A stretch of DNA of 64,000 nt from Minisyncoccota bacterium (lineage in GTDB: Bacteria > Patescibacteriota > Minisyncoccia > Phycocordibacterales > UBA9973): positions 124,029-188,028 of the forward strand of contig DASWWS010000002.1 of NCBI GenBank assembly GCA_036405895.1. The letters run 5' to 3'. Positions within the stretch are counted from its first letter, which is position 1, and each line of letters opens with the position of its first letter. Position numbers and translations under genes: made by a program. The notes beneath the pieces are model-generated. The model ran no database searches and was not told where the DNA came from. It saw nothing but the letters and a program-made list of their open reading frames with translations. Shown here piece by piece: positions 1 through 64,000 of this stretch.

Positions 1-207
1 GCTCTTTCCGCGCAAAGACGCATTCATGTCCATCATCATAGTTGCCATGTCTGAGCCGTCATTGTGCATCATAGTGCCGTCGGGCATCCTATGCTGCCCC
101 TGGTTAACGGCCAAAGATGCAGTATCCCCGCCCCAGATAATAAATCCTGCGAATACGCCGATAATAAGAGCTCCAAGTGCGCTGAATAGTGTTGTATGAT
201 TTTGCAT
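1..207 (-). CDS. Partial small membrane-anchored protein with a Met-rich tail (MQNHTTLFSALGALIIGVFAGFIIWGG...HNDGSDMATMMMDM...). Its C-terminus runs off the window edge.
   Basis: Translated by hand from the minus strand, ATG at 207-205. One TM helix, then an Asp/Met-rich segment reminiscent of Met-rich copper-binding motifs. Too short for the ORF track because it is truncated by the window edge. Confidence 0.3.
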   Translation of the reverse strand, partial: MQNHTTLFSALGALIIGVFAGFIIWGGDTASLAVNQGQHRMPDGTMMHNDGSDMATMMMDMNASLRGKS

Positions 208-248
208 ATTTTTAGAAGTTAAATAAATAATAAAAGAGCTTTTAAGGA

Positions 249-626
249 CTATGGCGCCTTGGGGTGAAGAATGCCTTGAGAAAAAAGGGTTGTTATGAAA
301 TTTTCACGACATGGCCTCGCATAGTAGCGATTCCTCGCAAGGTTCGGTGGATGAAGCAGTATGAAAAAGGAGACAAAAAAGAGTGGAACAAGAAGAAGCA
401 CTAGCTCCCCAACGGTTCCCGTTATAAGGTTTTTCCATGACACGACATGCTCCGTAAAATTCATTGCACAAAGAGAATGCTGTCCAACCATGAAGGGGCA
501 GTTACTCATGGAGCCCGTTGAGTGCTGATGGAGATATCCCGTAGCAAGAAGGCCGAATACGGCAAGGAATACATACCCTGCCAGAGCGAACGGTGCGACT
601 GTTTGCCTTAAAGCGTTCATATTCAA
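249..626 (-). CDS. hypothetical membrane protein
   Basis: ORF-track 125 aa with two hydrophobic segments. No recognisable family. Confidence 0.35.
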   Translation of the reverse strand: MNMNALRQTVAPFALAGYVFLAVFGLLATGYLHQHSTGSMSNCPFMVGQHSLCAMNFTEHVVSWKNLITGTVGELVLLLVPLFFVSFFILLHPPNLARNRYYARPCRENFITTLFSQGILHPKAP

Positions 627-657
627 ATTGTATCAGAAAAAAGAGTGTTTTCTTCAG

Positions 658-1110
658 TTACCACGCCGGATTCATATTTACTCCGAAACAAGACCAATAC
701 GGTGCATTGCTGTTGCACCCGGTATTTGGTTTTCCTTCAAAGTGCACGAACACCACATATCCTTGGCGATCTACCGTTGTCGCATATTGCATGCCGCAAT
801 TGGTTCCTAAAGGATCTACAGGATATGTAGGCAGGAGATTATTGGTCACCAGCGACTGCATAAAGTTATTATTAACAACCGTATACCCTTCGGTTCCCAC
901 ACATTCGTTTTCAGTGATGGGAGGATATGCGCCGTAGGTGTCATAATAGAACTCAAGCGCCGTCTGGATCTGCTTCATATCGGCGAGACGCCTTGTGTCC
1001 CGTGCTTTCACTCGAGCACTGTTGAGGCTCGCCATCACAACGGATGCCAAAATACCGATCACTGCGATGACTACAAGAAGTTCAATAAGAGTGAGCCCGC
1101 GGTTTTTCAC
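658..1110 (-). CDS. type IV pilin / pseudopilin with prepilin N-terminal cleavage-methylation motif
   Basis: N-terminus MKNRGLTLIELLVVIAVIGILASVV, the class III signal G/LTLIEL. Paralogous to the ORFs at 16537, 17000 and 17546. Confidence 0.8.
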   Translation of the reverse strand: MKNRGLTLIELLVVIAVIGILASVVMASLNSARVKARDTRRLADMKQIQTALEFYYDTYGAYPPITENECVGTEGYTVVNNNFMQSLVTNNLLPTYPVDPLGTNCGMQYATTVDRQGYVVFVHFEGKPNTGCNSNAPYWSCFGVNMNPAW

Positions 1111-1156
1111 AAAAGCAGTATACCGCAGCTTTGGGGGTTGTGGCAGTTTAGAGCCT

Positions 1157-1777
1157 TTATTCAGCAGGAGTGAAGAAGTAAACCGTTTTAAACATTACAA
1201 GTTCTTCATACATTTCATTTTCTACAACGTATTCTTTTCCAAACTGGTTTAGTTCGCTTAAATCAAAATTCTTTGGTATTTGCATTACGACTTTTTCAAA
1301 ATGTTTAAATGCAAGATCAAGTATTTCCTTTCCGGAAGGACTAAAATCTTCGAGAGTAAATTTCTCTTTTTGAGAATAATCAGGTCCGCCCCACGGTGGG
1401 GCTATGAACACTGCTTCCGCCTGAAGCTTTGGGGCTTCTTGGAAGTAGTCGCCAGTGATAAAAGTTACCTTGTCTTCAAGGCCATACACTCTAAGATTGT
1501 TTTTTGCCATTTCAATTCTTTGAGAATCAATTTCGATAGCATAGACATGCTCTGCGTGCTTTGCAAAACCGATTGTATTCCCTCCTATTCCGCAAAAGCC
1601 ATCTACTACAGTTCGAGCTCCGGTCTTTCGAGCATTCTTATCCGCAATATCTTCCGGTCCTACAGAATACAACCCTTCAATATCCGTCTGAATCCCCTCG
1701 TCAAATTTACTGAACTTGTTATATCTTCTGTCCCAGTATTTTTGATATTTTTCTCCAAAAGGATTTTCCTGTTTCAT
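1157..1777 (-). CDS. TGS1-like RNA cap guanine-N2 methyltransferase family protein (SAM-dependent)
   Basis: Motifs VVDGFCGIGGNTIGFA and IAPPWGGPDY match the TGS1/PF09445 signature. The ORF-track start at 1861 (MPPQAIY...) lies inside a repeated promoter-like element, so the internal Met (MKQENPFGEKY) is the more likely start. Confidence 0.6.
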   Translation of the reverse strand: MKQENPFGEKYQKYWDRRYNKFSKFDEGIQTDIEGLYSVGPEDIADKNARKTGARTVVDGFCGIGGNTIGFAKHAEHVYAIEIDSQRIEMAKNNLRVYGLEDKVTFITGDYFQEAPKLQAEAVFIAPPWGGPDYSQKEKFTLEDFSPSGKEILDLAFKHFEKVVMQIPKNFDLSELNQFGKEYVVENEMYEELVMFKTVYFFTPAE

Positions 1778-1812
1778 ATGTATAGTATACCAAAAGAGTT
1801 TGCGGAGTTTCG

Positions 1813-1950
1813 GTTTATAGTCGCTGTCGTTAAGAGACGAATAAATCGCTTGCGGAGGCATTATGTAGTCGCTAACGCTTCTTATAATGCACTGCGCAAA
1901 ATATGGTCGTATCTTCGATACTCCCTATTTTGCGGGCGTTGTGGCAGGAT
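1813..1950. repeat. 135-bp intergenic repeat, copy 1. About 90% identical to 3366-3500.
   Basis: Direct alignment of ...cgcttgcggaggcattat(g/a)tagtcgct(a/g)acgct(t/c)cttataatgcactgcgcaaaatatggtcg... It contains an 8-bp inverted repeat GCATTATA/TATAATGC and TATA(A)T boxes. At its distal end it carries a tRNA-3'-end-like core GCGGGCGTTGTGGCAGG. Confidence 0.8.
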
Positions 1951-1970
1951 GTTGGAACTTATTTAAGCAA

Positions 1971-2447
1971 CTACTCTTCTTTAAATATTCTAGAGTAATC
2001 AGACAACCCGGTATCTTTTAAGTCTTCTTCGATTAAATTCTTCGCTAAATCAAAATTTACAACAAAGCATAAAACTTCCATCGTACCACCCCCAATACTT
2101 CCTCCGTCACAATGACCCAAACCTCTCCATCCGAGAAATTCATTCATCCTACTTTCCAGATTGTGTCGCTTAGTCAAATCATTTTCTGATTCTATTTCAT
2201 CAACCTTGTATTCAATAACAAGCCTTTCTAAAAGTTCATCTGCTACTTCAGTATATCCCTCAATTATTTTCTGATCGTATTCTTTTTGAACTTCTTTTTT
2301 AAAACTTGAGAATATTCCTGAGCTGATTTCTCTCGATTGACCTTCTTCGCCAACCTTACCCCAATGAATAATTCCTGCTCTACCGCTTTTATCCCAAGTT
2401 TCCCAATAGAGTAAGCCGTCTCCAGTTTCTTTATATAGTTTTTCCAT
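1971..2447 (-). CDS. WGR-domain protein
   Basis: N-terminal LLYWETWDKSGRAGIIHWGKVGEEGQSREI...F.S...A...Y.QKIIEGY matches the WGR (W-G-R/K-x-G-x-x-GQ) pattern. The C-terminal ~90 aa has no known family. Confidence 0.55.
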   Translation of the reverse strand: MEKLYKETGDGLLYWETWDKSGRAGIIHWGKVGEEGQSREISSGIFSSFKKEVQKEYDQKIIEGYTEVADELLERLVIEYKVDEIESENDLTKRHNLESRMNEFLGWRGLGHCDGGSIGGGTMEVLCFVVNFDLAKNLIEEDLKDTGLSDYSRIFKEE

Positions 2448-2454
2448 GACAAAA

Positions 2455-2510
2455 TTATATCACGGTATAGCTGCGGGCGTTGTGGCAGAAGTTAGAATCT
2501 TTTTAATCAA
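2455..2510. repeat. Partial copy of the intergenic repeat and tRNA-3'-end-like core (GCTGCGGGCGTTGTGGCAGAAG)
   Basis: Shares CTGCCACAACGCCCGCA with the distal end of repeat copy 1. Confidence 0.6.
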
Positions 2511-2531
2511 TTCCAAATTCTAATAACCTTT

Positions 2532-3335
2532 CTATTTAAAAACCGTATCAATCTCTTTCACCAACCAGCTTCCGAGATTCTCTAGAGTATCCACTATTGT
2601 ATTTTTGTCAGAAGTTGGATTAACGGCAAGCTCTAACGCTTTGTACATTTCTTCCTTTTTCTCTGGATAGTATTTTGAGAATTCTTCATAACAAGGATAG
2701 AGGTCGCGTGTGTATTTCTGGGACCGTTCCATCACAAGCTCAAACCCTGAACGTATAATACGCTTCATAATCCAAGTACATCGACGCTTTATCTCTTCTT
2801 CACTACGCTCTTCTTGCAACCACTCTTTCGTCTTATTGATTTCTCGTTCGATGCCTTCAAAATGTTGAGCTGTATCTACGCCCGGCTTTAGAGCCGGAAG
2901 AGTACTAAAAAGATTGTTACCGTACACGCAGATACTTTGGGTCTTGATCATTATTCGATCCCCTTTCGAGTCTGGTATCTCTTCAAGTGGTACGACGCCT
3001 ATTTCTACTCCGACTATAAATGGAAATTGTTTCTTTACTTTTTCTACAAAATCTTTTGACCATTGGATATCAACGTCATCGTATGACACTGTAACAACAG
3101 CGAAACTGTCTATGTCGGAGATGTTGTTTATCGCTTGCCCCTTCGCTACCGAACCTCTTATATAGACACTGTGCAAATGTTCACCAAGGTGTTTTTGATA
3201 TGCATCTTTGACCATTTCAACCGCGGGCATCCATGCCGCCTGAATCTTTTCTGGTGATGTAGTATTGACGATAAAACCATCGGTATCAGTTTGCAAAAAT
3301 GATCCAATGGCTTGTACTTCGTTTTTCATGTCCAA
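2532..3335 (-). CDS. Nucleotidyltransferase of the aminoglycoside-adenylyltransferase (ANT/AadA-like, NTase + DUF4111-like) family
   Basis: YIRGSVAKGQAINNISDIDSFAVV matches the GS-x9-DxD Pol-beta-superfamily NTase motif. Size and C-terminal helical domain resemble AadA/ANT(9). No experimental basis for the substrate. Confidence 0.65.
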   Translation of the reverse strand: MDMKNEVQAIGSFLQTDTDGFIVNTTSPEKIQAAWMPAVEMVKDAYQKHLGEHLHSVYIRGSVAKGQAINNISDIDSFAVVTVSYDDVDIQWSKDFVEKVKKQFPFIVGVEIGVVPLEEIPDSKGDRIMIKTQSICVYGNNLFSTLPALKPGVDTAQHFEGIEREINKTKEWLQEERSEEEIKRRCTWIMKRIIRSGFELVMERSQKYTRDLYPCYEEFSKYYPEKKEEMYKALELAVNPTSDKNTIVDTLENLGSWLVKEIDTVFK

Positions 3336-3365
3336 ATTGTATCATGGGAAAGCTGCGGAGGTGGG

Positions 3366-3500
3366 TTTATAGTCGCTCTCGCTAAAAACAGAGTGGGTCG
3401 CTTGCGGAGGCATTATATAGTCGCTGACGCTCCTTATAATGCACTGCGCAAAATATGGTCGCACCTACGGTGCTTCCTATTTTGCGGAGGATGTGAGACG
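3366..3500. repeat. 135-bp intergenic repeat, copy 2, upstream of the NTase gene. It ends in a 15-nt copy of the 3' end of the adjacent tRNA (3484-3498).
   Basis: Aligned to 1813-1950. The distal core gcggaggatgtgaga is identical to the reverse complement of the tRNA 3' end at 3694-3708. Confidence 0.8.
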
Positions 3501-3693
3501 CTGAGCTATTCGCCCGCGAGTCTTTGTTTGATCAGTCACCAAACAAAGCTCTGGGCACCGGCTCAGTAGATTCTTCTGCTGAAGAATCATACTTCCGCCG
3601 TTCTCATCTCAACGTAAACCAAAGCAGTTTGGTTTACTCATCCTCCGCGAATAAAAATGGCCCAGATTTCTCTGGGACGCATTTTTATACTCG
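3501..3693. ncRNA. Structured ~190-nt tRNA-associated module A. It consists of a closing stem, three internal hairpins and a bidirectional terminator hairpin.
   Basis: Homologous to 4399-4579. Its hairpins covary with the second copy: GATTCTTC-TGCT-GAAGAATC vs GATTTCTT-TGCTA-AGAAATC, and GTAAACCAAA-GCAG-TTTGGTTTAC vs GCAATGCA-GTT-TGCATTGC. The terminator inner stem reads CCCAGA..TCTGGG here and CCGACC..GGTCGG in the other copy. The two ends are complementary: GCGGAGGATG..CATCCTCCGC. Confidence 0.5.
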
Positions 3694-3779
3694 CGGAGGA
3701 TGTGAGATTCGAACTCACGGGCCTTTAAGGGGCCGACGGTTTAGTAAACCGTTGATTTAAACCACTCATCCAATCCTCC
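3694..3779 (-). tRNA. Type-II (long variable arm) tRNA, Ser-like. The apparent anticodon is ACU, which is unusual.
   Basis: Hand-folded: acceptor GGAGGAT/ATCCTCC, T-arm GTGAG-TTCGAAT-CTCAC, variable arm GGCC-CCTTAAA-GGCC, anticodon stem ACGGT/ACCGT with loop TTACTAA. Discriminator G. No encoded CCA. Confidence 0.65.
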
Positions 3780-3833
3780 AGGACACCAATAAGTGTTTTG
3801 ATATCCTACCATACTCGCCTAAATAGAAAAGAA

Positions 3834-3868
3834 AACAGCCTAACGAGGACCGTCCTCGTTAGGCTGTT
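3834..3868. terminator. GGACNGTCC-core palindromic hairpin (AACAGCCTAACGAGGACCGTCCTCGTTAGGCTGTT) followed by TTTTT
   Basis: Perfect inverted repeat with a T-run. Member of a dispersed family listed in findings. Confidence 0.75.
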
Positions 3869-3880
3869 TTTAAGTACGTA

Positions 3881-4312
3881 TTAGTACTGAGGCTGAGGCT
3901 CGTGCTTCATCAAGCGCATCAGGTGCGAAAGCGAGTATCGGCCGGGACCCTGCACCAAAAGCGGGATGAGGGCTGCAATGAATACGAGGTTCACTTCCCA
4001 TCCGCCGAGGAATTCCATGTTCATCAAATTCTTTACAACAAATGCAGCAACAATCATGACAATAATAAGGAGGAATGAAACAATCTCGGTTCCAATACCC
4101 ACAATGAGCGCCAGACCGCCGATTGTTTCAACAAGCGTCACAATCCATGCCATGAGTCCCGCAAGCGGGAATCCCCATGCAACGAAGCCTTCCGTTACCG
4201 CCTCAATCCCCATGTTGAACTTCTGCAAGCCATGAAGGAAGAAAGCAATACCGACAATAATGCGGACAATCAACAGCGCTGTATTTATTTTGCCTTTGAA
4301 TATATTTCTCAT
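3881..4312 (-). CDS. DoxX-family integral membrane protein
   Basis: 143 aa with four predicted TM helices. LHGLQKF...GG motif typical of DoxX. Confidence 0.6.
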   Translation of the reverse strand: MRNIFKGKINTALLIVRIIVGIAFFLHGLQKFNMGIEAVTEGFVAWGFPLAGLMAWIVTLVETIGGLALIVGIGTEIVSFLLIIVMIVAAFVVKNLMNMEFLGGWEVNLVFIAALIPLLVQGPGRYSLSHLMRLMKHEPQPQY

Positions 4313-4345
4313 GTACTAAAGTGTATCACTGATAGGTATAACAGA

Positions 4346-4376
4346 AAACTAGCAAGGACGGTCCTTGCTAGTTTTT
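4346..4376. terminator. GGACGGTCC-core palindromic hairpin (CTAGCAAGGACGGTCCTTGCTAG) flanked by A/T runs
   Basis: Inverted repeat seen directly. Confidence 0.7.
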
Positions 4377-4398
4377 TATTTTTGCGGAGACGGCGAGA

Positions 4399-4579
4399 AT
4401 TTCTCCCTCGCCTCTCGTTGTGTCAGACACACTTCCTCGGGCTGGTCACCAGCTCAGTAGATTTCTTTGCTAAGAAATCATACTTCCGCTGTTCGAATCT
4501 CACCCGCAATGCAGTTTGCATTGCTCGTCTCCGCGAATAAAAATGGCCCGACATTAGGTCGGACTCATTTTTATACTCG
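4399..4579. ncRNA. Structured tRNA-associated module B, homologous to 3501-3693. It is bounded by a 15-nt copy of the tRNA-Ser 3' end at 4384-4398.
   Basis: See module A. Closing stem GCGGAGACG...CGTCTCCGC. Minus-strand T-arm-like GCGAG-GGAGAAATT-CTCGC. Terminator hairpin at 4531-4582. Confidence 0.5.
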
Positions 4580-4664
4580 CGGAGACGGCGAGATTCGAAC
4601 TCGCGAGGCTGTGACACCTGCCTCCTTAGCAAGGAGGTACAATCGACCACTCTGACACGTCTCC
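4580..4664 (-). tRNA. tRNA-Ser(GCU)
   Basis: Hand-folded: acceptor GGAGACG/CGTCTCC, anticodon stem CCTCC/GGAGG with loop TTGCTAA (anticodon GCT), long variable arm, T-arm GCGAG-TTCGAAT-CTCGC. Confidence 0.85.
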
Positions 4665-4725
4665 AGTACCGCCACTGTATCATGAAAATACAGTTTTTTA
4701 AAGACTACCCTGCTATACTCTATAC

Positions 4726-5025
4726 ATGACCACTACACACAAAGTACTTGTTGGAATTCTTATCATTATTGTTATTGCGCTTCTTGCGCGCTACGTTGTT
4801 TTTAAAGAAAAGTTCGATGAATGGGGTGCAGGACTCCAGCGTATTGAAGACTGGCAGACTGAGTACAAGCAAAAGAACCCAAATGCTTCCAAAGAAGAAA
4901 TGGATGCTGCATTTGAAGCTGGCATGGACAACATCACTGAGTGGAAAGCAGAGTATAAGCGCGATAATCCAGGCGCGACAGATGCCGAGGCGGATGCTGC
5001 ATTTTCCGCAATGTGGAATAACTAA
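4726..5025 (+). CDS. Small membrane-anchored protein with an internal ~28-aa duplication
   Basis: One N-terminal TM helix. Repeats EDWQTEYKQKNPNASKEEMDAAFEAGM and TEWKAEYKRDNPGATDAEADAAFSAMW. Confidence 0.45.
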   Translation: MTTTHKVLVGILIIIVIALLARYVVFKEKFDEWGAGLQRIEDWQTEYKQKNPNASKEEMDAAFEAGMDNITEWKAEYKRDNPGATDAEADAAFSAMWNN

Positions 5026-5041
5026 TTCTATTTACTGATAT

Positions 5042-5626
5042 ATGCAACCAACCGGAAAAATTCGACTTGAGGCATTCAGCGACGGAGTATTCGCTATTGC
5101 CATCACGCTCCTTGCGCTCGAGCTCCATGTCCCCGCCTTTCTTGGGACCACTTTCTTAGGTTCTCTCCACGAACTCATCCCACTGATTCCTTCAATGCTC
5201 ACCTTTGTACTCTCATTTATCACCATTGCAATCTTTTGGGTCAATCACCACCAGCTCACCCAAAACTTTAGCACCATCACCAAGCGGCGCATTCTTTGGT
5301 CAAATATCCTCTTTCTCCTCTTCTTAACCCTCATCCCCTTTGTTACCGCTGCCGTAAGCATCAGCCCGACTGCGCCCTTAGCAGTATTCTTCTACAGTTT
5401 AGTATTGCTTGGTTCATCGCTCTCCTTCACCCTTATGCGCTATTTTGTGCACAAAGGCTGCGGCCAAAGCCATATCCCCATGACCCGTAGCCTCATTGGA
5501 CCAATCGTGTACCTCCTTGCGGTTATTGCTTCGATTTTTTCAGTCTGGATTGCCTATTTTCTCCTTGCTATCCCGGCATTATTCTATTTCCTCCCAAAAG
5601 GGAGCCTCAAAGAGACAGATGAGTAG
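5042..5626 (+). CDS. TMEM175/DUF1211-family putative potassium channel
   Basis: Starts RLEAFSDGVFAIAITLLALE, the family signature, with six predicted TM helices. Confidence 0.7.
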   Translation: MQPTGKIRLEAFSDGVFAIAITLLALELHVPAFLGTTFLGSLHELIPLIPSMLTFVLSFITIAIFWVNHHQLTQNFSTITKRRILWSNILFLLFLTLIPFVTAAVSISPTAPLAVFFYSLVLLGSSLSFTLMRYFVHKGCGQSHIPMTRSLIGPIVYLLAVIASIFSVWIAYFLLAIPALFYFLPKGSLKETDE

Positions 5627-5727
5627 TCCCCATATCTATTTTTACTCAGTCGTGTTATAGTGGAAAAGTTGTAATGTGCTCCTTTGTTAAAGGTCCGTTG
5701 CAAAATAATAGTAAGTAACAACCAATA

Positions 5728-6027
5728 ATGAACAATAAAGTATTCGTCGGTAGCCTCTCATTCAATACCGACCAGAATGGATTAGCAGCATACTTCGCTT
5801 CAGTCGGCACTGTAACAAGTGCAAACATCATCACTGATAAGATGACTGGACGCAGCAAAGGTTTCGGCTTCGTAGAATTTTCTTCTGACGCTGAAGCTCA
5901 GGCTGCTGTTGATAAACTCAACAACACTGAACTCGACGGCCGCACACTTTTCGTTGACCTTGCACAGCCTCGCGCTGACAAGCCAGCAGGTGGCAACCGC
6001 GAGCGCACTGGTGGCTACAACCACTAA
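5728..6027 (+). CDS. RRM-type RNA-binding protein (glycine-rich C-terminus)
   Basis: RNP-2 VFVGSL and RNP-1 KGFGFVEF motifs. Confidence 0.85.
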   Translation: MNNKVFVGSLSFNTDQNGLAAYFASVGTVTSANIITDKMTGRSKGFGFVEFSSDAEAQAAVDKLNNTELDGRTLFVDLAQPRADKPAGGNRERTGGYNH

Positions 6028-6034
6028 TCCTCCA

Positions 6035-6062
6035 AAAAACCAGTCTTCGGACTGGTTTTTTG
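6035..6062 (+). terminator. Intrinsic terminator AAAAAACCAGTCTTCGGACTGGTTTTTT
   Basis: GC hairpin plus T-run immediately after the RRM gene. Confidence 0.8.
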
Positions 6063-6118
6063 TTTGCACAGGTTTTTCTATTATTTTCCTTCCCTTGCCG
6101 TGATACACTACTTATACA

Positions 6119-6600
6119 TGAATCGACACATCATCAAAAACACGCTCTTTGCACTGGTCAGTATCATTTTTCTTCTCAGCGCTATAGGAAAGTTTGCCGA
6201 CCGCGAGGCAATTGTCGAACTCTTTGCCAATGCTGGCATGGCAGACTATCTTATCCGCTTTGCAGTGATACAGCTGATTATTGTTGCGTGCCTGTGGTAC
6301 AAGCCGCTTCGCAGTCTTGGGGTATTGGTTGCAAGCGCATTCCTCGGAGGGGTGATTGTCATGATGATTAACACAGACTGCAGCCCTCTCTCGGCAGGAC
6401 TCACACTTATCATGCTGTGGATCGCGTACAAGCTTGAATGGTGGGGATACTGGAATCACTACACTGACACCTGTTCCTGCGGGTGGTGCAAGCTCCATGG
6501 AAAAGGGAAGGGCAAAAAAGCCGTCTGCCCCAATCCAAAAGACGAATGCGACTGCGGCAACCACTGTAAATGCCCCAAGGGCAAGTGCACCTGTTCGTAA
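6119..6600 (+). CDS. DoxX-like 4-TM membrane protein fused to a C-terminal Cys-rich metallothionein-like tail
   Basis: The internal start MNRHIIKNTLF is preferred because the terminator ends at 6062. The tail CSCGWCKLHGKGKGKKAVCPNPKDECDCGNHCKCPKGKCTCS has 10 Cys in 42 aa. Confidence 0.5.
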
Positions 6601-6622
6601 TTGTGCGCTACAATAAAAGAAT

Positions 6623-8794
6623 ATGACGCTTGAGTCACCTATCGAAACATTGATCCGACTCAAGGAAGATACCCGAGCCGGCCTTCGCCGTTTGGGTATT
6701 TTTTCTGTGCGCGACCTTTTGTACCACTTCCCCACCCGCTATGCAGACGCAAGTATCTTTACTTCCATCGCAGGCCTGGTCGAAGGCGAGACGGCGACTA
6801 TCCGCGGAACCGTGAAAAAGATTGCCACGAAGAAATCATGGAAGACAAAAGTCCCTATGAGCGAAGGCGTGATCGAAGACATGAGCGGCACCATTACGGT
6901 TGTATGGTTCAATCAGCCATACTTGGCGCGCATGATTCGCACAGGAAGCGTCGTAGAGCTCACTGGAAAAGTCACGCTTTATAAAGACATGCCGGCATTG
7001 GTAAACCCCACCGCGCGCGAAGAGCGCGTGATGCCGATTGATAGCCACGACTCTTTATTTGGCACAGGCGACGCAAATGAGGGTGGAGTGTTGACGCCGG
7101 TGTATGCCGAAACAAAAGACGTATCGAGTTTGTGGTTCTCCCACACGATAGCGCGAGCACTTTCCACGCTCGATAGTATTCCCGACCATATCCCCAACAC
7201 CCTTCTTGAGCAATACTCACTACCAAGCCTCAAGACTGCGCTCATTTGGATACACAGCCCCAAAAACCACAACGATGCAACAATTGCGCGCAAGCGCTTT
7301 GCATATGACGAGATCTTTTCCATCAATGTTGCCCGCGCGCAAGAACGGTTGCGGGTAAAAAGTCAGCGTGCCTACTCTATCGATATGAGCACCATTGATA
7401 TGAATTATTTTTTAAAGCGCTTTTCTTTTCCTCTTACCACAGCGCAAAACTCTTCCATTGAACACATTCTCAAGGACCTCGAACAAGATGTGCCGATGTC
7501 GCGCCTCTTAGAAGGCGATGTAGGCAGCGGCAAAACCGCAGTTGCAGCAGTTGCAGCATATGCAACCGTCATGAACCGTCCGAGCAACTCTGGAAAAAAA
7601 CAAACGTTTGGAAACCTCCAAGTTGCATATATGGCGCCAACAGAGCTTTTAGCAACGCAGCACTTCGAATCCTTCATCGAGCTTTTTGAAGGAACGGGCA
7701 TTTCGCTTGCGCTCATCACCGGAAGCGGCTGCCGCAAGTATCCGAGCAAGGTCGCGTCGAACACAAAAGGATGGACCACTATTTCCCGCGCCCAGCTTTC
7801 AAAATGGATCGCGAACGGCGAGATACCGATAGTGATCGGCACGCACACGCTCATTCAAAAATCCCTTACCTTCAAGCATCTCGCACTCGCCATCATCGAT
7901 GAGCAGCACCGCTTCGGGCTCAAGCAGCGCCAGGGCCTCGCAAAAAAAGACACGCACTTCCCTCACTTGCTTTCAATGACTGCAACTCCCATCCCGCGCA
8001 CACTTGCACTAACCTTGTACGGCGACCTTGATCTCTCAGTGCTCGACGTATTGCCGGCGGGGCGCAAAAAGATCGAGACCTCGCTCGTCACCATTGATAA
8101 GCGCGAAGCAATGTATGAGGCCATCCGCGCCATTCTTAAAGAGGGCCGGCAGCTTTATGTCATCTGCCCGCGCATCGGCGACCCGGATCCGGATAAAGCA
8201 AAAGCAATACAAGCAAAGTCGGTAACAACAGAAGCGGTGCGCCTCCAGAAAGAAGTCTTCCCGGAATTCCGCATTGGTGTACTGCACAGCAAAATGACGA
8301 AAGAAAAAAAGGAGGACGCCATGAAAAGCTTTGCCAATCATGAAACCGATATATTGGTTGCAACAAGTGTGGTTGAAGTCGGGGTAAACGTGCCGAACGC
8401 AACCCAAATAATCATCGAAGGTGCCGAGCGCTTTGGGCTCTCCCAGCTTCACCAGCTTCGCGGCCGCGTTGCGCGCTCAAGCTACCAGGCGCACTGCTAT
8501 TTGTTTGCGGATGCAAAAACCGAGCGCACGCTCGAGCGCATGAACTATTTCCTGAAAGCAGAGGACGGTTTTGCGCTCGCCGAGTACGACCTCGCAATGC
8601 GCGGTACCGGCGAACTTACCGGCACCAGCCAGTGGGGCATCTCCGACATTGGCATGGAGGCGCTTCGCAACATCAAGCTTGTCGAAGCTGCGCGGCAAAG
8701 TGCGCAGGCGCTTGTTGCAAGCGATCCGACATTGGCCGACCACCCCCTCTTGGTTGCAATTGTTTCCAAATACGAAACCATGCATTTTGAATAA
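6623..8794 (+). CDS. recG: ATP-dependent DNA helicase RecG
   Basis: 723 aa. DEQHRFG and helicase motifs. The N-terminal wedge region resembles RecG. Confidence 0.9.
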   Translation: MTLESPIETLIRLKEDTRAGLRRLGIFSVRDLLYHFPTRYADASIFTSIAGLVEGETATIRGTVKKIATKKSWKTKVPMSEGVIEDMSGTITVVWFNQPYLARMIRTGSVVELTGKVTLYKDMPALVNPTAREERVMPIDSHDSLFGTGDANEGGVLTPVYAETKDVSSLWFSHTIARALSTLDSIPDHIPNTLLEQYSLPSLKTALIWIHSPKNHNDATIARKRFAYDEIFSINVARAQERLRVKSQRAYSIDMSTIDMNYFLKRFSFPLTTAQNSSIEHILKDLEQDVPMSRLLEGDVGSGKTAVAAVAAYATVMNRPSNSGKKQTFGNLQVAYMAPTELLATQHFESFIELFEGTGISLALITGSGCRKYPSKVASNTKGWTTISRAQLSKWIANGEIPIVIGTHTLIQKSLTFKHLALAIIDEQHRFGLKQRQGLAKKDTHFPHLLSMTATPIPRTLALTLYGDLDLSVLDVLPAGRKKIETSLVTIDKREAMYEAIRAILKEGRQLYVICPRIGDPDPDKAKAIQAKSVTTEAVRLQKEVFPEFRIGVLHSKMTKEKKEDAMKSFANHETDILVATSVVEVGVNVPNATQIIIEGAERFGLSQLHQLRGRVARSSYQAHCYLFADAKTERTLERMNYFLKAEDGFALAEYDLAMRGTGELTGTSQWGISDIGMEALRNIKLVEAARQSAQALVASDPTLADHPLLVAIVSKYETMHFE

Positions 8795-8795
8795 A

Positions 8796-8826
8796 AAAGC
8801 CACACAATATTACTGTGTGGCTTTCT
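8796..8826. terminator. Bidirectional terminator AAAAAGCCACACAATATTACTGTGTGGCTTTCT between convergent genes
   Basis: Hairpin flanked by A-run and T-run. Confidence 0.7.
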
Positions 8827-8835
8827 CTCATTGTG

Positions 8836-9372
8836 TTACTTAATGAGAGTAATAATTTGTCCTTTTGGTACAGGAATCGTAACAATGTGCGATACCCCTG
8901 TATCAAGGTTTCGGTACTCGGCCGTGAGCTCAACGCTTGAGCTCATCTTATTTTCCATTGCCGTACTAATGTCGCTCGTGACAAGAACTTTTTGTGTTCC
9001 ATTTTTGTTTGTGTCGAACGATGAAAAATCAGTACCGCTTTGGGTAGCAACGCGCTTAGACGTGCTCGTTCCTCCCAATGTTACTGCGGACTTAATTGCA
9101 CTGTATGCGATAGGGATTGATTCTTCTTGAAGAAATCGCACCCGGCAAAATAGTGTAATCTCCACATTCTCAGGATTGTTGATCGTTAGATCTCCGGCAA
9201 ACATAAGAATGCCGGCCTGAGGTGTTTTCACTTCAGCGTCGTCATAGGTAGTGCTTTTCTTAAATGAAAATGTCGGCGCCTGAAATGCAGGTTCAACATA
9301 TCCTTCTTCCTTTTCGCAGCTTGTAGCGAAAAACAGGGTTGCCGCCAGGGCGCATAACAATACATTTTTCAT
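8836..9372 (-). CDS. Lipoprotein, hypothetical
   Basis: Signal peptide with lipobox ATSC. Confidence 0.55.
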   Translation of the reverse strand: MKNVLLCALAATLFFATSCEKEEGYVEPAFQAPTFSFKKSTTYDDAEVKTPQAGILMFAGDLTINNPENVEITLFCRVRFLQEESIPIAYSAIKSAVTLGGTSTSKRVATQSGTDFSSFDTNKNGTQKVLVTSDISTAMENKMSSSVELTAEYRNLDTGVSHIVTIPVPKGQIITLIK

Positions 9373-9576
9373 GGTCTATTTAGTTTTTATGGTTCAAATT
9401 TACTTTGTTTATTTTTTATATTATATCACTTTATTTATAAAAAGTCAATAGAGCTCCTCTGCCTAAAAATTGTCTTTTACGTCAGGACTGATAGAATCAA
9501 AGGGTTCTCATTTCCGCTCTTAGCTGTTTGGTGTACGGGCCAAGCAAGGTAGGGGTTATAGAAAATCAATATACTT

Positions 9577-9650
9577 CCGCTCTTAGCTCAGTTGGTTAGA
9601 GCGCCGAGCTTATACCTCGGTGGTCCATGGTTCGAATCCATGAGGGCGGA
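9577..9650 (+). tRNA. tRNA-Ile(UAU)
   Basis: Hand-folded: acceptor CCGCTCT/AGGGCGG (one G-U pair), D-arm GCTC-AGTTGGTTA-GAGC, anticodon stem CCGAG/CTCGG with loop CTTATAC, T-arm CATGG-TTCGAAT-CCATG. Confidence 0.8.
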
Positions 9651-9744
9651 CATTAAGTAAACAAATATGCAGTATGCCTCTGAGGCAATGGCGTGTAGCG
9701 TTTCGACCCCAGGGAGAGGCGGACAAGTGCTATACTGTACACAT

Positions 9745-10215
9745 ATGAATGAATTTGTAGCAAAGAAACTCGGCGAAGTGCTCGCCTTTAACCAAGTCGG
9801 CACGGACACCTATGAAAAAGGAAAAGAAGCACTCATCGCAGTACTGGGAGCTGAACGTTTTGCGGATATTGAAGACAAGAACCGCATTCACGGAGAAGCA
9901 GTGATGAAGATCGCGACCGACGCGGGCATGATCGACACAACGCTTGCAAAAGCCGAAAAGACCGGAGAGAAGCTCAAGGCTATGCGCGACCTCTATGTTG
10001 GTGACCAATGGGACAATGCCACAGAGCTGATGGAATGGAGCGGATTTTTCGAAGGCGCAGCAATCGTGCACTGGGCGCTGGTGCGCGGTGCGGCAGAAGG
10101 CATGAATGACGAAACCCTCCTCGAACTTTCAAACGAAGGAGTGAATTGGCACTATGAGCTTTTGGAAATGGCTGAAAGCGAACTCGGCACCACCGGACAG
10201 AACAAGGCTTCCTAA
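9745..10215 (+). CDS. Hypothetical protein
   Basis: The ORF-track start at 9667 overlaps the tRNA, so the internal Met (MNEFVAKKLGEV) is more likely. No family recognised. Confidence 0.45.
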   Translation: MNEFVAKKLGEVLAFNQVGTDTYEKGKEALIAVLGAERFADIEDKNRIHGEAVMKIATDAGMIDTTLAKAEKTGEKLKAMRDLYVGDQWDNATELMEWSGFFEGAAIVHWALVRGAAEGMNDETLLELSNEGVNWHYELLEMAESELGTTGQNKAS

Positions 10216-10219
10216 TAAT

Positions 10220-10281
10220 CAGAAGGACCGTCCTTCTGAAAATAAAAACAACCTAACGAGGACCGTCCTCGTTAGGTTGTT
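10220..10281. terminator. Two tandem GGACCGTCC-core hairpins (CAGAAGGACCGTCCTTCTG and AACAACCTAACGAGGACCGTCCTCGTTAGGTTGTT) between convergent genes
   Basis: Perfect inverted repeats, the second followed by TTTTT. Confidence 0.75.
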
Positions 10282-10289
10282 TTTATTGT

Positions 10290-12188
10290 TTAAAGCTCGA
10301 TTTTCTTTAATGGAATGCCGTGAGCGGAAATAATTGCTTCATATTCCGGCTGTTCGAGCGTTTCCACTTCGATTAGCTTTGCGGTGATTGCTTCGAGCAC
10401 ACCCTTGTGTTCGGTAAGAACAGTGCGGGCACGCTCAAATCCTTCTTTCATGATGCGCTGCACTTCGGAGTCGACAAGTGCACTAGTCTGCTCTGAATAT
10501 TCTTTTCCTTTCACTCCTTCGCCGAACATTGCGCGGCCTCCGTCGTTTTCAAGGGCAAGCGGGCCGATGGCATCGCTCATCCCCCATCGTGTCACCATGG
10601 CGCGTGCAAGCGCGGTTGCAACCTGAAGGTCGTTTGAAGGACCGGTTGTCACGTCCCCAAAGATTGATTCTTCTGCAACGTATCCTGCAAGCGACATTGC
10701 AATGTCGTCGAGATATTCTTTCTTGGTGGTAAGCTTTCGCTCTTCAAGCGGAAGCTTCAGCGTGTACCCACCGGCGCGCCCTCGTGCAACAATAGAAACT
10801 TTGTGCACCGGGTCAGCATCCGGAAGAACTGATGCAACAAGCGCATGCGCTGCTTCATGATACGCCGTGATTTTCTTTTCTTTCTTTGTCAGCAAATGGC
10901 TCTTGCGCTCAGGCCCGATCATCACTTTTTCAATGGAGCGTACAAGGTCAAACTGCGATATCTTCTTTCGATTTTCGCGTGCTGCCAAGATTGCACCTTC
11001 GTTCATTAATGAGTAGAGGTCGGCTCCGGAGAATCCGGGTGTGCGCTCTGCTATCACCTTGAGATTCACGTCTTCTGCAAACGGCTTTTTGGTGCTGTGC
11101 ACATTCAAAATGTCTTCGCGGTCGCGACGGTCTGGAAGGTCAAGCATCACTCGGCGGTCAAATCGGCCTGGACGCAACAGTGCTGGGTCCAATACATCGC
11201 TTCGGTTCGTTGCCGCCATCACGATTACCTTGTCGTTCGGTTCAAAGCCGTCCATCTCCACCAATATTTGGTTGAGTGTCTGTTCTCGCTCGTCGTTTCC
11301 ACCGCCATATCCGCCTCCGCGTACGCGTCCTACCGCATCAATTTCATCGATAAAAATAATGGACGGTGCTGCGCGCTTTGCCATCTTGAAAAGGTCGCGC
11401 ACGCGCGATGCGCCCACACCGACAAACATCTCAACAAATTCTGATCCTGAAAGATGGAAGAACGGCACACTTGCCTCCCCCGCTACAGCGCGAGCCAAGA
11501 GCGTCTTCCCTGTTCCTGGTGCACCGGCGAGCAATACTCCTTTTGGAATGCGCGCTCCGATATCCAAAAACTTTTTTGGATTCTTCAAAAAGTCCACAAT
11601 TTCTTTGAGTTCTTCCTTGGCTTCGCGCGCACCTGCAACATCTTTGAATGTTACCCTGTTTGTCGTATCGCTTGGGTCAGTGATGCGCGCTTTTGACTGC
11701 CCGAAATTAAATGCCTGCATGCCAGCACCCTTTGCCTGGCGTGTAAGCATCCAAAAAAAGAATCCAATCAATACTACCGGCAAAAGTATTGGGAGAATGG
11801 TAAGGAAAAAGAATGCGAGGCCTGATGCGCTGGCAACAGTAATGTCGACTGCGCTGATGCGAGGCTCTTCAACACCATATGCTGCCAATGTTTCCACCAA
11901 TGAAGCACTTGGTTCTTTTTTGCTTTCAAGAATTGTCTCGTCTGTTTTTGTAACAGTGAGCGCTTGGTCGTCGATGACAATGCTCTTCACCTCCCCTGCC
12001 TGCACAAGGCGTGCAACTTCTGAAAGGGTCACCACTTCGTTCTTTTCTGTCCCCATACCAGAGACAACAGAGTAGCCGGCAGTAAGGAGTGCGAAGATAA
12101 GGAGGGTTGAAAATATATAGGAAGAAAGAGAGCGCTTGGGAGGCGTCTTTTTTATAGGGTTCGGTGTAGGGATTTCTTGTTTGGACAT
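10290..12188 (-). CDS. ftsH: ATP-dependent zinc metalloprotease FtsH
   Basis: Walker A GAPGTGKT, second region of homology, and HEAAHA zinc motif. 632 aa. Confidence 0.95.
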
Positions 12189-12455
12189 AGGCTTTATTAT
12201 ACATAAAAACGATAAAAACGCCTTTTAGGGGGTATCGACCTCCAGGTTACTAAATATTTTTCAGGGTATCGCCTCACAAATCACTAAGCATAATTCTTCG
12301 CTCCACTCGAATTCTGCCAAGTGTTCGCGAGCCCGGCTCGGTTCCGCCATAGGCGGATACCTGCGCCTTTTCGATACCCACGCAAGACAAGCAGTTGCCC
12401 TGTTCCATCTCCACCTAAAAAACAAAAAACGCCCAAGGGCGCTAATGTTGTTACA
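12189..12455 (-). promoter_or_regulatory. Structured region between ssrA and ftsH with TATAAT 7 nt upstream of the ftsH ATG, repeated CGATACCC motifs, and the ssrA intrinsic terminator (12423-12446)
   Basis: Minus strand reads ...GCGCCCTTGGGCGC-TTTTTTGTTTTTT, a terminator. Three CGATACCC motifs follow. GTATAATAAAGCCT then ATG. Confidence 0.5.
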
Positions 12456-12841
12456 GGTGGAGATGGGGGTATCGAAACCCCGTGCAAATGATCACGAACA
12501 AGTACTTCTCCATGCGTAGTACGATTTAATTGTTAAGACAGAATCTCAAAACCGTACAAAACGATTCATGTCCGAGCCTCGATTGTTTCGGAGTACTGAC
12601 GAGACACGCAGTACTTCCTACGTTCGATGAATGTTGCCGCGACTACGTTATCGAACATCACGTAGAGCGACACCGGATTGACCTAAATTTAGGCGAATGC
12701 CGGAGCGAAGTTTCCAAAATATGGAGACTTCACTGATGCTGTGCTGTTGCCAGGTAAGCGTTCGGACGAATTTTACGAGATACGTCCATTCTCGGCATGC
12801 ATACAGGCCCGATACATCAAATGTCGAAACCTTTCATCCCC
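12456..12841 (-). ncRNA. ssrA: tmRNA (ssrA)
   Basis: Minus strand 5' end GGGGAUGAAAGGUUUCGAC matches the tmRNA 5' consensus. The GCAUGCCGAG...CUCGUAAAA PK1 region is almost identical to E. coli tmRNA. A tag reading frame ends ...GNFAPAFA-UAA (stop at 12689-12691). The 3' T-arm-like GGGGT-TTCGATA-CCCC is followed by acceptor strand CATCTCC-A-CC, which pairs with the 5' GGGGATG using one G-U. It is adjacent to smpB. Confidence 0.8.
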
Positions 12842-12863
12842 AAAGTTGCAATACAGAGCAACT

Positions 12864-13008
12864 TTGGCGCCAGGAGTCGTTTTCGACATTTGTCGAAAAC
12901 TATCGTGGTGCAAAAATTACTGTGCCCTGCTGAAGCTCCATAACAAATTTGGCGCCAGGAGATTTTTTTAGCTTCGCTAAAAAAATTCGTGGTGCAAAAG
13001 CGCCAGGA
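12864..13008. repeat. Tandem 85-bp repeat, 2.1 copies. Each unit is GGCGCCAGGAG-hairpin-TCGTGGTGCAAAA, lying between smpB and ssrA.
   Basis: Unit 1 hairpin GTTTTCGACA-TTT-GTCGAAAAC and unit 2 hairpin TTTTTTAGC-TTC-GCTAAAAAA show compensatory changes between the conserved flanks. Confidence 0.7.
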
Positions 13009-13032
13009 GTTCTATTTGGAAAATCACACTCT

Positions 13033-13473
13033 CTATTGAGCCCCTTCGCGCCTTAGCTCCCGATCAAGGTCGCGCGCTTTGAGCGTTTCTCGTTTGTCGA
13101 AGTTCTTTTTCCCTTTCGCTATTGCGATTTGTACCTTTACGATACTCCCTTTATTATACAACGATATAGGCACTACCGTCAAACCCTTGCTCGAAAGCGC
13201 CCGTAACAAATCATAGAGCTCTTTTTTATTCACTAAAAGCTTTCGGGTGCGATACGGATCATACGCCGAAGAAACATTCTTCTCCTGCCAGGCAGGAATA
13301 TGAGCGCCAAGAAGATAGAGTTCTCCCCCGAGCACTTGCACATAGGCCCCATTGAGGCTGCCGTGATTTGCTTTGAGGGATTTCACTTCAGTACCGAGAA
13401 GCTGTATGCCCGCTTCGAGTGTTTCCTCGAAAGAGTAGTCATGCGATGCTTTTTTATTCCGGATAAATTCCAT
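13033..13473 (-). CDS. smpB: SsrA-binding protein SmpB
   Basis: KKASHDYSFEETLEAGIQLLGTEVKSLK...RTRKLLVNKKE matches the SmpB family. Start moved to MEFIRNKK, since the ORF-track N-terminal extension is hydrophobic junk. Confidence 0.9.
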   Translation of the reverse strand: MEFIRNKKASHDYSFEETLEAGIQLLGTEVKSLKANHGSLNGAYVQVLGGELYLLGAHIPAWQEKNVSSAYDPYRTRKLLVNKKELYDLLRALSSKGLTVVPISLYNKGSIVKVQIAIAKGKKNFDKRETLKARDLDRELRREGAQ

Positions 13474-13557
13474 ACTAGACCAATCGTACCATGTATGAAC
13501 AAATATTGACATATCCGCATAACATGCGATAATAGTGACAAAACAAAATTGATAACT

Positions 13558-13923
13558 ATGCAAAGTGAACAAAAAACCCGGTATTCCGACTCTGAACTAA
13601 GAGAGTTCAAAGCGCTCATAGTGGAAAAACTAAAAAGCAGCCGCGAAGAATTAGCAGACTTTTTAAGCCAGATGAGCATCGACAACGAAAAAGTTTCGTT
13701 GAGTGACTACAGTGCCGTAACAGAGGAAAAAGAATACCTTGGCAAGCAGGCGGGCCGCAAGAAAACATTTATTCAAAACCTGGAAAATGCACTGATACGC
13801 ATTGAAAACAAGACGTACGGTATCTGCCGGATAACAGGTAATCTGATACCGAAAGGGCGTTTACTTGCAGTACCTCACGCTACGTTATGCATGGAGGCAA
13901 AATTGAAACAATCAGCCGCATAA
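13558..13923 (+). CDS. DksA/TraR-family transcription factor-like protein
   Basis: Coiled-coil N-terminus and C-terminal C-x-x...C zinc-finger-like region (YGICRITGNLIPKGRLLAVPHATLC). Only a partial Cys set. Confidence 0.5.
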   Translation: MQSEQKTRYSDSELREFKALIVEKLKSSREELADFLSQMSIDNEKVSLSDYSAVTEEKEYLGKQAGRKKTFIQNLENALIRIENKTYGICRITGNLIPKGRLLAVPHATLCMEAKLKQSAA

Positions 13924-13940
13924 CAACACTCATCGAAAAA

Positions 13941-13975
13941 AGCCAAACCGCATGCGGTTTGGCTTTTGTTTTTAC
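13941..13975. terminator. Bidirectional terminator AAAAAAGCCAAACCGCATGCGGTTTGGCTTTTGTTTTT
   Basis: Perfect hairpin flanked by A- and T-runs between convergent genes. Confidence 0.8.
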
Positions 13976-14559
13976 AGCTCAAGATCAATTCCAATTCCGA
14001 GCATTACGGCTTTTGGTCCGACAGTTGCCGAAACATTAAACAATCCAAGTGTGTACTGAGTACGAATACCGGTCACCGCTTCCGTTTGGCTATAGAGCCC
14101 GAGCGAAAGCTTCTCTCCTACTCCGTACATCACCGACGTCATTTGGAAAAATCCATACGGGCGAGAATAATACGGATTGGTGTACAGCATAAACTTCCCT
14201 TTCTGGCTCTCCTCTTGTGCATGCGATTCAAAATACGCATATGCATTAAGGCTTGCACTGGTGCGGCCCCGAGCAAAATCAATACCCGGGCCAAGTGAAA
14301 GTTCAACATAGTTATCGCCTGGTGCAAATGCAATCAAGGGCCCAAGAGAGACGCCCAGAAGCCCTGGTTCATTTACAACAAATCCAAATACCCCAACTCC
14401 TCGCTTGTTTGTATGAGCAAACGATGCCCATTGAAAAGTTTCAAGACCTTTTGCATCAAACTGTTTGGTTGCTTGAGCTTCGGCGCTTACAAGAGTTTGT
14501 TGCGCCATTGCTGTACTTGTTGCCACCAAGGCAAGAAGTACTGTGAGTAATTTCTTCAT
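13972..14559 (-). CDS. Secreted beta-rich hypothetical protein
   Basis: Signal peptide MKKLLTVLLALVATSTAMA. Alternating hydrophobic pattern. Confidence 0.5.
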   Translation of the reverse strand: MKKLLTVLLALVATSTAMAQQTLVSAEAQATKQFDAKGLETFQWASFAHTNKRGVGVFGFVVNEPGLLGVSLGPLIAFAPGDNYVELSLGPGIDFARGRTSASLNAYAYFESHAQEESQKGKFMLYTNPYYSRPYGFFQMTSVMYGVGEKLSLGLYSQTEAVTGIRTQYTLGLFNVSATVGPKAVMLGIGIDLEL

Positions 14560-14617
14560 TTTCCTTTGTTAATTTGCGTATATTATAGCACAAATTGAAC
14601 AAAAAATCAAGTATATA

Positions 14618-15391
14618 TTATATGGTGTACTCTCCTATTCGCACTCTCTTAATACGGTACGCAAGGGCTGGAATACCCGCTGTTGCTCCTACAACTTCCG
14701 CAAGGGCTCTCATATATGTACCCGAAGTTGCAGTAATACGAATCGTGATAAAAGGAATTTCTTTTTCTCCCTCTTTTGCAATTACTTCCATCCACTTTTT
14801 TATAATTTCTTCTTGCCGAAAGTCTCCTGCAACATTTTGTATAACAGGCAGTGTTTCCTCAATACCTTCTGCAAGTGTTCTGTATTCTATTCCCTGCAAT
14901 TGAACACCGGTAACCTGCACTTTCTTTGTTGGCACCCTTACCACTGTTCCCGCTCTCGCATGAACAAAAAGAGGCATTCCGTCTACCGTTCGAGAGGAAT
15001 ACAGAGGATATGCAAGTTCAGTTACCCCTTCCAAACTTTTAACAGCATTCTCAATAGATTCTTTTACGATAGCTGTGTCTGTATTAATTGCCGTAACAAG
15101 GCCCAGCATATCCGCCGTATCAGTGCTCACCCCTAATAACACCGTGAGCTCATAGGTTTTATCTAGTCCTAAAAGGTCATCTTTATAAAATCGAGCATCG
15201 CCCTTAAGGATAATCACCACTCCTTCGGCCATTGGATCGAGCCTTCCGGCATAGGTAAGCTTGATTGCATCCGTTAGACCCTGTTCACTGCGAAAGCGCT
15301 CTAAAAGGACTGCAAGTGTCTCGCCGGGGTGCTTCCACACAGCAAAAACATCTTGACTATTTGGGCCTTTTTGGGTATCATGTGAAGACAT
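14618..15391 (-). CDS. truB: tRNA pseudouridine(55) synthase TruB
   Basis: YAGRLDPMAEGVV (the GxLDP catalytic Asp motif). Start moved to the Met before FAVWKHPGETL. Confidence 0.85.
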   Translation of the reverse strand: MSSHDTQKGPNSQDVFAVWKHPGETLAVLLERFRSEQGLTDAIKLTYAGRLDPMAEGVVIILKGDARFYKDDLLGLDKTYELTVLLGVSTDTADMLGLVTAINTDTAIVKESIENAVKSLEGVTELAYPLYSSRTVDGMPLFVHARAGTVVRVPTKKVQVTGVQLQGIEYRTLAEGIEETLPVIQNVAGDFRQEEIIKKWMEVIAKEGEKEIPFITIRITATSGTYMRALAEVVGATAGIPALAYRIKRVRIGEYTI

Positions 15392-15409
15392 TATTGTACT
15401 ACTATAGCT

Positions 15410-15925
15410 TTGAAGGAACGAATCAACAAACAAATACACGCATCAGAACTTCGCGTCGTTGACGAGGAGGGTGAAAACAAAGGAGTCATGTCTCTGACAG
15501 AGGCATTGGCTTTGGCTGAAAGCCTGGGCGTGGACTTGATTGAGACCGGGCCGAATGCGCGCCCCCCTATTGCAAAGCTTATGGAGTTCGGTAAGTACCA
15601 GTACGAACAGAAGAAAAAGCTCCAAAAAGCACGCACAGGAGCTAAGCCTACGGAAACAAAGTCCATTCAGATTAAGATTGGTACCGGCGACCACGACCTC
15701 GAGCTGAAGGCAAAAACCGCCAGCAAGTGGCTCAAGGAAGGACACCGCATCAAAGTAGAGCTTTTCCTTCGAGGACGCTCAAAGGGCATGGAAGAGCCAT
15801 TTTTAAAGGAACGACTCGACCGGGTCTTGCATTTTATCACCGAACAGTATAAGATTGCGGAACCACATAAGCGCTCTCCTAAGGGTTTGGCTATCGTTAT
15901 CGAACGAGACAGAGCAGCAAAATAG
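15410..15925 (+). CDS. infC: translation initiation factor IF-3
   Basis: IF3 N- and C-domains. Part of the infC-rpmI-rplT synteny. The true start may be a non-AUG codon upstream. Confidence 0.85.
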   Translation: MKERINKQIHASELRVVDEEGENKGVMSLTEALALAESLGVDLIETGPNARPPIAKLMEFGKYQYEQKKKLQKARTGAKPTETKSIQIKIGTGDHDLELKAKTASKWLKEGHRIKVELFLRGRSKGMEEPFLKERLDRVLHFITEQYKIAEPHKRSPKGLAIVIERDRAAK

Positions 15926-15934
15926 ACATAATAT

Positions 15935-16126
15935 ATGGCAGCAAAGACCAACAAATCATATACAAAACGCCTTAAGCTTACCAAAACAGGTAAGATTATT
16001 GGACGAAAGCCAGGATTTAACCACTTTAATGCAAAGCAGTCACGAGTACACCAGCTCAACGGCAAGCGAGGCGTCGAATTCCCAATGACTCCGAAAGAGA
16101 TTGGCCTTTTTATCCCTCATCGATAA
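15935..16126 (+). CDS. rpmI: 50S ribosomal protein L35
   Basis: MAAKTNKSYTKRLKLTKTGKI... family match and synteny. Confidence 0.9.
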   Translation: MAAKTNKSYTKRLKLTKTGKIIGRKPGFNHFNAKQSRVHQLNGKRGVEFPMTPKEIGLFIPHR

Positions 16127-16144
16127 TAATTTTAATATACCTAT

Positions 16145-16492
16145 ATGACACGAGTAAAACGAGGAACAATTGCAAACAAGCGCCGAAAGAACGTATTAGC
16201 CCAGGTAAAGGGGTACCGTTTTGGCCGCAGCACCAAGGAGCGAATGGCAAAGGATGCTATTGCCCACGCTGGGACCTACGCATTTGCACACCGCCGCGAC
16301 AAGAAAAGCGACAAGCGCCGATTGTGGCAGGTGCAGATCAATGCAGCAGTTCGCGAGCTTGGCCTCACCTACTCTGTGTTTATCGATAAGCTCAAGAAAG
16401 CGAACATCGAAGTAGACCGCAAAATCCTCTCTACTCTTGCACAAAACAGCCCTGCATCATTCAAGCGAATCTTTGATACAGTAAATAAATAA
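16145..16492 (+). CDS. rplT: 50S ribosomal protein L20
   Basis: MTRVKRGTIANKRRK... family match. Confidence 0.9.
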   Translation: MTRVKRGTIANKRRKNVLAQVKGYRFGRSTKERMAKDAIAHAGTYAFAHRRDKKSDKRRLWQVQINAAVRELGLTYSVFIDKLKKANIEVDRKILSTLAQNSPASFKRIFDTVNK

Positions 16493-16510
16493 GAATAATA
16501 AAAAATCTCC

Positions 16511-16540
16511 CGTTAAACGGGAGATTTTTTATTATTTTAT
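16511..16540. terminator. Bidirectional terminator AAAAATCTCCCGTTAAACGGGAGATTTTTT
   Basis: Hairpin plus T-run between convergent rplT and the pilin gene. Confidence 0.8.
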
Positions 16541-16998
16541 GATGGCCAGTACCCTTCAATAAAACAAGAGTACCCGGAATTTGTGTGATTCTGGTCACAG
16601 CGATTGTTCGGTGCCCAGTTTTCAAATATAGTAAAAATAATGTAGCCCTGATTACTGTTTGTCGGAGCATACTGAAGACGGCACTGTATATTAGCGGGAT
16701 CTTTGGGGTACGCCGGAAGAAACCCCTCTGTCACTAAGCTCTGCATAAAGTTATTGTTCGTTGTTGTATACCCCTCAGTTCCCACACATTCGTTTTCAGT
16801 ATAGTTGGGATAGTATCCATACTTATCGTAATAAAACTCAAGCGCTTTTTGTATTTCCCGAATAGTTGAAACGCGCTGTGCATCACGTCCTTTTGCCCGA
16901 GCACTGTTTAACGACGCGAGAACAACTGATGCCAAAATGCCGATCACTGCGATGACGACGAGGAGTTCGATGAGGGTGAAACCGTTTTGTTTTTTCAT
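16537..16998 (-). CDS. type IV pilin-like protein (prepilin)
   Basis: GFTLIELLVVIAVIGILASVV prepilin motif. Paralogous to 658..1110 and 17546..18016, sharing FYYDKYGYYP...ENECVGTEGYT. Confidence 0.8.
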   Translation of the reverse strand: MKKQNGFTLIELLVVIAVIGILASVVLASLNSARAKGRDAQRVSTIREIQKALEFYYDKYGYYPNYTENECVGTEGYTTTNNNFMQSLVTEGFLPAYPKDPANIQCRLQYAPTNSNQGYIIFTIFENWAPNNRCDQNHTNSGYSCFIEGYWPS

Positions 16999-16999
16999 A

Positions 17000-17524
17000 T
17001 TACCAATTTGTTCGCTCTGCATTCATCATCGCTCCTGGGGTAAACACTCCCGCTGTACACTGTGTCCCAGACCGGTCAGGGTCATAGAAACCAAAGCTTG
17101 CTGGCAAGGGCGGACACGAGACGCTTTCAATGGTTTGGTGGGCAATAAACTTGTAATCAATGCCATCTGAATTATATAAATAGCAGCCGTGCGTGGTAAC
17201 AGGCTTTGGGTCAAGTGGGAGGACTGGTATGTAGGTTGGAGCCAGGTTTGGAATATATCCGGTCGCACCCATGGTACCATATGAACCATAGGCAGAACAG
17301 TTTCCCCGCCATCCTCCTCCGCTCGAAGGATACACACCATAGTCTGCCATATACAGCTCAAGTGCATTCCTGACCTGTGTCAAATCAGCCTTTCTTTTTG
17401 CATCTCTCGACTTTGCCCGAGCACTGTTTAACGACGCGAGAACAACTGATGCCAAAATGCCGATCACTGCGATGACTACTAACAGTTCAATAAGGGTGAA
17501 ACCTCTTTGGCGAGCGCGAAACAT
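17000..17524 (-). CDS. type IV pilin-like protein (prepilin), divergent C-domain
   Basis: MFRARQRGFTLIELLVVIAVIGILASVV. A 64-bp segment is identical at the nucleotide level to 16895-16958. Confidence 0.75.
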   Translation of the reverse strand: MFRARQRGFTLIELLVVIAVIGILASVVLASLNSARAKSRDAKRKADLTQVRNALELYMADYGVYPSSGGGWRGNCSAYGSYGTMGATGYIPNLAPTYIPVLPLDPKPVTTHGCYLYNSDGIDYKFIAHQTIESVSCPPLPASFGFYDPDRSGTQCTAGVFTPGAMMNAERTNW

Positions 17525-17545
17525 GTATCCTCAGTATATCAGCAA

Positions 17546-18016
17546 TTACGAAGGCCACTCGCCTTCCATGAAGCAGGAATATCCTACATCCGTATGTTCC
17601 TGATTGCAGCGGCCGTTTGGCGGCAGTTTCTCAAACTTCACAAAAACAATGTAACTTTGATTGTTAGCATTGTATACGCCGTATTGCACATTGCAGTTTA
17701 CATTGTTGGGATCCTTTGGGTATGCCGGCAAAAACCCTTCGGTGACCAAGCTCTGCATAAAATTATTGTTCACTGTTGTGTACCCTTCCGTACCGACGCA
17801 TTCATTTTCCGTCTCGTGCGGATAATACCCATATTTGTCATAATAAAATTCCAGTCCTTTTTGTATTTCACGGATGGTGGCTGCCCGCTGCGCATCGCGT
17901 GCCTTTCCTCTCGCACTGTTCAAGGATGTCATCACAACGGATGCCAAAATCCCAATCACTGCGATGACGACCAAAAGTTCAATAAGGGTGAAGCCTCGAC
18001 TGGCATTAGATTTCAT
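17546..18016 (-). CDS. type IV pilin-like protein (prepilin)
   Basis: MKSNASRGFTLIELLVVIAVIGILASVV. Closest paralog of 16537..16998. Confidence 0.8.
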   Translation of the reverse strand: MKSNASRGFTLIELLVVIAVIGILASVVMTSLNSARGKARDAQRAATIREIQKGLEFYYDKYGYYPHETENECVGTEGYTTVNNNFMQSLVTEGFLPAYPKDPNNVNCNVQYGVYNANNQSYIVFVKFEKLPPNGRCNQEHTDVGYSCFMEGEWPS

Positions 18017-18033
18017 GTAAAGAGTATAGCAAA

Positions 18034-18798
18034 CTATAGCGTCAGAATTTCCGGATACCCTTCGGTATTGATAAGCACTGTATGTTCAAAATGAGCCGAG
18101 CGAGAGTTGTCGGAAGTCTTCAGCGTGTAGCCGTCTTTCAAGAGTATCACTTCTTCGCTTCCGCGCGAGAGCATTGGCTCGATAGCAATCACCATACCGG
18201 GAACTAATTTATCCCCTTTGCCTTTTTTGCCGTAGTTTGGAATGAATGGGTCTTCGTGGATATGGCGCCCTACGCCGTGCCCTGAAAGCCCGCGGACAAT
18301 ACCAAGGCGATATGGCTTCACAAACTCCTGGATTGCATAGCCAATGTCACCTACCGTTGCTCCTGGCACAATAGCTGCAATCCCTTCATCAAGCGCGCTT
18401 TTGGTAATAGAGAGGAGTTGCTTGTCCTTCGGAGAAATCTCTCCAATGCCTACAGTAATAGCGTGATCGAGGTACACTCCTTCGTACTTCAGTCCCAAGT
18501 CGAGCGCGACAATATCGCCCTCCTTCAATACATATTCCCCCGGTACACCATGCACCACTTCACTGTTAACTGAAGTAATCAGGCTCGCCGGATAGGGGCG
18601 GTCGGCGCCTTCAGGCGTGTAGTTGAGAAATGCAGGAGTGCAACCGGCATCAATAATAAGCTTGTGTGCAATCGCATCAAGTTCTTTTGTTGAAATGCCA
18701 ACCTTTGTTTGCTCCGCGACCTCGCGCAAAATACGCGCAAGGATTGGCCCTCCCTTTCGGAGCTTTGCTATCTCTTCTTCTGTTTTGATGATTATCAT
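18034..18798 (-). CDS. map: methionine aminopeptidase, type I
   Basis: 254 aa, pita-bread fold metal-ligand pattern (D,D,H,E,E). secY-adk-map synteny. Confidence 0.9.
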   Translation of the reverse strand: MIIIKTEEEIAKLRKGGPILARILREVAEQTKVGISTKELDAIAHKLIIDAGCTPAFLNYTPEGADRPYPASLITSVNSEVVHGVPGEYVLKEGDIVALDLGLKYEGVYLDHAITVGIGEISPKDKQLLSITKSALDEGIAAIVPGATVGDIGYAIQEFVKPYRLGIVRGLSGHGVGRHIHEDPFIPNYGKKGKGDKLVPGMVIAIEPMLSRGSEEVILLKDGYTLKTSDNSRSAHFEHTVLINTEGYPEILTL

Positions 18799-18820
18799 GT
18801 ATAAAAAATTACAGTTGCAA

Positions 18821-19408
18821 TTACAATCCTAAAATGTGGCAAATATCGCTGTGCACTTCTTCAATCGTCTGCTCGCCGGCAATATCGTGAAACCGTATCA
18901 GCGGGCTTTCGCGCAAGAGCACGATTGCGGGCTCAACGCTTTGGTGAAACCATTGAATACGCCCCCATACCTCTTCTTCCACGGCATCGTCCGCGCGGCC
19001 GCGCGCCTTGATATGCTCGTACGACCATTCGTCCGATACTTGGAGATTAATCACATGCGCCTCCCATCCGTAAAATTGAATCGCGGAGAGCAGCAACGGC
19101 ACTTCTTCGGGGACGCGCGGTGTTCCGTCAATAAAGACGGCTCCGGTGCCCGTATAGGCTTCTATAAGGCAGTGTGACCACATATGAACGCCGATAAACG
19201 GCGGCGGCAGCTTTCCTTTCTCTACCATTGATTTCACTTTCTTTCCGGTATAGGTGTCATTTGCAATGAGTTCTCGAAATTTCTTGCCGGTTTCAATAAT
19301 GCACGTGGCTAAAAGTGGATCAATTTGCTTGATCTTTGCTTCAAGGAGTTTTACTTGTGTACCCTTACCAGCACCTGAGCGCCCGATAAAGATATATACA
19401 CCGTTCAT
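18821..19408 (-). CDS. adk: adenylate kinase-like nucleoside monophosphate kinase
   Basis: P-loop IGRSGAGKGTQ. Position between secY and map. Start moved to MNGVYIFIG. Divergent lid region. Confidence 0.75.
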   Translation of the reverse strand: MNGVYIFIGRSGAGKGTQVKLLEAKIKQIDPLLATCIIETGKKFRELIANDTYTGKKVKSMVEKGKLPPPFIGVHMWSHCLIEAYTGTGAVFIDGTPRVPEEVPLLLSAIQFYGWEAHVINLQVSDEWSYEHIKARGRADDAVEEEVWGRIQWFHQSVEPAIVLLRESPLIRFHDIAGEQTIEEVHSDICHILGL

Positions 19409-19454
19409 ACGAACAAAGTATAGCAGTAAAGAGATGAAGAAGTAATAAAGAAGA

Positions 19455-20726
19455 TTAGTACTCTTGCATTGACACCTGAGCGTCAACGCGGCGAATGAGG
19501 TCAATGATAACTGAGACAGTAATCAACAAAGATGTTCCACCAATTGCAAATGCAGTGATACCAGAGAGATTTTGCACAATGATCGGAAGCACGGCAACTG
19601 TACCGAGGAAGAGCGAACCAACGAGCGTGATGCGGGTAACAACGCTTGCAAGGTAGCTGTCAGTTGCCTGTCCTGGGCGAGTACCCGGGATAAATGCGCC
19701 GTTTTTCTGAAGATTGTCGGCAATCTGTTTTGGATCAAAGGTGACCGCTGTATAGAAGTAGGTAAAGAACACTACAAGAACAAAGTAGATAGCAGCATAG
19801 AGCCATGTGTTCTGCAAAAACGCAGTGAGTCCCTGGCTGACCGCATAGAGCGCTGGCACTGTCGAAGTCTGCAGGAGTGTGGCAATAAACTGCGGGAAAA
19901 GGAGGAATGAAGACGCAAAGATGATCGGCATCACACCAGCCTGAGTAAGGCGAAGCGGGATGTACGAGTCGCTTCCACTAAAGCCACGCACTCCGCGCAC
20001 TTGGCGCGCGTACGTCACATGTACTGGGCGCTCCGCTTCGTAGATATACACCACTCCTGCAATAACGAGAAGTCCGATTGCAAGATAGAGAAGCACTGTT
20101 GGGAGCATGTCTATTGTGAACGTAAAGAGGAATTGTGAAATACTTGTTGGAAGAACGGCCAAGATACCAGCCAAGATGATGATGGATGTACCATTCCCGA
20201 TACCAAACTCATTAATAAGTTCACCGAGCCACAAAAGGAGCATTGAACCTGCAGTGATGATGACGATATTTGTAAGGAGGGATCCTGCTGAAAGAGTACC
20301 AATAGCGCCCTGAGTCTGAAGGTATTTCAAAAAAGCAAAGGCTTGCAGTACGGAAATAGGCAGCGTCAAAAGACGGGTGTACTGGTTAAAAGTACGGCGG
20401 CCCGCTTCCCCGCTCTCCTGCATCAATTCCTTCATTGAAGGAATCATCATGCCGAGCACCTGCATAATGATAGATGCGGTGATGTAAGGAGAAACACCAA
20501 GCATAACGATAGAGAATGAAGAAAGTCCTCCACCAGAGAGCGTGCTAAAGAGCGAGAGAAGCTGGTTGTTTGCAAGAAATTCTGTCAAACGGCTCGTGTC
20601 TACTCCGGGAACCGGGATAGTACCGAGAAGTCGGAAAATAACAAGAACACCGAGCACAAAAAGGATGCGGTTTCGAAGAGACCGATCCATTATTGCTGTT
20701 TTTAGTTTTTTGAAAAAAGTGTTCAT
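19455..20726 (-). CDS. secY: preprotein translocase subunit SecY
   Basis: 423 aa, 10 TM helices, conserved SecY motifs. Lies after rplO. Confidence 0.9.
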   Translation of the reverse strand: MNTFFKKLKTAIMDRSLRNRILFVLGVLVIFRLLGTIPVPGVDTSRLTEFLANNQLLSLFSTLSGGGLSSFSIVMLGVSPYITASIIMQVLGMMIPSMKELMQESGEAGRRTFNQYTRLLTLPISVLQAFAFLKYLQTQGAIGTLSAGSLLTNIVIITAGSMLLLWLGELINEFGIGNGTSIIILAGILAVLPTSISQFLFTFTIDMLPTVLLYLAIGLLVIAGVVYIYEAERPVHVTYARQVRGVRGFSGSDSYIPLRLTQAGVMPIIFASSFLLFPQFIATLLQTSTVPALYAVSQGLTAFLQNTWLYAAIYFVLVVFFTYFYTAVTFDPKQIADNLQKNGAFIPGTRPGQATDSYLASVVTRITLVGSLFLGTVAVLPIIVQNLSGITAFAIGGTSLLITVSVIIDLIRRVDAQVSMQEY

Positions 20727-20746
20727 GGGGCGGATGGATATAATGC

Positions 20747-21187
20747 CTAGCCGAGGACAGTACCTCCAGCTGCTTCAATTTTTGCTTTCGCAATGTCAGT
20801 AATCTGACATTCGCGGATAGTAACTGCCTTGGTGATTTCCCCTCCTGCGAGGATTTTCACAACCGGGATGCGGCCTTGTGAGCGGCGTACGAGACCTGCT
20901 GCAAAGAGTGCTGCTGGTGTAACTGATGCGCCTGCTGTAAATACGCGTTCGATTTGAGACACGTTTACAGGAGATGGCTTGATAGCAAAGGCCTTGTTGG
21001 TGTTCTTGCCGCGACCGCGAAGTTTTGGCAACTTCTTGATCATATCACGAATCATCGGGCGAATCTTGTGACCTGCACGAGCGCGCTGACCTTTGGTACC
21101 GCGACCAGAAGTCTTACCGCGCTTGCTACCGCGGCCGACGAGCTTTGCTTTCTTGTTTTCAGTTGTGCGCTTGATAGTGTTTAACAT
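20747..21187 (-). CDS. rplO: 50S ribosomal protein L15
   Basis: Family match and synteny. No L30 gene between it and rpsE. Confidence 0.9.
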   Translation of the reverse strand: MLNTIKRTTENKKAKLVGRGSKRGKTSGRGTKGQRARAGHKIRPMIRDMIKKLPKLRGRGKNTNKAFAIKPSPVNVSQIERVFTAGASVTPAALFAAGLVRRSQGRIPVVKILAGGEITKAVTIRECQITDIAKAKIEAAGGTVLG

Positions 21188-21197
21188 GGTAGTGATA

Positions 21198-21836
21198 TTA
21201 TTTCTTCTCTTGTGGAGCTACAGGAGCTGCTACAAATGTTTCTGCTGGCTTAGGAGCCGTGAACACGTGCTTAGTGCTGATAGTAGAAAGTGCCTTCATC
21301 ACCGCGCGCGCTGTGTTGAGCTTGTTCTTGCTTCCTGAAATTACTTTCCCTGAAACGTCTTTGAGTCCTGCGATAACAGCGATGTCGCGAAGTGCTGCAC
21401 CTACTACAAGCCCCTTACCATTGTTTGGGAAAAGCATCACCTTGCTTGAAGTGTACTTTGCATTCACATCGTGAGGAATAGAGTGCTTCTCTGTGCGCTT
21501 GATTTTGATTGCGTTTTTCTTTGCATCCTTGAGAGCCTTTGCAATAGCGAGGGCTGTGTCATTACCCTTCCCTGTTCCAACACCAACCACTCCGAGAAGC
21601 TTGTCTCCGATAATCATAGAAACGGCAAAACTCATACGGCGACCACCTGCAACCACGCGAGTAACTCGGCGGATATCAAGAATTTTTTGGTCAACGTCTT
21701 TTACGCGCTCTGTAAACGGTTTGCCGTCACGGCGAGGTCCGCGAGGACCTGAGCCACCTGCACCACCAGTGCGAGGACCGCGGCTTTGGTAGCTTGATGT
21801 GTTTGATGGAGTTGTAGGTGTAGTAGGTGTAGTCAT
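21198..21836 (-). CDS. rpsE: 30S ribosomal protein S5, with low-complexity N- and C-terminal extensions
   Basis: Core RVTRVVAGGRRMSF...GVGTGKG. N-terminal Thr/Pro/Gly-rich extension. Confidence 0.9.
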   Translation of the reverse strand: MTTPTTPTTPSNTSSYQSRGPRTGGAGGSGPRGPRRDGKPFTERVKDVDQKILDIRRVTRVVAGGRRMSFAVSMIIGDKLLGVVGVGTGKGNDTALAIAKALKDAKKNAIKIKRTEKHSIPHDVNAKYTSSKVMLFPNNGKGLVVGAALRDIAVIAGLKDVSGKVISGSKNKLNTARAVMKALSTISTKHVFTAPKPAETFVAAPVAPQEKK

Positions 21837-21844
21837 AAAAATGT

Positions 21845-22192
21845 TTAGAAGTTAAGTCCCGCTTCTCGAGCTGCGTCAGCTAAAGCTTTCACGCGACCTG
21901 CGTACTTAAAGCCGTTTCGGTCAAACACTACTGTGTCGATTCCTTTTGCTTTTGCAGCTGCTGCAATGCCCTTCCCGACCGTTTGCGCACTTTCCATCTT
22001 TGTTCCCTTTGCTTTTGGAAGATCGTTGAATGCCAAGAGGGTTACTGCTTTTACGTCATCAATAAGCTGAGCGTAGATATGTGTACTTGAACGAAAGACG
22101 CTCAAACGAGGGCGAGTGTCTGTGCCTGAAATAGTAGCACGAATCTTGCGCTTGATGCGGAGTTTCTTCTGTTGTGGCGTTTGTCGTGACAT
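21845..22192 (-). CDS. rplR: 50S ribosomal protein L18
   Basis: Family match and synteny. Confidence 0.9.
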
Positions 22193-22208
22193 ATAATTGA
22201 TTTATTGA

Positions 22209-22748
22209 TTATGCAGTCTTCTTACCTGCCTTGCGACGAATCACTTCGTTATCGTAGCGGAAGCCCTTACCCTTATATGGTTCTGGCTTTTTCTTTGCGC
22301 GTACTGATGCAGCGAATTCTCCCACAACTTCCTTGTTAATACCAGTGATAGTGATGTTATTCTTCTCTGCTGTTACAGTGAGGCCTTCAGGAATTGCAAT
22401 CACAACAGGGTGAGAGAAACCGAGTGCAAGGTGAAGATCAGTGCCTTTGACTTCGCTCTTAAAACCAACCCCTTCGAGGATAAGCTTTTTCACATACGGT
22501 GTGTTTACTCCAGCAATCATGTTCTTCACGTGTGAAGCATGTGTTCCCCAAATAGCGCGAGCAAATGAATCAGTCCCCTTTTGTTCAAAGGTAACGAGCG
22601 CGTTTGCAGCATCGATGTTGATAGTTACCACTTCAGGAAGATTTTTTTCGAGTGTGCCAAGTGGCCCCTTCACGCGGAGAATGCCTCCTTCGTATGTAAC
22701 TTCAGTATTAGCTGGGATTACCAATTGTTGTTTTCCTACTCTGCTCAT
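22209..22748 (-). CDS. rplF: 50S ribosomal protein L6
   Basis: Family match. Start moved to MSRVGKQQLVIP to avoid overlap with rpsH. Confidence 0.9.
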   Translation of the reverse strand: MSRVGKQQLVIPANTEVTYEGGILRVKGPLGTLEKNLPEVVTINIDAANALVTFEQKGTDSFARAIWGTHASHVKNMIAGVNTPYVKKLILEGVGFKSEVKGTDLHLALGFSHPVVIAIPEGLTVTAEKNNITITGINKEVVGEFAASVRAKKKPEPYKGKGFRYDNEVIRRKAGKKTA

Positions 22749-22752
22749 ATAA

Positions 22753-23142
22753 TTACCAAATTTTGAATAACGCTTCTCCACCGACCAATTCTTTCTTTGC
22801 CTGCTTGTCGCTGAGGATTCCTTTCGGAGTTGAAAGGATGATAAGACCGTGGCCGTTTTTCACTGGGCGAAGGTCGCGAGTGCCCATGTATACGCGGCGA
22901 GAAGACTTTGAAATACGCGCAACATCCTGAATCTTTGCAACACCGTCTTTGTACAAGAGTCCGATTTCAATAACAGGAATATTGTTCTTTTCTGTCTTCT
23001 TTGAAACATCAGAAACAAAGCCGTGCTCCTTAAGGCACTGTGCGATTGCGTACTTAAGCGCTGAAAAAGGCACTACCACACGGTCTTTTGAAACCATGGA
23101 AGCGTTTTTCATTGTGATGATCATGTTTGAGATTGAATCCAT
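22753..23142 (-). CDS. rpsH: 30S ribosomal protein S8
   Basis: Family match and synteny. Confidence 0.9.
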   Translation of the reverse strand: MDSISNMIITMKNASMVSKDRVVVPFSALKYAIAQCLKEHGFVSDVSKKTEKNNIPVIEIGLLYKDGVAKIQDVARISKSSRRVYMGTRDLRPVKNGHGLIILSTPKGILSDKQAKKELVGGEALFKIW

Positions 23143-23155
23143 AAAAATAGTGAGA

Positions 23156-23341
23156 TTACCAAGAAGACTTGCGAATACCCGGAATCATGCCCTCGTTGGC
23201 AAGTTCGCGGAAACAAATACGGCATAGCCCGAAATCGCGCATGTAGCCATGACGACGACCACACTTGAAACAGCGGTTTACAATGCGGGTGCTAAATTTT
23301 GGCGTCTTTTTGGAACGCGCAATAACGGATGTCTTTGCCAT
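23156..23341 (-). CDS. rpsN: 30S ribosomal protein S14, type Z (zinc-binding, 61 aa)
   Basis: [12 protein letters not shown]...CFKCGRRHG...CRIC, a C4 zinc ribbon. The ORF-track N-terminal extension was rejected. Confidence 0.85.
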
Positions 23342-23498
23342 ATTGATTGAACGTTCTGTGGAATATCGCGCGTTGCTTTCTTCTGTACTCAAAACTTGGG
23401 TAAAAAAGAGAGAAATGCGGATTACCAAAGAACTCGAGTATCTTATCAAATGAAGCTTCTTTCGTCAACCCGACTTCCCTATTAATAATAAAAGCCCC

Positions 23499-24059
23499 TT
23501 ATACAGGGGCTTTCGCTTCTTTTTGTAAGGCTATTTTCTGTGAAAAATGCTCATACACTTTTGAGTCCGCAAACAATGGATTTTTTACTATGAGCCATAA
23601 ATTATGGTCATACTCTGTCTCGACCAAAGCAATCACCTTCTCAACCATAGAGGGGGCGAGAAATGCGCCCCTTAAAACAAGAAAAGCATCTGGGGAAAGC
23701 TCTTTTGTTGAATAGCCATGCAATATGGTCAATCGATAGTCGTTTTCGGTTTGATCGATCCACGACTCGAGGTATGGCCCTAATAGCTTAGCAAAGTCAG
23801 AAATAAACCCTCCCGCTTCTTGATAGCATTCGAAAAGCTTGTTGATGTTTCTTAGGAAACCAAAACGCTCATCACTTTGAGGGTGAAGGGTTCCTATTCC
23901 ATATGAAAGAGTACTTTCAACATGAGTTCGTGTTGCCGCTTTTTTCTCTTTCAAAAGGGCTTCAGCATTATGATTCGATTTCAAGTAAAGAACCATTAAA
24001 GGGATTCCTGCGATGAAACCTCCTGTAAAGAAATAAATAATTCCATTCATAGTCTTCAA
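23499..24059 (-). CDS. Hypothetical membrane-anchored protein inserted between rpsN and rplE
   Basis: 186 aa, N-terminal TM helix, no family recognised. Flanked by terminator hairpins at 23483-23510 and 24096-24122. Confidence 0.5.
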   Translation of the reverse strand: MKTMNGIIYFFTGGFIAGIPLMVLYLKSNHNAEALLKEKKAATRTHVESTLSYGIGTLHPQSDERFGFLRNINKLFECYQEAGGFISDFAKLLGPYLESWIDQTENDYRLTILHGYSTKELSPDAFLVLRGAFLAPSMVEKVIALVETEYDHNLWLIVKNPLFADSKVYEHFSQKIALQKEAKAPV

Positions 24060-24095
24060 TTTTTTCCTGATACTACTCCCTTCCCCTTAAATGTC

Positions 24096-24122
24096 AAAGA
24101 CCGCCCTTGCGGGCGGTCTTTT
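24096..24122. terminator. Bidirectional terminator AAAGACCGCCCTTGCGGGCGGTCTTTT inside the spc operon
   Basis: Perfect GC hairpin flanked by A/T runs. Confidence 0.75.
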
Positions 24123-24131
24123 AGTAAAAAA

Positions 24132-24680
24132 TTATTTCTCTACTTCTTTCTTGAATGGGATTCCAAGGTGTTCGAAGAATGCGAGGGCTTCAGCTTTGGT
24201 CTTTGCAGAAGACACAAGAGTGATAGCAAGACCGAAGACATCGCGGAGGTCTTCGTCGGAAGTTTCCGGGAAGATAGAATGCTCCTTGATGCCGATAGTC
24301 ATGTTCCCGATTGAGTCCACAACCTTGCGATCAATTCCGCGGAAGTCTTTTGTACGAGGAAGCGCAATGTGGATGAGCTTGTCGACAAAGTGGTTCATGC
24401 GAGCGCCGCGAAGCGTTACCGTGAGTCCTACAGGATCCCCTTCACGGATCTTGAAGCTTGCCACTGACATCTTTGCCACGCGAAGCGTAGGCTTTTGGCC
24501 GGTGATGCGCATAAGGCGGTCTGCCACAAGGTTATTTCGTTCGCGGTCCTTCTTCATTCCTGAACCGGTTCCGCTTGAAACTACCACCTTCATGAGCTTC
24601 GGTGCTGCCATCTTGTTCTTGTAGCCAAACGCGCTGAGCGCTTCAGGTACTTTTTCTTGTTGTGCTTTAGTGAGTTGCAT
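24132..24680 (-). CDS. rplE: 50S ribosomal protein L5
   Basis: Family match and synteny. Confidence 0.9.
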   Translation of the reverse strand: MQLTKAQQEKVPEALSAFGYKNKMAAPKLMKVVVSSGTGSGMKKDRERNNLVADRLMRITGQKPTLRVAKMSVASFKIREGDPVGLTVTLRGARMNHFVDKLIHIALPRTKDFRGIDRKVVDSIGNMTIGIKEHSIFPETSDEDLRDVFGLAITLVSSAKTKAEALAFFEHLGIPFKKEVEK

Positions 24681-24684
24681 AAAA

Positions 24685-24993
24685 TTATTTTAGAGTCTTA
24701 CCGCTTTTCTTCTCAAATCGAACCTTTTTGCCGTCTTCAGTGCGTACACCGATGCGAGTACCGGTACCGGTCTTACTATCGATAAGCATAACATTTGATG
24801 CGTTGAATGCTACTTCAACTTCAACAATAGAGCCTTTCTCGGTCTTTGAACGAGCCTTGATGTGGCGCTTTGCCTTGTTTACACCGTCAACGATAACGCG
24901 ATTGGTTTCTTTGATAACACGCGCAACAGTCCCCTTCTGACCCTTGTTCTTGCCGGCTGTTACTATTACATTGTCTCCTTTTTTGATCTTCAT
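24685..24993 (-). CDS. rplX: 50S ribosomal protein L24
   Basis: KOW motif. Synteny. Confidence 0.9.
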   Translation of the reverse strand: MKIKKGDNVIVTAGKNKGQKGTVARVIKETNRVIVDGVNKAKRHIKARSKTEKGSIVEVEVAFNASNVMLIDSKTGTGTRIGVRTEDGKKVRFEKKSGKTLK

Positions 24994-25005
24994 AAAAATT
25001 TTGTA

Positions 25006-25377
25006 TTAGAGGACTTCAGGTGCCAATGACACGATTTTCTGATAGCCAAGTTCACTGATCTCACGTGGGATCGGTCCAAAGATGCGTCCAGCCTTCGGCT
25101 CTTTCTTTCCTTTATCAATGATAACAACAGCGTTGTCGTCAAAGCGGATGTATGAACCGTCCTTTCGGCGAAATGCTGTCTTTTGGCGTACTACTACACC
25201 ATATACCACATCCTTTTTCTTAATCGGCTTGCGAGGTTCTGCAACCTTTACAGAAAGCACTACCAAGTCGCCAATCATCGCATAGCGACGTCGTGAGCCG
25301 CCGAGCACCTTAAAAATCTTACCGATTTTACCGCCGCCGTTGTCTGTGATTTTTACTACTGTTCCTGCTTGTAACAT
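25006..25377 (-). CDS. rplN: 50S ribosomal protein L14
   Basis: Family match and synteny. Confidence 0.9.
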   Translation of the reverse strand: MLQAGTVVKITDNGGGKIGKIFKVLGGSRRRYAMIGDLVVLSVKVAEPRKPIKKKDVVYGVVVRQKTAFRRKDGSYIRFDDNAVVIIDKGKKEPKAGRIFGPIPREISELGYQKIVSLAPEVL

Positions 25378-25387
25378 ATAATTGAAA

Positions 25388-25633
25388 TTATGCTTTTACT
25401 ACTGAAAAGCGCTTGTCTTTTGAAATTGGGCGACCTTCAACAATAGAAACCAAGTCCCCTTTCTTTGCAGCATTGTCTTCGCTGTGAGCCTTGAACTTCT
25501 TTGTAATCTTGAGGTACTTTTTGTACTTCGGGTGCTTCACAAAACGGGTAACAGCAACAACCACCGTCTTGTCCATTTTGTCGGAGACGACTGTGCCTTT
25601 GAGTATTTTGTTTGTAGTGGTTGTTGTAGTCAT
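25388..25633 (-). CDS. rpsQ: 30S ribosomal protein S17
   Basis: Family match. Only 49 nt separate it from rplP, so there is no L29 gene. Confidence 0.9.
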
Positions 25634-25682
25634 ATTGCGTGTGTATAGTACTTATTTTTCAGTGTTTGGCAAGTTTGGGCGT

Positions 25683-26099
25683 TTATGCGCGTGCAACGAT
25701 GCGGGTCTTCACAGGAAGTTTTGTTCCCGCTTTGCGAAGGGCTTCGCGAGCGATAGCTTCATCAACTCCGTCTACCTCAAAGAGGATACGGCCAGGGAGC
25801 ACTTCTACGTGGTACCCTTCGAGATCACCCTTACCCTTACCCATCGGCTGCTGTGCAGCTTTTTCTGTAAACGGACGGTCTGGGAATACGCGAATCCACA
25901 TGCGGCCAACTTTTGTAAGGTGGCGAGATGCTGCCTTGCGGGCTGCTTCGATCTGGTTTGAAGTAACGCGGCCCATAGATTCTGTCTTAAGACCAAATGA
26001 TCCGAAGTTCACAAGCGTTCCGCGAGTTTCAACGCGCTCACTCATGTCAGTTCGTTTCTTTTGCCATTTTCGGTATTTTACTTTTTTAGGGAATAACAT
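25683..26099 (-). CDS. rplP: 50S ribosomal protein L16
   Basis: Family match and synteny. Confidence 0.9.
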   Translation of the reverse strand: MLFPKKVKYRKWQKKRTDMSERVETRGTLVNFGSFGLKTESMGRVTSNQIEAARKAASRHLTKVGRMWIRVFPDRPFTEKAAQQPMGKGKGDLEGYHVEVLPGRILFEVDGVDEAIAREALRKAGTKLPVKTRIVARA

Positions 26100-26110
26100 G
26101 ATAGTAACTC

Positions 26111-26776
26111 TTATTTCTTAGCGCCGTTAAAGACCATACCCTTGTAAATCCATACTTTGATACCGATACCACCGTATGCGAGGCGTGCTGTTTCGTGTGC
26201 GTAGTCAATATCCGCTCGAAGGGTCTGAAGTGGAACACTTCCGCGCTTTACCACTTCTGTACGAGAAATTTCAGCGCCGCCAAGACGTCCGCCAACATAG
26301 AACTTTGCACCCTGTACTCCGCGAACAGACATCACTTTCTCAATAAGAGTCTTCATAACACGACGGTACGGCATGCGCTTTTCAAGCCCTTCAGCAATCA
26401 TAAATGCAACGATTTTCGCATCCCCTTCTGGGTTTGTTACTTCGATGATTTCAAGCTTGATGTCGTCAGTGACAGTAAGGCCTGCCTGCTTAAGCGCCTT
26501 TACTAAGTCAGTCTTAAGCTTTGTTGCACCTTCACCACTTCGTCCGATAACCATACCTGGGCGTGAGGTGCGGATGATAACGCGGATAGACTTTTGCGCG
26601 CGTTCAAGTTCAACGCTTGATACATAAAAACCGCGAAGACGCTTTTCGAGGAACTGACGAATTGTTACATCAACCGCAAGGTTGTTAACATAGTTCTTGT
26701 CAGTTGCAAACCAGCGTGATTTCCAATCACGGAGGATAACAAGGCGGTGTGCATAAGGGTGTACTACTTTAGACAT
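26111..26776 (-). CDS. rpsC: 30S ribosomal protein S3
   Basis: KH domain. Start moved to MSKVVHPYAHRLVIL. Confidence 0.9.
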   Translation of the reverse strand: MSKVVHPYAHRLVILRDWKSRWFATDKNYVNNLAVDVTIRQFLEKRLRGFYVSSVELERAQKSIRVIIRTSRPGMVIGRSGEGATKLKTDLVKALKQAGLTVTDDIKLEIIEVTNPEGDAKIVAFMIAEGLEKRMPYRRVMKTLIEKVMSVRGVQGAKFYVGGRLGGAEISRTEVVKRGSVPLQTLRADIDYAHETARLAYGGIGIKVWIYKGMVFNGAKK

Positions 26777-26786
26777 ATTATAAAAA

Positions 26787-27131
26787 TTATTTAGATGATT
26801 TCTTAACTGGCGCTTCACCCAAAGTGACGTCGACATGGCTGGTGCGTTTATTGATGCGTTTTGCAACACCCATCGCACGAGCGCGGATACGCTTCATTAC
26901 GAGTCCCTTGTTTACTTCGATATTCTGGATAACGAGAGTAGAGGTGTCGGCACCGAGGTTGTAGGCATTTGCAGCAGCGCTCTTGATAAGCTTCTGGATA
27001 GGCTCAGCAGCGCGCTTTGGCATATATGAGAGCACAGTGTCAGCAGCAGCAAGTGACTTGCCTTTAACAGCGTTCGCTACGAGGCGGACTTTGCGGGGAC
27101 TTTGACGATAGTTAGTGAGTGATGCTTTCAT
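26787..27131 (-). CDS. rplV: 50S ribosomal protein L22
   Basis: Family match and synteny. Confidence 0.9.
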   Translation of the reverse strand: MKASLTNYRQSPRKVRLVANAVKGKSLAAADTVLSYMPKRAAEPIQKLIKSAAANAYNLGADTSTLVIQNIEVNKGLVMKRIRARAMGVAKRINKRTSHVDVTLGEAPVKKSSK

Positions 27132-27155
27132 ACGAATGTGTTAACTGAATAGAGT

Positions 27156-27503
27156 TTATTTCTTCTTAGCGTCTCCGCCTGAAGCTTTTGCTGACTTAGC
27201 AGCAGTGATTTCAGCTTCTTTTTTCTTCTGGTCGATATCCTTCTGCATCTTACCTCCGTGACGGGTAAACTTGCGAGTCGGTGAGAATTCACCCAAGCGG
27301 TGCCCTACCATATCTTCTGTTACGAGGACTTCGAGGTGAGCGCGTCCGTTGTGCACTCCAAAAGTGAAGCCAACCATTTCAGGCGCGATTTGTGAATCGC
27401 GTGACCATGTCTTGATAACGCCTGCAGCCATAGGCTGCTTGCCTTCAATCTTTTTGAGTAATTTTGGGTCAATGTATGGCCCTTTTGCGAGTGATCGTGT
27501 CAT
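27156..27503 (-). CDS. rpsS: 30S ribosomal protein S19, with a Lys-rich C-terminal extension
   Basis: [16 protein letters not shown] core. The C-terminal ~25 aa [28 protein letters not shown] is extra. Confidence 0.9.
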
Positions 27504-27623
27504 GTGAGAAAAAAAGAGGCTCTTTTTGAGCTCCGCATATCTTAGCAAATTACAGGGCAATGTCAAATATATGCTTTAACTAAAAAATTATTATGGATAA
27601 AAAGAGAAAAACCAAGGAATTAC

Positions 27624-28022
27624 TTACACCAAAAAGAGTAGTTTTGGAATGAAAATGATCGCTCCTATTGAGGCTGCACTGAGAACCGAGATAAGCACAG
27701 CGCCGGCTGCGACGTCTTTGGTATCTTTTGCGTACGGATGATACTCGGGGCTGGTGAGATCGATATCTATCTCAAAGGCGGTATTAATCGCTTCTGTTAC
27801 CAAAACAGCCGCCATCGCCAAAATAAGGATGCACCACTCCACCGGAGCGATGCGTAGCCATACCCCAAGAGCGGTTACAAGAGCTGCTGCGGCAATTTGG
27901 ATCCAAAAGTTGTGCTGGGTGCGCACAATGATGCGAAGTCCCCGTACGGCGTATTTAAAGCTTCGAGCGCGTGCGATAAGCGAGAACCGTTTCTTTTCCG
28001 AAATATGTTTTACAGCATTCAT
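27624..28022 (-). CDS. dgkA: diacylglycerol kinase / undecaprenol kinase family (DgkA-like) membrane protein inserted between rplB and rpsS
   Basis: Three TM helices and the EAINTAFE motif of prokaryotic DAGK. Confidence 0.7.
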   Translation of the reverse strand: MNAVKHISEKKRFSLIARARSFKYAVRGLRIIVRTQHNFWIQIAAAALVTALGVWLRIAPVEWCILILAMAAVLVTEAINTAFEIDIDLTSPEYHPYAKDTKDVAAGAVLISVLSAASIGAIIFIPKLLFLV

Positions 28023-28057
28023 AGCGTGAGTATAGCAAACAAACAGCAGATACCCCT

Positions 28058-28166
28058 CCTAGCAAGGACGGTCCTTGCTAGATTTGTTTAACGAGGAAAT
28101 TCCCTTCTCTCAGAAGGACTGTCCTTCTGAGAGAACAAAAAACTCCCGAACGGGAGTTTTTTGCGA
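28058..28166. terminator. Cluster of three hairpins: CTAGCAAGGACGGTCCTTGCTAG, CAGAAGGACTGTCCTTCTG, and AAAAACTCCCGAACGGGAGTTTTTTG
   Basis: Two members of the GGACNGTCC-core family plus an ordinary terminator, between rplB and dgkA. Confidence 0.75.
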
Positions 28167-28181
28167 TAGTTACTATAGAGA

Positions 28182-29027
28182 TTATCGAGTGCCGTTTTTG
28201 CGGCGAGTGATAACGTTCTTGTTTGAGTATTTCTTCGGAGTACGAGTGCGAACACCGTATGCCTGCTTACCGTGACGAGTCTTAGGACCTCGGCGAAGAC
28301 CAATACCTTGAACACCCTCACCACCACCGTGTGGGTGGTCAACCGGGTTCATGGCAGTACCACGAACAGTTGGGCGAATACCCTTCCATCGTGAGCGTCC
28401 AGCCTTACCGTACTTCACGAGCTTGTGTTCGTGGTTAGACACTTCACCAACTGATGCCCATGCAATGTCCTGCACGCGGCGAATTTCGGTCGAAGGCATC
28501 TTGAGCTGTGTGTAGCCCTCCTGCTGCGCAACAACTTGTGCGAATGAACCGGCTGAGCGAACCATCTTTGCTCCTGCTCCTGGCTTGATTTCGATATTGT
28601 ATACAAAAGTACCAGAAGGGATTTTGTTCAAAGGAAGGCGGTTCCCTACTTCAATAGGAGCGTTTTCTGAAACGAGGAATGTGTGTCCTGCAGTAACGTT
28701 CTTTGGAACTACTACATAGCGCTTTTCACCATCGGCATAGACTGCAACACCTACGAATGCTGATCGGTTTGGATCGTATTCAACAGTGGTGATTTTCGCT
28801 GGGATATCGTGCTTGTTGTAGTGGAAGTCCACCAAACGGTATAAACGCTTGTTACCACCGCCCTTGTGAGCTGTAGTGATGCGGCCCATGTTGTTTCGTC
28901 CAACAGAGCGCTTGCGACCCATAGTCAAAGACTTCAAGGGCGTGTCTGTTGTGAGAACCTTGCGGTAATCGATCGTAACGGTGTTACGGCGAGACTGTGT
29001 TGTTGGTTTGTATGTTTTCATTGCCAT
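28182..29027 (-). CDS. rplB: 50S ribosomal protein L2
   Basis: Family match and synteny. Confidence 0.9.
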   Translation of the reverse strand: MAMKTYKPTTQSRRNTVTIDYRKVLTTDTPLKSLTMGRKRSVGRNNMGRITTAHKGGGNKRLYRLVDFHYNKHDIPAKITTVEYDPNRSAFVGVAVYADGEKRYVVVPKNVTAGHTFLVSENAPIEVGNRLPLNKIPSGTFVYNIEIKPGAGAKMVRSAGSFAQVVAQQEGYTQLKMPSTEIRRVQDIAWASVGEVSNHEHKLVKYGKAGRSRWKGIRPTVRGTAMNPVDHPHGGGEGVQGIGLRRGPKTRHGKQAYGVRTRTPKKYSNKNVITRRKNGTR

Positions 29028-29040
29028 AATAATAACTCGG

Positions 29041-29352
29041 TTAGATTACATCAATCGTTACGCCCTTTGGAAGGAATACGTACGCTTTCTTGGTAAAGTT
29101 CCCGCGACCGACACGTCCACCGCGAACATGAATCTTTGGAAGAGAGTTCACAGTGTTCACCTTGAGGGGCTTCTTGTTGTACTTTGCCTGAAATGCTTTT
29201 GCAATTTCGCTCTTTGTAGAGCCCACTGCTACGTTGAAAAGGTATACGCTGAACTGCGCGTAGCCAGCTGCTTTCTCAGTGATGCGCGCATCTTTGAGGA
29301 TGAGATTCTTTGGAGCTTCGACTTCTTTAGTTGTTGTCTTTTTTGTAGCCAT
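29041..29352 (-). CDS. rplW: 50S ribosomal protein L23
   Basis: Family match and synteny. Confidence 0.9.
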   Translation of the reverse strand: MATKKTTTKEVEAPKNLILKDARITEKAAGYAQFSVYLFNVAVGSTKSEIAKAFQAKYNKKPLKVNTVNSLPKIHVRGGRVGRGNFTKKAYVFLPKGVTIDVI

Positions 29353-29356
29353 ATAA

Positions 29357-30133
29357 TTATTTCATCTTAGCTTCTAGAACTGCTACTGCATCCGACGGAT
29401 TCACCACCACAATTGCGTGGAAGGTTGCAACAACAAGTGCGTTGAGCGCTACAGCTGTCGTAAGTGTTACTCCTGGAAGGTTTGCAAAGCTTAGTGCAAG
29501 CGTGTCATTGGTTTCCGGAAGCACGATAAGAACCCCGGTCTTTTTCTTTGTTGTAAGCTTTTCAAAGCCTGCAATACTAGCGAGAGTAGAGAGTACGCTT
29601 GAAGCGTCTTTTGTCTTGATTGCGTCGAGTGAAAGGGTGTCCACAAAAAGGATAGCACTGTCAGCAAACTTCTTAGAGAGCACAGTATAGAGAGCTTTTA
29701 CGCGCATCTTCTTGTTGATCTTCTGAGAGTAGTCTTTGTCGTTGCGTGGACCGAATGTCACACCACCGCCAACCCAAATTGGGGAGCGATTTGAACCGTG
29801 ACGAGCGCGTCCTGTTCCCTTCTGCTTCCATGGCTTTTTACCGCCACCGCGTACTTCGCTGCGGTCTTTAGTGTGTGCTGTTCCTGCACGCATGTTTGCC
29901 TGCATTCCAACAACAACCTGGTGCACAAGGTCGCCATTCCATTTCAGTCCAAATACTGACCCAGGAAGCGCGATTGTTCCGGCTGCCTTTGCAGACTGGC
30001 TGTAGATAGGAGCTGAAAGTTCAGCAACTGCCTTTTTCTCTTTTGGCACTTTTGCTACAACTGACTTAGGCGCCGCTGTCTTGGCAACTGTCTTCTTCGC
30101 AACTGTTTTCTTTGTAGGAGTTGTTTCTTTCAT
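29357..30133 (-). CDS. rplD: 50S ribosomal protein L4, with a ~55-aa Lys/Ala-rich N-terminal extension
   Basis: L4 core begins around ...LPGSVFGLKWNGDLVHQVV. Start placed at MKETTPTKK, just after the rplC stop. Confidence 0.85.
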   Translation of the reverse strand: MKETTPTKKTVAKKTVAKTAAPKSVVAKVPKEKKAVAELSAPIYSQSAKAAGTIALPGSVFGLKWNGDLVHQVVVGMQANMRAGTAHTKDRSEVRGGGKKPWKQKGTGRARHGSNRSPIWVGGGVTFGPRNDKDYSQKINKKMRVKALYTVLSKKFADSAILFVDTLSLDAIKTKDASSVLSTLASIAGFEKLTTKKKTGVLIVLPETNDTLALSFANLPGVTLTTAVALNALVVATFHAIVVVNPSDAVAVLEAKMK

Positions 30134-30137
30134 AAAA

Positions 30138-30761
30138 TTATTTGTTGATCGTCTCAAAAATCTGGACAATAGTGCCTCGACGACCTGGTACTGCTCCGCT
30201 AATAGCAATAGTGTTTGTTGCTACATCCACTGCCACTACTTTGAGGCCTTTTACAGTCACGATATCTCCACCAGTACGTCCTGCCATGCGCATGCCTTTT
30301 ACAACACGTCCGCCAGCGCGTCCTGGACCTCCACCGATAGAACCAGCTTCGCGTTCAGAGTGCTTCTGACCGTGAGAGCGAGGACCTCCTTTAAAGCCGT
30401 GGCGCTTAACCACACCCTGGAAACCTTTCGCCTTTGAAGTACTGGTAACAGTAACATCGTCTCCAGCTTCGAACATTTCTACATTGATAGTGTCGCCAAT
30501 AGCCTGTCCAACTTCGTCTGCACGGAATTCCTTCACTGCTTTGTAGCCTTTGCCGCCGTGCGCGCCAAGAACAGCCTTTGTAACGCGGCTTTCCTTCTGT
30601 TCTTCTGTAGCAAGTGCGATAGCGCTGTAGCCGTCACGTTCAAGCGTTTTGATAGCAGTTACCACGTTAGGCATCGCCTGAATAAGGGTAACTGGGGTGA
30701 CACGGCCGCTTTCATCAAAGCGCTGTGACATATTGATTTTTCTTCCGAGGATATATTTCAT
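30138..30761 (-). CDS. rplC: 50S ribosomal protein L3
   Basis: Family match and synteny. Confidence 0.9.
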   Translation of the reverse strand: MKYILGRKINMSQRFDESGRVTPVTLIQAMPNVVTAIKTLERDGYSAIALATEEQKESRVTKAVLGAHGGKGYKAVKEFRADEVGQAIGDTINVEMFEAGDDVTVTSTSKAKGFQGVVKRHGFKGGPRSHGQKHSEREAGSIGGGPGRAGGRVVKGMRMAGRTGGDIVTVKGLKVVAVDVATNTIAISGAVPGRRGTIVQIFETINK

Positions 30762-30909
30762 ACTGTTCGTGCCCCTCCGCCCCTTATAAATGCGGGACTG
30801 GAGTTATTGGGTATTGGACCATTGCATATAGTAATACGTGCAAGTGGGTAGGATTATACACGGCTTCAAAAAAAGTGCAACTTTTCTTATAAAACCTAAT
30901 GATGTAAAC

Positions 30910-30936
30910 AAAAAGCCCCCTTTCGGGGGCTTTTTG
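30910..30936. terminator. Bidirectional terminator AAAAGCCCCCTTTCGGGGGCTTTTTG between rpsJ and rplC
   Basis: Hairpin plus T-run inside a 176-nt spacer that separates S10 from L3. Confidence 0.8.
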
Positions 30937-30937
30937 T

Positions 30938-31282
30938 TTACATCATCTTAACGTCGATGTCGACACCAGAAGGCATGGATAGGTTCGTCAGAGATTCGAT
31001 TACCTTCGGAGAAGGGTTTTCGATATCGATGAGGCGCTTGTGAACGCGCATCTCGAACTGCTCGCGCGAGTTCTTGTAGATGAACGGAGAGCGGTTCACA
31101 GTGTACTTCTTGATTTCAGTCGGAAGCGGGATCGGACCGCGCACTACTGCGTCATAACGCACTGCAGTGTCGATGATCTGCTTGACTGAAGCGTCAAGAA
31201 TTTTGTTTTCGTAGGCGCGTACGCGAATGCGGAGCATGCTTTGTACGTCGTCTTTTTTAGGTTTTGCTGTTTTTGTTGCCAT
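30938..31282 (-). CDS. rpsJ: 30S ribosomal protein S10
   Basis: Family match. Confidence 0.9.
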   Translation of the reverse strand: MATKTAKPKKDDVQSMLRIRVRAYENKILDASVKQIIDTAVRYDAVVRGPIPLPTEIKKYTVNRSPFIYKNSREQFEMRVHKRLIDIENPSPKVIESLTNLSMPSGVDIDVKMM

Positions 31283-31381
31283 GTTGTGAAGAGCTCGGTG
31301 AGGGTCGGACTGTCGCAGTGGTGAGTTCTGATGTTTTCACGCTCTACGCCCCGGTTCCGCAAACCATTATTCTAATACTGA

Positions 31382-32575
31382 TTAGGCAATAACCTTAGTT
31401 ACCACTCCGGCACCGACTGTGCGGCCACCTTCGCGGATAGCGAAACGCATTTGGTCTTCAACACCAACTGGAACAACAAGTTTAACGTTGATCTTCACAG
31501 TGTCCCCTGGCATAACCATTTCTGTTCCTGCTGGGAGTGTTACTTCACCGGTAACGTCAGTTGTACGGATGTAGAACTGAGGCTTGTAACCGTTGATGAA
31601 AGGAGTGTGACGACCACCTTCTTCCTTTTTAAGAACGTAGATTTCACCTTCGAATTCTGTGTGAGGTTTTACTGAGCCAGTCTTTGCGAGCACCTGTCCA
31701 CGAGTAAGGTCTTCCTTTTTCACACCACGGAGGAGAATACCTGCGTTGTCACCTGCCATACCTTCAGTCAACTGCTTGTTGAACATTTCGATACCGGTAA
31801 CAGTAGTCTTCATAGTATCTTTGATACCAACGATTTCTACTTCTTCACCAACTTTCACGATACCGCGCTCGATACGGCCAGTTACCACTGTACCGCGACC
31901 TTCAATAGAGAAGATGTCTTCGATCGGCATAAGGAAAGGCTTGTCGATGTCACGTTCTGGAAGTGGGAAGTACGTGTCGAGAGCGTTTGTAAGCTCAAGA
32001 ACCTTCTGTGCCCATTCGTCGTCGATAGAAGTAGCTTCAAGTCCCTTAAGACCTGATCCGCGGATGATAGGACAATCCTTGTCAAAGCCCTGTTTCTCAA
32101 GGATTTCACGGATTTCTTCTTCCACGAGTTCGATCATGTCAGGATCATCAACCATGTCGCACTTGTTGAGGAACACGATGATTTTTGGAACACCCACCTG
32201 CTTCGCAAGGAGGATGTGTTCGCGAGTCTGAGGCATAGCACCGTCAGTCGCAGCAACCACGAGCACAGCACCGTCCATCTGAGCGGCACCAGTAATCATG
32301 TTCTTGATGTAGTCGGCGTGGCCTGGTGCATCAATGTGAGCGTAGTGACGAGACGCTGTTTCGTACTCGTTGTGTGAGATGTTGATAGTAATACCACGCG
32401 CCTTTTCTTCAGGTGCGCCGTCAATATCGCTAACTCCTTTCATTTTAACTTTGTCTCCGTTCATGTTCAAAACATGAAGGATCGCCGCTGTAAGGGTAGT
32501 CTTACCGTGGTCAACGTGACCGATGGTACCTACGTTTACGTGCGGCTTTGAGCGATCAAATGCTTCTGCAGCCAT
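31382..32575 (-). CDS. tuf: elongation factor Tu
   Basis: [19 protein letters not shown]-motifs. Start moved to [14 protein letters not shown]. Confidence 0.95.
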
Positions 32576-32742
32576 AATAATATACTGATTAATTAAGTAA
32601 TAAGTTCCAAACAAAAACAATCTGCCCGACGCCGTTTAAAGAGCGCGGACGCAAAAATGATTGTGGGCGTATCGTACTATAAATTGGAAGCCTCTGTCAA
32701 ACCACTCTTCTATACAAAATCCCCTCTTATGAGGGGATTTTG

Positions 32743-32922
32743 TTATTTTGCTGCAGCAAGCGCTGCTTCTCCTTCTCTAATTTTTGCCAACAATGCTTTT
32801 GATTCTTTGTCGAGATTTTCCTCTCCACCAATGGAGTTTAATTCGGCTTGTATTTCTTGGCTCTGTCGGGCAATTTTCTGATCCAAAGTTTCAGGAGAAA
32901 GGGTTTTTTCAAAATTTTCCAT
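32743..32922 (-). CDS. Small hypothetical protein (59 aa, predicted helical, acidic)
   Basis: Hand-translated MENFEKTLSPETLDQKIARQSQEIQAELNSIGGEENLDKESKALLAKIREGEAALAAAK. Followed by a terminator at 32714-32742. Below the ORF-track length cut-off. Confidence 0.3.
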   Translation of the reverse strand: MENFEKTLSPETLDQKIARQSQEIQAELNSIGGEENLDKESKALLAKIREGEAALAAAK

Positions 32923-32924
32923 AA

Positions 32925-33086
32925 TTATCCTTGTGCTGCTGTTAATGCGTCCTTTATATTCTTGATATATTTCTTCAATACGTCATAAGAAAAGCTGATT
33001 TCCTGAAGCAGTTCTTCTTGCTCAAGGTCTGTAGCCTCCCCCATTTGTACTTTTTCGATTAGCTCGTCCATTCGTGCCTGATCCAT
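32925..33086 (-). CDS. Small hypothetical protein (53 aa, predicted helical, acidic)
   Basis: Hand-translated MDQARMDELIEKVQMGEATDLEQEELLQEISFSYDVLKKYIKNIKDALTAAQG. Its stop lies 2 nt before the start of the next small ORF. Confidence 0.3.
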   Translation of the reverse strand: MDQARMDELIEKVQMGEATDLEQEELLQEISFSYDVLKKYIKNIKDALTAAQG

Positions 33087-33168
33087 AGTGTTGTACTACT
33101 CTTTCCTTGTAATAGCAACAGTATAGCATTTTAAGACAAAGACCGGCATAACCGGTCTTTGTTGAGTA

Positions 33169-35310
33169 CTATTTTCGAGATTCGATAATCGTTGCCGCAA
33201 CGTTTTGCGGAACAATGTCGTAGCGGAGGAATTCCATCGTAAACGATGCGCGTCCTTCGGTCATAGAACGAAGCGTTGTCATGTATCCGAACATTTCTGA
33301 AAGAGGAACAATGGCGTTGACCACCTGGTTCATACCGCGAGATTCCATGCCCTCAATGATTCCACGGCGAGATGACATAGAACCCGTAACGTCGCCGAAG
33401 AATTTCTCAGGGGTCACCACTTCCACCTTCATCATCGGTTCGAGGATCACCGGCTTTGCAGCATTTGCTGCGTCTGTGATTGCCATTGAAGCGGCAATTT
33501 TAAACGCCATTTCGTTTGAGTCGACTTCGTGGTAGCTACCGTCATAGAGTTCAACGGAAACATTTTCCATTTTAAAGCCTGCAAGAATACCGCGGTCCAA
33601 GCCTTCCTTGAATCCTTTTTCGATCGGCGGAATGTATTCACCCGGAATCGCACCACCTTTGATAGTGTTGACGATTTCAAGCGTACCGATGCGCTTCACA
33701 TTTTTTGGAAGGTCTTTCGGATCAGCTGACTGATCAAGCGGCTTGATGCGGATTTTTACGTGACCGTAGTTACCCTTACCACCAGACTGTTTGATGTACT
33801 TCCCTTCAGCCTGCGCTTCAGCGGTGATTGTTTCGCGATATGCAACCTGTGGCTTCCCTACATTTGCTTCCACGTTGAACTCGCGCTTCATGCGGTCAAC
33901 AATGATTTCCAAATGAAGTTCACCCATGCCGGCAATAATTGTTTCTTCTGTTTCAGGATCGGTCGACACTTTGAATGTCGGGTCTTCCTGGGCAAGGCGG
34001 TTGAGTGCAAGACCCATTTTTTCTTGGTCTGCCTTTGTCTTTGGTTCAATGCGAAGGTTAATCACGGGTTCCGGGAAGGTAATACGGTCAAGGAGAATTG
34101 GTGTCTTTTCGTCACAGAGTGTGTCAGAAGTGTTTGTCTCTTTAAGACCAACAGCTGCAGCGATTTCACCTGCAAACACTTTTTTCACTTCTTCACGCTG
34201 GTCAGCCTGCATACGAACAATACGGCTCATGCGCTCTTTGTTTCCAGTGCGCGGGTTGTATACATATGACCCTGCTTCAAGTGTACCTGAGTACACACGG
34301 AAGAAGACGAGCTGTCCGACGAACGGGTCAGCCATGGACTTAAACGCAAGCGCTGCAAAAGGAGCCTTGTCGTCGGCTGGGCAAAGCACTTCTTCGTCAG
34401 TGTCAGGGTTCGTTGCACTAACAGGCTTAATATCAGTCGGAGCCGGAAGATAATCGACAACAGCATCAAGCACGAGCTGAACGCCTTTGTTCTTCAAAGC
34501 AGACCCTGCGTATACAGGGAAGATATCGTTGGCAATAACTGCCTTTCGAAGCATTTTCTTAAGGTCAGCGTATGCAGGCTCGTTTCCTTCAAGATATGCA
34601 TTCATCATTGCTTCGTCGTTTTCAACAATGCGTTCAACGAATTCTGCATGGTACTTCTTGGCATCCTCCATCATGTTTTCAGGGATATCCTTTTCGATCA
34701 CTTTATTTCCCATTTCGCCCTCAAAGTAAAATGCTTTCATTTTCAAAAGGTCTACTACCCCTTCGTGGTTTTCCTCAAGTCCTATCGGAAGCTGTGCGCG
34801 AACCGCTTTCTTTGAAAGACGGTCAAGGATGGTTTTGTATGAGTGTTCAAATGATGCACCGGTACGGTCAAGCTTGTTCACAAAACAAATACGAGGAACA
34901 TTGGCCTCATCGGCATAGCGCCAGTTGGTTTCGGACTGCGGTTCAACACCTGCAACACCGTCAAACACCACAACAGCGCCGTCGAGTACGCGAAGTGAGC
35001 GCTTCACTTCAACAGTAAAGTCGATGTGTCCCGGAGTGTCGATAACGTTGAATCGGAAACGACTGTCCTTTGATCCATTTGCGTACGTTGGAATCCAGGT
35101 ACAAGAAACTGCAGCAGCAGTAATAGTGATACCTCGCTCGCGCTCCTGTTCCATCCAGTCGGTAGTTGTTTCGCCGTCGTGCACTTCCCCGATCTTGTGG
35201 CTCTGTCCTGTGTAGTAGAGCACGCGTTCTGAAGTAGTGGTCTTACCCGCATCAATGTGCGCGATAATACCGAAGTTTCTTGTTTTTTCGAGTGAATATT
35301 CCCGTTCCAT
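33169..35310 (-). CDS. fusA: elongation factor G
   Basis: 713 aa. AHIDAGKTT and other GTPase motifs, plus EF-G domains IV and V. Confidence 0.95.
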   Translation of the reverse strand: MEREYSLEKTRNFGIIAHIDAGKTTTSERVLYYTGQSHKIGEVHDGETTTDWMEQERERGITITAAAVSCTWIPTYANGSKDSRFRFNVIDTPGHIDFTVEVKRSLRVLDGAVVVFDGVAGVEPQSETNWRYADEANVPRICFVNKLDRTGASFEHSYKTILDRLSKKAVRAQLPIGLEENHEGVVDLLKMKAFYFEGEMGNKVIEKDIPENMMEDAKKYHAEFVERIVENDEAMMNAYLEGNEPAYADLKKMLRKAVIANDIFPVYAGSALKNKGVQLVLDAVVDYLPAPTDIKPVSATNPDTDEEVLCPADDKAPFAALAFKSMADPFVGQLVFFRVYSGTLEAGSYVYNPRTGNKERMSRIVRMQADQREEVKKVFAGEIAAAVGLKETNTSDTLCDEKTPILLDRITFPEPVINLRIEPKTKADQEKMGLALNRLAQEDPTFKVSTDPETEETIIAGMGELHLEIIVDRMKREFNVEANVGKPQVAYRETITAEAQAEGKYIKQSGGKGNYGHVKIRIKPLDQSADPKDLPKNVKRIGTLEIVNTIKGGAIPGEYIPPIEKGFKEGLDRGILAGFKMENVSVELYDGSYHEVDSNEMAFKIAASMAITDAANAAKPVILEPMMKVEVVTPEKFFGDVTGSMSSRRGIIEGMESRGMNQVVNAIVPLSEMFGYMTTLRSMTEGRASFTMEFLRYDIVPQNVAATIIESRK

Positions 35311-35540
35311 ATATATTGTGTGTATTTGTTGTGTTAATGCTTGTTATCGTCCGTTAAATAGAGTGTGCATACTATACCGAGAGATGGCTTTTTTCGCAAT
35401 AGCAAAGACTGCATTTGCCGAAAATAAAAATCCGCCGGAGTATGAAGCCGGCGGACCTGTTAACCTTTATTAAAACAATGAAAAAGCTTCAAATTCGGCG
35501 TAAGAGCCCTTTCATATCGGACTATACCACTCTCAAAACA

Positions 35541-35572
35541 AAAAGCAACCATGGGTGGCTGCTTTTTGTTTT
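35541..35572. terminator. Terminator-like hairpin AAAAAGCAACCATGGGTGGCTGCTTTTTG between rpsG and fusA
   Basis: Imperfect hairpin flanked by A/T runs in a 386-nt spacer. Confidence 0.55.
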
Positions 35573-35696
35573 TGTGTAAAAAAAGTGATTACCAAGCGAA
35601 GTGAGGGACTACGACTCTACAGCGGCGTTGCCGCTAAGACCTGCATGCTCCACTTTGCAACTGGAAAAACAAAATCCTCTTGCGGGGACTTGGTTT

Positions 35697-36167
35697 TTAC
35701 CAGGCAAAGTGGGCAAATGCCTTGTTGGATTCTGCCATTTTGTGGGTATCCTTGCGCTTTTTAACCGCATTTCCTTCACCTTTTGCAGCAAGCATCAACT
35801 CATCAGCAAGAGCAATAGATGTTTTCACACCCTTGCGAGCGCGCGCTGAGTCAATAATCCATCGCATTGCGAGTGCATTACGGCGTTCTGTACGAACTTC
35901 GCGAGGAACCTGGTAGTTAGCACCTCCGATGCGACGTGAGCGAACTTCCACCAATGGTCCAGCATTCTTCATTGCTGTTTCAAAAGTTTCGAGAGGGTCC
36001 TCTACCGCTTCCTTTTCCTTGATGATATCCATCGCGCCATACACCACAGTGCGAGCAGTGTTTTTCTTGCCGTCCTGCATGATGCAGTTAATAAACTTCT
36101 CGAGTCTCTCTGAAGAGTACTTGATGTCAGGCTTAACGATATTTCGATTTGTTACTTTTCTTCGCAT
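35697..36167 (-). CDS. rpsG: 30S ribosomal protein S7
   Basis: Family match. str-operon synteny. Confidence 0.9.
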   Translation of the reverse strand: MRRKVTNRNIVKPDIKYSSERLEKFINCIMQDGKKNTARTVVYGAMDIIKEKEAVEDPLETFETAMKNAGPLVEVRSRRIGGANYQVPREVRTERRNALAMRWIIDSARARKGVKTSIALADELMLAAKGEGNAVKKRKDTHKMAESNKAFAHFAW

Positions 36168-36173
36168 AATAGT

Positions 36174-36596
36174 TTATTTCTTTGCTGCCTTAGGAAGCTT
36201 GGTACCGTAGAGTGAGCGGCTCTTTCGGCGCTTTTCAATACCCTGAGTATCAAGAACACCGCGTACTACGTGGTAGCGTACACCGATCAAGTCCTTTACG
36301 CGGCCTCCGCGGATCATTACCACTGAGTGTTCCTGAAGGTTGTGCCCTTCACCTGGGATGTAGCCGGTTACTTCCTGACCGTTGGTAAGGCGAATACGAG
36401 CAATTTTTCGAATCGCAGAGTTAGGCTTCTTTGGAGTAGTGGTAGTTACCTTTGTACACACGCCACGCTTAAACGGAGACGGATAGAATACCGGCTTGTT
36501 GTGGATGTGGTTCATGCCGCGCGACAAAGCAATCGCTTTTGGTTTGCGACGGACATTTACGCGGGGTCGTTTGATAAGTTGACTGATTCGAGCCAT
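36174..36596 (-). CDS. rpsL: 30S ribosomal protein S12
   Basis: Family match, including the conserved PKKPNSA region. Confidence 0.9.
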
Positions 36597-36635
36597 GTCC
36601 GAGCATGGTACTACAGGTAGGAAAAAGAATCAAGC

Positions 36636-38564
36636 CTATACGCCAAATCGCTTTCGAAAGAGCCCGGCGCGGGTCGAAAACGGCGCTGTTACCGTACTGG
36701 TTCCCTGCCCTACTACCGCTCCTGGGTCGGAGACAACTGCATAAAAAGTGCCATCCGGCAGGTTAAGATACGCCCGCCCATATACTGAGGAGAGTGCCTT
36801 TACTACCGGAGTATTAGTCTCCTTTTCAAAGACCGTGATAAGCTTCCCGTCAATCGGAAGCTCGGCGGCTTTTGAAAGGAACACGCTCGCATAAGACCCG
36901 AATACTCCCACCGCTCGAAAGAGAGCAACAAGAACATATCCGGCACACAGCAAGAGTGAAACAAGGCTTGGGAAGAAAATGACATGCAATACTGACGCCA
37001 ATAAGCCGATGCCGAAAATGAGAAAGGCTCCATTGGTAAGCGCCACCTCATGATAGAGCAAGAACTCTTTAAATGAAGTAATAACAGGAGCAATGGGCGC
37101 ACCGCCCTGCACTGGAACATCAAATGGCTGTACTGGCTGGTTACCTCGAATAAGGATTGGTTGGTCGCTATATATAGTGTTGTACAAAAGTGGCGCTGCT
37201 GTAGCAAAGCCTAAGGGCGCATTCTGTGCGTCAATGCGAAGCGTGTATGCGCCGTCCGGAACTGCTGCGCTAAACGACCCGTCGCTTTGCGTAATAGCCA
37301 CAACCGCAACCGCACCGTAAGAATTCGTAAGAGTTACGTGCGCAAGCGCGACCGGGCGATGTGTTGCACTGTCATAGACTATCCCCCACGGCTTGACCGC
37401 AGGAGTAATGCCAAGCACCACCAGCAGGTTCTGCCATAAAAGATACGGGAAAAGAAGAAGCTCTTCAGCACCTGCAACTGGTACAACAATAAACAATGCA
37501 AGCGCGAGGGCGATAACAATGATCAGTCCAGCGATAGCAAGAGTACGGAGAAGAGTTTGAACAAAGGGGTCAGCCATCAATTCCGCCAGTGCGCGGTTCA
37601 TTGCATCAAACAGTGTCTGTATCCATGCAATCACCATGCGCAAAAATTCGATGACACGATCACGCGCTTCGGGGAGCTCTATGGTAACAACATTCGTAAT
37701 CGTATCAATGACCGGTGTAATGATAGGGATGCCGGGGTCAGCAGGAGCTGGCTCCTCTATTTCACCGCCGCCTGGGGTAACAGCCCCCGGAGTACCGGGG
37801 GTACCGGGGTTTTGAGAGGGCGGGGTGACAGGAGTGCCCGGTTCTGTTGGCTCTGTAGGATCTATTGGGTAGACAGGGTCAGGATATTCACTGTTTCCTC
37901 CGTCAATACACTCGGGGTCCTCATCATCAACAAATCCATCATTGTCATCGTCAGCGCTGTTGCTGCACTGCGTTACGGTTCCCTCTGGCTGGTCTGGACG
38001 GTAGCGCACAGGACGGTAGTCAGTACGCAAACAGTCGGCTCGAACGGTACAGTTAAATTCGATCCAACCGTAATTCTCGCTCCATGCATACCCAATATCG
38101 CCTCCCACGCCCCTAAAGTATCCCGCTCCATCAATCTGCACTTGCGGTGCATCATTGTTTTCAAACGGACCAAAATTAATCCAGCCGGTATTTTCTCCCC
38201 ATGCAAAACCGTACAGTGTACCGTTTCGGTCAATATCCACTTCAAAGCGCCCGTTCTCATCATTACATCCGCTCGAAGTACTGTCACAGCTCATCACGAT
38301 ATAGCCTGCAATCACCCCCCATGCAAAACCGTACAAGCCGTCATCGGTGATATGGATGTTGTAGTCTTCGGCTGTCGAGAATTTTCCGAAGTTAATTCGG
38401 TCGTCAGTATTGCCGTTGCCCACGTCCGGTGGATTCAAAAAATGAACGAGATAGTTTCCGTCTTCATACGGATCAATCGTACCGTCGTCTACGGCTGCAT
38501 GTGCGCTTGCGCTAAAAAATAATCCGAGAAGGATTAGAAGGAGAGATGCAAGGCGCAATTTCAT
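36636..38564 (-). CDS. Large cell-surface/membrane protein. Signal peptide, three 'G(F/Y)AWxENxGWIxF' repeats, Asp-rich Cys-containing segment, Pro/Thr linker, and a C-terminal multi-TM domain.
   Basis: Repeats GFAWGVIAGYIVM, GFAWGENTGWINF and GYAWSENYGWIEF. Start moved to MKLRLASLLLILLG. Shares the repeat type with 57535..59019. Confidence 0.55.
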   Translation of the reverse strand: MKLRLASLLLILLGLFFSASAHAAVDDGTIDPYEDGNYLVHFLNPPDVGNGNTDDRINFGKFSTAEDYNIHITDDGLYGFAWGVIAGYIVMSCDSTSSGCNDENGRFEVDIDRNGTLYGFAWGENTGWINFGPFENNDAPQVQIDGAGYFRGVGGDIGYAWSENYGWIEFNCTVRADCLRTDYRPVRYRPDQPEGTVTQCSNSADDDNDGFVDDEDPECIDGGNSEYPDPVYPIDPTEPTEPGTPVTPPSQNPGTPGTPGAVTPGGGEIEEPAPADPGIPIITPVIDTITNVVTIELPEARDRVIEFLRMVIAWIQTLFDAMNRALAELMADPFVQTLLRTLAIAGLIIVIALALALFIVVPVAGAEELLLFPYLLWQNLLVVLGITPAVKPWGIVYDSATHRPVALAHVTLTNSYGAVAVVAITQSDGSFSAAVPDGAYTLRIDAQNAPLGFATAAPLLYNTIYSDQPILIRGNQPVQPFDVPVQGGAPIAPVITSFKEFLLYHEVALTNGAFLIFGIGLLASVLHVIFFPSLVSLLLCAGYVLVALFRAVGVFGSYASVFLSKAAELPIDGKLITVFEKETNTPVVKALSSVYGRAYLNLPDGTFYAVVSDPGAVVGQGTSTVTAPFSTRAGLFRKRFGV

Positions 38565-38571
38565 AGAAGCA

Positions 38572-39213
38572 TTATAACGCAATGCCGGTAAGGAGTGAAT
38601 ACAACTTATACGCAAACGGTATTATTACGGTAAATTTGTATTCCAAAACAATAAGAAGAACAAGTGCGGGGAGACTGTATTGTTCGAGTACTCGCATTGT
38701 TGGGAGTGCGCGCCACGGCAACACCGATGAAAGAAATCGAAAGCCGTCCAGAGGTGCAAGTGGAATGCTATTGAAAATAGCAAGAACAATATTGATAATA
38801 ACAATGATGCTAAGAATTTCAATAACGGGAATAGAAACGTTGTGCGTTGCCATAAGTACACGAATCACTAAGCCGCACACGATTGCAACAGCAAAGTTTA
38901 CAGCGATGCCTGCAATAGCAACCCTTGCCTCGCTTTTTCTTCCATTCCGAAGATTCTCCGCTACATAGGGTACTGGCTTTGCCCAACCAACTACAAACCC
39001 GGTTGGTATTAAAAGAAGGGGTACCAATACAGATCCTACCCAATCAAGATGCTTTAACGGATTAAGGGTGATACGCCCCAGCATACGCGCCGTCGGGTCC
39101 CCTTCCCGCTCAGCAGCAAGCCCGTGCGCCACTTCATGCACAATGATGCTGGCGATTAAAATGAGGAAGTGAAAGACGGAAATTTGCCATGTCATGGCAC
39201 CAGTATACATCAA
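38572..39213 (-). CDS. Site-2 protease family (peptidase M50) zinc metalloprotease
   Basis: HEVAHG HExxH motif in a TM helix, plus the downstream LDG motif. Multi-TM protein. Confidence 0.75.
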   Translation of the reverse strand: MMYTGAMTWQISVFHFLILIASIIVHEVAHGLAAEREGDPTARMLGRITLNPLKHLDWVGSVLVPLLLIPTGFVVGWAKPVPYVAENLRNGRKSEARVAIAGIAVNFAVAIVCGLVIRVLMATHNVSIPVIEILSIIVIINIVLAIFNSIPLAPLDGFRFLSSVLPWRALPTMRVLEQYSLPALVLLIVLEYKFTVIIPFAYKLYSLLTGIAL

Positions 39214-39259
39214 AAAAGGAGTTGCATATCCCTATGCCCTATGGTACTATCTGTCCACT

Positions 39260-39505
39260 ATGGCAAAAGAATGCATGATTACAGGAAAGAGCTCTCAGAT
39301 GGGCGGAAAATACGCAAACCGCACCCGTGCGACTATCTTTACTCCGACGGGCAACCACCGCAAGTATGCAAACCTTCAAAAGAAGCGCGTATACGTGCCA
39401 GAAATCGATAAGACCCTTACTCTTACCGTTTCTACCAAAGGCCTTCGCACTATCCAAAAGAACGGTGCCTACAACGCTCTCCGAACAGCAGGCGTACTCA
39501 AATAA
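39260..39505 (+). CDS. rpmB: 50S ribosomal protein L28
   Basis: MAKECMITGKSSQMGGKYANRTRATIFTPTGN...VSTKGLRTIQKNG matches L28. The ORF-track upstream extension was rejected. Confidence 0.85.
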   Translation: MAKECMITGKSSQMGGKYANRTRATIFTPTGNHRKYANLQKKRVYVPEIDKTLTLTVSTKGLRTIQKNGAYNALRTAGVLK

Positions 39506-39513
39506 TTAAAACA

Positions 39514-39544
39514 AAAGACCCCGCGAATCGGGGTCTTTTGTTTT
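39514..39544 (+). terminator. Intrinsic terminator AAAAGACCCCGCGAATCGGGGTCTTTTGTTTT
   Basis: Hairpin plus T-run after rpmB. Confidence 0.8.
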
Positions 39545-39601
39545 GAGACTATTTGTCAGTCTGCCTTACTCGTGTTAGAGTGTGGGCAAAACCGAGACCA
39601 C

Positions 39602-39763
39602 ATGAAAAAATTTTTTACTTCCACCGGACTTTTTTTACTCAGTATTCTTCTTCTAGGATTTTTTAAAAAAGAAGAACCGTCCGAACAGCAGCCTGTTTCA
39701 GAGCCTGACAGTACTAAAGAATACACAGGAGAAGCTGCTGGCGAACTCGGTATTGGGGCGTAA
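39602..39763 (+). CDS. Small secreted/lipo-protein (53 aa) hypothetical
   Basis: MKKFFTSTGLFLLSILLLGFF signal peptide. Followed by the terminator GCACTCTTCCACATAGTGGAAGAGTGC-TTTTTT. Confidence 0.4.
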   Translation: MKKFFTSTGLFLLSILLLGFFKKEEPSEQQPVSEPDSTKEYTGEAAGELGIGA

Positions 39764-39806
39764 TGCGAATCAATGCACTCTTCCACTATGTGGAAGAGTG
39801 CATTTT

Positions 39807-40670
39807 TTATTTCATATACCATTTTACCCCGTCGGTCTGAAGCGTTACTGTCCCCTTTTGCTGCGTACTGATGAAGGGGATAGAAAATTGCTCTAACCGA
39901 TTAGTCACTTCTTTTGCCGGGTGTCCGTAGCTATTAGCAACGCCAGCAGAAACAAGGCCGAGCATCGGACTGGTCGCGGTGAGAAATGCTGCACTGGTCG
40001 AAGTTTTTGACCCATGGTGTCCAAGTTTCAAAATGTCCACATCTACTGCCTTCGGATTTTCTGCTGAAAGAAAATGCTCAACAGATGACGGCGAGTCTCC
40101 TGTTAAGAGCATGCTCGTATCCCCCATCTGCAACCTTCCCACAACAGACGAGCTGTTTGTTTCCCAAAATGCCGTAGACCTGTCGGGAAACAGAATACTA
40201 AAATCTGTTTTTAGGAGTGGGTCGCTATCAAGCGCAATATTCATTCCGCGACGCGCATAGTATGCGGGAATAGTTCTCTTCTGCAGTTCTGCAAACAATG
40301 CTCGAAACTGCTCCGTATCAGTCACAGTATTGGGTGTAAGAAACAACCCCACATCATAGCGCGCGAATACAAGCGGAAGCCCTCCAATATGGTCGGCATC
40401 CGGGTGTGTGGCTATCACTACATCAATACTGCGGTCACCTCGCGGCATCACGCGCGCAAGCTCAGTCAATACTTTTGCATCCTTGCCCGCATCAACAAGT
40501 ATTTGCCTTCCGTTTTTTGCCTGTATCAAAAAACTGTCGCCTTGTCCCACGTTGAGCATATAGACCTCTGCCCGGCCGTCCTCTTTTTTCGGAATCATGA
40601 GAATACACCCTAAACCAAGACCGAGTGTGATGAGTATCATCGTTGCCAGTGTTTGAGGTTTACGGTTCAT
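39807..40670 (-). CDS. Membrane-anchored metallo-beta-lactamase-fold protein corresponding to the ComEC C-terminal nuclease domain
   Basis: LNVGQGDSFLI...HPDADHIGGL, the HxHxDH motif of the MBL fold, as found at the C-terminus of ComEC/Rec2. Confidence 0.7.
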   Translation of the reverse strand: MNRKPQTLATMILITLGLGLGCILMIPKKEDGRAEVYMLNVGQGDSFLIQAKNGRQILVDAGKDAKVLTELARVMPRGDRSIDVVIATHPDADHIGGLPLVFARYDVGLFLTPNTVTDTEQFRALFAELQKRTIPAYYARRGMNIALDSDPLLKTDFSILFPDRSTAFWETNSSSVVGRLQMGDTSMLLTGDSPSSVEHFLSAENPKAVDVDILKLGHHGSKTSTSAAFLTATSPMLGLVSAGVANSYGHPAKEVTNRLEQFSIPFISTQQKGTVTLQTDGVKWYMK

Positions 40671-41274
40671 GATAATAGTATATGATGAAAGTATGTATAC
40701 CGAAAAAACATTCACTATTGCTCCGTTTGCAAGTCTGTCCAAGAAATCAATAGAAGAGCACAAAAAGCTGTATGCGGGCTATGTAAAGAACGCAAACCTT
40801 GTTTTGGAAAAACTTGCTTCCTATAAGGATGACGAGTCAAAAGCATATGAGACCGCTGAGCTATATCGCCAATTTTCTTTTGAATTCAACGGCATGCGCA
40901 ATCACGAATGTTACTTTGCACTTCTTGATGGAAAGAGTGAGCTTGATAATGACAGCACACTTCTCGGTGCCATCAGTGCACAATGGGGCGATATGCAAAC
41001 ATTTAAAGACGCATTCCTCACACTTGCGCTTACCCGCGGTATCGGCTGGGCAATGCTCTCATACGACAAAGCGCAGAACAATTTAGTAATGCACTGGGTG
41101 GACGAACAGCACCTTGGACAGCTGCAAGGCACAACTGCAATCATCGCGCTCGATATGTGGGAGCACTCCTATGTTGCCGACTATCAGCCGTCCGGTAAAA
41201 AACAGTATGTAACAGACTTCATTGAGAATATGAACTGGTCTGCGGCAGAAGATTTTTTCGCACGCGCGAAATAA
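40669..41274 (+). CDS. sodA: Fe/Mn superoxide dismutase-like protein
   Basis: N-terminal His region IEEHKKLYAGYV. NGMRNHECYFALL matches the GGxxNHxxFW region. C-terminal DMWEHSYVADY...NW matches the DxWEHAYY signature. Confidence 0.7.
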   Translation: MIIVYDESMYTEKTFTIAPFASLSKKSIEEHKKLYAGYVKNANLVLEKLASYKDDESKAYETAELYRQFSFEFNGMRNHECYFALLDGKSELDNDSTLLGAISAQWGDMQTFKDAFLTLALTRGIGWAMLSYDKAQNNLVMHWVDEQHLGQLQGTTAIIALDMWEHSYVADYQPSGKKQYVTDFIENMNWSAAEDFFARAK

Positions 41275-42685
41275 ATTCCGAGAGCTCTCCCTTAAAGAGG
41301 GTGAGAAAAAATAAACAGTAGATTCCAACAACACTCCATGCCGAAAGGTCTGGAGTGTTATAGAGAGGAAGCAATGAAAACAATTGGAGTCCCTCTATCA
41401 CTACAGTTCCCACAAATGAAAGCAGTGCGCCTAACGCAGCCGCAACAGGAGCAATAAAAGAGCTTATGAGAACAACGGCTCCTCCTATCATAATCACGGG
41501 GGTAGCAACACCAAGAAAAATATTTGCTGGCACTGACGCAAGCGGAGCTATTCCTGCAAAATACATGAGATATGGCAGCATAAACAACGGCAGTAGCACC
41601 GCAAGCATCACAAGCTCCCGTATATTTACTATTGCGGTTTTTGGAATAAATGAAAACAGCATTTCGGCTTTTGGAATCACAGTGACCATACAAAGCGTTG
41701 CAAGAAATGAGAGATGAAAGCCGGGGTCGTAAAAAACCATTAGGGGCGACCAGAAGAAAAATACTATATAGCTAATAAACAGCGCTCGGAGGGCATTGTA
41801 TTCTTGAAGTCCCATCGTTGCCAAAAGTGCAATAGAACCCATCACTCCTGCACGCACAGCGGCAACCCCGGCCCCGCTGATAAGAACAAGAAAAATGATC
41901 CCAAAAAATGTCAGTACAAGGCGCACTCGAGTAGGAACACTGCGAAACATCACTCCAATAAATCCGCCCAAGAGGGTAATGTTGTAGCCTGAAAGGACTA
42001 ATACATGAAGCACTCCTGTAGTGCGAAAGAGGTCTTCTGTATCTTTTGGTATGCCGCCTTGGTACCCAAGCACCATACCAGAAACAATGCCGTCGACAGG
42101 AAATGAAATATGCCGGACAAATATATCAGAGAGCACATAGCGAGCAGTTGCAGCAACCCGTCGTGCGCTGAGAGCTCCAACGTGAACAAGAGCAATTTCG
42201 CTATCGTACATCACTGCAACAATACCTTTGCTTTCCAAATAATCCTTGTATGCAAAAAGCCTCCCTGTATCAGTAATAAAATCCTGTGGTTGCTCAACAA
42301 TACCGGTGATACTAACAATATCTCCGGGTACTACTGAAAGTGCTTCATATACAGTGACCTGTATTCTTTGGGAATAAGCCTCATCGCGTACTGTAAGGTT
42401 TGTACGGTCAAGCTCTCTGTTAACTGAGAGTACTGTTGCTTCAACTCTTCGCTCTCCAAACAATTCCAGCTGTAGCACCGTTTGCCGACTCCACACCAAA
42501 AGTCCTCCGATGATGCAAAAAATCACTACTGCACTTCCGGCTACCATCCCCTTTTTACTCGATACATACAGCCATGTGCACGCACCGAAAAATATACTAA
42601 TAAGGGCTAATTGTAAAAACGATACTCCAAACACATGGAACAATGCCGCACCGAAAGTAAGAAAAAGTATGGCAATCTCTACCAT
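41219..42685 (-). CDS. comEC: ComEC/Rec2 competence-domain membrane protein (DUF4131 plus the Competence domain, without an MBL domain)
   Basis: 488 aa polytopic protein. Conserved GAGVAAVRAGVMG region of the ComEC channel domain. Confidence 0.7.
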   Translation of the reverse strand: MVEIAILFLTFGAALFHVFGVSFLQLALISIFFGACTWLYVSSKKGMVAGSAVVIFCIIGGLLVWSRQTVLQLELFGERRVEATVLSVNRELDRTNLTVRDEAYSQRIQVTVYEALSVVPGDIVSITGIVEQPQDFITDTGRLFAYKDYLESKGIVAVMYDSEIALVHVGALSARRVAATARYVLSDIFVRHISFPVDGIVSGMVLGYQGGIPKDTEDLFRTTGVLHVLVLSGYNITLLGGFIGVMFRSVPTRVRLVLTFFGIIFLVLISGAGVAAVRAGVMGSIALLATMGLQEYNALRALFISYIVFFFWSPLMVFYDPGFHLSFLATLCMVTVIPKAEMLFSFIPKTAIVNIRELVMLAVLLPLFMLPYLMYFAGIAPLASVPANIFLGVATPVIMIGGAVVLISSFIAPVAAALGALLSFVGTVVIEGLQLFSLLPLYNTPDLSAWSVVGIYCLFFLTLFKGELSEFISRVRKNLLPQTSSYSQ

Positions 42686-42730
42686 ACTTTCACTCTAGCA
42701 AAACCACTATTAAATTTTCTTTAAGAGTAC

Positions 42731-42769
42731 CTAACGAGGACGGTCCTCGTTAGAAGGACCGTTCTTCTG
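42731..42769. terminator. GGACGGTCC-core hairpins (CTAACGAGGACGGTCCTCGTTAG plus a degenerate AGAAGGACCGTTCTTCT)
   Basis: Between comEC-N and rnhA. Confidence 0.65.
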
Positions 42770-42773
42770 AAAT

Positions 42774-43523
42774 TTAGAGAAGGCTTGCGAGGGTGTACTC
42801 TTGGATAAGTCCTGTTTCTTCACCCTTTGAAAATACCTTTTTATACTTTGCACCCTTCTTTCCTTTCACCCGCGCTTCGCATTCTGCCCATGTCTTATCG
42901 GTGTACACTTTTCCGCCCACCGATGAAACATAGGAGTATGCGGGACCTGTCTCTTTTTTTGCCCCTGGTTTTTTTACAGGCTTTTGCACTGATTTCGGTG
43001 GAGTATCAATCAGCTGTTGCTCGTATGCTTTCAGTGTTCCGTTAAAAAGGGTGTGGGGATTTTTCAACGCAGCCGCAACAGCAAGTTCGTCGCAGCGGTC
43101 ATTGTATTGGTGCCCGCTGTGTCCTTCGACTTTCACCAATTCAAGTTGTTTTCCAAAGTGGTCGCGCAGTTCCAAAAGCGCCTGCCACTGTATTTTGTTT
43201 TCCACGGGCTTTTTTGTTGCCGTGAGCCAGCCATTTCTTTTCCACCCATCGAGCCAGCTCTCAAGGCCACGGAGTACGTAGATCGAGTCGGCGTGCACCA
43301 ACACTTTCGCATCAGGAAAATGCTTCTTTGCATATTCCAATCCCTTTTCTACTGCCAAAAGCTCCATTTGGTTATTGGTCGCAGGGGTAACATTGCCGGC
43401 AAGCTCTACTGCTTTTGTGTCAGTCATCACTATTGCCGCCCACCCCCCGGGGCCTGGGTTTCCACGTGAAGCGCCGTCAGTATAAATCGTTACAGTGTTT
43501 TTCATCGAATCATTATATGACAA
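42774..43523 (-). CDS. rnhA: Ribonuclease HI with a C-terminal hybrid-binding-domain (HBD/Cauli_VI-like) extension
   Basis: N-terminal YTDGASRGNPGPGGWAAI RNase H motif. C-terminal YSYVSSVGGKVYTDKTWAECEARVKGKKGAKYKKVFSKGEE matches the RNase H1 N-terminal HBD consensus. Confidence 0.8.
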   Translation of the reverse strand: MSYNDSMKNTVTIYTDGASRGNPGPGGWAAIVMTDTKAVELAGNVTPATNNQMELLAVEKGLEYAKKHFPDAKVLVHADSIYVLRGLESWLDGWKRNGWLTATKKPVENKIQWQALLELRDHFGKQLELVKVEGHSGHQYNDRCDELAVAAALKNPHTLFNGTLKAYEQQLIDTPPKSVQKPVKKPGAKKETGPAYSYVSSVGGKVYTDKTWAECEARVKGKKGAKYKKVFSKGEETGLIQEYTLASLL

Positions 43524-43647
43524 AAAACAAGAATAGTCCCTGAGAACCGACTAACGGAGCCTGTCTGAGGCGAGTTGGAAGAATTCAACAGCCAGAAAAA
43601 TATGTGTGTGGTTCGAAGGGAGCTATTCTTATTTTTTGGAGTATTTC

Positions 43648-45288
43648 TTATAAAACCTCCCGTATTCTGAGGCGCACTCCGCTTCGAAAGCCTGGTTCGA
43701 GTGTTGCAGTAAAAGAAATGGTTGCGCCTGGAGAACACTGTGCGCACAGTTCATCGCTCGCAAAAAACGTAAACGCTGTCATGCTTGCAGTCGCGTCCTG
43801 CACCACACATTCCAAATGCTCGCGTGTTTTGCCGAACTTTTTCGCACTTACCACTTCAACATCTTTGAACAAAAACAATGGTTCAGGATTTCCTACCCCA
43901 AACGGTGCAAATCTTCTGATAACCTGATGGTGGCGAGTCGTTGCAATAGCAAGTGGGACTTCTATCGGTGTATGCGCAATGACTGCCTTTTCTGTATCCC
44001 CCACAGTTTCAATCGCACCATTGAGCGCATCTTCTAAAAAGTGTACCTGTTCTTTGCTCACAGAAAACCCGCCCGCTGCCTGGTGTCCTCCTGCGTGAAG
44101 AATCGCTCCTTCGGGAAGCGCCTGAAACAAATACGCGGCATGGTGCACTGCAATCATCCGGCATGAGCCTTTGAGGCTTCCGTCCCCCGCCTCGCCCCAC
44201 ACAAAAAAGCTTCGCTCGTACGTTTCCTGCAGCTTGTTTGCAACCAATCCTAAGACTGCTGGGCGCCATGTCGGGTCGCCAATTACCACAATAGCAGGCA
44301 GTTCGCGCGTGGAGAGGCGCGCATGCGCTTCTTTTACAATGCGTGCCACCAAAAGCTTTCGCTCGTTATTTATCTTGTCGAGTTCAGTAACGATAGTCAT
44401 CGCCTCTGATCGGTCCTCAGTTGCAAGCAAATTAAATGCGAGCATCGGGGTACGCATGCGCGACGCAGCATTGAGGCGCGGCGCAACAGTGAATGTCAGA
44501 TCAGTCTCGGAGAGCTTGTCCATCATCAGTCCATTGTTGGCAAAGAGTGTCTTCAAACCAACGCGACGCGTCTTTTTCATCACCATCATGCCGTATGCTA
44601 CAAGGACGCGGTTTTCGCCGGTCAGCGGGACCATGTCTGAGAGTGTTGCGAATCCCACCATGTCGAGGAGCCACTTCTCCCAGCCCGCTACAATGCCGTA
44701 CTCTTTCCCGTATTTTTCCAAAAATGCACGCACAAGCGTGAACGCAACACCTGCTCCGCAAAGGTCTTGATTAGAGTAGGTACCTTTTGCGGGATGCACA
44801 ACAGCGTATGCTGCGGGGTATTCCGGGAGTGGTGCGTGGTGGTCGGTCACTATGCAATCTATCCCGCGGCTTTGCGCGTCTGCAATTTCAGCAAGGGCGG
44901 TAATACCAACGTCCACGGTGAGCATCAGCGTTACTCGCTGTTTTTGCATCTCGTTAATACCAAGCACGCTCACGCCATATCCTTCATCATGGCGGTCCGG
45001 GATATATACTCGTACATAGTCTGCAACACCGAGTGCCTTAAAAAAATCGAGGAGGATTACTGCAGCCGGAATGCCATCGCAGTCATAGTCGGCGTAAATG
45101 CCAATAAATTCTTTCGCATCCACTGCGCGCTTGATGCGTTCAACCGCACGCTCCATGTCCTCAAATTTCCACACGTCGCCAAGGCTGTATGAAGGGAAAA
45201 GGAATTCTTGCTGTGCCTCTGGTGTGAGCCCCATTCGATCAATTAAAATAGCCTGCAATTCATCAGGCGTCGGAGTAGTTGGTTCCAT
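43648..45288 (-). CDS. recJ: single-stranded-DNA-specific exonuclease RecJ
   Basis: DHH motifs (IYADYDCDG and IVTDHHAP) and DHHA1 region. Start at MEPTTPTP, with its ATG inside the palindrome arm at 45286-45288. Confidence 0.85.
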   Translation of the reverse strand: MEPTTPTPDELQAILIDRMGLTPEAQQEFLFPSYSLGDVWKFEDMERAVERIKRAVDAKEFIGIYADYDCDGIPAAVILLDFFKALGVADYVRVYIPDRHDEGYGVSVLGINEMQKQRVTLMLTVDVGITALAEIADAQSRGIDCIVTDHHAPLPEYPAAYAVVHPAKGTYSNQDLCGAGVAFTLVRAFLEKYGKEYGIVAGWEKWLLDMVGFATLSDMVPLTGENRVLVAYGMMVMKKTRRVGLKTLFANNGLMMDKLSETDLTFTVAPRLNAASRMRTPMLAFNLLATEDRSEAMTIVTELDKINNERKLLVARIVKEAHARLSTRELPAIVVIGDPTWRPAVLGLVANKLQETYERSFFVWGEAGDGSLKGSCRMIAVHHAAYLFQALPEGAILHAGGHQAAGGFSVSKEQVHFLEDALNGAIETVGDTEKAVIAHTPIEVPLAIATTRHHQVIRRFAPFGVGNPEPLFLFKDVEVVSAKKFGKTREHLECVVQDATASMTAFTFFASDELCAQCSPGATISFTATLEPGFRSGVRLRIREVL

Positions 45289-45332
45289 GCTCTGAGTATA
45301 GCATTTATCAAATTTGCTATACTCAGAGCATG
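45286..45332. promoter_or_regulatory. Perfect 18-bp inverted repeat with an 11-bp spacer (CATGCTCTGAGTATAGCA-tttatcaaatt-TGCTATACTCAGAGCATG). It contains symmetric extended -10 boxes (TGCTATACT) 6 nt upstream of both divergent start codons.
   Basis: Read directly. Both ATG codons (recJ on minus, hit on plus) lie in the outer arm ends. This implies leaderless divergent transcripts and a possible operator. Confidence 0.6.
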
Positions 45333-45722
45333 ACGGACACAATATTTGGAAAAATCATTTTGGGAGAAATCCCTTCCACAAAAGTATATGAGGATGGCGA
45401 CTGTCTGGCCTTTATGGATATCAACCCTGTTGCCAAAGGGCACGTATTATTAATACCGAAAGCGCACTTTGTATGGATGCAAGACGTCCCCGATGTACTC
45501 CTTTCTATGCTTTTTATCCGTGCAAAACGACTGATGATCGCAATGAAAGAGTCTTTAGGGTGCGACTATGTACAAGTTTCGGTTGTCGGGAAAGACGTAC
45601 CACACTTTCACATTCACCTTATCCCGCGCTATATGAACGATGAACTGCACGGCTGGCGCACGGGTACGTATGAAGAAGGCGAGGTTATTGAATTTGCCAA
45701 AAAAATAACAACTGCACTGTAA
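45330..45722 (+). CDS. HIT-family (histidine triad) nucleotide hydrolase
   Basis: HFHIHLIP histidine-triad motif. Start at MTDTIFGKI. Confidence 0.8.
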   Translation: MTDTIFGKIILGEIPSTKVYEDGDCLAFMDINPVAKGHVLLIPKAHFVWMQDVPDVLLSMLFIRAKRLMIAMKESLGCDYVQVSVVGKDVPHFHIHLIPRYMNDELHGWRTGTYEEGEVIEFAKKITTAL

Positions 45723-45756
45723 AATAAAAATTCCTGGGGTTTGGCCTCAGGAATTT

Positions 45757-46890
45757 TTATTTGAGTGCATCAATCCCAGGCAATGTACCGTTTGAGAGAT
45801 AGTCGAGTGCCGCGCCACCACCAGTTGAGACGAATACTCGTTTTGAAAGTGCAGTATTGCTTGAGAGGATCTTTTCAAGTGCAGCACCAGTGTCCCCACC
45901 CCCAATGACAGCTGTCGCTTTTGATTCCACGATTGCTTGTGCAAGAGAAACAGTTCCTTTGGTAAATCCTTTTTCATACCAACCAGTTGGGCCGTTCCAT
46001 ACGACAAGCTTTGCCTTCTCAATTTTCTTCGCAATGAGTGCAGTGCTCTGGGGGCCAATATCGGCAATAATGTCATCTGCCTCCACTTCGTCGGGAGTCA
46101 GCGTTACTTTTTTAGTGCCTCGAGCGACAATGACATCGATCGGAAGAAGAAGTTTTGGGTTGCCCAGAAGCGGCTTGATTGCCTTGTCATAGCCTTCTTC
46201 TACCACTGACTTCCCTACAGGAAATCCGGCACTCTTGTAGAAATTATTTAAAATAGCGCCTCCTATTACTACATTGTCCGCACTTTCAGCAAAGCGCTTG
46301 AGAAGTGGGATTTTTGTACTGAATTTCGCACCTCCAAGAATAAAAAGAAAGGGGTGCTTTGGCTTTTCTACCACAACAGAGAGCGCTTTTACTTCTGCCT
46401 GCAGAGTGAACCCTGCGTACGAAGGAAGGAATTTTGGCACGCCCACAATGGATGCATGCTTTCTGTGCGATACTGAAAACGCATCATTTACATACGCGTC
46501 TCCATATGAGGCAAGTACTTTTGCAAAAGATTTATCGTTCTTCTCTTCACCCTCATATCGGCGAATATTTTCAAACAGTATCACTGTTCCCTTTGGAACT
46601 TTCGCTACAATATCATGCGTTCGGGAGTCCGCAAGATCGTTATCAATAAATACGATGTTGTAGCGTTTGGAAAGCACTGTTGCAACAGGGCGCAGGCTTC
46701 CCTCTCCGTCGCCCACATGCGCAAGAAGGAGTGGGGTGCCGCCCTTTTTCAATACTGCATCAATACTTCCGTACGCAGCTTCTATGCGACGAGTATCGGC
46801 AACCTTTCCGTTTTTCAGCGGCACATTAAAGTCAACACGGATAAGCACGCGTTTGTTTTTTATTGAGGGAATTTTTTGCAGTGGTGTCAT
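45757..46890 (-). CDS. pgk: phosphoglycerate kinase
   Basis: 377 aa. N-terminal RVDFNVP motif and C-terminal ATP-binding region. Confidence 0.95.
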   Translation of the reverse strand: MTPLQKIPSIKNKRVLIRVDFNVPLKNGKVADTRRIEAAYGSIDAVLKKGGTPLLLAHVGDGEGSLRPVATVLSKRYNIVFIDNDLADSRTHDIVAKVPKGTVILFENIRRYEGEEKNDKSFAKVLASYGDAYVNDAFSVSHRKHASIVGVPKFLPSYAGFTLQAEVKALSVVVEKPKHPFLFILGGAKFSTKIPLLKRFAESADNVVIGGAILNNFYKSAGFPVGKSVVEEGYDKAIKPLLGNPKLLLPIDVIVARGTKKVTLTPDEVEADDIIADIGPQSTALIAKKIEKAKLVVWNGPTGWYEKGFTKGTVSLAQAIVESKATAVIGGGDTGAALEKILSSNTALSKRVFVSTGGGAALDYLSNGTLPGIDALK

Positions 46891-46905
46891 ATGGTATTCA
46901 AAAAG

Positions 46906-47658
46906 TTATTGCAGCGATTTAGCGAGCATGCCAAAGCGCTTTGCATCGAGTGAAACGCGTCCTACCAATAGTCCCTGTACAGTGCCTTCCACAACAAACT
47001 GCTTTGCATTTTGCTCATTCACTGACCCGCCGTAGAGGACCGTAATACCTGCAGCAAATTTCTCTCCATGAACATCGCGGATGAGCTTGCGGATATATAT
47101 CACCATTTCTCGGCACTCAAGTGCTGTTGCTTCGCGCTTTGCATCCTTGCCAATTGCCCAGACGGGCTCGTACGCTATCACAATGTTTTTAAATGCAGCC
47201 TTTGAAACGCTTGAAAGCAGCAAGTCGAGTTGGTCTTTTACGACGCTCAAATACCACCCCTGTGCATCGCGCTCGCGCTCTCCGATGCAAACGATAGGGA
47301 TAATCTTTTTTTCGATTAAACGCGTTACTTGAAGATTTACCGTTTCGTTGGTCTCTCCGCGCTCCCGACTCTCAGAGTGCCCTACGATGCAGTAGTCCAC
47401 CCCTATTCCTTTGAGCTGTGTTGCACTGACAAGCCCCGTATTGGCAACTTCTGTTTCAACAGAGACACTTTGTGCTCCAATCAAAAGCGGTGCGTGTGCA
47501 GACTTAACAACAGGAGCTAGGTGCACAAATGAAGGGCACACTGCCACTTTCAGAAATTTTTTGTAGGTGCGTGCAAGTGCTGCTGTCTTTTTCGCAAGTT
47601 CAAGTGCGAGAGAAGGCTTTTCAGGAGCCATTTTCCAGTTTCCGACCAATAGTATCAT
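46906..47658 (-). CDS. tpiA: triosephosphate isomerase
   Basis: GNWKM start, catalytic AYEPVWAIG and GGS regions. Confidence 0.9.
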   Translation of the reverse strand: MILLVGNWKMAPEKPSLALELAKKTAALARTYKKFLKVAVCPSFVHLAPVVKSAHAPLLIGAQSVSVETEVANTGLVSATQLKGIGVDYCIVGHSESRERGETNETVNLQVTRLIEKKIIPIVCIGERERDAQGWYLSVVKDQLDLLLSSVSKAAFKNIVIAYEPVWAIGKDAKREATALECREMVIYIRKLIRDVHGEKFAAGITVLYGGSVNEQNAKQFVVEGTVQGLLVGRVSLDAKRFGMLAKSLQ

Positions 47659-47679
47659 TGTCTTAGTATAGCAGATTTT

Positions 47680-49434
47680 TTATACCTCTTTCCACGAATC
47701 AATATTCCATGATCCGCTCGGTCCGCTCGAAAAATTGAGGTTTGCAATTCCACTCTCATAGGTAACAGAGCTGCCTCCAGAAATACTAATGGCATAGCCC
47801 GTCACTTGTTTTGCAGTCACCCCTCCTGTAAGGCTAATAGTTCCGTTCTGGGCGACAAGGATAACCGCCCCTGATCCTCCGTCTTGGGTGATTGCATTGC
47901 TTGCAGTCGACTTCGAAACAAGCAGAATGTAGCTGCCTGTTGTACCGGAACCATTCGCCGTCCCGCCCCCCGAAAGAGCAATTCTACCGTTTACCAAGAC
48001 CGCATCGCTTGCTGTTCCATAGGCGCTCGAGAGCCGTATTGTTGAGCCTCCACTAATCGTCAGTGTCCCCGTTACCCAGAGCGTTCCGTCAAGTATTACT
48101 GTTGACCCACCCGTTACAGTAAGATTGCCAACAATTTTTCTCGGCCCCATATTGACCGTAGTCCCGCTTCCGACAGTAATATTTCCGGTAGTAGTTGTTC
48201 CGAGAACGGCTTTTTCTTCCCATGAAGCAATTGCATCTTCAGATACCGGCCACTCCCCTTCAGCATCAACCGCTCCAGTTGTCGTGCAGGCCTTATTGTT
48301 TCCAGTTCCGCTTTGGCAATGAATGGTTCCACCCACAATGGAATCGTTTACTGTGTACGCCCGCGCATCTCCACCAATGCCCCCTCCTTTTAAGTTATCA
48401 ATCAGTCCGGTGCTTCCCCCCATAAATACGCCAAAATATCCATCCAAACCGTTTGGCGTGGTTGCACTAAAGCTTCCGCCAAATACCCCGACCTTCGCCA
48501 TGCCATTTGCATAGGTGCTGTTTGTCGCACCAAGCGTATAGTACGAGCCATAGGTTGAGCTGGTATCAAGCACTATCCAATACGTGCTCCCTGCATTGAG
48601 TGTAGGAGCGGCTCCGAACGGAACAGAGATGTATGAATACCCGGTTCCTATGTCCTCATGGTCAAGCGTTGCAGAGGCAATTGTTGTTCCCGGATTTCCA
48701 CCACTATTTGCAGTGATGCGCACGGTGATATCTCCCATCCACGCCGCTGAACTTTTTTTAATATATAGCCGGACATTTGAAAGCGTATTGGATTCGGACA
48801 CCTGAAAACTCTGCGCCATGTCGTCGGTGTAGTTCGTCTGCCAGTCCACGCTCCCACCAAAGCGTATCTCTGCCGGAGGAACAGCAGCACCGTCATTTTG
48901 CTGGTTGGCAGTCGGGCTTGAAACAGTAGCGCTCACTGCAGTGCCGCTGATACTGTTTGAGCCGCTGTTGTTTGCGGTGATAGGGCCATTGGAATAGACG
49001 TTACCGACAATGCTCCCGCTCTGAAGCGATATGCCTCCGCGGCCCGCTTGCAGTCCGTATTGAAATGATGCACCCGCGCCCTGCGAAACGGTGACAGAAA
49101 CGCTTCGATTGCGGTCTTTTGCATCCCCCACAGAAGTAATCTGCTTTTCCGTAAGATTGACCGTTGTTACCGTAGTAGTTGTTTCAGCGGTACCTAAAAC
49201 AAGCGTCTCGCTTGCCGAAAGCTGCTTGCCGGTGCGCAGTCGGTACAACACATCCTCAACCCCGCTCTCGGCAATAAAATAGCTTTGCTTTGCCTGAAGC
49301 GAGTCTTCCGCGATGCGGTTTGCGTGCAGCGCCGGCACCACCAGCCCCAATGCAATAGAAAGAGAGAGTGCGACAAAGAGCACCATGGTGATAATCAGAA
49401 CGCTTCCTTGATTATACGAGTTTCTTTTTTTCAT
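47680..49434 (-). CDS. Large pilus-associated protein (putative minor pilin or tip adhesin) with an N-terminal TM anchor and Gly/Thr/Ser-rich body
   Basis: Last gene of the pilB-pilC-pseudopilin operon. N-terminus LIITMVLFVALSLSIALGLVVPALHANRIAEDSLQAKQSYFIAESGVED resembles PilX-type N-termini. Confidence 0.5.
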   Translation of the reverse strand: MKKRNSYNQGSVLIITMVLFVALSLSIALGLVVPALHANRIAEDSLQAKQSYFIAESGVEDVLYRLRTGKQLSASETLVLGTAETTTTVTTVNLTEKQITSVGDAKDRNRSVSVTVSQGAGASFQYGLQAGRGGISLQSGSIVGNVYSNGPITANNSGSNSISGTAVSATVSSPTANQQNDGAAVPPAEIRFGGSVDWQTNYTDDMAQSFQVSESNTLSNVRLYIKKSSAAWMGDITVRITANSGGNPGTTIASATLDHEDIGTGYSYISVPFGAAPTLNAGSTYWIVLDTSSTYGSYYTLGATNSTYANGMAKVGVFGGSFSATTPNGLDGYFGVFMGGSTGLIDNLKGGGIGGDARAYTVNDSIVGGTIHCQSGTGNNKACTTTGAVDAEGEWPVSEDAIASWEEKAVLGTTTTGNITVGSGTTVNMGPRKIVGNLTVTGGSTVILDGTLWVTGTLTISGGSTIRLSSAYGTASDAVLVNGRIALSGGGTANGSGTTGSYILLVSKSTASNAITQDGGSGAVILVAQNGTISLTGGVTAKQVTGYAISISGGSSVTYESGIANLNFSSGPSGSWNIDSWKEV

Positions 49435-49435
49435 A

Positions 49436-49921
49436 CTACTGCGTACGCAACAAAGCGGTCGAATAAAATGACGCAGTCCTGATAACCCCTCCGGTTGCCG
49501 TAAGCGTAAGCTCCACCTTCACTCCTTCCCCAACTGGAGTGGTGATGCGGCGAAAGACCATATTCGTTACAGCTACCTGGCTGGTAGAAAGAATTCCTGT
49601 TGTACTGTTTTCCGTTATAGTAGCTGCGCCATTTGAAACAGCAAACGCAACCGTATCTCCCCCGCTTGCAAGCGTAAGTGTTCCAGGGTGAGTGCCAAAC
49701 GTACCCGTTGAAATGCTTTCGGCGTCGCGCACTTCGCGCGTAATGCGCTCAATGATAAGTTCGCCGTTGTTCTGAAGTCTTCGGAATCCTTGTGCGCTTG
49801 CGTACGTGCGCATCAACACCACCAATGAATGCACCAAAAGAACCGAAATCATGGCAAAAAGCGCGACATAGACCAATAGTTCGAGCAATGAATATCCTTT
49901 GTTTGTATTTTTTATTTTCAT
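49436..49921 (-). CDS. pseudopilin (prepilin-type N-terminus)
   Basis: KGYSLLELLVYVALFAMISVLLV. Placed in the operon. Confidence 0.65.
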   Translation of the reverse strand: MKIKNTNKGYSLLELLVYVALFAMISVLLVHSLVVLMRTYASAQGFRRLQNNGELIIERITREVRDAESISTGTFGTHPGTLTLASGGDTVAFAVSNGAATITENSTTGILSTSQVAVTNMVFRRITTPVGEGVKVELTLTATGGVIRTASFYSTALLRTQ

Positions 49922-49922
49922 A

Positions 49923-50390
49923 CTATTGCCTAATGTTTGCTATATAAAATGCCAAACTTTTTGTTTGCAAGCCGGTTGATGCAGACCAGGAAACAGTTAC
50001 CGTCACAAGCTTTGTTCCCGAATCAGTTGTTCCGCTTGCCGCAATGTCGTCCGTTGCATTTCGGGAAACGTTCGTTACGACAATGCTTCTGGTAAAGCGG
50101 TCAATTACAACAGGAGTTGTGGTAAATACCCACGCGCTTCCATTGTATGACAAATAGTACGTCGTGCCCGGAGTAAGCGAGCTGATGCTGCTCCATGAGG
50201 TATCGCGAATCGCCTTTGTAGCTTCTGCCCCCTCTTCAAGAAGAAATGACGCTTGTGTTCGCTCAAGCGCACGCTGGGAGACTTCTACTGTGTTCTGTAT
50301 TGAACCAATCAATAAAATAAGCACCACCGCAATAACAGACGATGCGATAATCACTTCTATAAGAAAAAATCCGCGTTGTGAAGAATGCAT
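49923..50390 (-). CDS. pseudopilin (prepilin-type N-terminus)
   Basis: QRGFFLIEVIIASSVIAVVLILLIG. Start moved to MHSSQRG. Confidence 0.6.
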   Translation of the reverse strand: MHSSQRGFFLIEVIIASSVIAVVLILLIGSIQNTVEVSQRALERTQASFLLEEGAEATKAIRDTSWSSISSLTPGTTYYLSYNGSAWVFTTTPVVIDRFTRSIVVTNVSRNATDDIAASGTTDSGTKLVTVTVSWSASTGLQTKSLAFYIANIRQ

Positions 50391-50391
50391 A

Positions 50392-50841
50392 TTAATTTCG
50401 TGCGACAGTACCAGTGGCGGTAACAGTGATAGTGCGGAGTGTCCCGCTTGGCAATTGCAATTGTAGTGTACCATGATGCGCAGTTGTTCCGCGCAGTCGG
50501 TCAAACGTTATTGTTGACCCCCCGCCGGAAAGAGCAACTGTTCCAAGCACTACAGGTGATTCGTATAAAAAGATTTGATTGGTGGGAGCTGCGCTTTGAT
50601 ATGTTGCCCCGCGAAACAAAATTGCGCGGTCGGCCTCCAGCCGAACGCTGTAGTTCGTGTTCTCGGTCCCCGCAAGCGTTTTTGCGCGCGCCTCATTGAT
50701 GACAGTAAGCACTGCATTGGTCGTATTTTGCAGCGCTTGCTCTCGTCTGAATCGAATAATCGGCAAAGATGCAATACCCATCAATACTCCAACAATAGTC
50801 AGGACAATCAAAAGCTCAATAATGGTAAACCCTTTTTTCAT
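50392..50841 (-). CDS. pseudopilin, GspH/FimT-like
   Basis: MKKGFTIIELLIVLTIVGVLMGIA prepilin motif. Confidence 0.75.
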   Translation of the reverse strand: MKKGFTIIELLIVLTIVGVLMGIASLPIIRFRREQALQNTTNAVLTVINEARAKTLAGTENTNYSVRLEADRAILFRGATYQSAAPTNQIFLYESPVVLGTVALSGGGSTITFDRLRGTTAHHGTLQLQLPSGTLRTITVTATGTVARN

Positions 50842-50842
50842 A

Positions 50843-52048
50843 CTATTGAATACTGTCCATCAGTGAATACATAGGCGAAAGCATTGAAATGGCAAAAAAT
50901 CCCACCGCGCCTCCGATAAAGATCATCAGTACAGGCTCGATGATAGTAGAGAGATCCTTTGTCTTTGCATCAACCTCCGCTTCGTAAAATACCGCAATAT
51001 CGAGCAGCATGTTTGCAAGCTTCCCCGTCTCTTCTCCGACCGCTACCATTTCGCCAACCATCACCGGATAAAGATTGGTGTGTCGCTGAAGCACGCTCGA
51101 CATCGTTTCACCTTTTTCCACGCGCTCTTCAATTTCGGCAAGCACGCTCTTATAATAGCTGTTTTGCAGCACTTCTTTGGTGATGCCGATTGCGCGCGAA
51201 ATGCTCACTCCTGCAACCAAGAGAGATGAGAGCGTGCGGGCAGTACGGGCTGCATTCACCTCTTGTACCAATACGCCAACCACCGGCACGCGAGTGCTCA
51301 TATAGTCTGAAAACTTCTGCACTGCCGGGCGCTTAAACGCAAAGTAGCCTCCCACCACTATCACTGCAATGCCCAGGAGAAGAAATGCAATATGGTTTGA
51401 AATCATATCCGAAACCCATACCACAATGCGCGTTGAAGTCGGCAGGTCAACATTGAGTTCTTTGAATGTTTTTGTCAGTACTGGCACAACATAAATAAAC
51501 ATGAGTATTCCGATAATGAATATAGCGACAATAATAATCGCCGGGTACATGAGGGCACTTTTTATTTTTCGGTTGAGGTTGTAGCTTTTTTCAAGATTCC
51601 CGCCGACTTCCATTAATGCCTCAGGCAATCCTCCCGACTCTTCCCCTGCTTTCACCATTGCCACAAAAAGGCTGGAGAAAATAGCCGGGTACTTGGAAAG
51701 TCCCGCTGAAAAGGTCTCCCCATTGTCGATACTCGCAATCAGCGACTCAAGAATTGTTTTAAAATAATTGTTTGTTGTCTGTTTTTTCAATACAACAAGG
51801 GCTCGTGCAAGCGGAAGGCCCGCGCGAAGCATGCCGGCAAGGTTTTTTGTGAAAATGATTTTCTCGCTGAGTTTTACGCGCTTGAATATGCCGTCGAGCG
51901 TCAGCGTGCGCTTCTTTTTTTCTGTCACCGTAATCGGTGTAAGGCCGGTCTCGCGCAAGGTAATAATCGCTTCGGTCTTAGTAGGCTCCTCAATCACTCC
52001 CTCAACCAATGCTCCGGTTGTGTTTCGCGCCGTGTAGGTAAATAGCAT
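50843..52048 (-). CDS. pilC: type IV pilus assembly platform protein PilC / GspF family
   Basis: Two T2SSF domains. Conserved GEESGxL region. Confidence 0.9.
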   Translation of the reverse strand: MLFTYTARNTTGALVEGVIEEPTKTEAIITLRETGLTPITVTEKKKRTLTLDGIFKRVKLSEKIIFTKNLAGMLRAGLPLARALVVLKKQTTNNYFKTILESLIASIDNGETFSAGLSKYPAIFSSLFVAMVKAGEESGGLPEALMEVGGNLEKSYNLNRKIKSALMYPAIIIVAIFIIGILMFIYVVPVLTKTFKELNVDLPTSTRIVVWVSDMISNHIAFLLLGIAVIVVGGYFAFKRPAVQKFSDYMSTRVPVVGVLVQEVNAARTARTLSSLLVAGVSISRAIGITKEVLQNSYYKSVLAEIEERVEKGETMSSVLQRHTNLYPVMVGEMVAVGEETGKLANMLLDIAVFYEAEVDAKTKDLSTIIEPVLMIFIGGAVGFFAISMLSPMYSLMDSIQ

Positions 52049-52116
52049 AGGATAAGTGTAACAGATTTATAATAAAAAAAGCGCTCCCCTGGGGAGCGCA
52101 AAGTGCAAAAAAATAA

Positions 52117-52548
52117 TTATTTGAAGAGTGTTCGATACTTTGTCGGACTGGTTTCGTTTTCAAGCTCAAGCGAGGTTGCTGTCAAAGTGATAATTCCGTA
52201 CGTAATGGTGCTATTAGAAGCTTTCAGTACAATTTTAGTATCGTTTGCAGTCGGCTCCCAGGTGCCATTAAAACTTCCGCTTCCTCCAAATTCAACATAG
52301 GAAAATGTTTTGTCGGACTTAAAGGTGTAGGTATCCTTTTTTTCTTCCACGGACAGAGGGTCGTTAACACGAGTGCCGGAAACAATTTGCGTCGCAGAAA
52401 CAGGTGTCCACGTTTTTACCAAGAGCAGTGCTTTTGCACTAAGGCCGGGTTGTTCTGTTTTCGGAGTAGGGTTGTCTTTTTTGCAAGAAACAAAAGAAGA
52501 ACTGATAATCATTACCAATCCCGCTAAATAGAGAGAAATCTTTTTCAT
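52117..52548 (-). CDS. Lipoprotein, hypothetical (within the pilus operon)
   Basis: Signal peptide with lipobox SFVSC. Confidence 0.5.
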   Translation of the reverse strand: MKKISLYLAGLVMIISSSFVSCKKDNPTPKTEQPGLSAKALLLVKTWTPVSATQIVSGTRVNDPLSVEEKKDTYTFKSDKTFSYVEFGGSGSFNGTWEPTANDTKIVLKASNSTITYGIITLTATSLELENETSPTKYRTLFK

Positions 52549-52627
52549 TGTTTTTATTTTTATGTGAAAGATAAGTGATTTTCAATACTATGCACCCTAT
52601 GCAATATTTTGTCAACCCTTTGGAGCA

Positions 52628-54373
52628 CTATTCGCTGACAACTCGCAATACGTCATCAATGGTTGTTTTTCCTTGAGCAGCCTGGAAAATGCCATCTTCA
52701 AGCATTGTCATCATCCCCTCTTTTTTTGCTTGTGCTTCCACTTCGTCCGCGGTGCCATTGCGTAAAATAATTTCCTTGATTGTCGGCGTGATTTTCATTA
52801 CCTCATGAATGCCGATACGGCCCTTGTATCCGTCTTCGCTTTCTTCTGAGGCCTTTGGTTTATAAAAGGGAATCTTCTCCCATGGCATACCCTTTTCAAT
52901 TATGTGCTCAGCTTCCAAAAACTTTCTCATTCGATCAAGGTCAAGCGAGTGCCCGAGCGTTGAAACTTCCACTGCGGTAAGAAAATATGTTTCTTTAGCA
53001 GCAGTCAGACGGCGCACCAAGCGCTGTGCCAAAATGGCTTTTGCGGTCGAAACGATAAGAAACGGCTCAACGCCCATATCAATCAATCGAGGGATAGCGC
53101 CAGCGGCTGAGCTTGTGTGGATAGTGGAGAGCACCAAGTGCCCGGTAAGGGCCGCATTCACTGCCAAGTCTGCAGTTTCGCCATCGCGCACCTCTCCAAC
53201 CATGATGATGTTGGGGTCTTGTCGCAAAAGCGCACGCAAGCCGTTGGCAAAGGTCATACCGATGTCAGACTTTACTTGCGTTTGATTGATGCGCGGCATC
53301 TGATACTCGATCGGGTCTTCAACGGTTGAGATGTTTACCTCCGGCGTATTTAAAATATCGAGCAATGTATAGAGCGTAGTAGTTTTTCCGCTTCCAGTCG
53401 GCCCTGACGCCAAGATAATGCCTGAGTGCTGGCGAAGTGCTTCGTGGATTGCTTCGAGCCCGCTTCCATGAAAGCCTAAGCCTTCAAGCGTAAAGCCGTG
53501 CGTGCTTTCGCGCAAAATACGGACTACTGCCTTTTCGCCATAGTATGTTGGAATGGTCGAGACACGAAACGATACGGGCGTCTCATCAAGCACCATTTTA
53601 AAGCGCCCATCCTGCGGCAAGCGCTTCTCGTCGAGCTTAAGACTCGAGAGCACTTTGATTCGCGCCGTAATTGCCGGAGCTGCACCCTTTGGCAAAGTCA
53701 TTGCGTCATGAAGAATGCCATCGATACGGTAGCGGATTATCATTTCATTTTCTCCGGGCTCCATGTGGATGTCAGACGCGCCCTGCATGATAGCGTGCGA
53801 AATCAATGAGTCCACAATCTTGATTACCGGCAAGTCTTCAGCAAGGGCCTTGAGGTCTCCCACTGATGCGTCCGCATTCACTTGCGGAACATTCTTCAGC
53901 GACAATGCTTCAGTTTGAATAATAGAGTCGAACTCTGCTTGGAGGCTCTTTCGATACTGCTGGAGCACGGCTTTGATAGTTTCGGTATCTGTCAGGCGCG
54001 GCAAGATGCGGAGCTGCGTCTTTTTTTTGATAAAGTCGATAGCGGGCAAGTTATCGATGTCGAGCATTGCAACCTCCAAATCGCTTCCCGACTTTTTATA
54101 CGCAACAATATTGTAGCGGCGCGCGATTGATTCAGGAATCAGCGCAAGCGTGTCCGGGTCGAGACGCTCTTTTGTCAGCCCAATAAATGGAATACCCAAT
54201 ACATATGCCTCTAATCGCTTGATCTCGCTTTCTTTCACTTTTCCCGCATTCAAAAGGAAGTCTGAAAGCGACTGATCTTTATTTTCTCGAGCATCGTAGG
54301 ATTCAATGTCGGCAAGAGATGCGATATTTGCATCAAGTACAAGATTGCGGAGTTTTATTTGATCGATCACCAT
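52628..54373 (-). CDS. pilB: type IV pilus assembly ATPase PilB / GspE family
   Basis: N-terminal GSPII_E_N domain, Walker A SGPTGSGKTTTLY, Asp and His boxes. Confidence 0.9.
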   Translation of the reverse strand: MVIDQIKLRNLVLDANIASLADIESYDARENKDQSLSDFLLNAGKVKESEIKRLEAYVLGIPFIGLTKERLDPDTLALIPESIARRYNIVAYKKSGSDLEVAMLDIDNLPAIDFIKKKTQLRILPRLTDTETIKAVLQQYRKSLQAEFDSIIQTEALSLKNVPQVNADASVGDLKALAEDLPVIKIVDSLISHAIMQGASDIHMEPGENEMIIRYRIDGILHDAMTLPKGAAPAITARIKVLSSLKLDEKRLPQDGRFKMVLDETPVSFRVSTIPTYYGEKAVVRILRESTHGFTLEGLGFHGSGLEAIHEALRQHSGIILASGPTGSGKTTTLYTLLDILNTPEVNISTVEDPIEYQMPRINQTQVKSDIGMTFANGLRALLRQDPNIIMVGEVRDGETADLAVNAALTGHLVLSTIHTSSAAGAIPRLIDMGVEPFLIVSTAKAILAQRLVRRLTAAKETYFLTAVEVSTLGHSLDLDRMRKFLEAEHIIEKGMPWEKIPFYKPKASEESEDGYKGRIGIHEVMKITPTIKEIILRNGTADEVEAQAKKEGMMTMLEDGIFQAAQGKTTIDDVLRVVSE

Positions 54374-54470
54374 TGCTTGTAGTATAGCAACAACACTGCA
54401 AGTATGCGCAATAAAAAAACCACTTCCGTGTTGAAAGTGGTTTTTTTATTTTTTCTACAATGCCCGCAAA

Positions 54471-55667
54471 TTATGGATTAAGAGTAATGTCGATAATAGT
54501 GGCACTTCTGTCGATATAGTAGTCAAAATTTGCTTTTATACCTCCAAAAAGTCCTCCACGCCATGACATACCGTACAAGTATGCATAGAGGTCAACTGTG
54601 TCTCCCGGCTGAAGTACTATCGTTTTTTCAAAGCTGAAATTATACGGAACATCTCCAAATGACTTCCATTTATTCACCTGACTCAAAGAATATTGTGCGT
54701 AGAAATAATTATCCACTGGAACATCTTCGCCTGGTTGGTTGTTCCAGATATCGTAAAATCCTGATCCTACTGGAGCGAGAGGGTAATGGTCATTGTTGAT
54801 TTTTACAAAGAAATTTGTATTTCCAAATGCTATCGCACTGTTATACCTATTCTTAAGCCCCATAGAACCTCTTGCACTGATTTTGATCGAGTATGTTCCT
54901 GCCTCTTGAACTGTTAAGAGACGTCCCTTGTCGAGAGCAAACTCTGTTTTACTGATACCAGGAAGAGTATCAATAATAACACCCTCAGGCCTACTGTTAT
55001 CAATACCTATTTTGCCAATATAAGGAACAGTAACAAATTTCTGTGTCCATGCATGGTTAGGGCTTGGTCCATCTATTTCAACCCACTGTCGAAGAGTAGG
55101 GAAGGTAAAATCTTGACGCTTATATGATGGAGCTACTGAATAGAAACGCTTGAGAGTAGGGGCGTTACAAGTGCCGTCTGAAGAACGGGTATGACCCTGC
55201 GGGATAGTATACTGGTGCCCAGAAATGTTTGAACACAAGTCATCAGTACACAAACCAATAACTCCGCTACCATCCGCACATAATCGCGAGTTATCCGGAT
55301 TGGCGACAAATTGATTTTGTATATAATCTGCTGCTGCAAGATTACCACTGATAGCCGCATCGGTCACAGTACTCATAGGAACACTACCGAGCTGAAGGGT
55401 GCTTGTAGTATCAAGAGGGGTTCCTCCTCGTACTGTCCCCCGAAGCGAAAGGTCTTGCTCGAATGAAGCGTTTTGCGAAACAATAAAATTATTAACAGAG
55501 AGTCCTCCTGTCTTTATTTGAGCTGGGCCCACATGGATTGGTATACCCGTATTGCTTCCATAGGGAATGCTTGCGGGTGCTGTCCACTGAGCAAGAGTAC
55601 TTGCAGCAAATGCGAGCGTTAGACCGAAAGCGATATATTTAAGGTTGGTGAGGAGTGTTTTTTTCAT
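54471..55667 (-). CDS. Secreted paralog family member 1 (398 aa)
   Basis: Signal peptide MKKTLLTNLKYIAFG shared with the two downstream paralogs. GGLSV motif. LCADGSGVIGLC Cys pair. Confidence 0.55.
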   Translation of the reverse strand: MKKTLLTNLKYIAFGLTLAFAASTLAQWTAPASIPYGSNTGIPIHVGPAQIKTGGLSVNNFIVSQNASFEQDLSLRGTVRGGTPLDTTSTLQLGSVPMSTVTDAAISGNLAAADYIQNQFVANPDNSRLCADGSGVIGLCTDDLCSNISGHQYTIPQGHTRSSDGTCNAPTLKRFYSVAPSYKRQDFTFPTLRQWVEIDGPSPNHAWTQKFVTVPYIGKIGIDNSRPEGVIIDTLPGISKTEFALDKGRLLTVQEAGTYSIKISARGSMGLKNRYNSAIAFGNTNFFVKINNDHYPLAPVGSGFYDIWNNQPGEDVPVDNYFYAQYSLSQVNKWKSFGDVPYNFSFEKTIVLQPGDTVDLYAYLYGMSWRGGLFGGIKANFDYYIDRSATIIDITLNP

Positions 55668-55671
55668 ATAA

Positions 55672-56445
55672 TTAACAGTTCAATTCAATAATGTAAGCAT
55701 CTCCTGGATTAAGATAAAAGTCTGTTGCACCACCTGGCAAAGGAACAGGAGACCATCCTGGCAAGCAACTAATGTCAGACGAGGTGATGTTATAGCTGCC
55801 CGGGTCCACTTGATATACATCCGACATACCCATATTGGTTCCTAACGGTAATTCGATAGTATACATATTCGCATTATCACTGTTGCGAATAACTACATTA
55901 GTTCCAACCTGCATTGATCCGTTAACATACAGTCTCACAACCGTTTCAACAGTAGCAACAGGAGGGGGCGGAGGAGGTATTACGGTTACAGTTGAATCAC
56001 ATAATACAAGTGTTCCCGATTCATCAGCGCAAACACCCGCATTTATAGGGTTGGCTAGTTGAGCGCTTTGTACTGTATATACAGTGTTGGCGACTCCCCC
56101 AGAAATAGCAACATGCGCCATTGCGCCATCTGCACCAAATTCCACCGTTCCCCGCTGCTCAGTAGGATTACCCCCTCGAAGTGCTCCAGTAAAAAATGAT
56201 TGACCATCAATCTGTGCGTCTGCCATCGCCATAAACCATCCACCCAAGGAAAGTGAACCCTCCTTGATCTGGTCAGCACTACCGCTCGTAATTACAGTCG
56301 GCGCATTATTGTTAGGGAACGAAGCGCTTGGTCCTGTATAAGAATTGGAAGGTGTCCCCCAACTTGCGTGGGCATAGCTTGCAAGTGTCGCCAAAACAAT
56401 GCCGAAAGCGATATATTTAAGGTTGGTGAGGAGTGTTTTTTTCAT
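55672..56445 (-). CDS. Secreted paralog family member 2 (257 aa)
   Basis: Identical N-terminus (nucleotide-identical start and upstream junction to member 3). C-terminal domain ~80% identical to member 3, ending ...IELNC. Confidence 0.55.
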   Translation of the reverse strand: MKKTLLTNLKYIAFGIVLATLASYAHASWGTPSNSYTGPSASFPNNNAPTVITSGSADQIKEGSLSLGGWFMAMADAQIDGQSFFTGALRGGNPTEQRGTVEFGADGAMAHVAISGGVANTVYTVQSAQLANPINAGVCADESGTLVLCDSTVTVIPPPPPPVATVETVVRLYVNGSMQVGTNVVIRNSDNANMYTIELPLGTNMGMSDVYQVDPGSYNITSSDISCLPGWSPVPLPGGATDFYLNPGDAYIIELNC

Positions 56446-56449
56446 ATAA

Positions 56450-57187
56450 TTAACAGTTCAAGGTAATAATAACGTGCTCTCCTTCATTAAGGACAAAGTC
56501 TGTTGCAGCACCGGGCAAAGGAACAGGAGACCATGTCGGCAAGCAACTAATGTCAGACGAGGTGATGTTATAGCTGCCCGGGTCGACACGATATGGATTT
56601 GACATACCCATATTGCTTCCTATTGGAAGCTCGATGTTGTACATATTCGCATTATTACTGTTGCGAATAACTACATTAGTTCCCACCTGGTTTGTATTGT
56701 CGACATAAAGACTGACTTGGCCATATGGAGTTTGAGAGGGTGGTGGTACTGCCGGAGGTTGGGGCGCCTGATCTCCGCAAAGAAAGAATGTTCCGTCTTG
56801 ATTTGCGCATACCGGCTTTTTTCCTCCCCCTGAAGCGAGCGAGTTTGATTGTATTGTCCCTTTTGTACTGATAGAACCGTTGATCAGTGCGTTTACTTTA
56901 TAACTTGAGTCTCCAACAGCAACAGTACTAGTGCCGTTTCCTTGTATGTTACCCCCCGTTATCACTCCTTTAACAAAAGTGTCCTGACTGAAAAGTGCGC
57001 TTCCGCGACCATAAAATGTCCCAACAGAAAGTCCTCCTGTCTTATCTTGATTAATTGCCGTGATATTAAGCGGTGCGTCAGTATTTGCACCAAATGCACC
57101 AGTTGTCGGAGGGGTATATGCAGAAACCACTCCTGCAACACCGAGCAAGATTCCAAGTGCAATAAGGCGATAGTAGGTGGTTTTCAT
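56450..57187 (-). CDS. Secreted paralog family member 3
   Basis: Start moved to MKTTYYRLIALGILLG. C-terminal VGTNVVIRNSNNANMYNIELP...SSDISCLPTWSPVPLPGAATDF...ITLNC. Confidence 0.55.
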   Translation of the reverse strand: MKTTYYRLIALGILLGVAGVVSAYTPPTTGAFGANTDAPLNITAINQDKTGGLSVGTFYGRGSALFSQDTFVKGVITGGNIQGNGTSTVAVGDSSYKVNALINGSISTKGTIQSNSLASGGGKKPVCANQDGTFFLCGDQAPQPPAVPPPSQTPYGQVSLYVDNTNQVGTNVVIRNSNNANMYNIELPIGSNMGMSNPYRVDPGSYNITSSDISCLPTWSPVPLPGAATDFVLNEGEHVIITLNC

Positions 57188-57188
57188 A

Positions 57189-57521
57189 TTACTGGTTAAA
57201 ACTGTTAAGCATTTGTAATCGATCACTTGAAGTTGTCGTTGTCGGCGTAGAAGTAGATCCAAGAAGTTGTCCTTGTGCATACGTGTTCTGTACGTCTTCA
57301 TTTACGGGAAGAGAAGATTCTCTCAACCGCTCGAGGACACCTTCCGGGGTCTTCTCTTTTTGCTTTGCAATAAAATACCATACCCCCAAAAGAATCAACA
57401 CAATAACCAAAATAATAGCAATCATGGTGCGCTGTTTTTTCTGGTCGTAATCACTGGGAACACCGTGCTCTTCAAGAACGCGAGGGTTATAGTTATTGTT
57501 TTGTGCAACAGATGTGGGCAT
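57189..57521 (-). CDS. Small single-TM protein
   Basis: 110 aa, central TM helix, Thr-rich C-terminus. Confidence 0.4.
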   Translation of the reverse strand: MPTSVAQNNNYNPRVLEEHGVPSDYDQKKQRTMIAIILVIVLILLGVWYFIAKQKEKTPEGVLERLRESSLPVNEDVQNTYAQGQLLGSTSTPTTTTSSDRLQMLNSFNQ

Positions 57522-57534
57522 GATGATAAATATA

Positions 57535-59019
57535 CTAGAATTCTATGAATATTGGCTTCTTTTTCTCGATTGCAACTGTAGCCGCCGCTTCGCTTCCACA
57601 TTGTACCGTGACAGAGGTTATTGCGGGAGGAACTATAATGTCGCTCATTATGCTCCATATACCACTGTTGCCTTGCTGCACCAGGTTTACAGTACGAGTG
57701 CTCGCACCCCATGTAATATTACAACTTGCGCCTGCACCGATGCGAGAAATGATAATTCGCTGTCGACTTCCTGGGGTGGTACCAACCGGACAAGCAGAGA
57801 GGCCGCCAGCCGGAATAGGAGAACCATCAGGACAGTATGGATCATGGGCAACTCCATCACATCCCGTACAATTTGGACCAGGATCAGGAAGAACAGTAAT
57901 GGTTGTTTTTACACACATTCCTCCTTCGAGAATATAGCCGGTAGGAATCGTCTGTTGTGCACCGTCGATATTAGGACACATATCGTCTTGAACACAATTA
58001 GCACCTGATGCCGTGTATCCGTACGGGATGGTTGTCTGCGTACCGTCTATGTTTGCACACATATCAGGCGGTGTTATTTCACAACTAAAGCTTGTACTCA
58101 CCGCATCTGAGAAAAATGGTGCAGTTGCAGGACTTCGGGAGTGCGCCCATGCACCATAGCTCGCTCCTGGAATGCCGGCGGTAGTATAGCTCGTTGCGGC
58201 CCCTTCCCAACAGCTGTCTCCTGGATTATTACAAGGACCTGCACCTTCTTCCCATCCGTTTGCAAGATTATTAACACGGAAACTGTACCAATCGGCACCC
58301 GATACTGGAGCAACTGTTACAGTAATTTGATCTCCTGGAGCTGGACATGATGCAGTAATAGCAGGCACCGGAGGGCGGCACTGGAATGAAGGGTCAACAG
58401 TGGGCGCTCCCTGTGACCACACAGTCCCAGCCGGACAAGAGACACTTCCTACAGATCCATTCACACTTGTCCACCCTATCACTTCAGACCCCCATAGAGA
58501 GCCAGTGAGTGTGCGTGTCCCACCACTATCGGGCCCCAGTGTAAGGCCGTACCCGCTTCCCGAAAGGGAAAGAAAGCCATCCCAGTCTCCCAAATAAGCA
58601 TTATTTGCCAAGGCACCACTACACCCTGAAGCAAAAACAGAACAAGCGCGAGCCCATCCTTTTATTCCATATGATCCGTCAGGACCTGGATATGCCAAGT
58701 CTACATAGGCGCCTTGCGTGCAGCCACTCGTCGGACATCCAGCCGGAGAAAAAGTGATCCATCCGATATTTGAAGACCACGCGGTCCCTGAAATAGCTCC
58801 ACTTGCCGGATCAACAGAAACGCCATAGTCAGAACCGGTACAGGAGGAGGTATTGGTTGGGTCAGTACAGTTATTGAGCGATATCCACCCGATATTTGAA
58901 GACCACATATTCCCACTTGCATTGCTATTGGTACCAGCGCGCAATGATGATGCAGCAAAGAGCGCAAGAGTGGTCATAGTGGCGAGAGCGATGAGAAGTA
59001 CTTTGGTGCGAGTCTTCAT
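57535..59019 (-). CDS. Large secreted Cys-rich protein with 'AWSSNIGWI(S/T)(L/F)' repeats and 'C-x-NIDG-x-QTTIP-x-GY' repeats
   Basis: Start moved to MKTRTKVLLIALATMTT, a signal peptide. Repeats MWSSNIGWISL, AWSSNIGWITF, MCANIDGTQTTIPYGY and MCPNIDGAQQTIPTGY seen directly. Confidence 0.55.
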   Translation of the reverse strand: MKTRTKVLLIALATMTTLALFAASSLRAGTNSNASGNMWSSNIGWISLNNCTDPTNTSSCTGSDYGVSVDPASGAISGTAWSSNIGWITFSPAGCPTSGCTQGAYVDLAYPGPDGSYGIKGWARACSVFASGCSGALANNAYLGDWDGFLSLSGSGYGLTLGPDSGGTRTLTGSLWGSEVIGWTSVNGSVGSVSCPAGTVWSQGAPTVDPSFQCRPPVPAITASCPAPGDQITVTVAPVSGADWYSFRVNNLANGWEEGAGPCNNPGDSCWEGAATSYTTAGIPGASYGAWAHSRSPATAPFFSDAVSTSFSCEITPPDMCANIDGTQTTIPYGYTASGANCVQDDMCPNIDGAQQTIPTGYILEGGMCVKTTITVLPDPGPNCTGCDGVAHDPYCPDGSPIPAGGLSACPVGTTPGSRQRIIISRIGAGASCNITWGASTRTVNLVQQGNSGIWSIMSDIIVPPAITSVTVQCGSEAAATVAIEKKKPIFIEF

Positions 59020-59208
59020 GAATACATAGAGTATAGTGCACATACGACAACACGTGCAAGCGTTGTAAAGAAAATGTGTGGATAAAAAGTTTTTCTCCTC
59101 TGTCTTGCGTCCTGTAGCGAGTATGCTATACATATATATGTACATGTCCCGGGCACACCTATGGGGCATTTTTAGTAAATTAGTAGGACAAAATAATAAC
59201 AATCACAT

Positions 59209-60501
59209 ATGTTAGACATCAAAGCATTAAAATTAGCACTCGAACAATTGGAAACTGAACGCCGCATCGGCCGCGACAAGCTCGTCGATGCGATCGAGCA
59301 GTCACTCGCAGCAGCGTATAAGAAAGAATACGGCAAAAAGGGCCAGGTCATCCGCGCGATGATCGACCTTGATGCAGGCGCTGTTTCATTTGAACAAGTA
59401 AAGACCGTTGTTGACGACACGCTCGTGCGCTTTTTGGCAGAAGACGAGGAGATTGCAGAAGACGATACAGATCTTCGCGAGCGCTTCAACGAAGAGAAGC
59501 ATATTCTTCTCGACGACGCCCAGATGATTAAAGCTGGCGCCACTATCGGCGACGAGCTAGTATTCACTCTCGAACCAAAAGACGATTTTGGCCGCATTGC
59601 TGCACAAACTGCAAAGCAAGTCATCATGCAGCGCATCCGCGAAGCGGAACGCACCAGCATCATGGAAGAGTTCGGCGGAAAAGAAGGCGATATTATCTCA
59701 GGCTACATTCAAAAAGTTGACCGAGGAAGCGTATTCGTGGACTTCAACCGCGCAACAGGCATTATCCCGATTAGCGAGCAGATTCCCGGCGAGCGCTACG
59801 TTCGCGGTGCCCGCATTCGAGCATACCTCTACCATGTCGAAGACACTCCTCGCGGAATCACCCTTCGCCTCTCCCGCACTCATCCAAAATTCCTCGAAAA
59901 GCTCTTTGCGCTTGAAAGCCCAGAAGTTGCAAGCGGCGTAGTTGAAATCAAAGCAATTGCTCGCGAACCAGGAAGTCGTTCGAAAATTGCTGTATGGACA
60001 GACGACGCAAACATTGACCCAGTTGGTTCATGTGTAGGCCAGAAAGGTGTGCGCGTTTCAACTGTAATGAACGAGCTCGGGGGTGAAAAAATCGATATCA
60101 TCGAATGGTCTCCTGAGACTGCAGAGTTCGTGCAGAAGTCTCTCTCACCTGCGAGAGTACTCGACCTTGAGCTCAACGATGAAGAACACAAAGTAAGCGT
60201 TGAAGTTACTCCCGACCAACTCTCTCTTGCAATCGGTAAGGGTGGACAAAACGTGCGCCTTGCAGCAAAGCTCACTGGCTGGAAAATCGACATCAAGGGC
60301 TCTGAAGCAGAGGTAACCGAAGAGAGTGAAAGCACAGAGGGCGACGACTTTGTTTCACTCAAAGATCTCGCCGTGTCTGACACGGCAACAGAAGAATCTT
60401 CTGAAGAAGTTGCAGAAGAAACTGTAACAGAAGCTGAACCAGTTGCAGAAGAAACAACTGAAAAAGTTGCTGACGAAGTATCAGAAGAAGAATCAAAATA
60501 A
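59209..60501 (+). CDS. nusA: transcription termination/antitermination factor NusA
   Basis: N-terminal domain, S1 domain (GIIPISEQIPGERY), two KH domains, and an acidic C-terminal tail. Confidence 0.9.
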   Translation: MLDIKALKLALEQLETERRIGRDKLVDAIEQSLAAAYKKEYGKKGQVIRAMIDLDAGAVSFEQVKTVVDDTLVRFLAEDEEIAEDDTDLRERFNEEKHILLDDAQMIKAGATIGDELVFTLEPKDDFGRIAAQTAKQVIMQRIREAERTSIMEEFGGKEGDIISGYIQKVDRGSVFVDFNRATGIIPISEQIPGERYVRGARIRAYLYHVEDTPRGITLRLSRTHPKFLEKLFALESPEVASGVVEIKAIAREPGSRSKIAVWTDDANIDPVGSCVGQKGVRVSTVMNELGGEKIDIIEWSPETAEFVQKSLSPARVLDLELNDEEHKVSVEVTPDQLSLAIGKGGQNVRLAAKLTGWKIDIKGSEAEVTEESESTEGDDFVSLKDLAVSDTATEESSEEVAEETVTEAEPVAEETTEKVADEVSEEESK

Positions 60502-60505
60502 TTCT

Positions 60506-61036
60506 ATGAATCTCCTTCACGAAATTACTGCAGGAAACAATGTGCCCGACATCATCAATGTCATCATTGAAATTCCAAAAGGTTCAAAAAATAAATACGA
60601 AATCGACAAGGAAACCGGCCTCATCATGCTCGACCGTGCAATGCACACGAGCCAAGACTATCCTTTCGACTACGGCTTCATGCCGCAAAGCCACTGGGAA
60701 GACGGCGACCCATTGGATGTTGTAGTCCTCACCACCTATCCGCTCGCGCCCGGCATCTTGGTAAAGGTTCGCCCAGTCGGGATTGTAAACATGATCGACG
60801 ACGGCGACTCTGATGCGAAGATCATCGCAGTGCCTGACAAGGATCCTCGATTCGACCATGTACAAGACCTCTCTGACGTAAACAAGCACACCATCAAAGA
60901 GATCGAGCATTTTTTTCTGACGTACAAACAAATTCAGAAGAAAGACGTTTCGATTGATGGAATCGGGAACAAGGCAGACGCTCAAGCTGCAATCCTCAAA
61001 AGCCAAGAACTCTACAAAGAAAAGTTTCAGAAATAA
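60506..61036 (+). CDS. ppa: inorganic pyrophosphatase
   Basis: EIPKGSKNKYEIDKETG and DGDPLDVVVL family motifs. Start moved to MNLLHEITAG. Confidence 0.9.
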   Translation: MNLLHEITAGNNVPDIINVIIEIPKGSKNKYEIDKETGLIMLDRAMHTSQDYPFDYGFMPQSHWEDGDPLDVVVLTTYPLAPGILVKVRPVGIVNMIDDGDSDAKIIAVPDKDPRFDHVQDLSDVNKHTIKEIEHFFLTYKQIQKKDVSIDGIGNKADAQAAILKSQELYKEKFQK

Positions 61037-61055
61037 TCAAACCAATAGGTTTATA

Positions 61056-61090
61056 CAAAAACGAGCAAGGACGGTCCTTGCTCGTTTTTG
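61056..61090. terminator. GGACGGTCC-core hairpin CAAAAACGAGCAAGGACGGTCCTTGCTCGTTTTTG
   Basis: Perfect inverted repeat flanked by A-run and T-run after ppa. Confidence 0.75.
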
Positions 61091-61171
61091 TATTACATAA
61101 GAAATCCCAGCAAAAGCAAGTAATACCCTTCCCTTTCGGTCGTCTCTATGCTATAAATACCTATATATAGT

Positions 61172-61630
61172 ATGAAATACCTTATTACTACATTCGCCCT
61201 TGTTATCGGCCTCATGGCACCAACGGTAACACTTGCACAAACAACCCAACCGGCTCCTGCCCCAACCCTTTTTGACGTTAATGCAAATGCGCCCCTTTCA
61301 GCGCGCAAGGTCTATGTTGAGACCAATCTCCGCGACCTTTTGACACAGCTAAGCGATATCCGCTTTCGCGTCCAGACAGCGAGCAATCGCCTTGCCCAAA
61401 ACGGCATTAACGTAAACGCATCGAATACAAGTCTCAATCTTGCGCACGCAGCGCTATTGACTGCACAAACAAATCTCGACATTTTTGCACAAACCCCTAT
61501 TGATGAAAGCCCTGCTACCGTTGCAACCCTTCGCGCACGTGCAAAGGCTGCTGAAGACTCCCTTAAAACAGCGCGCGCAAGCCTTATTGAAAGCATTGCA
61601 ACGCTCAAGCTTACGCTCAGCTCACAATAG
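61172..61630 (+). CDS. Secreted hypothetical protein
   Basis: Signal peptide MKYLITTFALVIGLMAPTVTLA. Helical, Ala/Leu-rich. Confidence 0.45.
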   Translation: MKYLITTFALVIGLMAPTVTLAQTTQPAPAPTLFDVNANAPLSARKVYVETNLRDLLTQLSDIRFRVQTASNRLAQNGINVNASNTSLNLAHAALLTAQTNLDIFAQTPIDESPATVATLRARAKAAEDSLKTARASLIESIATLKLTLSSQ

Positions 61631-61656
61631 CCAATACTGGGGTATACTAAGAGTAT

Positions 61657-61935
61657 ATGGATAACACAACTCTCGGCCACACCTCTTTCGAACATATCCC
61701 CCACGAAGTTTTGCACCCAAAACGCAAGACCAATCGCCTGTGGACCCTTGTTCTTATTCTTATAATACTCGGATTATTCGGAACATTTTGGTATATCAAG
61801 CGCGATGAAATCATGGCAACCCCCGCGGCCGTTGTTTCTGTTTCCCCGGCTACAGCAACTGAATCACCAAGCGTAACCGATCTTGAAAGCGACCTTGCGA
61901 ACACCACAATTGCGGACTTTCACGAGGTGCTCTAA
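61657..61935 (+). CDS. Small single-TM hypothetical protein
   Basis: 92 aa with one TM helix. Confidence 0.4.
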   Translation: MDNTTLGHTSFEHIPHEVLHPKRKTNRLWTLVLILIILGLFGTFWYIKRDEIMATPAAVVSVSPATATESPSVTDLESDLANTTIADFHEVL

Positions 61936-61989
61936 GAGATTTTTCATACCCTCGTCATAGCGGAGTGCCTGTGTTAGAATGCCCCCACT

Positions 61990-63039
61990 ATGGCTACAGA
62001 AAAACAATACACAATCGAAACAACCAAACTTCCCGGAAGCCTTGTCGAAATGAAAGGCGAATTGTCTTGGGAGGCATTTTCAGCATTTGAAGATAAAACA
62101 TTTAAAGACATTGCAAGCCAGCTCGCTGTAGACGGATTCCGCAAAGGAAATGTTCCTGAAGCGGTTGCAAAGAAGCATATCGACGACGACATGTTGCTTG
62201 CTGAAATGGCACAACGCGCTATGGAGGAGTACTATCCAGAAATCGTGAAGGAACAAAAGCTCGACCTCATCGGACGCCCCGACCTTTCTATTACCAAACT
62301 CGCCCGCGGTAATGCGCTTGGTTTTACTATTCGCGCTGCAGTACTTCCTGATATCACTTTGCCTGACTACAAGGTACTTGCAAAAAAAGCATCTCCTGTT
62401 GAAACAGTAGAAACAACAGAAGAAGATATCGACAAAGTTGTTGAAGACCTCCGCCACATGCGCGCATACGGACACGTGCACAAAGGCGAAGACGCCCACA
62501 CTCACGGCCACACCGAAGAGCTTCCTGAAGTGAATGATGAATTTGCAAAATCATTCGGAAGTTTTGAAACGGTTGCATCAATGCGCGAAAAAATCCGCGA
62601 AAACATCACCCGTGAAAAAGGCCAAGAAGCGCAAGATAAACGCCGCATTGCGATCATGGAGAGTATTATCGCCGAGACATCATTTGATGTTCCTGACCTG
62701 GTGCTCAAAAGCGAACAGGAAAAAATGCTCTCTCAAATCGAAGCCGATGTAGCGCGCGCAGGATTTACCCTCGACGCGTACCTTACCCAAAGCCAGAAAA
62801 CAAAAGAAGGATTGCTTGAAGAATTCAAGCCCGAAGCCGAGAAGCGCGCGCGCTTCCAGCTCGTGATTAATGCAATTGCACGTGACGCAAAGATCATGCC
62901 AACAGATGAAGAAGTTGAGAAAGAAGCGGACCGCATGATGGCAACCTACCCCGGCGCCGACAAGGCCCGCGCCATGGCCTACGCTGACATGCTCCTAACC
63001 AACGAGCAGACACTCTCCCTTCTGGAGTCCGAAAAATAA
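61990..63039 (+). CDS. tig: trigger factor, apparently lacking the central FKBP-type PPIase domain
   Basis: N-terminal ribosome-binding signature GFRKGNVP. tig-clpP synteny. 349 aa instead of ~430. The N-domain runs directly into a C-domain-like helical region. His-rich segment HVHKGEDAHTHGHTEE. Confidence 0.75.
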   Translation: MATEKQYTIETTKLPGSLVEMKGELSWEAFSAFEDKTFKDIASQLAVDGFRKGNVPEAVAKKHIDDDMLLAEMAQRAMEEYYPEIVKEQKLDLIGRPDLSITKLARGNALGFTIRAAVLPDITLPDYKVLAKKASPVETVETTEEDIDKVVEDLRHMRAYGHVHKGEDAHTHGHTEELPEVNDEFAKSFGSFETVASMREKIRENITREKGQEAQDKRRIAIMESIIAETSFDVPDLVLKSEQEKMLSQIEADVARAGFTLDAYLTQSQKTKEGLLEEFKPEAEKRARFQLVINAIARDAKIMPTDEEVEKEADRMMATYPGADKARAMAYADMLLTNEQTLSLLESEK

Positions 63040-63043
63040 AATA

Positions 63044-63075
63044 AAAAGGCCCCCGCTCACGCGGGGGTTTTTTGT
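63044..63075 (+). terminator. Intrinsic terminator AAAAAGGCCCCCGCTCACGCGGGGGTTTTTTG
   Basis: Strong GC hairpin plus T-run after tig. Confidence 0.85.
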
Positions 63076-63398
63076 TAATTGAATGCCGGAGTAAGTTCTT
63101 CACATTTTTTCCAGGCAACAATTACATGATCTTTTCGTTTTCGCTTCAATATCCGATTACATAAACGATGCAATCCTTGTGCTCGATGAGGTGAACGGGC
63201 TATAAGAGCAGCGAATAGCATTTTCACTCTAATGCAATACTGCGTTCCACTTTCACATTCTTCACTAATAACAGTAATTGATCGCAGTGCCTGAGCAAGT
63301 TTGAAGGGAATAATTTTTTTAAGAGCTGGGAGGGCGCATGAAACGTTTATCGTCCGTTCGCTTGCAGGTAGTTCTTTCATATAAAAGGGTTTCATCAC
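63075..63398 (-). CDS. Hypothetical protein (107 aa) antisense between tig and clpP
   Basis: ORF-track only. Basic, with no family recognised. Confidence 0.25.
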   Translation of the reverse strand: MMKPFYMKELPASERTINVSCALPALKKIIPFKLAQALRSITVISEECESGTQYCIRVKMLFAALIARSPHRAQGLHRLCNRILKRKRKDHVIVAWKKCEELTPAFN

Positions 63399-63522
63399 AG
63401 TCTAGTACACATTTTCCAATAGTCAATAGAGCTTCCGATTTTTATAAAAAATCGCTATAGTACAGGAGTCAGCATTCAGTCATTGCCGCATTCCCTTTTT
63501 AGTTTTAATTTATTTTCACACC

Positions 63523-64000
63523 ATGTTAATCCCAACCGTTATCGAAAAAACAGTCGGCGGCGAGCGCGCCTACGACATCTACTCACGCCTACTTAAGGAC
63601 CGCATTATTTTTCTTGGAGGGCCGATTGATGACCACACCGCAAACCTTGTTATTGCACAACTTCTCTTTTTGACCAACGAAGACTCCAAAAAAGATATTT
63701 ACCTCTATATCAATTCTCCAGGAGGAGTTATTACATCCGGCATGGCCATTTATGACACCATGCAATTCATCAAACCCGACGTAGCAACTATTTGCATCGG
63801 TATGGCGGCATCAATGGGGGCATTTCTCCTTGCAGGAGGGGCCAAAGGAAAGCGCTTTGCACTTCCAAATTCTGAAATTATGATTCACCAGCCATCCGGA
63901 GGCGCCGAAGGTCAGGCAACTGATATCGAAATCAGCGCGAAGCGCATTTTGAAAATGCGTTCAAAACTCAATCAGATTATGGCAAAAAATACTGGCCAAA
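63523..64000 (+). CDS. clpP: ATP-dependent Clp protease proteolytic subunit ClpP (3' partial, continues past the window)
   Basis: Hand-translated [37 protein letters not shown]...[14 protein letters not shown] (catalytic Ser region)...MIHQPSGG (catalytic His). Confidence 0.9.

Follow-up and report, generated by a model that had tools for sequence, protein, structure and literature searches.

A five-gene operon beside nusA in a CPR bacterium may encode modular surface proteins with exchangeable C-terminal heads

The 64-kb stretch of DNA analysed here (the window) comes from a tiny, uncultured CPR bacterium labelled "Candidatus Paceibacterota" in its record. Its minus strand carries five genes in the order g5-g4-g3-g2-g1, namely a 494-aa secreted Cys-rich protein (g5, 57535-59019), a 110-aa bitopic membrane protein (g4, 57189-57521) and three paralogs of 245 aa (g3, 56450-57187), 257 aa (g2, 55672-56445) and 398 aa (g1, 54471-55667), separated by 13, 1, 4 and 4 nt. 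The initial annotation had described the paralogs as three back-to-back reading frames on this strand, and their coordinates hold, with 4 nt between neighbours; the small membrane protein and the Cys-rich protein that it placed upstream were also found. Directly downstream of the block, again as described there, lies a pilus unit that begins with pilB (minus strand, 52628-54373; T2SSE ATPase, E 4e-122) and continues with a lipocalin-like lipoprotein (52117-52548), pilC (T2SSF, 50843-52048), three N_methyl pseudopilins (50392-50841, 49923-50387 and 49436-49921) and a 584-aa pilus-associated protein (47680-49434). A list of 13 related loci (among them L001, L003, L005, L006, L007, L015, L019 and L020) was recovered for comparison, and the same five-gene order adjoins nusA in all 13, even where PilB identity is down to 74-75%.

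Between g1 and pilB, directly 3′ of the g1 stop codon, an intrinsic-terminator-like hairpin is present on the minus strand (54410-54450), in which an A-tract is followed by a perfect 16-bp stem (16+16 nt) and the U-run UUUUUUUAUU (z = -4.3). Of 10 relatives checked, 9 likewise have a hairpin with a U-run 3′ of g1; in the tenth, L006, the hairpin is weak and no clear U-run follows. It may be noted that the initial annotation did not mention this hairpin. A conserved promoter-like TTGCGC-N19-TATACT was located 7 nt upstream of the pilB ATG. At the other end of the block, the divergent nusA-g5 intergenic region (59020-59208, minus strand) is presumed to hold the operon promoter and 5′ UTR, with TATACT 10 nt ahead of the g5 ATG; it is 87-93% identical in nucleotides to that of L003, which matches the conservation of the flanking housekeeping genes, and an Rfam search with it returned no family. 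These signals suggest that the five-gene operon is transcribed separately from pilB.

The three paralogs share a common plan. A cleavable Sec signal peptide leads into a conserved, beta-rich N-domain of ~115 aa that is closed by a C-x9-C hairpin; a short linker of Pro/Ser/Thr joins this domain to a C-terminal head, which is interchangeable. The signal peptides are all type I with AxA sites, Cys counts are even, and the proteins end in ...LNC or ...TLNP. In g3 the signal peptide (MKTTYYRLIALG...VSA/Y) is followed by the N-domain (aa 23-137, nt 56777-57121); a linker rich in Pro then leads to a head of the S type (aa ~153-245, nt 56453-56731), whose last residues are LNC. In g2 the signal peptide (MKKTLLTNLKYIAFG...AHA/S) precedes the N-domain (aa 28-149, nt 55999-56364), which a PPPPPP linker connects to another S-type head, likewise ending in LNC (aa 165-257, nt 55675-55953). 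The signal peptide of g1 is as in g2, and its N-domain (aa 26-140, nt 55248-55592) is followed by a single CxNIxGxQ mini-domain (aa 145-168), after which an L-type head runs to aa 398; all these parts lie on the minus strand. The identical signal peptide start MKKTLLTNLKYIAFG that had been assigned to all three paralogs is thus found in g1 and g2 only, as g3 starts MKTTYYRLIALGILLG, which is also seen in the g3 orthologs of every related genome. The Cys motif read earlier in the middle region as C-x-x-DGT-x-x-LC was found in all three paralogs in the form C-A-[DN]-x-x-G-x-x-x-L-C.

The upstream protein g5 contains 22 Cys. Its signal peptide is followed by a conserved module of ~200 aa (WSSNIGW at residues 39 and 81, GWARACSVFASGCSG, WDGFLSL and WGSEVIGW), then by a variable middle with two CxNIxGxQxxIPxGY mini-domains (CxNIxGxQ at residues 321 and 348), and the protein ends in a conserved tag, KKKPIFIEF. 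In relatives with contigs that extend far enough, its position is taken by orthologs of 334-549 aa, and the tag, as K[KLIR][KQ]P[IV]FxEF, is retained even where the remaining C-terminal half is unrelated; it is variant in L007 and L019 (ending ...EEI) and absent in L020. No match to g5 was obtained in Pfam, NCBIfam or PDB. The small protein g4, placed between g5 and g3 in every locus, consists of a cytoplasmic NNNYNPRVLEEH, a single TM helix and, outside, a tail that carries TPE..L..L..SS.P and ends in RLQMLNSFNQ; against Pfam it gave only weak, TM-driven noise.

Sequence searches of Pfam, NCBIfam, PHROGs, PADLOC and PDB with the operon proteins were all empty, in agreement with the earlier statement that they belong to no recognised family. 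A profile of the N-domain matched 1,311 clusters at 50% identity (261 at E <= 1e-10) and no Pfam model, and on this profile evidence the N-domain is not an orphan and defines a large undescribed family. Among the best 150 of the 1,311 matches, the domain lies directly after a signal peptide with three exceptions, in proteins of 134-631 aa, and 30 of the 140 newly found relatives consist of the N-domain only, with no C-terminal module. The g1, g2 and g3 lineages are position-specific in the tree (bootstrap 96-99), which suggests that they are anciently separated paralogs of this one family.

On modelling, the S-type heads of g2 and g3 are confidently predicted as a CnaB/transthyretin-like sandwich, and the L-type head of g1 is probably, as a tentative assignment, a C1q/TNF-like jelly roll, its model matching C1q, TNF, BclA and tail-fibre tips. 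The predicted folds are adhesin-like, as the variable-adhesin idea of the initial annotation would have it. In relatives, the heads are Ig-like repeats or Hint (also Hint plus Cys-rich) modules, or there is no head. Hint domains (Hom_end_hint, Vint, PT-HINT) occur in 3 of 140 family representatives, and in L019_g3 and L020_g1 the Hint part (CFVA[DG]T...YLVHNK) is followed by a Cys-rich tail of ~60 aa. It may be noted that Hint (including PT-HINT) with Cys-rich C-termini, as in some relatives, is the layout of released effectors and not of adhesins.

The gene junctions lie in a direct repeat of 315 nt with a period of 778 nt. Copy A (55624-55938) covers the g2 head, stop codon, TTAT and the first 15 codons of g1, and copy B (56402-56716) covers the g3 head, stop codon, TTAT and the first 15 codons of g2; the copies are 84.4% identical. 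At the end of the repeat is an exact core (55624-55683 = 56402-56461) that takes in the final three codons and the stop of one gene, the TTAT spacer, and codons 1-15 of the gene after it, and it is one of only three exact repeats of at least 30 nt in the window. The block had been given as ~65 bp; the repeat is real, its exact length being 60 nt (66/69). In L001 and L003, the junction is only 81-84% identical, with synonymous differences. The C-terminal domain common to g2 and g3 was also recovered: the g2 head of the window has 73% protein identity to the g3 head of the window and 71% to that of L005, as against 34-39% to other g2 heads, and the head phylogeny is in conflict with the N-domain phylogeny. 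The proposed tie between the conserved junction and gene conversion is therefore upheld, in that a g3-type head appears to have been copied into g2. In the lineage of this genome, a tract of g3 head, junction and signal peptide appears to have been copied onto the next gene, and its last 60 nt homogenised very recently.

Comparison across relatives showed 92-99% identity for flanking genes, with heads dropping as low as 12-55%. Against L003, NusA, PilB, PilC and TIM of the window are 92-94% identical, whereas g4 is 47%, the N-domains 47-55% and the g1 head 26% identical, and the g3 head is of a different type. Between L001 and L005, PilB is 99% identical, the g2 head 54% and the g3 head 41%. 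The DNA breakpoints are sharp and lie at N-domain/head boundaries and gene starts, and an island of 88-92% identity (g2 head, junction and g1 signal peptide) stands within surroundings of ~50%. The relatives are MAGs or contigs and possibly chimeric, and this mosaic pattern recurs in four independent pairs. The locus is thus variable across related genomes, as had been anticipated, head identity dropping to 12-55% where PilB is 94-99% identical, and the invariance that would have counted against the initial reading is not seen. On going from the flanks into the block, dS rises from 0.26-0.37 to 0.53-0.76 and then to saturation, while dN/dS is 0.02-0.16 everywhere, in flanks and block; this combination argues that old alleles were imported by recombination. 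Conserved flanks, divergent heads, sharp breakpoints and raised dS together point to the recombinational replacement of old alleles.

On balance we lean towards a self-contained operon that exports disulfide-bonded, modular cell-surface proteins, the distal parts of which are kept hypervariable via homologous recombination. The N-domain would be the constant part and would dock the protein on the cell or assemble it there, and the head would be the variable, ligand-contacting part; since AF2 gave no fold for the N-domain (pLDDT 35-55), the docking or assembly role is one that we only infer. From the MAG and contig comparison, heads and sometimes whole genes appear to be replaced by divergent alleles, with the end of the N-domain and the conserved stop-spacer-ATG-signal-peptide junction, where breakpoints fall, as likely homology arms. 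Donor DNA may be supplied via the neighbouring pilus/ComEC uptake machinery. The g1-g3 products would be located at the surface and may serve to recognise a host or substrate, with frequency-dependent selection acting on them.

Modular receptor-binding proteins and tail fibres of phages (for instance the T4-type gp37/gp38 adhesins), and proteins with a collagen-like or fibrous stalk and a C1q-like tip such as BclA and F-BclA, likewise combine a conserved proximal docking part with interchangeable distal heads swapped by recombination at conserved junctions. BclA and tail-fibre tips, C1q and TNF are matched by the g1 head model, and the N-part of g1-g3 also does not fold as a monomer in AF2. 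However, the present genes form a chromosomal operon between nusA and pilB/TIM without phage genes, and their proteins are Sec-secreted, lack collagen repeats and match no PHROG. Sortase-assembled Gram-positive pili and MSCRAMM-type adhesins (CnaB-fold stalks, three-gene pilin operons) also come from a small operon with three paralogous secreted subunits, but g1-g3 have no sequence similarity to them, no LPXTG and no C-terminal TM anchor, and the locus has no sortase gene. In PMC8416519, a hypervariable Ig-domain module of Thermococcales is described, a conserved set of genes with secreted hypervariable beta-sandwich proteins at its centre and a proposed role in self/non-self or conflict recognition. 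The two share a hypervariable secreted beta-sandwich module known from comparative genomics alone, whereas proteins and organisms are unrelated and gene content differs.

It is unlikely that the adjacent type IV pilus or competence pseudopilus is assembled with g1-g3 (and g5), or displays them, as non-pilin components or tip adhesins. Of the 11 loci in which the downstream side can be seen, 9 have the block directly upstream of pilB and in the same orientation, among them genomes with a PilB only 74-75% identical to that of the window; the 584-aa pilus-associated protein, too, evolves fast, at 53-85% identity where PilB has 92-94%. The adjacency of block and pilB may reflect a functional link to the pilus, or may be merely inherited because all loci belong to one clade with conserved nusA...TIM synteny. 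Moreover, g1-g3 have type I and not prepilin signal peptides and lack the N_methyl/class III G/FTLIE motif that the real pilins of the window have (its three tandem true pilin genes share an identical 65-nt 5′ end), the N-domain profile has no similarity to the 584-aa protein, and the terminator and the promoter-like motif of pilB separate the two units. Two lineages, L006 and L015, retain the lipoprotein and all five genes of the block and then pass straight to TIM-PGK, with no pil genes at the site. The pilus presentation proposed earlier is therefore not supported.

Slightly less likely again is a polymorphic effector or toxin system, in which the N-domain would be a trafficking or presentation module and the C-termini payloads delivered to host or competitor cells. 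With CdiA(-CT), Rhs and MafB the operon shares a constant N-terminal part, swapped hypervariable C-termini and sharp breakpoints at a conserved motif, and the Hint/PT-HINT domains of a few family members recall pre-toxin Hint. But no immunity-type small ORFs are present, the next paralog starting after 4 nt and the terminator following g1; no toxin domain was recognised among the window proteins or 140 relatives; the modelled heads of the window resemble binding modules; and the N-domain-only relatives carry no payload.

We place marginally lower the idea that these are structural envelope or fibre proteins, varying mainly to escape phages or host defences, as targets of attack and not adhesins. 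Phage-receptor loci show the same hypervariability and ancient-allele signature, and to our knowledge CRISPR is mostly lacking in CPR bacteria, which would fit. On this scarcity, PMC6509639 may be compared. The observations do not set this reading apart from the adhesin one; the predicted head folds are typical of binding modules, and a search for SLH (S-layer) or cell-wall-binding domains detected none.

Neisseria pilE/pilS resembles the operon in surface-protein variation via gene conversion, tandem related sequences with conserved 5′ parts and a naturally transformable setting, but g1-g3 are not pilins and have no silent cassettes, and the exchange seen is on evolutionary timescales. That cassettes are switched within a cell lineage as a programmed form of antigenic or phase variation (pilE/pilS-like, or via an invertase or DGR), in line with the cassette switching proposed initially, is very improbable and largely refuted: the exact junction and the 315-nt repeat between adjacent genes, and a DGR (bAvd + RT) that lies ~8 kb away from the block in the relative L001, would speak for it, but g1-g3 are all complete, with signal peptides, fixed positions and ancient orthologous lineages, neither promoterless silent copies nor a recombinase are present, the sole notable inverted repeat is the terminator, no RT lies near the block in the window, positions 1-13000 of L001 (RT gene through g1) gave no TR/VR-type repeat, and the junctions of L001 and L003 have diverged as noted.

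Taken as a whole, the genes and the repeat of the initial annotation are real and its start shared by all three paralogs is wrong; of its interpretation, the novel family, gene conversion and variability stand, and pilus presentation and programmed switching do not. The operon products are best read as variable surface or host-binding proteins, and as such they would be good candidates for host or surface recognition by this CPR bacterium.

The block upstream of pilB consists of five genes, and our ORF map bore out the tight minus-strand packing reported in the initial annotation. In transcription order these are g5 (57535-59019, 494 aa), g4 (57189-57521, 110 aa), g3 (56450-57187, 245 aa), g2 (55672-56445, 257 aa) and g1 (54471-55667, 398 aa), all on the minus strand, with intergenic gaps of 13, 1, 4 and 4 nt; the locus tags in the NCBI MAG of the window, labelled Candidatus Paceibacterota, are VGE18_03075-03085. 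On alignment the three paralogs g1-g3 share one plan, that is a type I signal peptide, a constant N-domain of ~115 aa, a Pro/Ser/Thr linker and a C-terminal head. Their signal peptides are of the n-h-c type, ending TLA↓Q, AHA↓S and VSA↓Y, and their C-termini read ...IIELNC, ...IITLNC and ...DITLNP, with no TM segment. An identical start had been assigned to all three; this holds for g1 and g2 (MKKTLLTNLKYIAFG), but g3 begins with MKTTYYRLIALGILLG, which is also the start of the g3 orthologs in every relative. The N-domain carries the motifs P..N...P(L/I)N, Q.K.GGLSV, A.F.Q, G..RGG and TV.FG and a terminal C-A-[DN]-x-x-G-x-x-x-L-C, and g1, g2 and g3 each have a signal peptide followed by an N-domain with these motifs, which is how the family is defined. 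g4, a bitopic membrane protein, has conserved motifs in its cytoplasmic part and at its C-terminus.

Searches with g1, g2, g3 and g5 gave no match in Pfam, NCBIfam, PHROGs, PADLOC or PDB sequences, and TM noise in g4 was the sole family-library match (Pfam, NCBIfam, PHROGs, PADLOC) for g1-g5. Pfam matched none of 10 orthologs, PDB sequence searches with the N-domain profile, g5 and the g1-family profile returned nothing significant, and hhalign found no relationship of the N-domain to g5 or to the 584-aa protein encoded after the pseudopilins. Anchoring domains (SLH, CWB, LysM and similar) were found by Pfam/NCBIfam in none of g1-g5, nor in the 10 orthologs or 140 family representatives. AF2 models of the g2 N-domain and of whole g1 were of low confidence. 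Word-indexed searches gave ~30 relatives, which proved an index artefact: an exhaustive N-domain HMM search over 1.84 billion representatives returned 1,311 clusters at E <= 1e-3 (261 at E <= 1e-10) and ruled out a tiny family of ~30 proteins. In the best 150 of these matches the N-domain directly follows the signal peptide, with three exceptions, in proteins of 134-631 aa. The two Cys of the N-domain are invariant across a set of 140 representatives, in which Q, K, L and several G also exceed 90% conservation. N-domain alone makes up 30 of the 140 newly found proteins; Pfam detected Hint in 3 and DUF4215 in 4 of the 140, and the remaining ones had no Pfam match. A single-protein scan of GTDB genomes led to one locus only, on the same contig as our related locus L001, and a metagenome scan with the back-translated signal peptide TNLKYIAFG gave only three chance matches in unrelated organisms. 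g1-g3 and g5 are exported proteins of undescribed families. Literature searches, including full text, found the module undescribed in the papers checked. New here are the families, the fixed module of three paralogs with g5 and g4, the signal sequence conserved as peptide and a C-terminal tag, while hypervariable surface proteins shuffled by recombination are well known as a kind of system.

We recovered 13 distinct related loci (numbered with the prefix L), and wherever the contig reaches they consist of nusA facing outward, then g5, g4 and exactly three paralogs. The cross-genome comparison suggested in the initial annotation gave three paralogs in each case, with highly variable heads. N-domains from five genomes fall into three position-specific clades (bootstrap 96-99), by which the triplication is judged ancient and a recent amplification ruled out; in L006 the g1 and g2 types occupy swapped positions. 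A prophage remnant was rejected, there being no phage genes, no PHROG matches and a fixed synteny between housekeeping genes. L001 has three extra genes between nusA and g5 (3816-7548), coding for a 247-aa lipoprotein, a 657-aa membrane protein and a 295-aa protein with two thrombospondin type 1 repeats (a 176-nt tandem repeat, 88% identical), which shows that genes are gained at this upstream end of the island as well.

Identity within the block is uneven. Between the window and L003, NusA, PilB and PilC are each 94% and the first pseudopilin and TIM 92% identical, as against 74% for g5, 47% for g4, 47-55% for the N-domains and 26% for the g1 head; the g3 heads, short in the window and long in L003 (a 401-aa protein), are of different types, and the g2 heads are 80% identical. 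Sliding DNA identity is 80-92% in the flanks and ~50% between a point within g4 and the end of g1, and within this ~50% stretch an island of 88-92% covers exactly the g2 head, the junction and the g1 signal peptide. For L001 and L005, PilB is 99%, the g2 head 54% and the g3 head 41% identical; along the DNA the N-domains stand at ~88-92% and the g3 and g2 heads at 46-68%, with switches located at the C-x9-C/linker and the start codon that follows. L001 and L018 agree at ~90% through g5, g4 and the g3 N-domain, and at 50-60% starting at the first head codon. Recombinational mosaicism is present both among paralogs and among strains, and a constant N-domain is joined to exchangeable heads. Head phylogeny also conflicts with N-domain phylogeny. 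The g2 head of the window is 73% identical to the g3 head of the window and 71% to that of L005; in the same comparison it is 85% identical to the L003 g2 head, and only 34-39% to other g2 heads. Transfer of a g3-type head into g2 therefore preceded the split of the window lineage from that of L003, and L003 took up the long head in g3 later.

The block at the gene junctions, first given as ~65 identical bp, is a real repeat, with an exact match of 60 nt (55624-55683 and 56402-56461). This match, one of only three exact repeats of at least 30 nt in the 64-kb window, closes a 315-nt unit on its 3′ side (55624-55938 and 56402-56716, 84.4% identical). From the upstream gene the unit takes in the head domain and stop codon, after which come a TTAT spacer and the opening 15 codons of the downstream gene. 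In L001 and L003 the g1/g2 signal peptide is kept as peptide, whereas its DNA is 81-84% identical with synonymous differences; the 100% DNA identity in the window is therefore read as the mark of a recent conversion there. By the Nei-Gojobori method, dS between L001 and L005 was 0.26-0.37 in the lipoprotein gene, pilB and pilC, and 0.53-0.76 for the N-domains and g1 head, with saturation reached in the g2 head; dN/dS was 0.02-0.16 throughout. Raised dS together with low dN/dS points to old alleles moved by recombination under purifying selection, not to runaway point mutation.

Orthologs of g5 have the first ~200 aa in common (WSSNIGW twice, GWARACSVFASGCSG, WDGFLSL and WGSEVIGW), and in most loci they end in a common octapeptide, K[KLIR][KQ]P[IV]FxEF-COOH, found in the window at 57535-57561, at the g5 C-terminus and with no TM segment; the part between this N-terminal module and the tag can be unrelated among loci. 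The tag is present in L003, L006, L008, L014, L015, L017 and L018, varies in L007 and L019 (both ending ...EEI) and is lost in L020, being retained even where the preceding ~250 aa are unrelated. The extra thrombospondin-repeat protein of L001 has the same C-terminal domain and tag (L001 7522-7548) as g5. This octapeptide may serve for sorting or docking, as a tag not described before. A CxNIxGxQ...GxC mini-domain occurs in g5 and also in the g1 linker.

Directly 3′ of g1 in the window lies a hairpin with a U-run (54410-54450, 16-bp perfect stem, z = -4.3). A hairpin and U-run also follow g1 in 9 of the 10 relatives checked; in L006 the hairpin is weaker and the U-run not clear. Just upstream of pilB, TTGCGC-N19-TATACT is conserved in the window, L001, L003 and L008; the window copy (54374-54409) ends only ~7 nt before the pilB ATG. 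Given the terminator after g1 and this promoter-like motif before pilB, the block is most likely its own operon, separate from pilB, as predicted from sequence. TATACT also stands 10 nt upstream of the g5 ATG, and its closeness to the g5 and pilB ATGs suggests mRNAs that are leaderless or have a very short leader; the g3/g2/g1 junctions show no Shine-Dalgarno sequences. The region upstream of g5 had no Rfam match, which speaks against a riboswitch or RNA element.

The pilus genes named in the initial annotation were recognised by Pfam, namely pilB (T2SSE, 4e-122), pilC (T2SSF) and N_methyl pseudopilins, and the unit also holds a lipocalin-like lipoprotein; the 584-aa protein, TIM and PGK follow the pseudopilins. 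Downstream of the block, pilB-pilC-pilins-~590 aa-TIM-PGK follows in 9 of the 11 loci with a visible downstream side, including L019 and L020, where PilB is only 74-75% identical to that of the window. This adjacency would favour g1-g3 (and g5) being accessories displayed on, or assembled with, the pilus. We consider this unlikely, on account of the signal-peptide type, the terminator after g1 and the two loci of Ca. Nomurabacteria (L006 and L015) in which TIM-PGK comes straight after the block and a lipoprotein, pil genes being missing there. The window's true pilins match N_methyl or carry GFTLIELL; none of g1-g3 or g5 matched N_methyl (PF07963; G↓F/M-T-L-I/L-E, class III signal peptide), and they lack the class III signal peptide and N-methylation motif of type IV pilins and pseudopilins. 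Neither single-unit organisation with pilB/pilC nor obligatory co-occurrence is predicted for them.

Some neighbours deserve mention in their own right. The lipocalin-like lipoprotein (Pfam Lipocalin_4; 52117-52548 in the window, 6565-7128 in L006, 7107-7523 in L015) shifts in position, lying after g1 or between pilB and pilC, adjoins the block in the two lineages with no pil genes there and is missing from L007, L019 and L020; its affiliation may be with the block, not the pilus. The 584-aa protein (47680-49434) evolves much faster than the pilus motor (85% and 53% identical between the window and L003 and L001, respectively, vs 94% and 92% for PilB) and may be another exposed, variable component. 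Past the pilus operon, at a distance of a few kb, lie ComEC (41219-42685), a separate metallo-beta-lactamase-domain ORF (39807-40763) and RecJ (43648-45342), the last in the same relative position in L019 and L020. Elsewhere in the window are a tmRNA (12455-12841) and three tandem type IV major-pilin-like genes on the minus strand (16537-18016; 161, 174 and 156 aa), all with GFTLIELLVVIAVIGILASVVLASLNSARAK and with a 65-nt exact direct repeat at 16892/17412. They make up a second array of three paralogs whose N-termini are identical, and lie ~35 kb away from the pilB operon; along its whole length the first resembles the third, and the middle one differs in its globular part.

Sortase-dependent pilins and CnaB adhesins have a C-terminal LPXTG-type signal, a TM segment and a basic tail, all lacking in g1-g3, and no sortase gene was found among the called genes at any of the recovered loci. 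Polymorphic toxin systems join a variable C-terminus to a constant region at a conserved junction, and in g1-g3 identity drops sharply at the C-x9-C/linker boundary. The variable C-termini would then be payloads delivered to host or competitor cells, for which the Hint-bearing relatives speak (Pfam matches in the family being Hom_end_hint, Vint and PT-HINT). Such systems, however, place an immunity gene after each toxin, whereas g1-g3 have only 4-nt gaps and then the terminator, and neither the window proteins nor 140 relatives yielded a toxin family, so that we hold delivery of payloads to be quite improbable. The heads of g3 in L019 (7690-8862) and g1 in L020 (10001-11113) are Hint/intein-like domains (CFVA[DG]T...YLVHNK) followed by a ~60-aa Cys-rich tail, suggesting autoproteolytic release or ligation of a small module. 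Cassette switching, proposed in the initial annotation on the strength of the conserved junctions, is very improbable as a programmed mechanism: programmed systems (pilE/pilS, invertons, DGR) use silent donors, or a recombinase with inverted repeats, or RT with TR/VR, while here all copies are full genes of three ancient orthologous lineages and silent cassettes, a recombinase among the neighbouring genes and invertible repeats were all not found. An inverton was rejected since there are no inverted repeats besides the terminator. A DGR core (bAvd and reverse transcriptase) does occur in L001 (326-1692), by the pyrophosphatase-nusA genes, with g5 lying ~6 kb away; L001 1-13000 (RT gene through g1) showed no TR/VR-type repeat, hence no DGR target in the DNA examined, and DGR-driven variation was also rejected.

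We take the block to be an independent, conserved operon, predicted from the gene order and signals described, of exported proteins. The products would lie on the cell surface, where the N-domain presumably docks or assembles and the heads bind ligands, under frequency-dependent selection from host recognition and/or phage avoidance; donor DNA may be supplied by transformation via the neighbouring pilus/ComEC apparatus. A more specific proposal, which we put forward tentatively and consider unlikely as it stands, is that g1-g3 co-assemble via their N-domains into an undescribed Sec-dependent, non-pilin surface fibre of Paceibacteria, with g5 tethered by the KKPIFxEF tag, g4 (perhaps with the lipocalin-like lipoprotein) as membrane base, and distal heads swapped among strains by transformation-mediated recombination, setting host range. 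Consistent with such a fibre are the retention of exactly three N-domain lineages per genome, the headless N-domain-only members, the N-domain appearing unfolded as a monomer in the low-confidence AF2 model, a tentative resemblance of the modelled g1 head to C1q/TNF trimers and the nearby ComEC and uptake pilus. Gene spacing of 1-4 nt also suggests equimolar synthesis.

Paceibacteria are by far the largest CPR class, yet to our knowledge next to nothing is known about partner recognition and attachment in them, the mechanistic work on CPR attachment that we know of being almost all on Saccharibacteria pili. The locus offers a concrete, widely conserved candidate for partner recognition in this class, resting on an undescribed domain family (about 1,300 clusters) and a fixed five-gene operon, and its ancient alleles, head swapping and conserved scaffolds make up the population-genetic pattern that one would expect from an interaction surface. 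Should the heads bind to host structures, their alleles could mark host range in metagenomes, and the N-domain with the KKPIFxEF tag would represent a new mounting of proteins on the CPR envelope. If the function is instead phage-receptor variation or effector delivery, the locus would still be a rare handle on CPR conflict biology.
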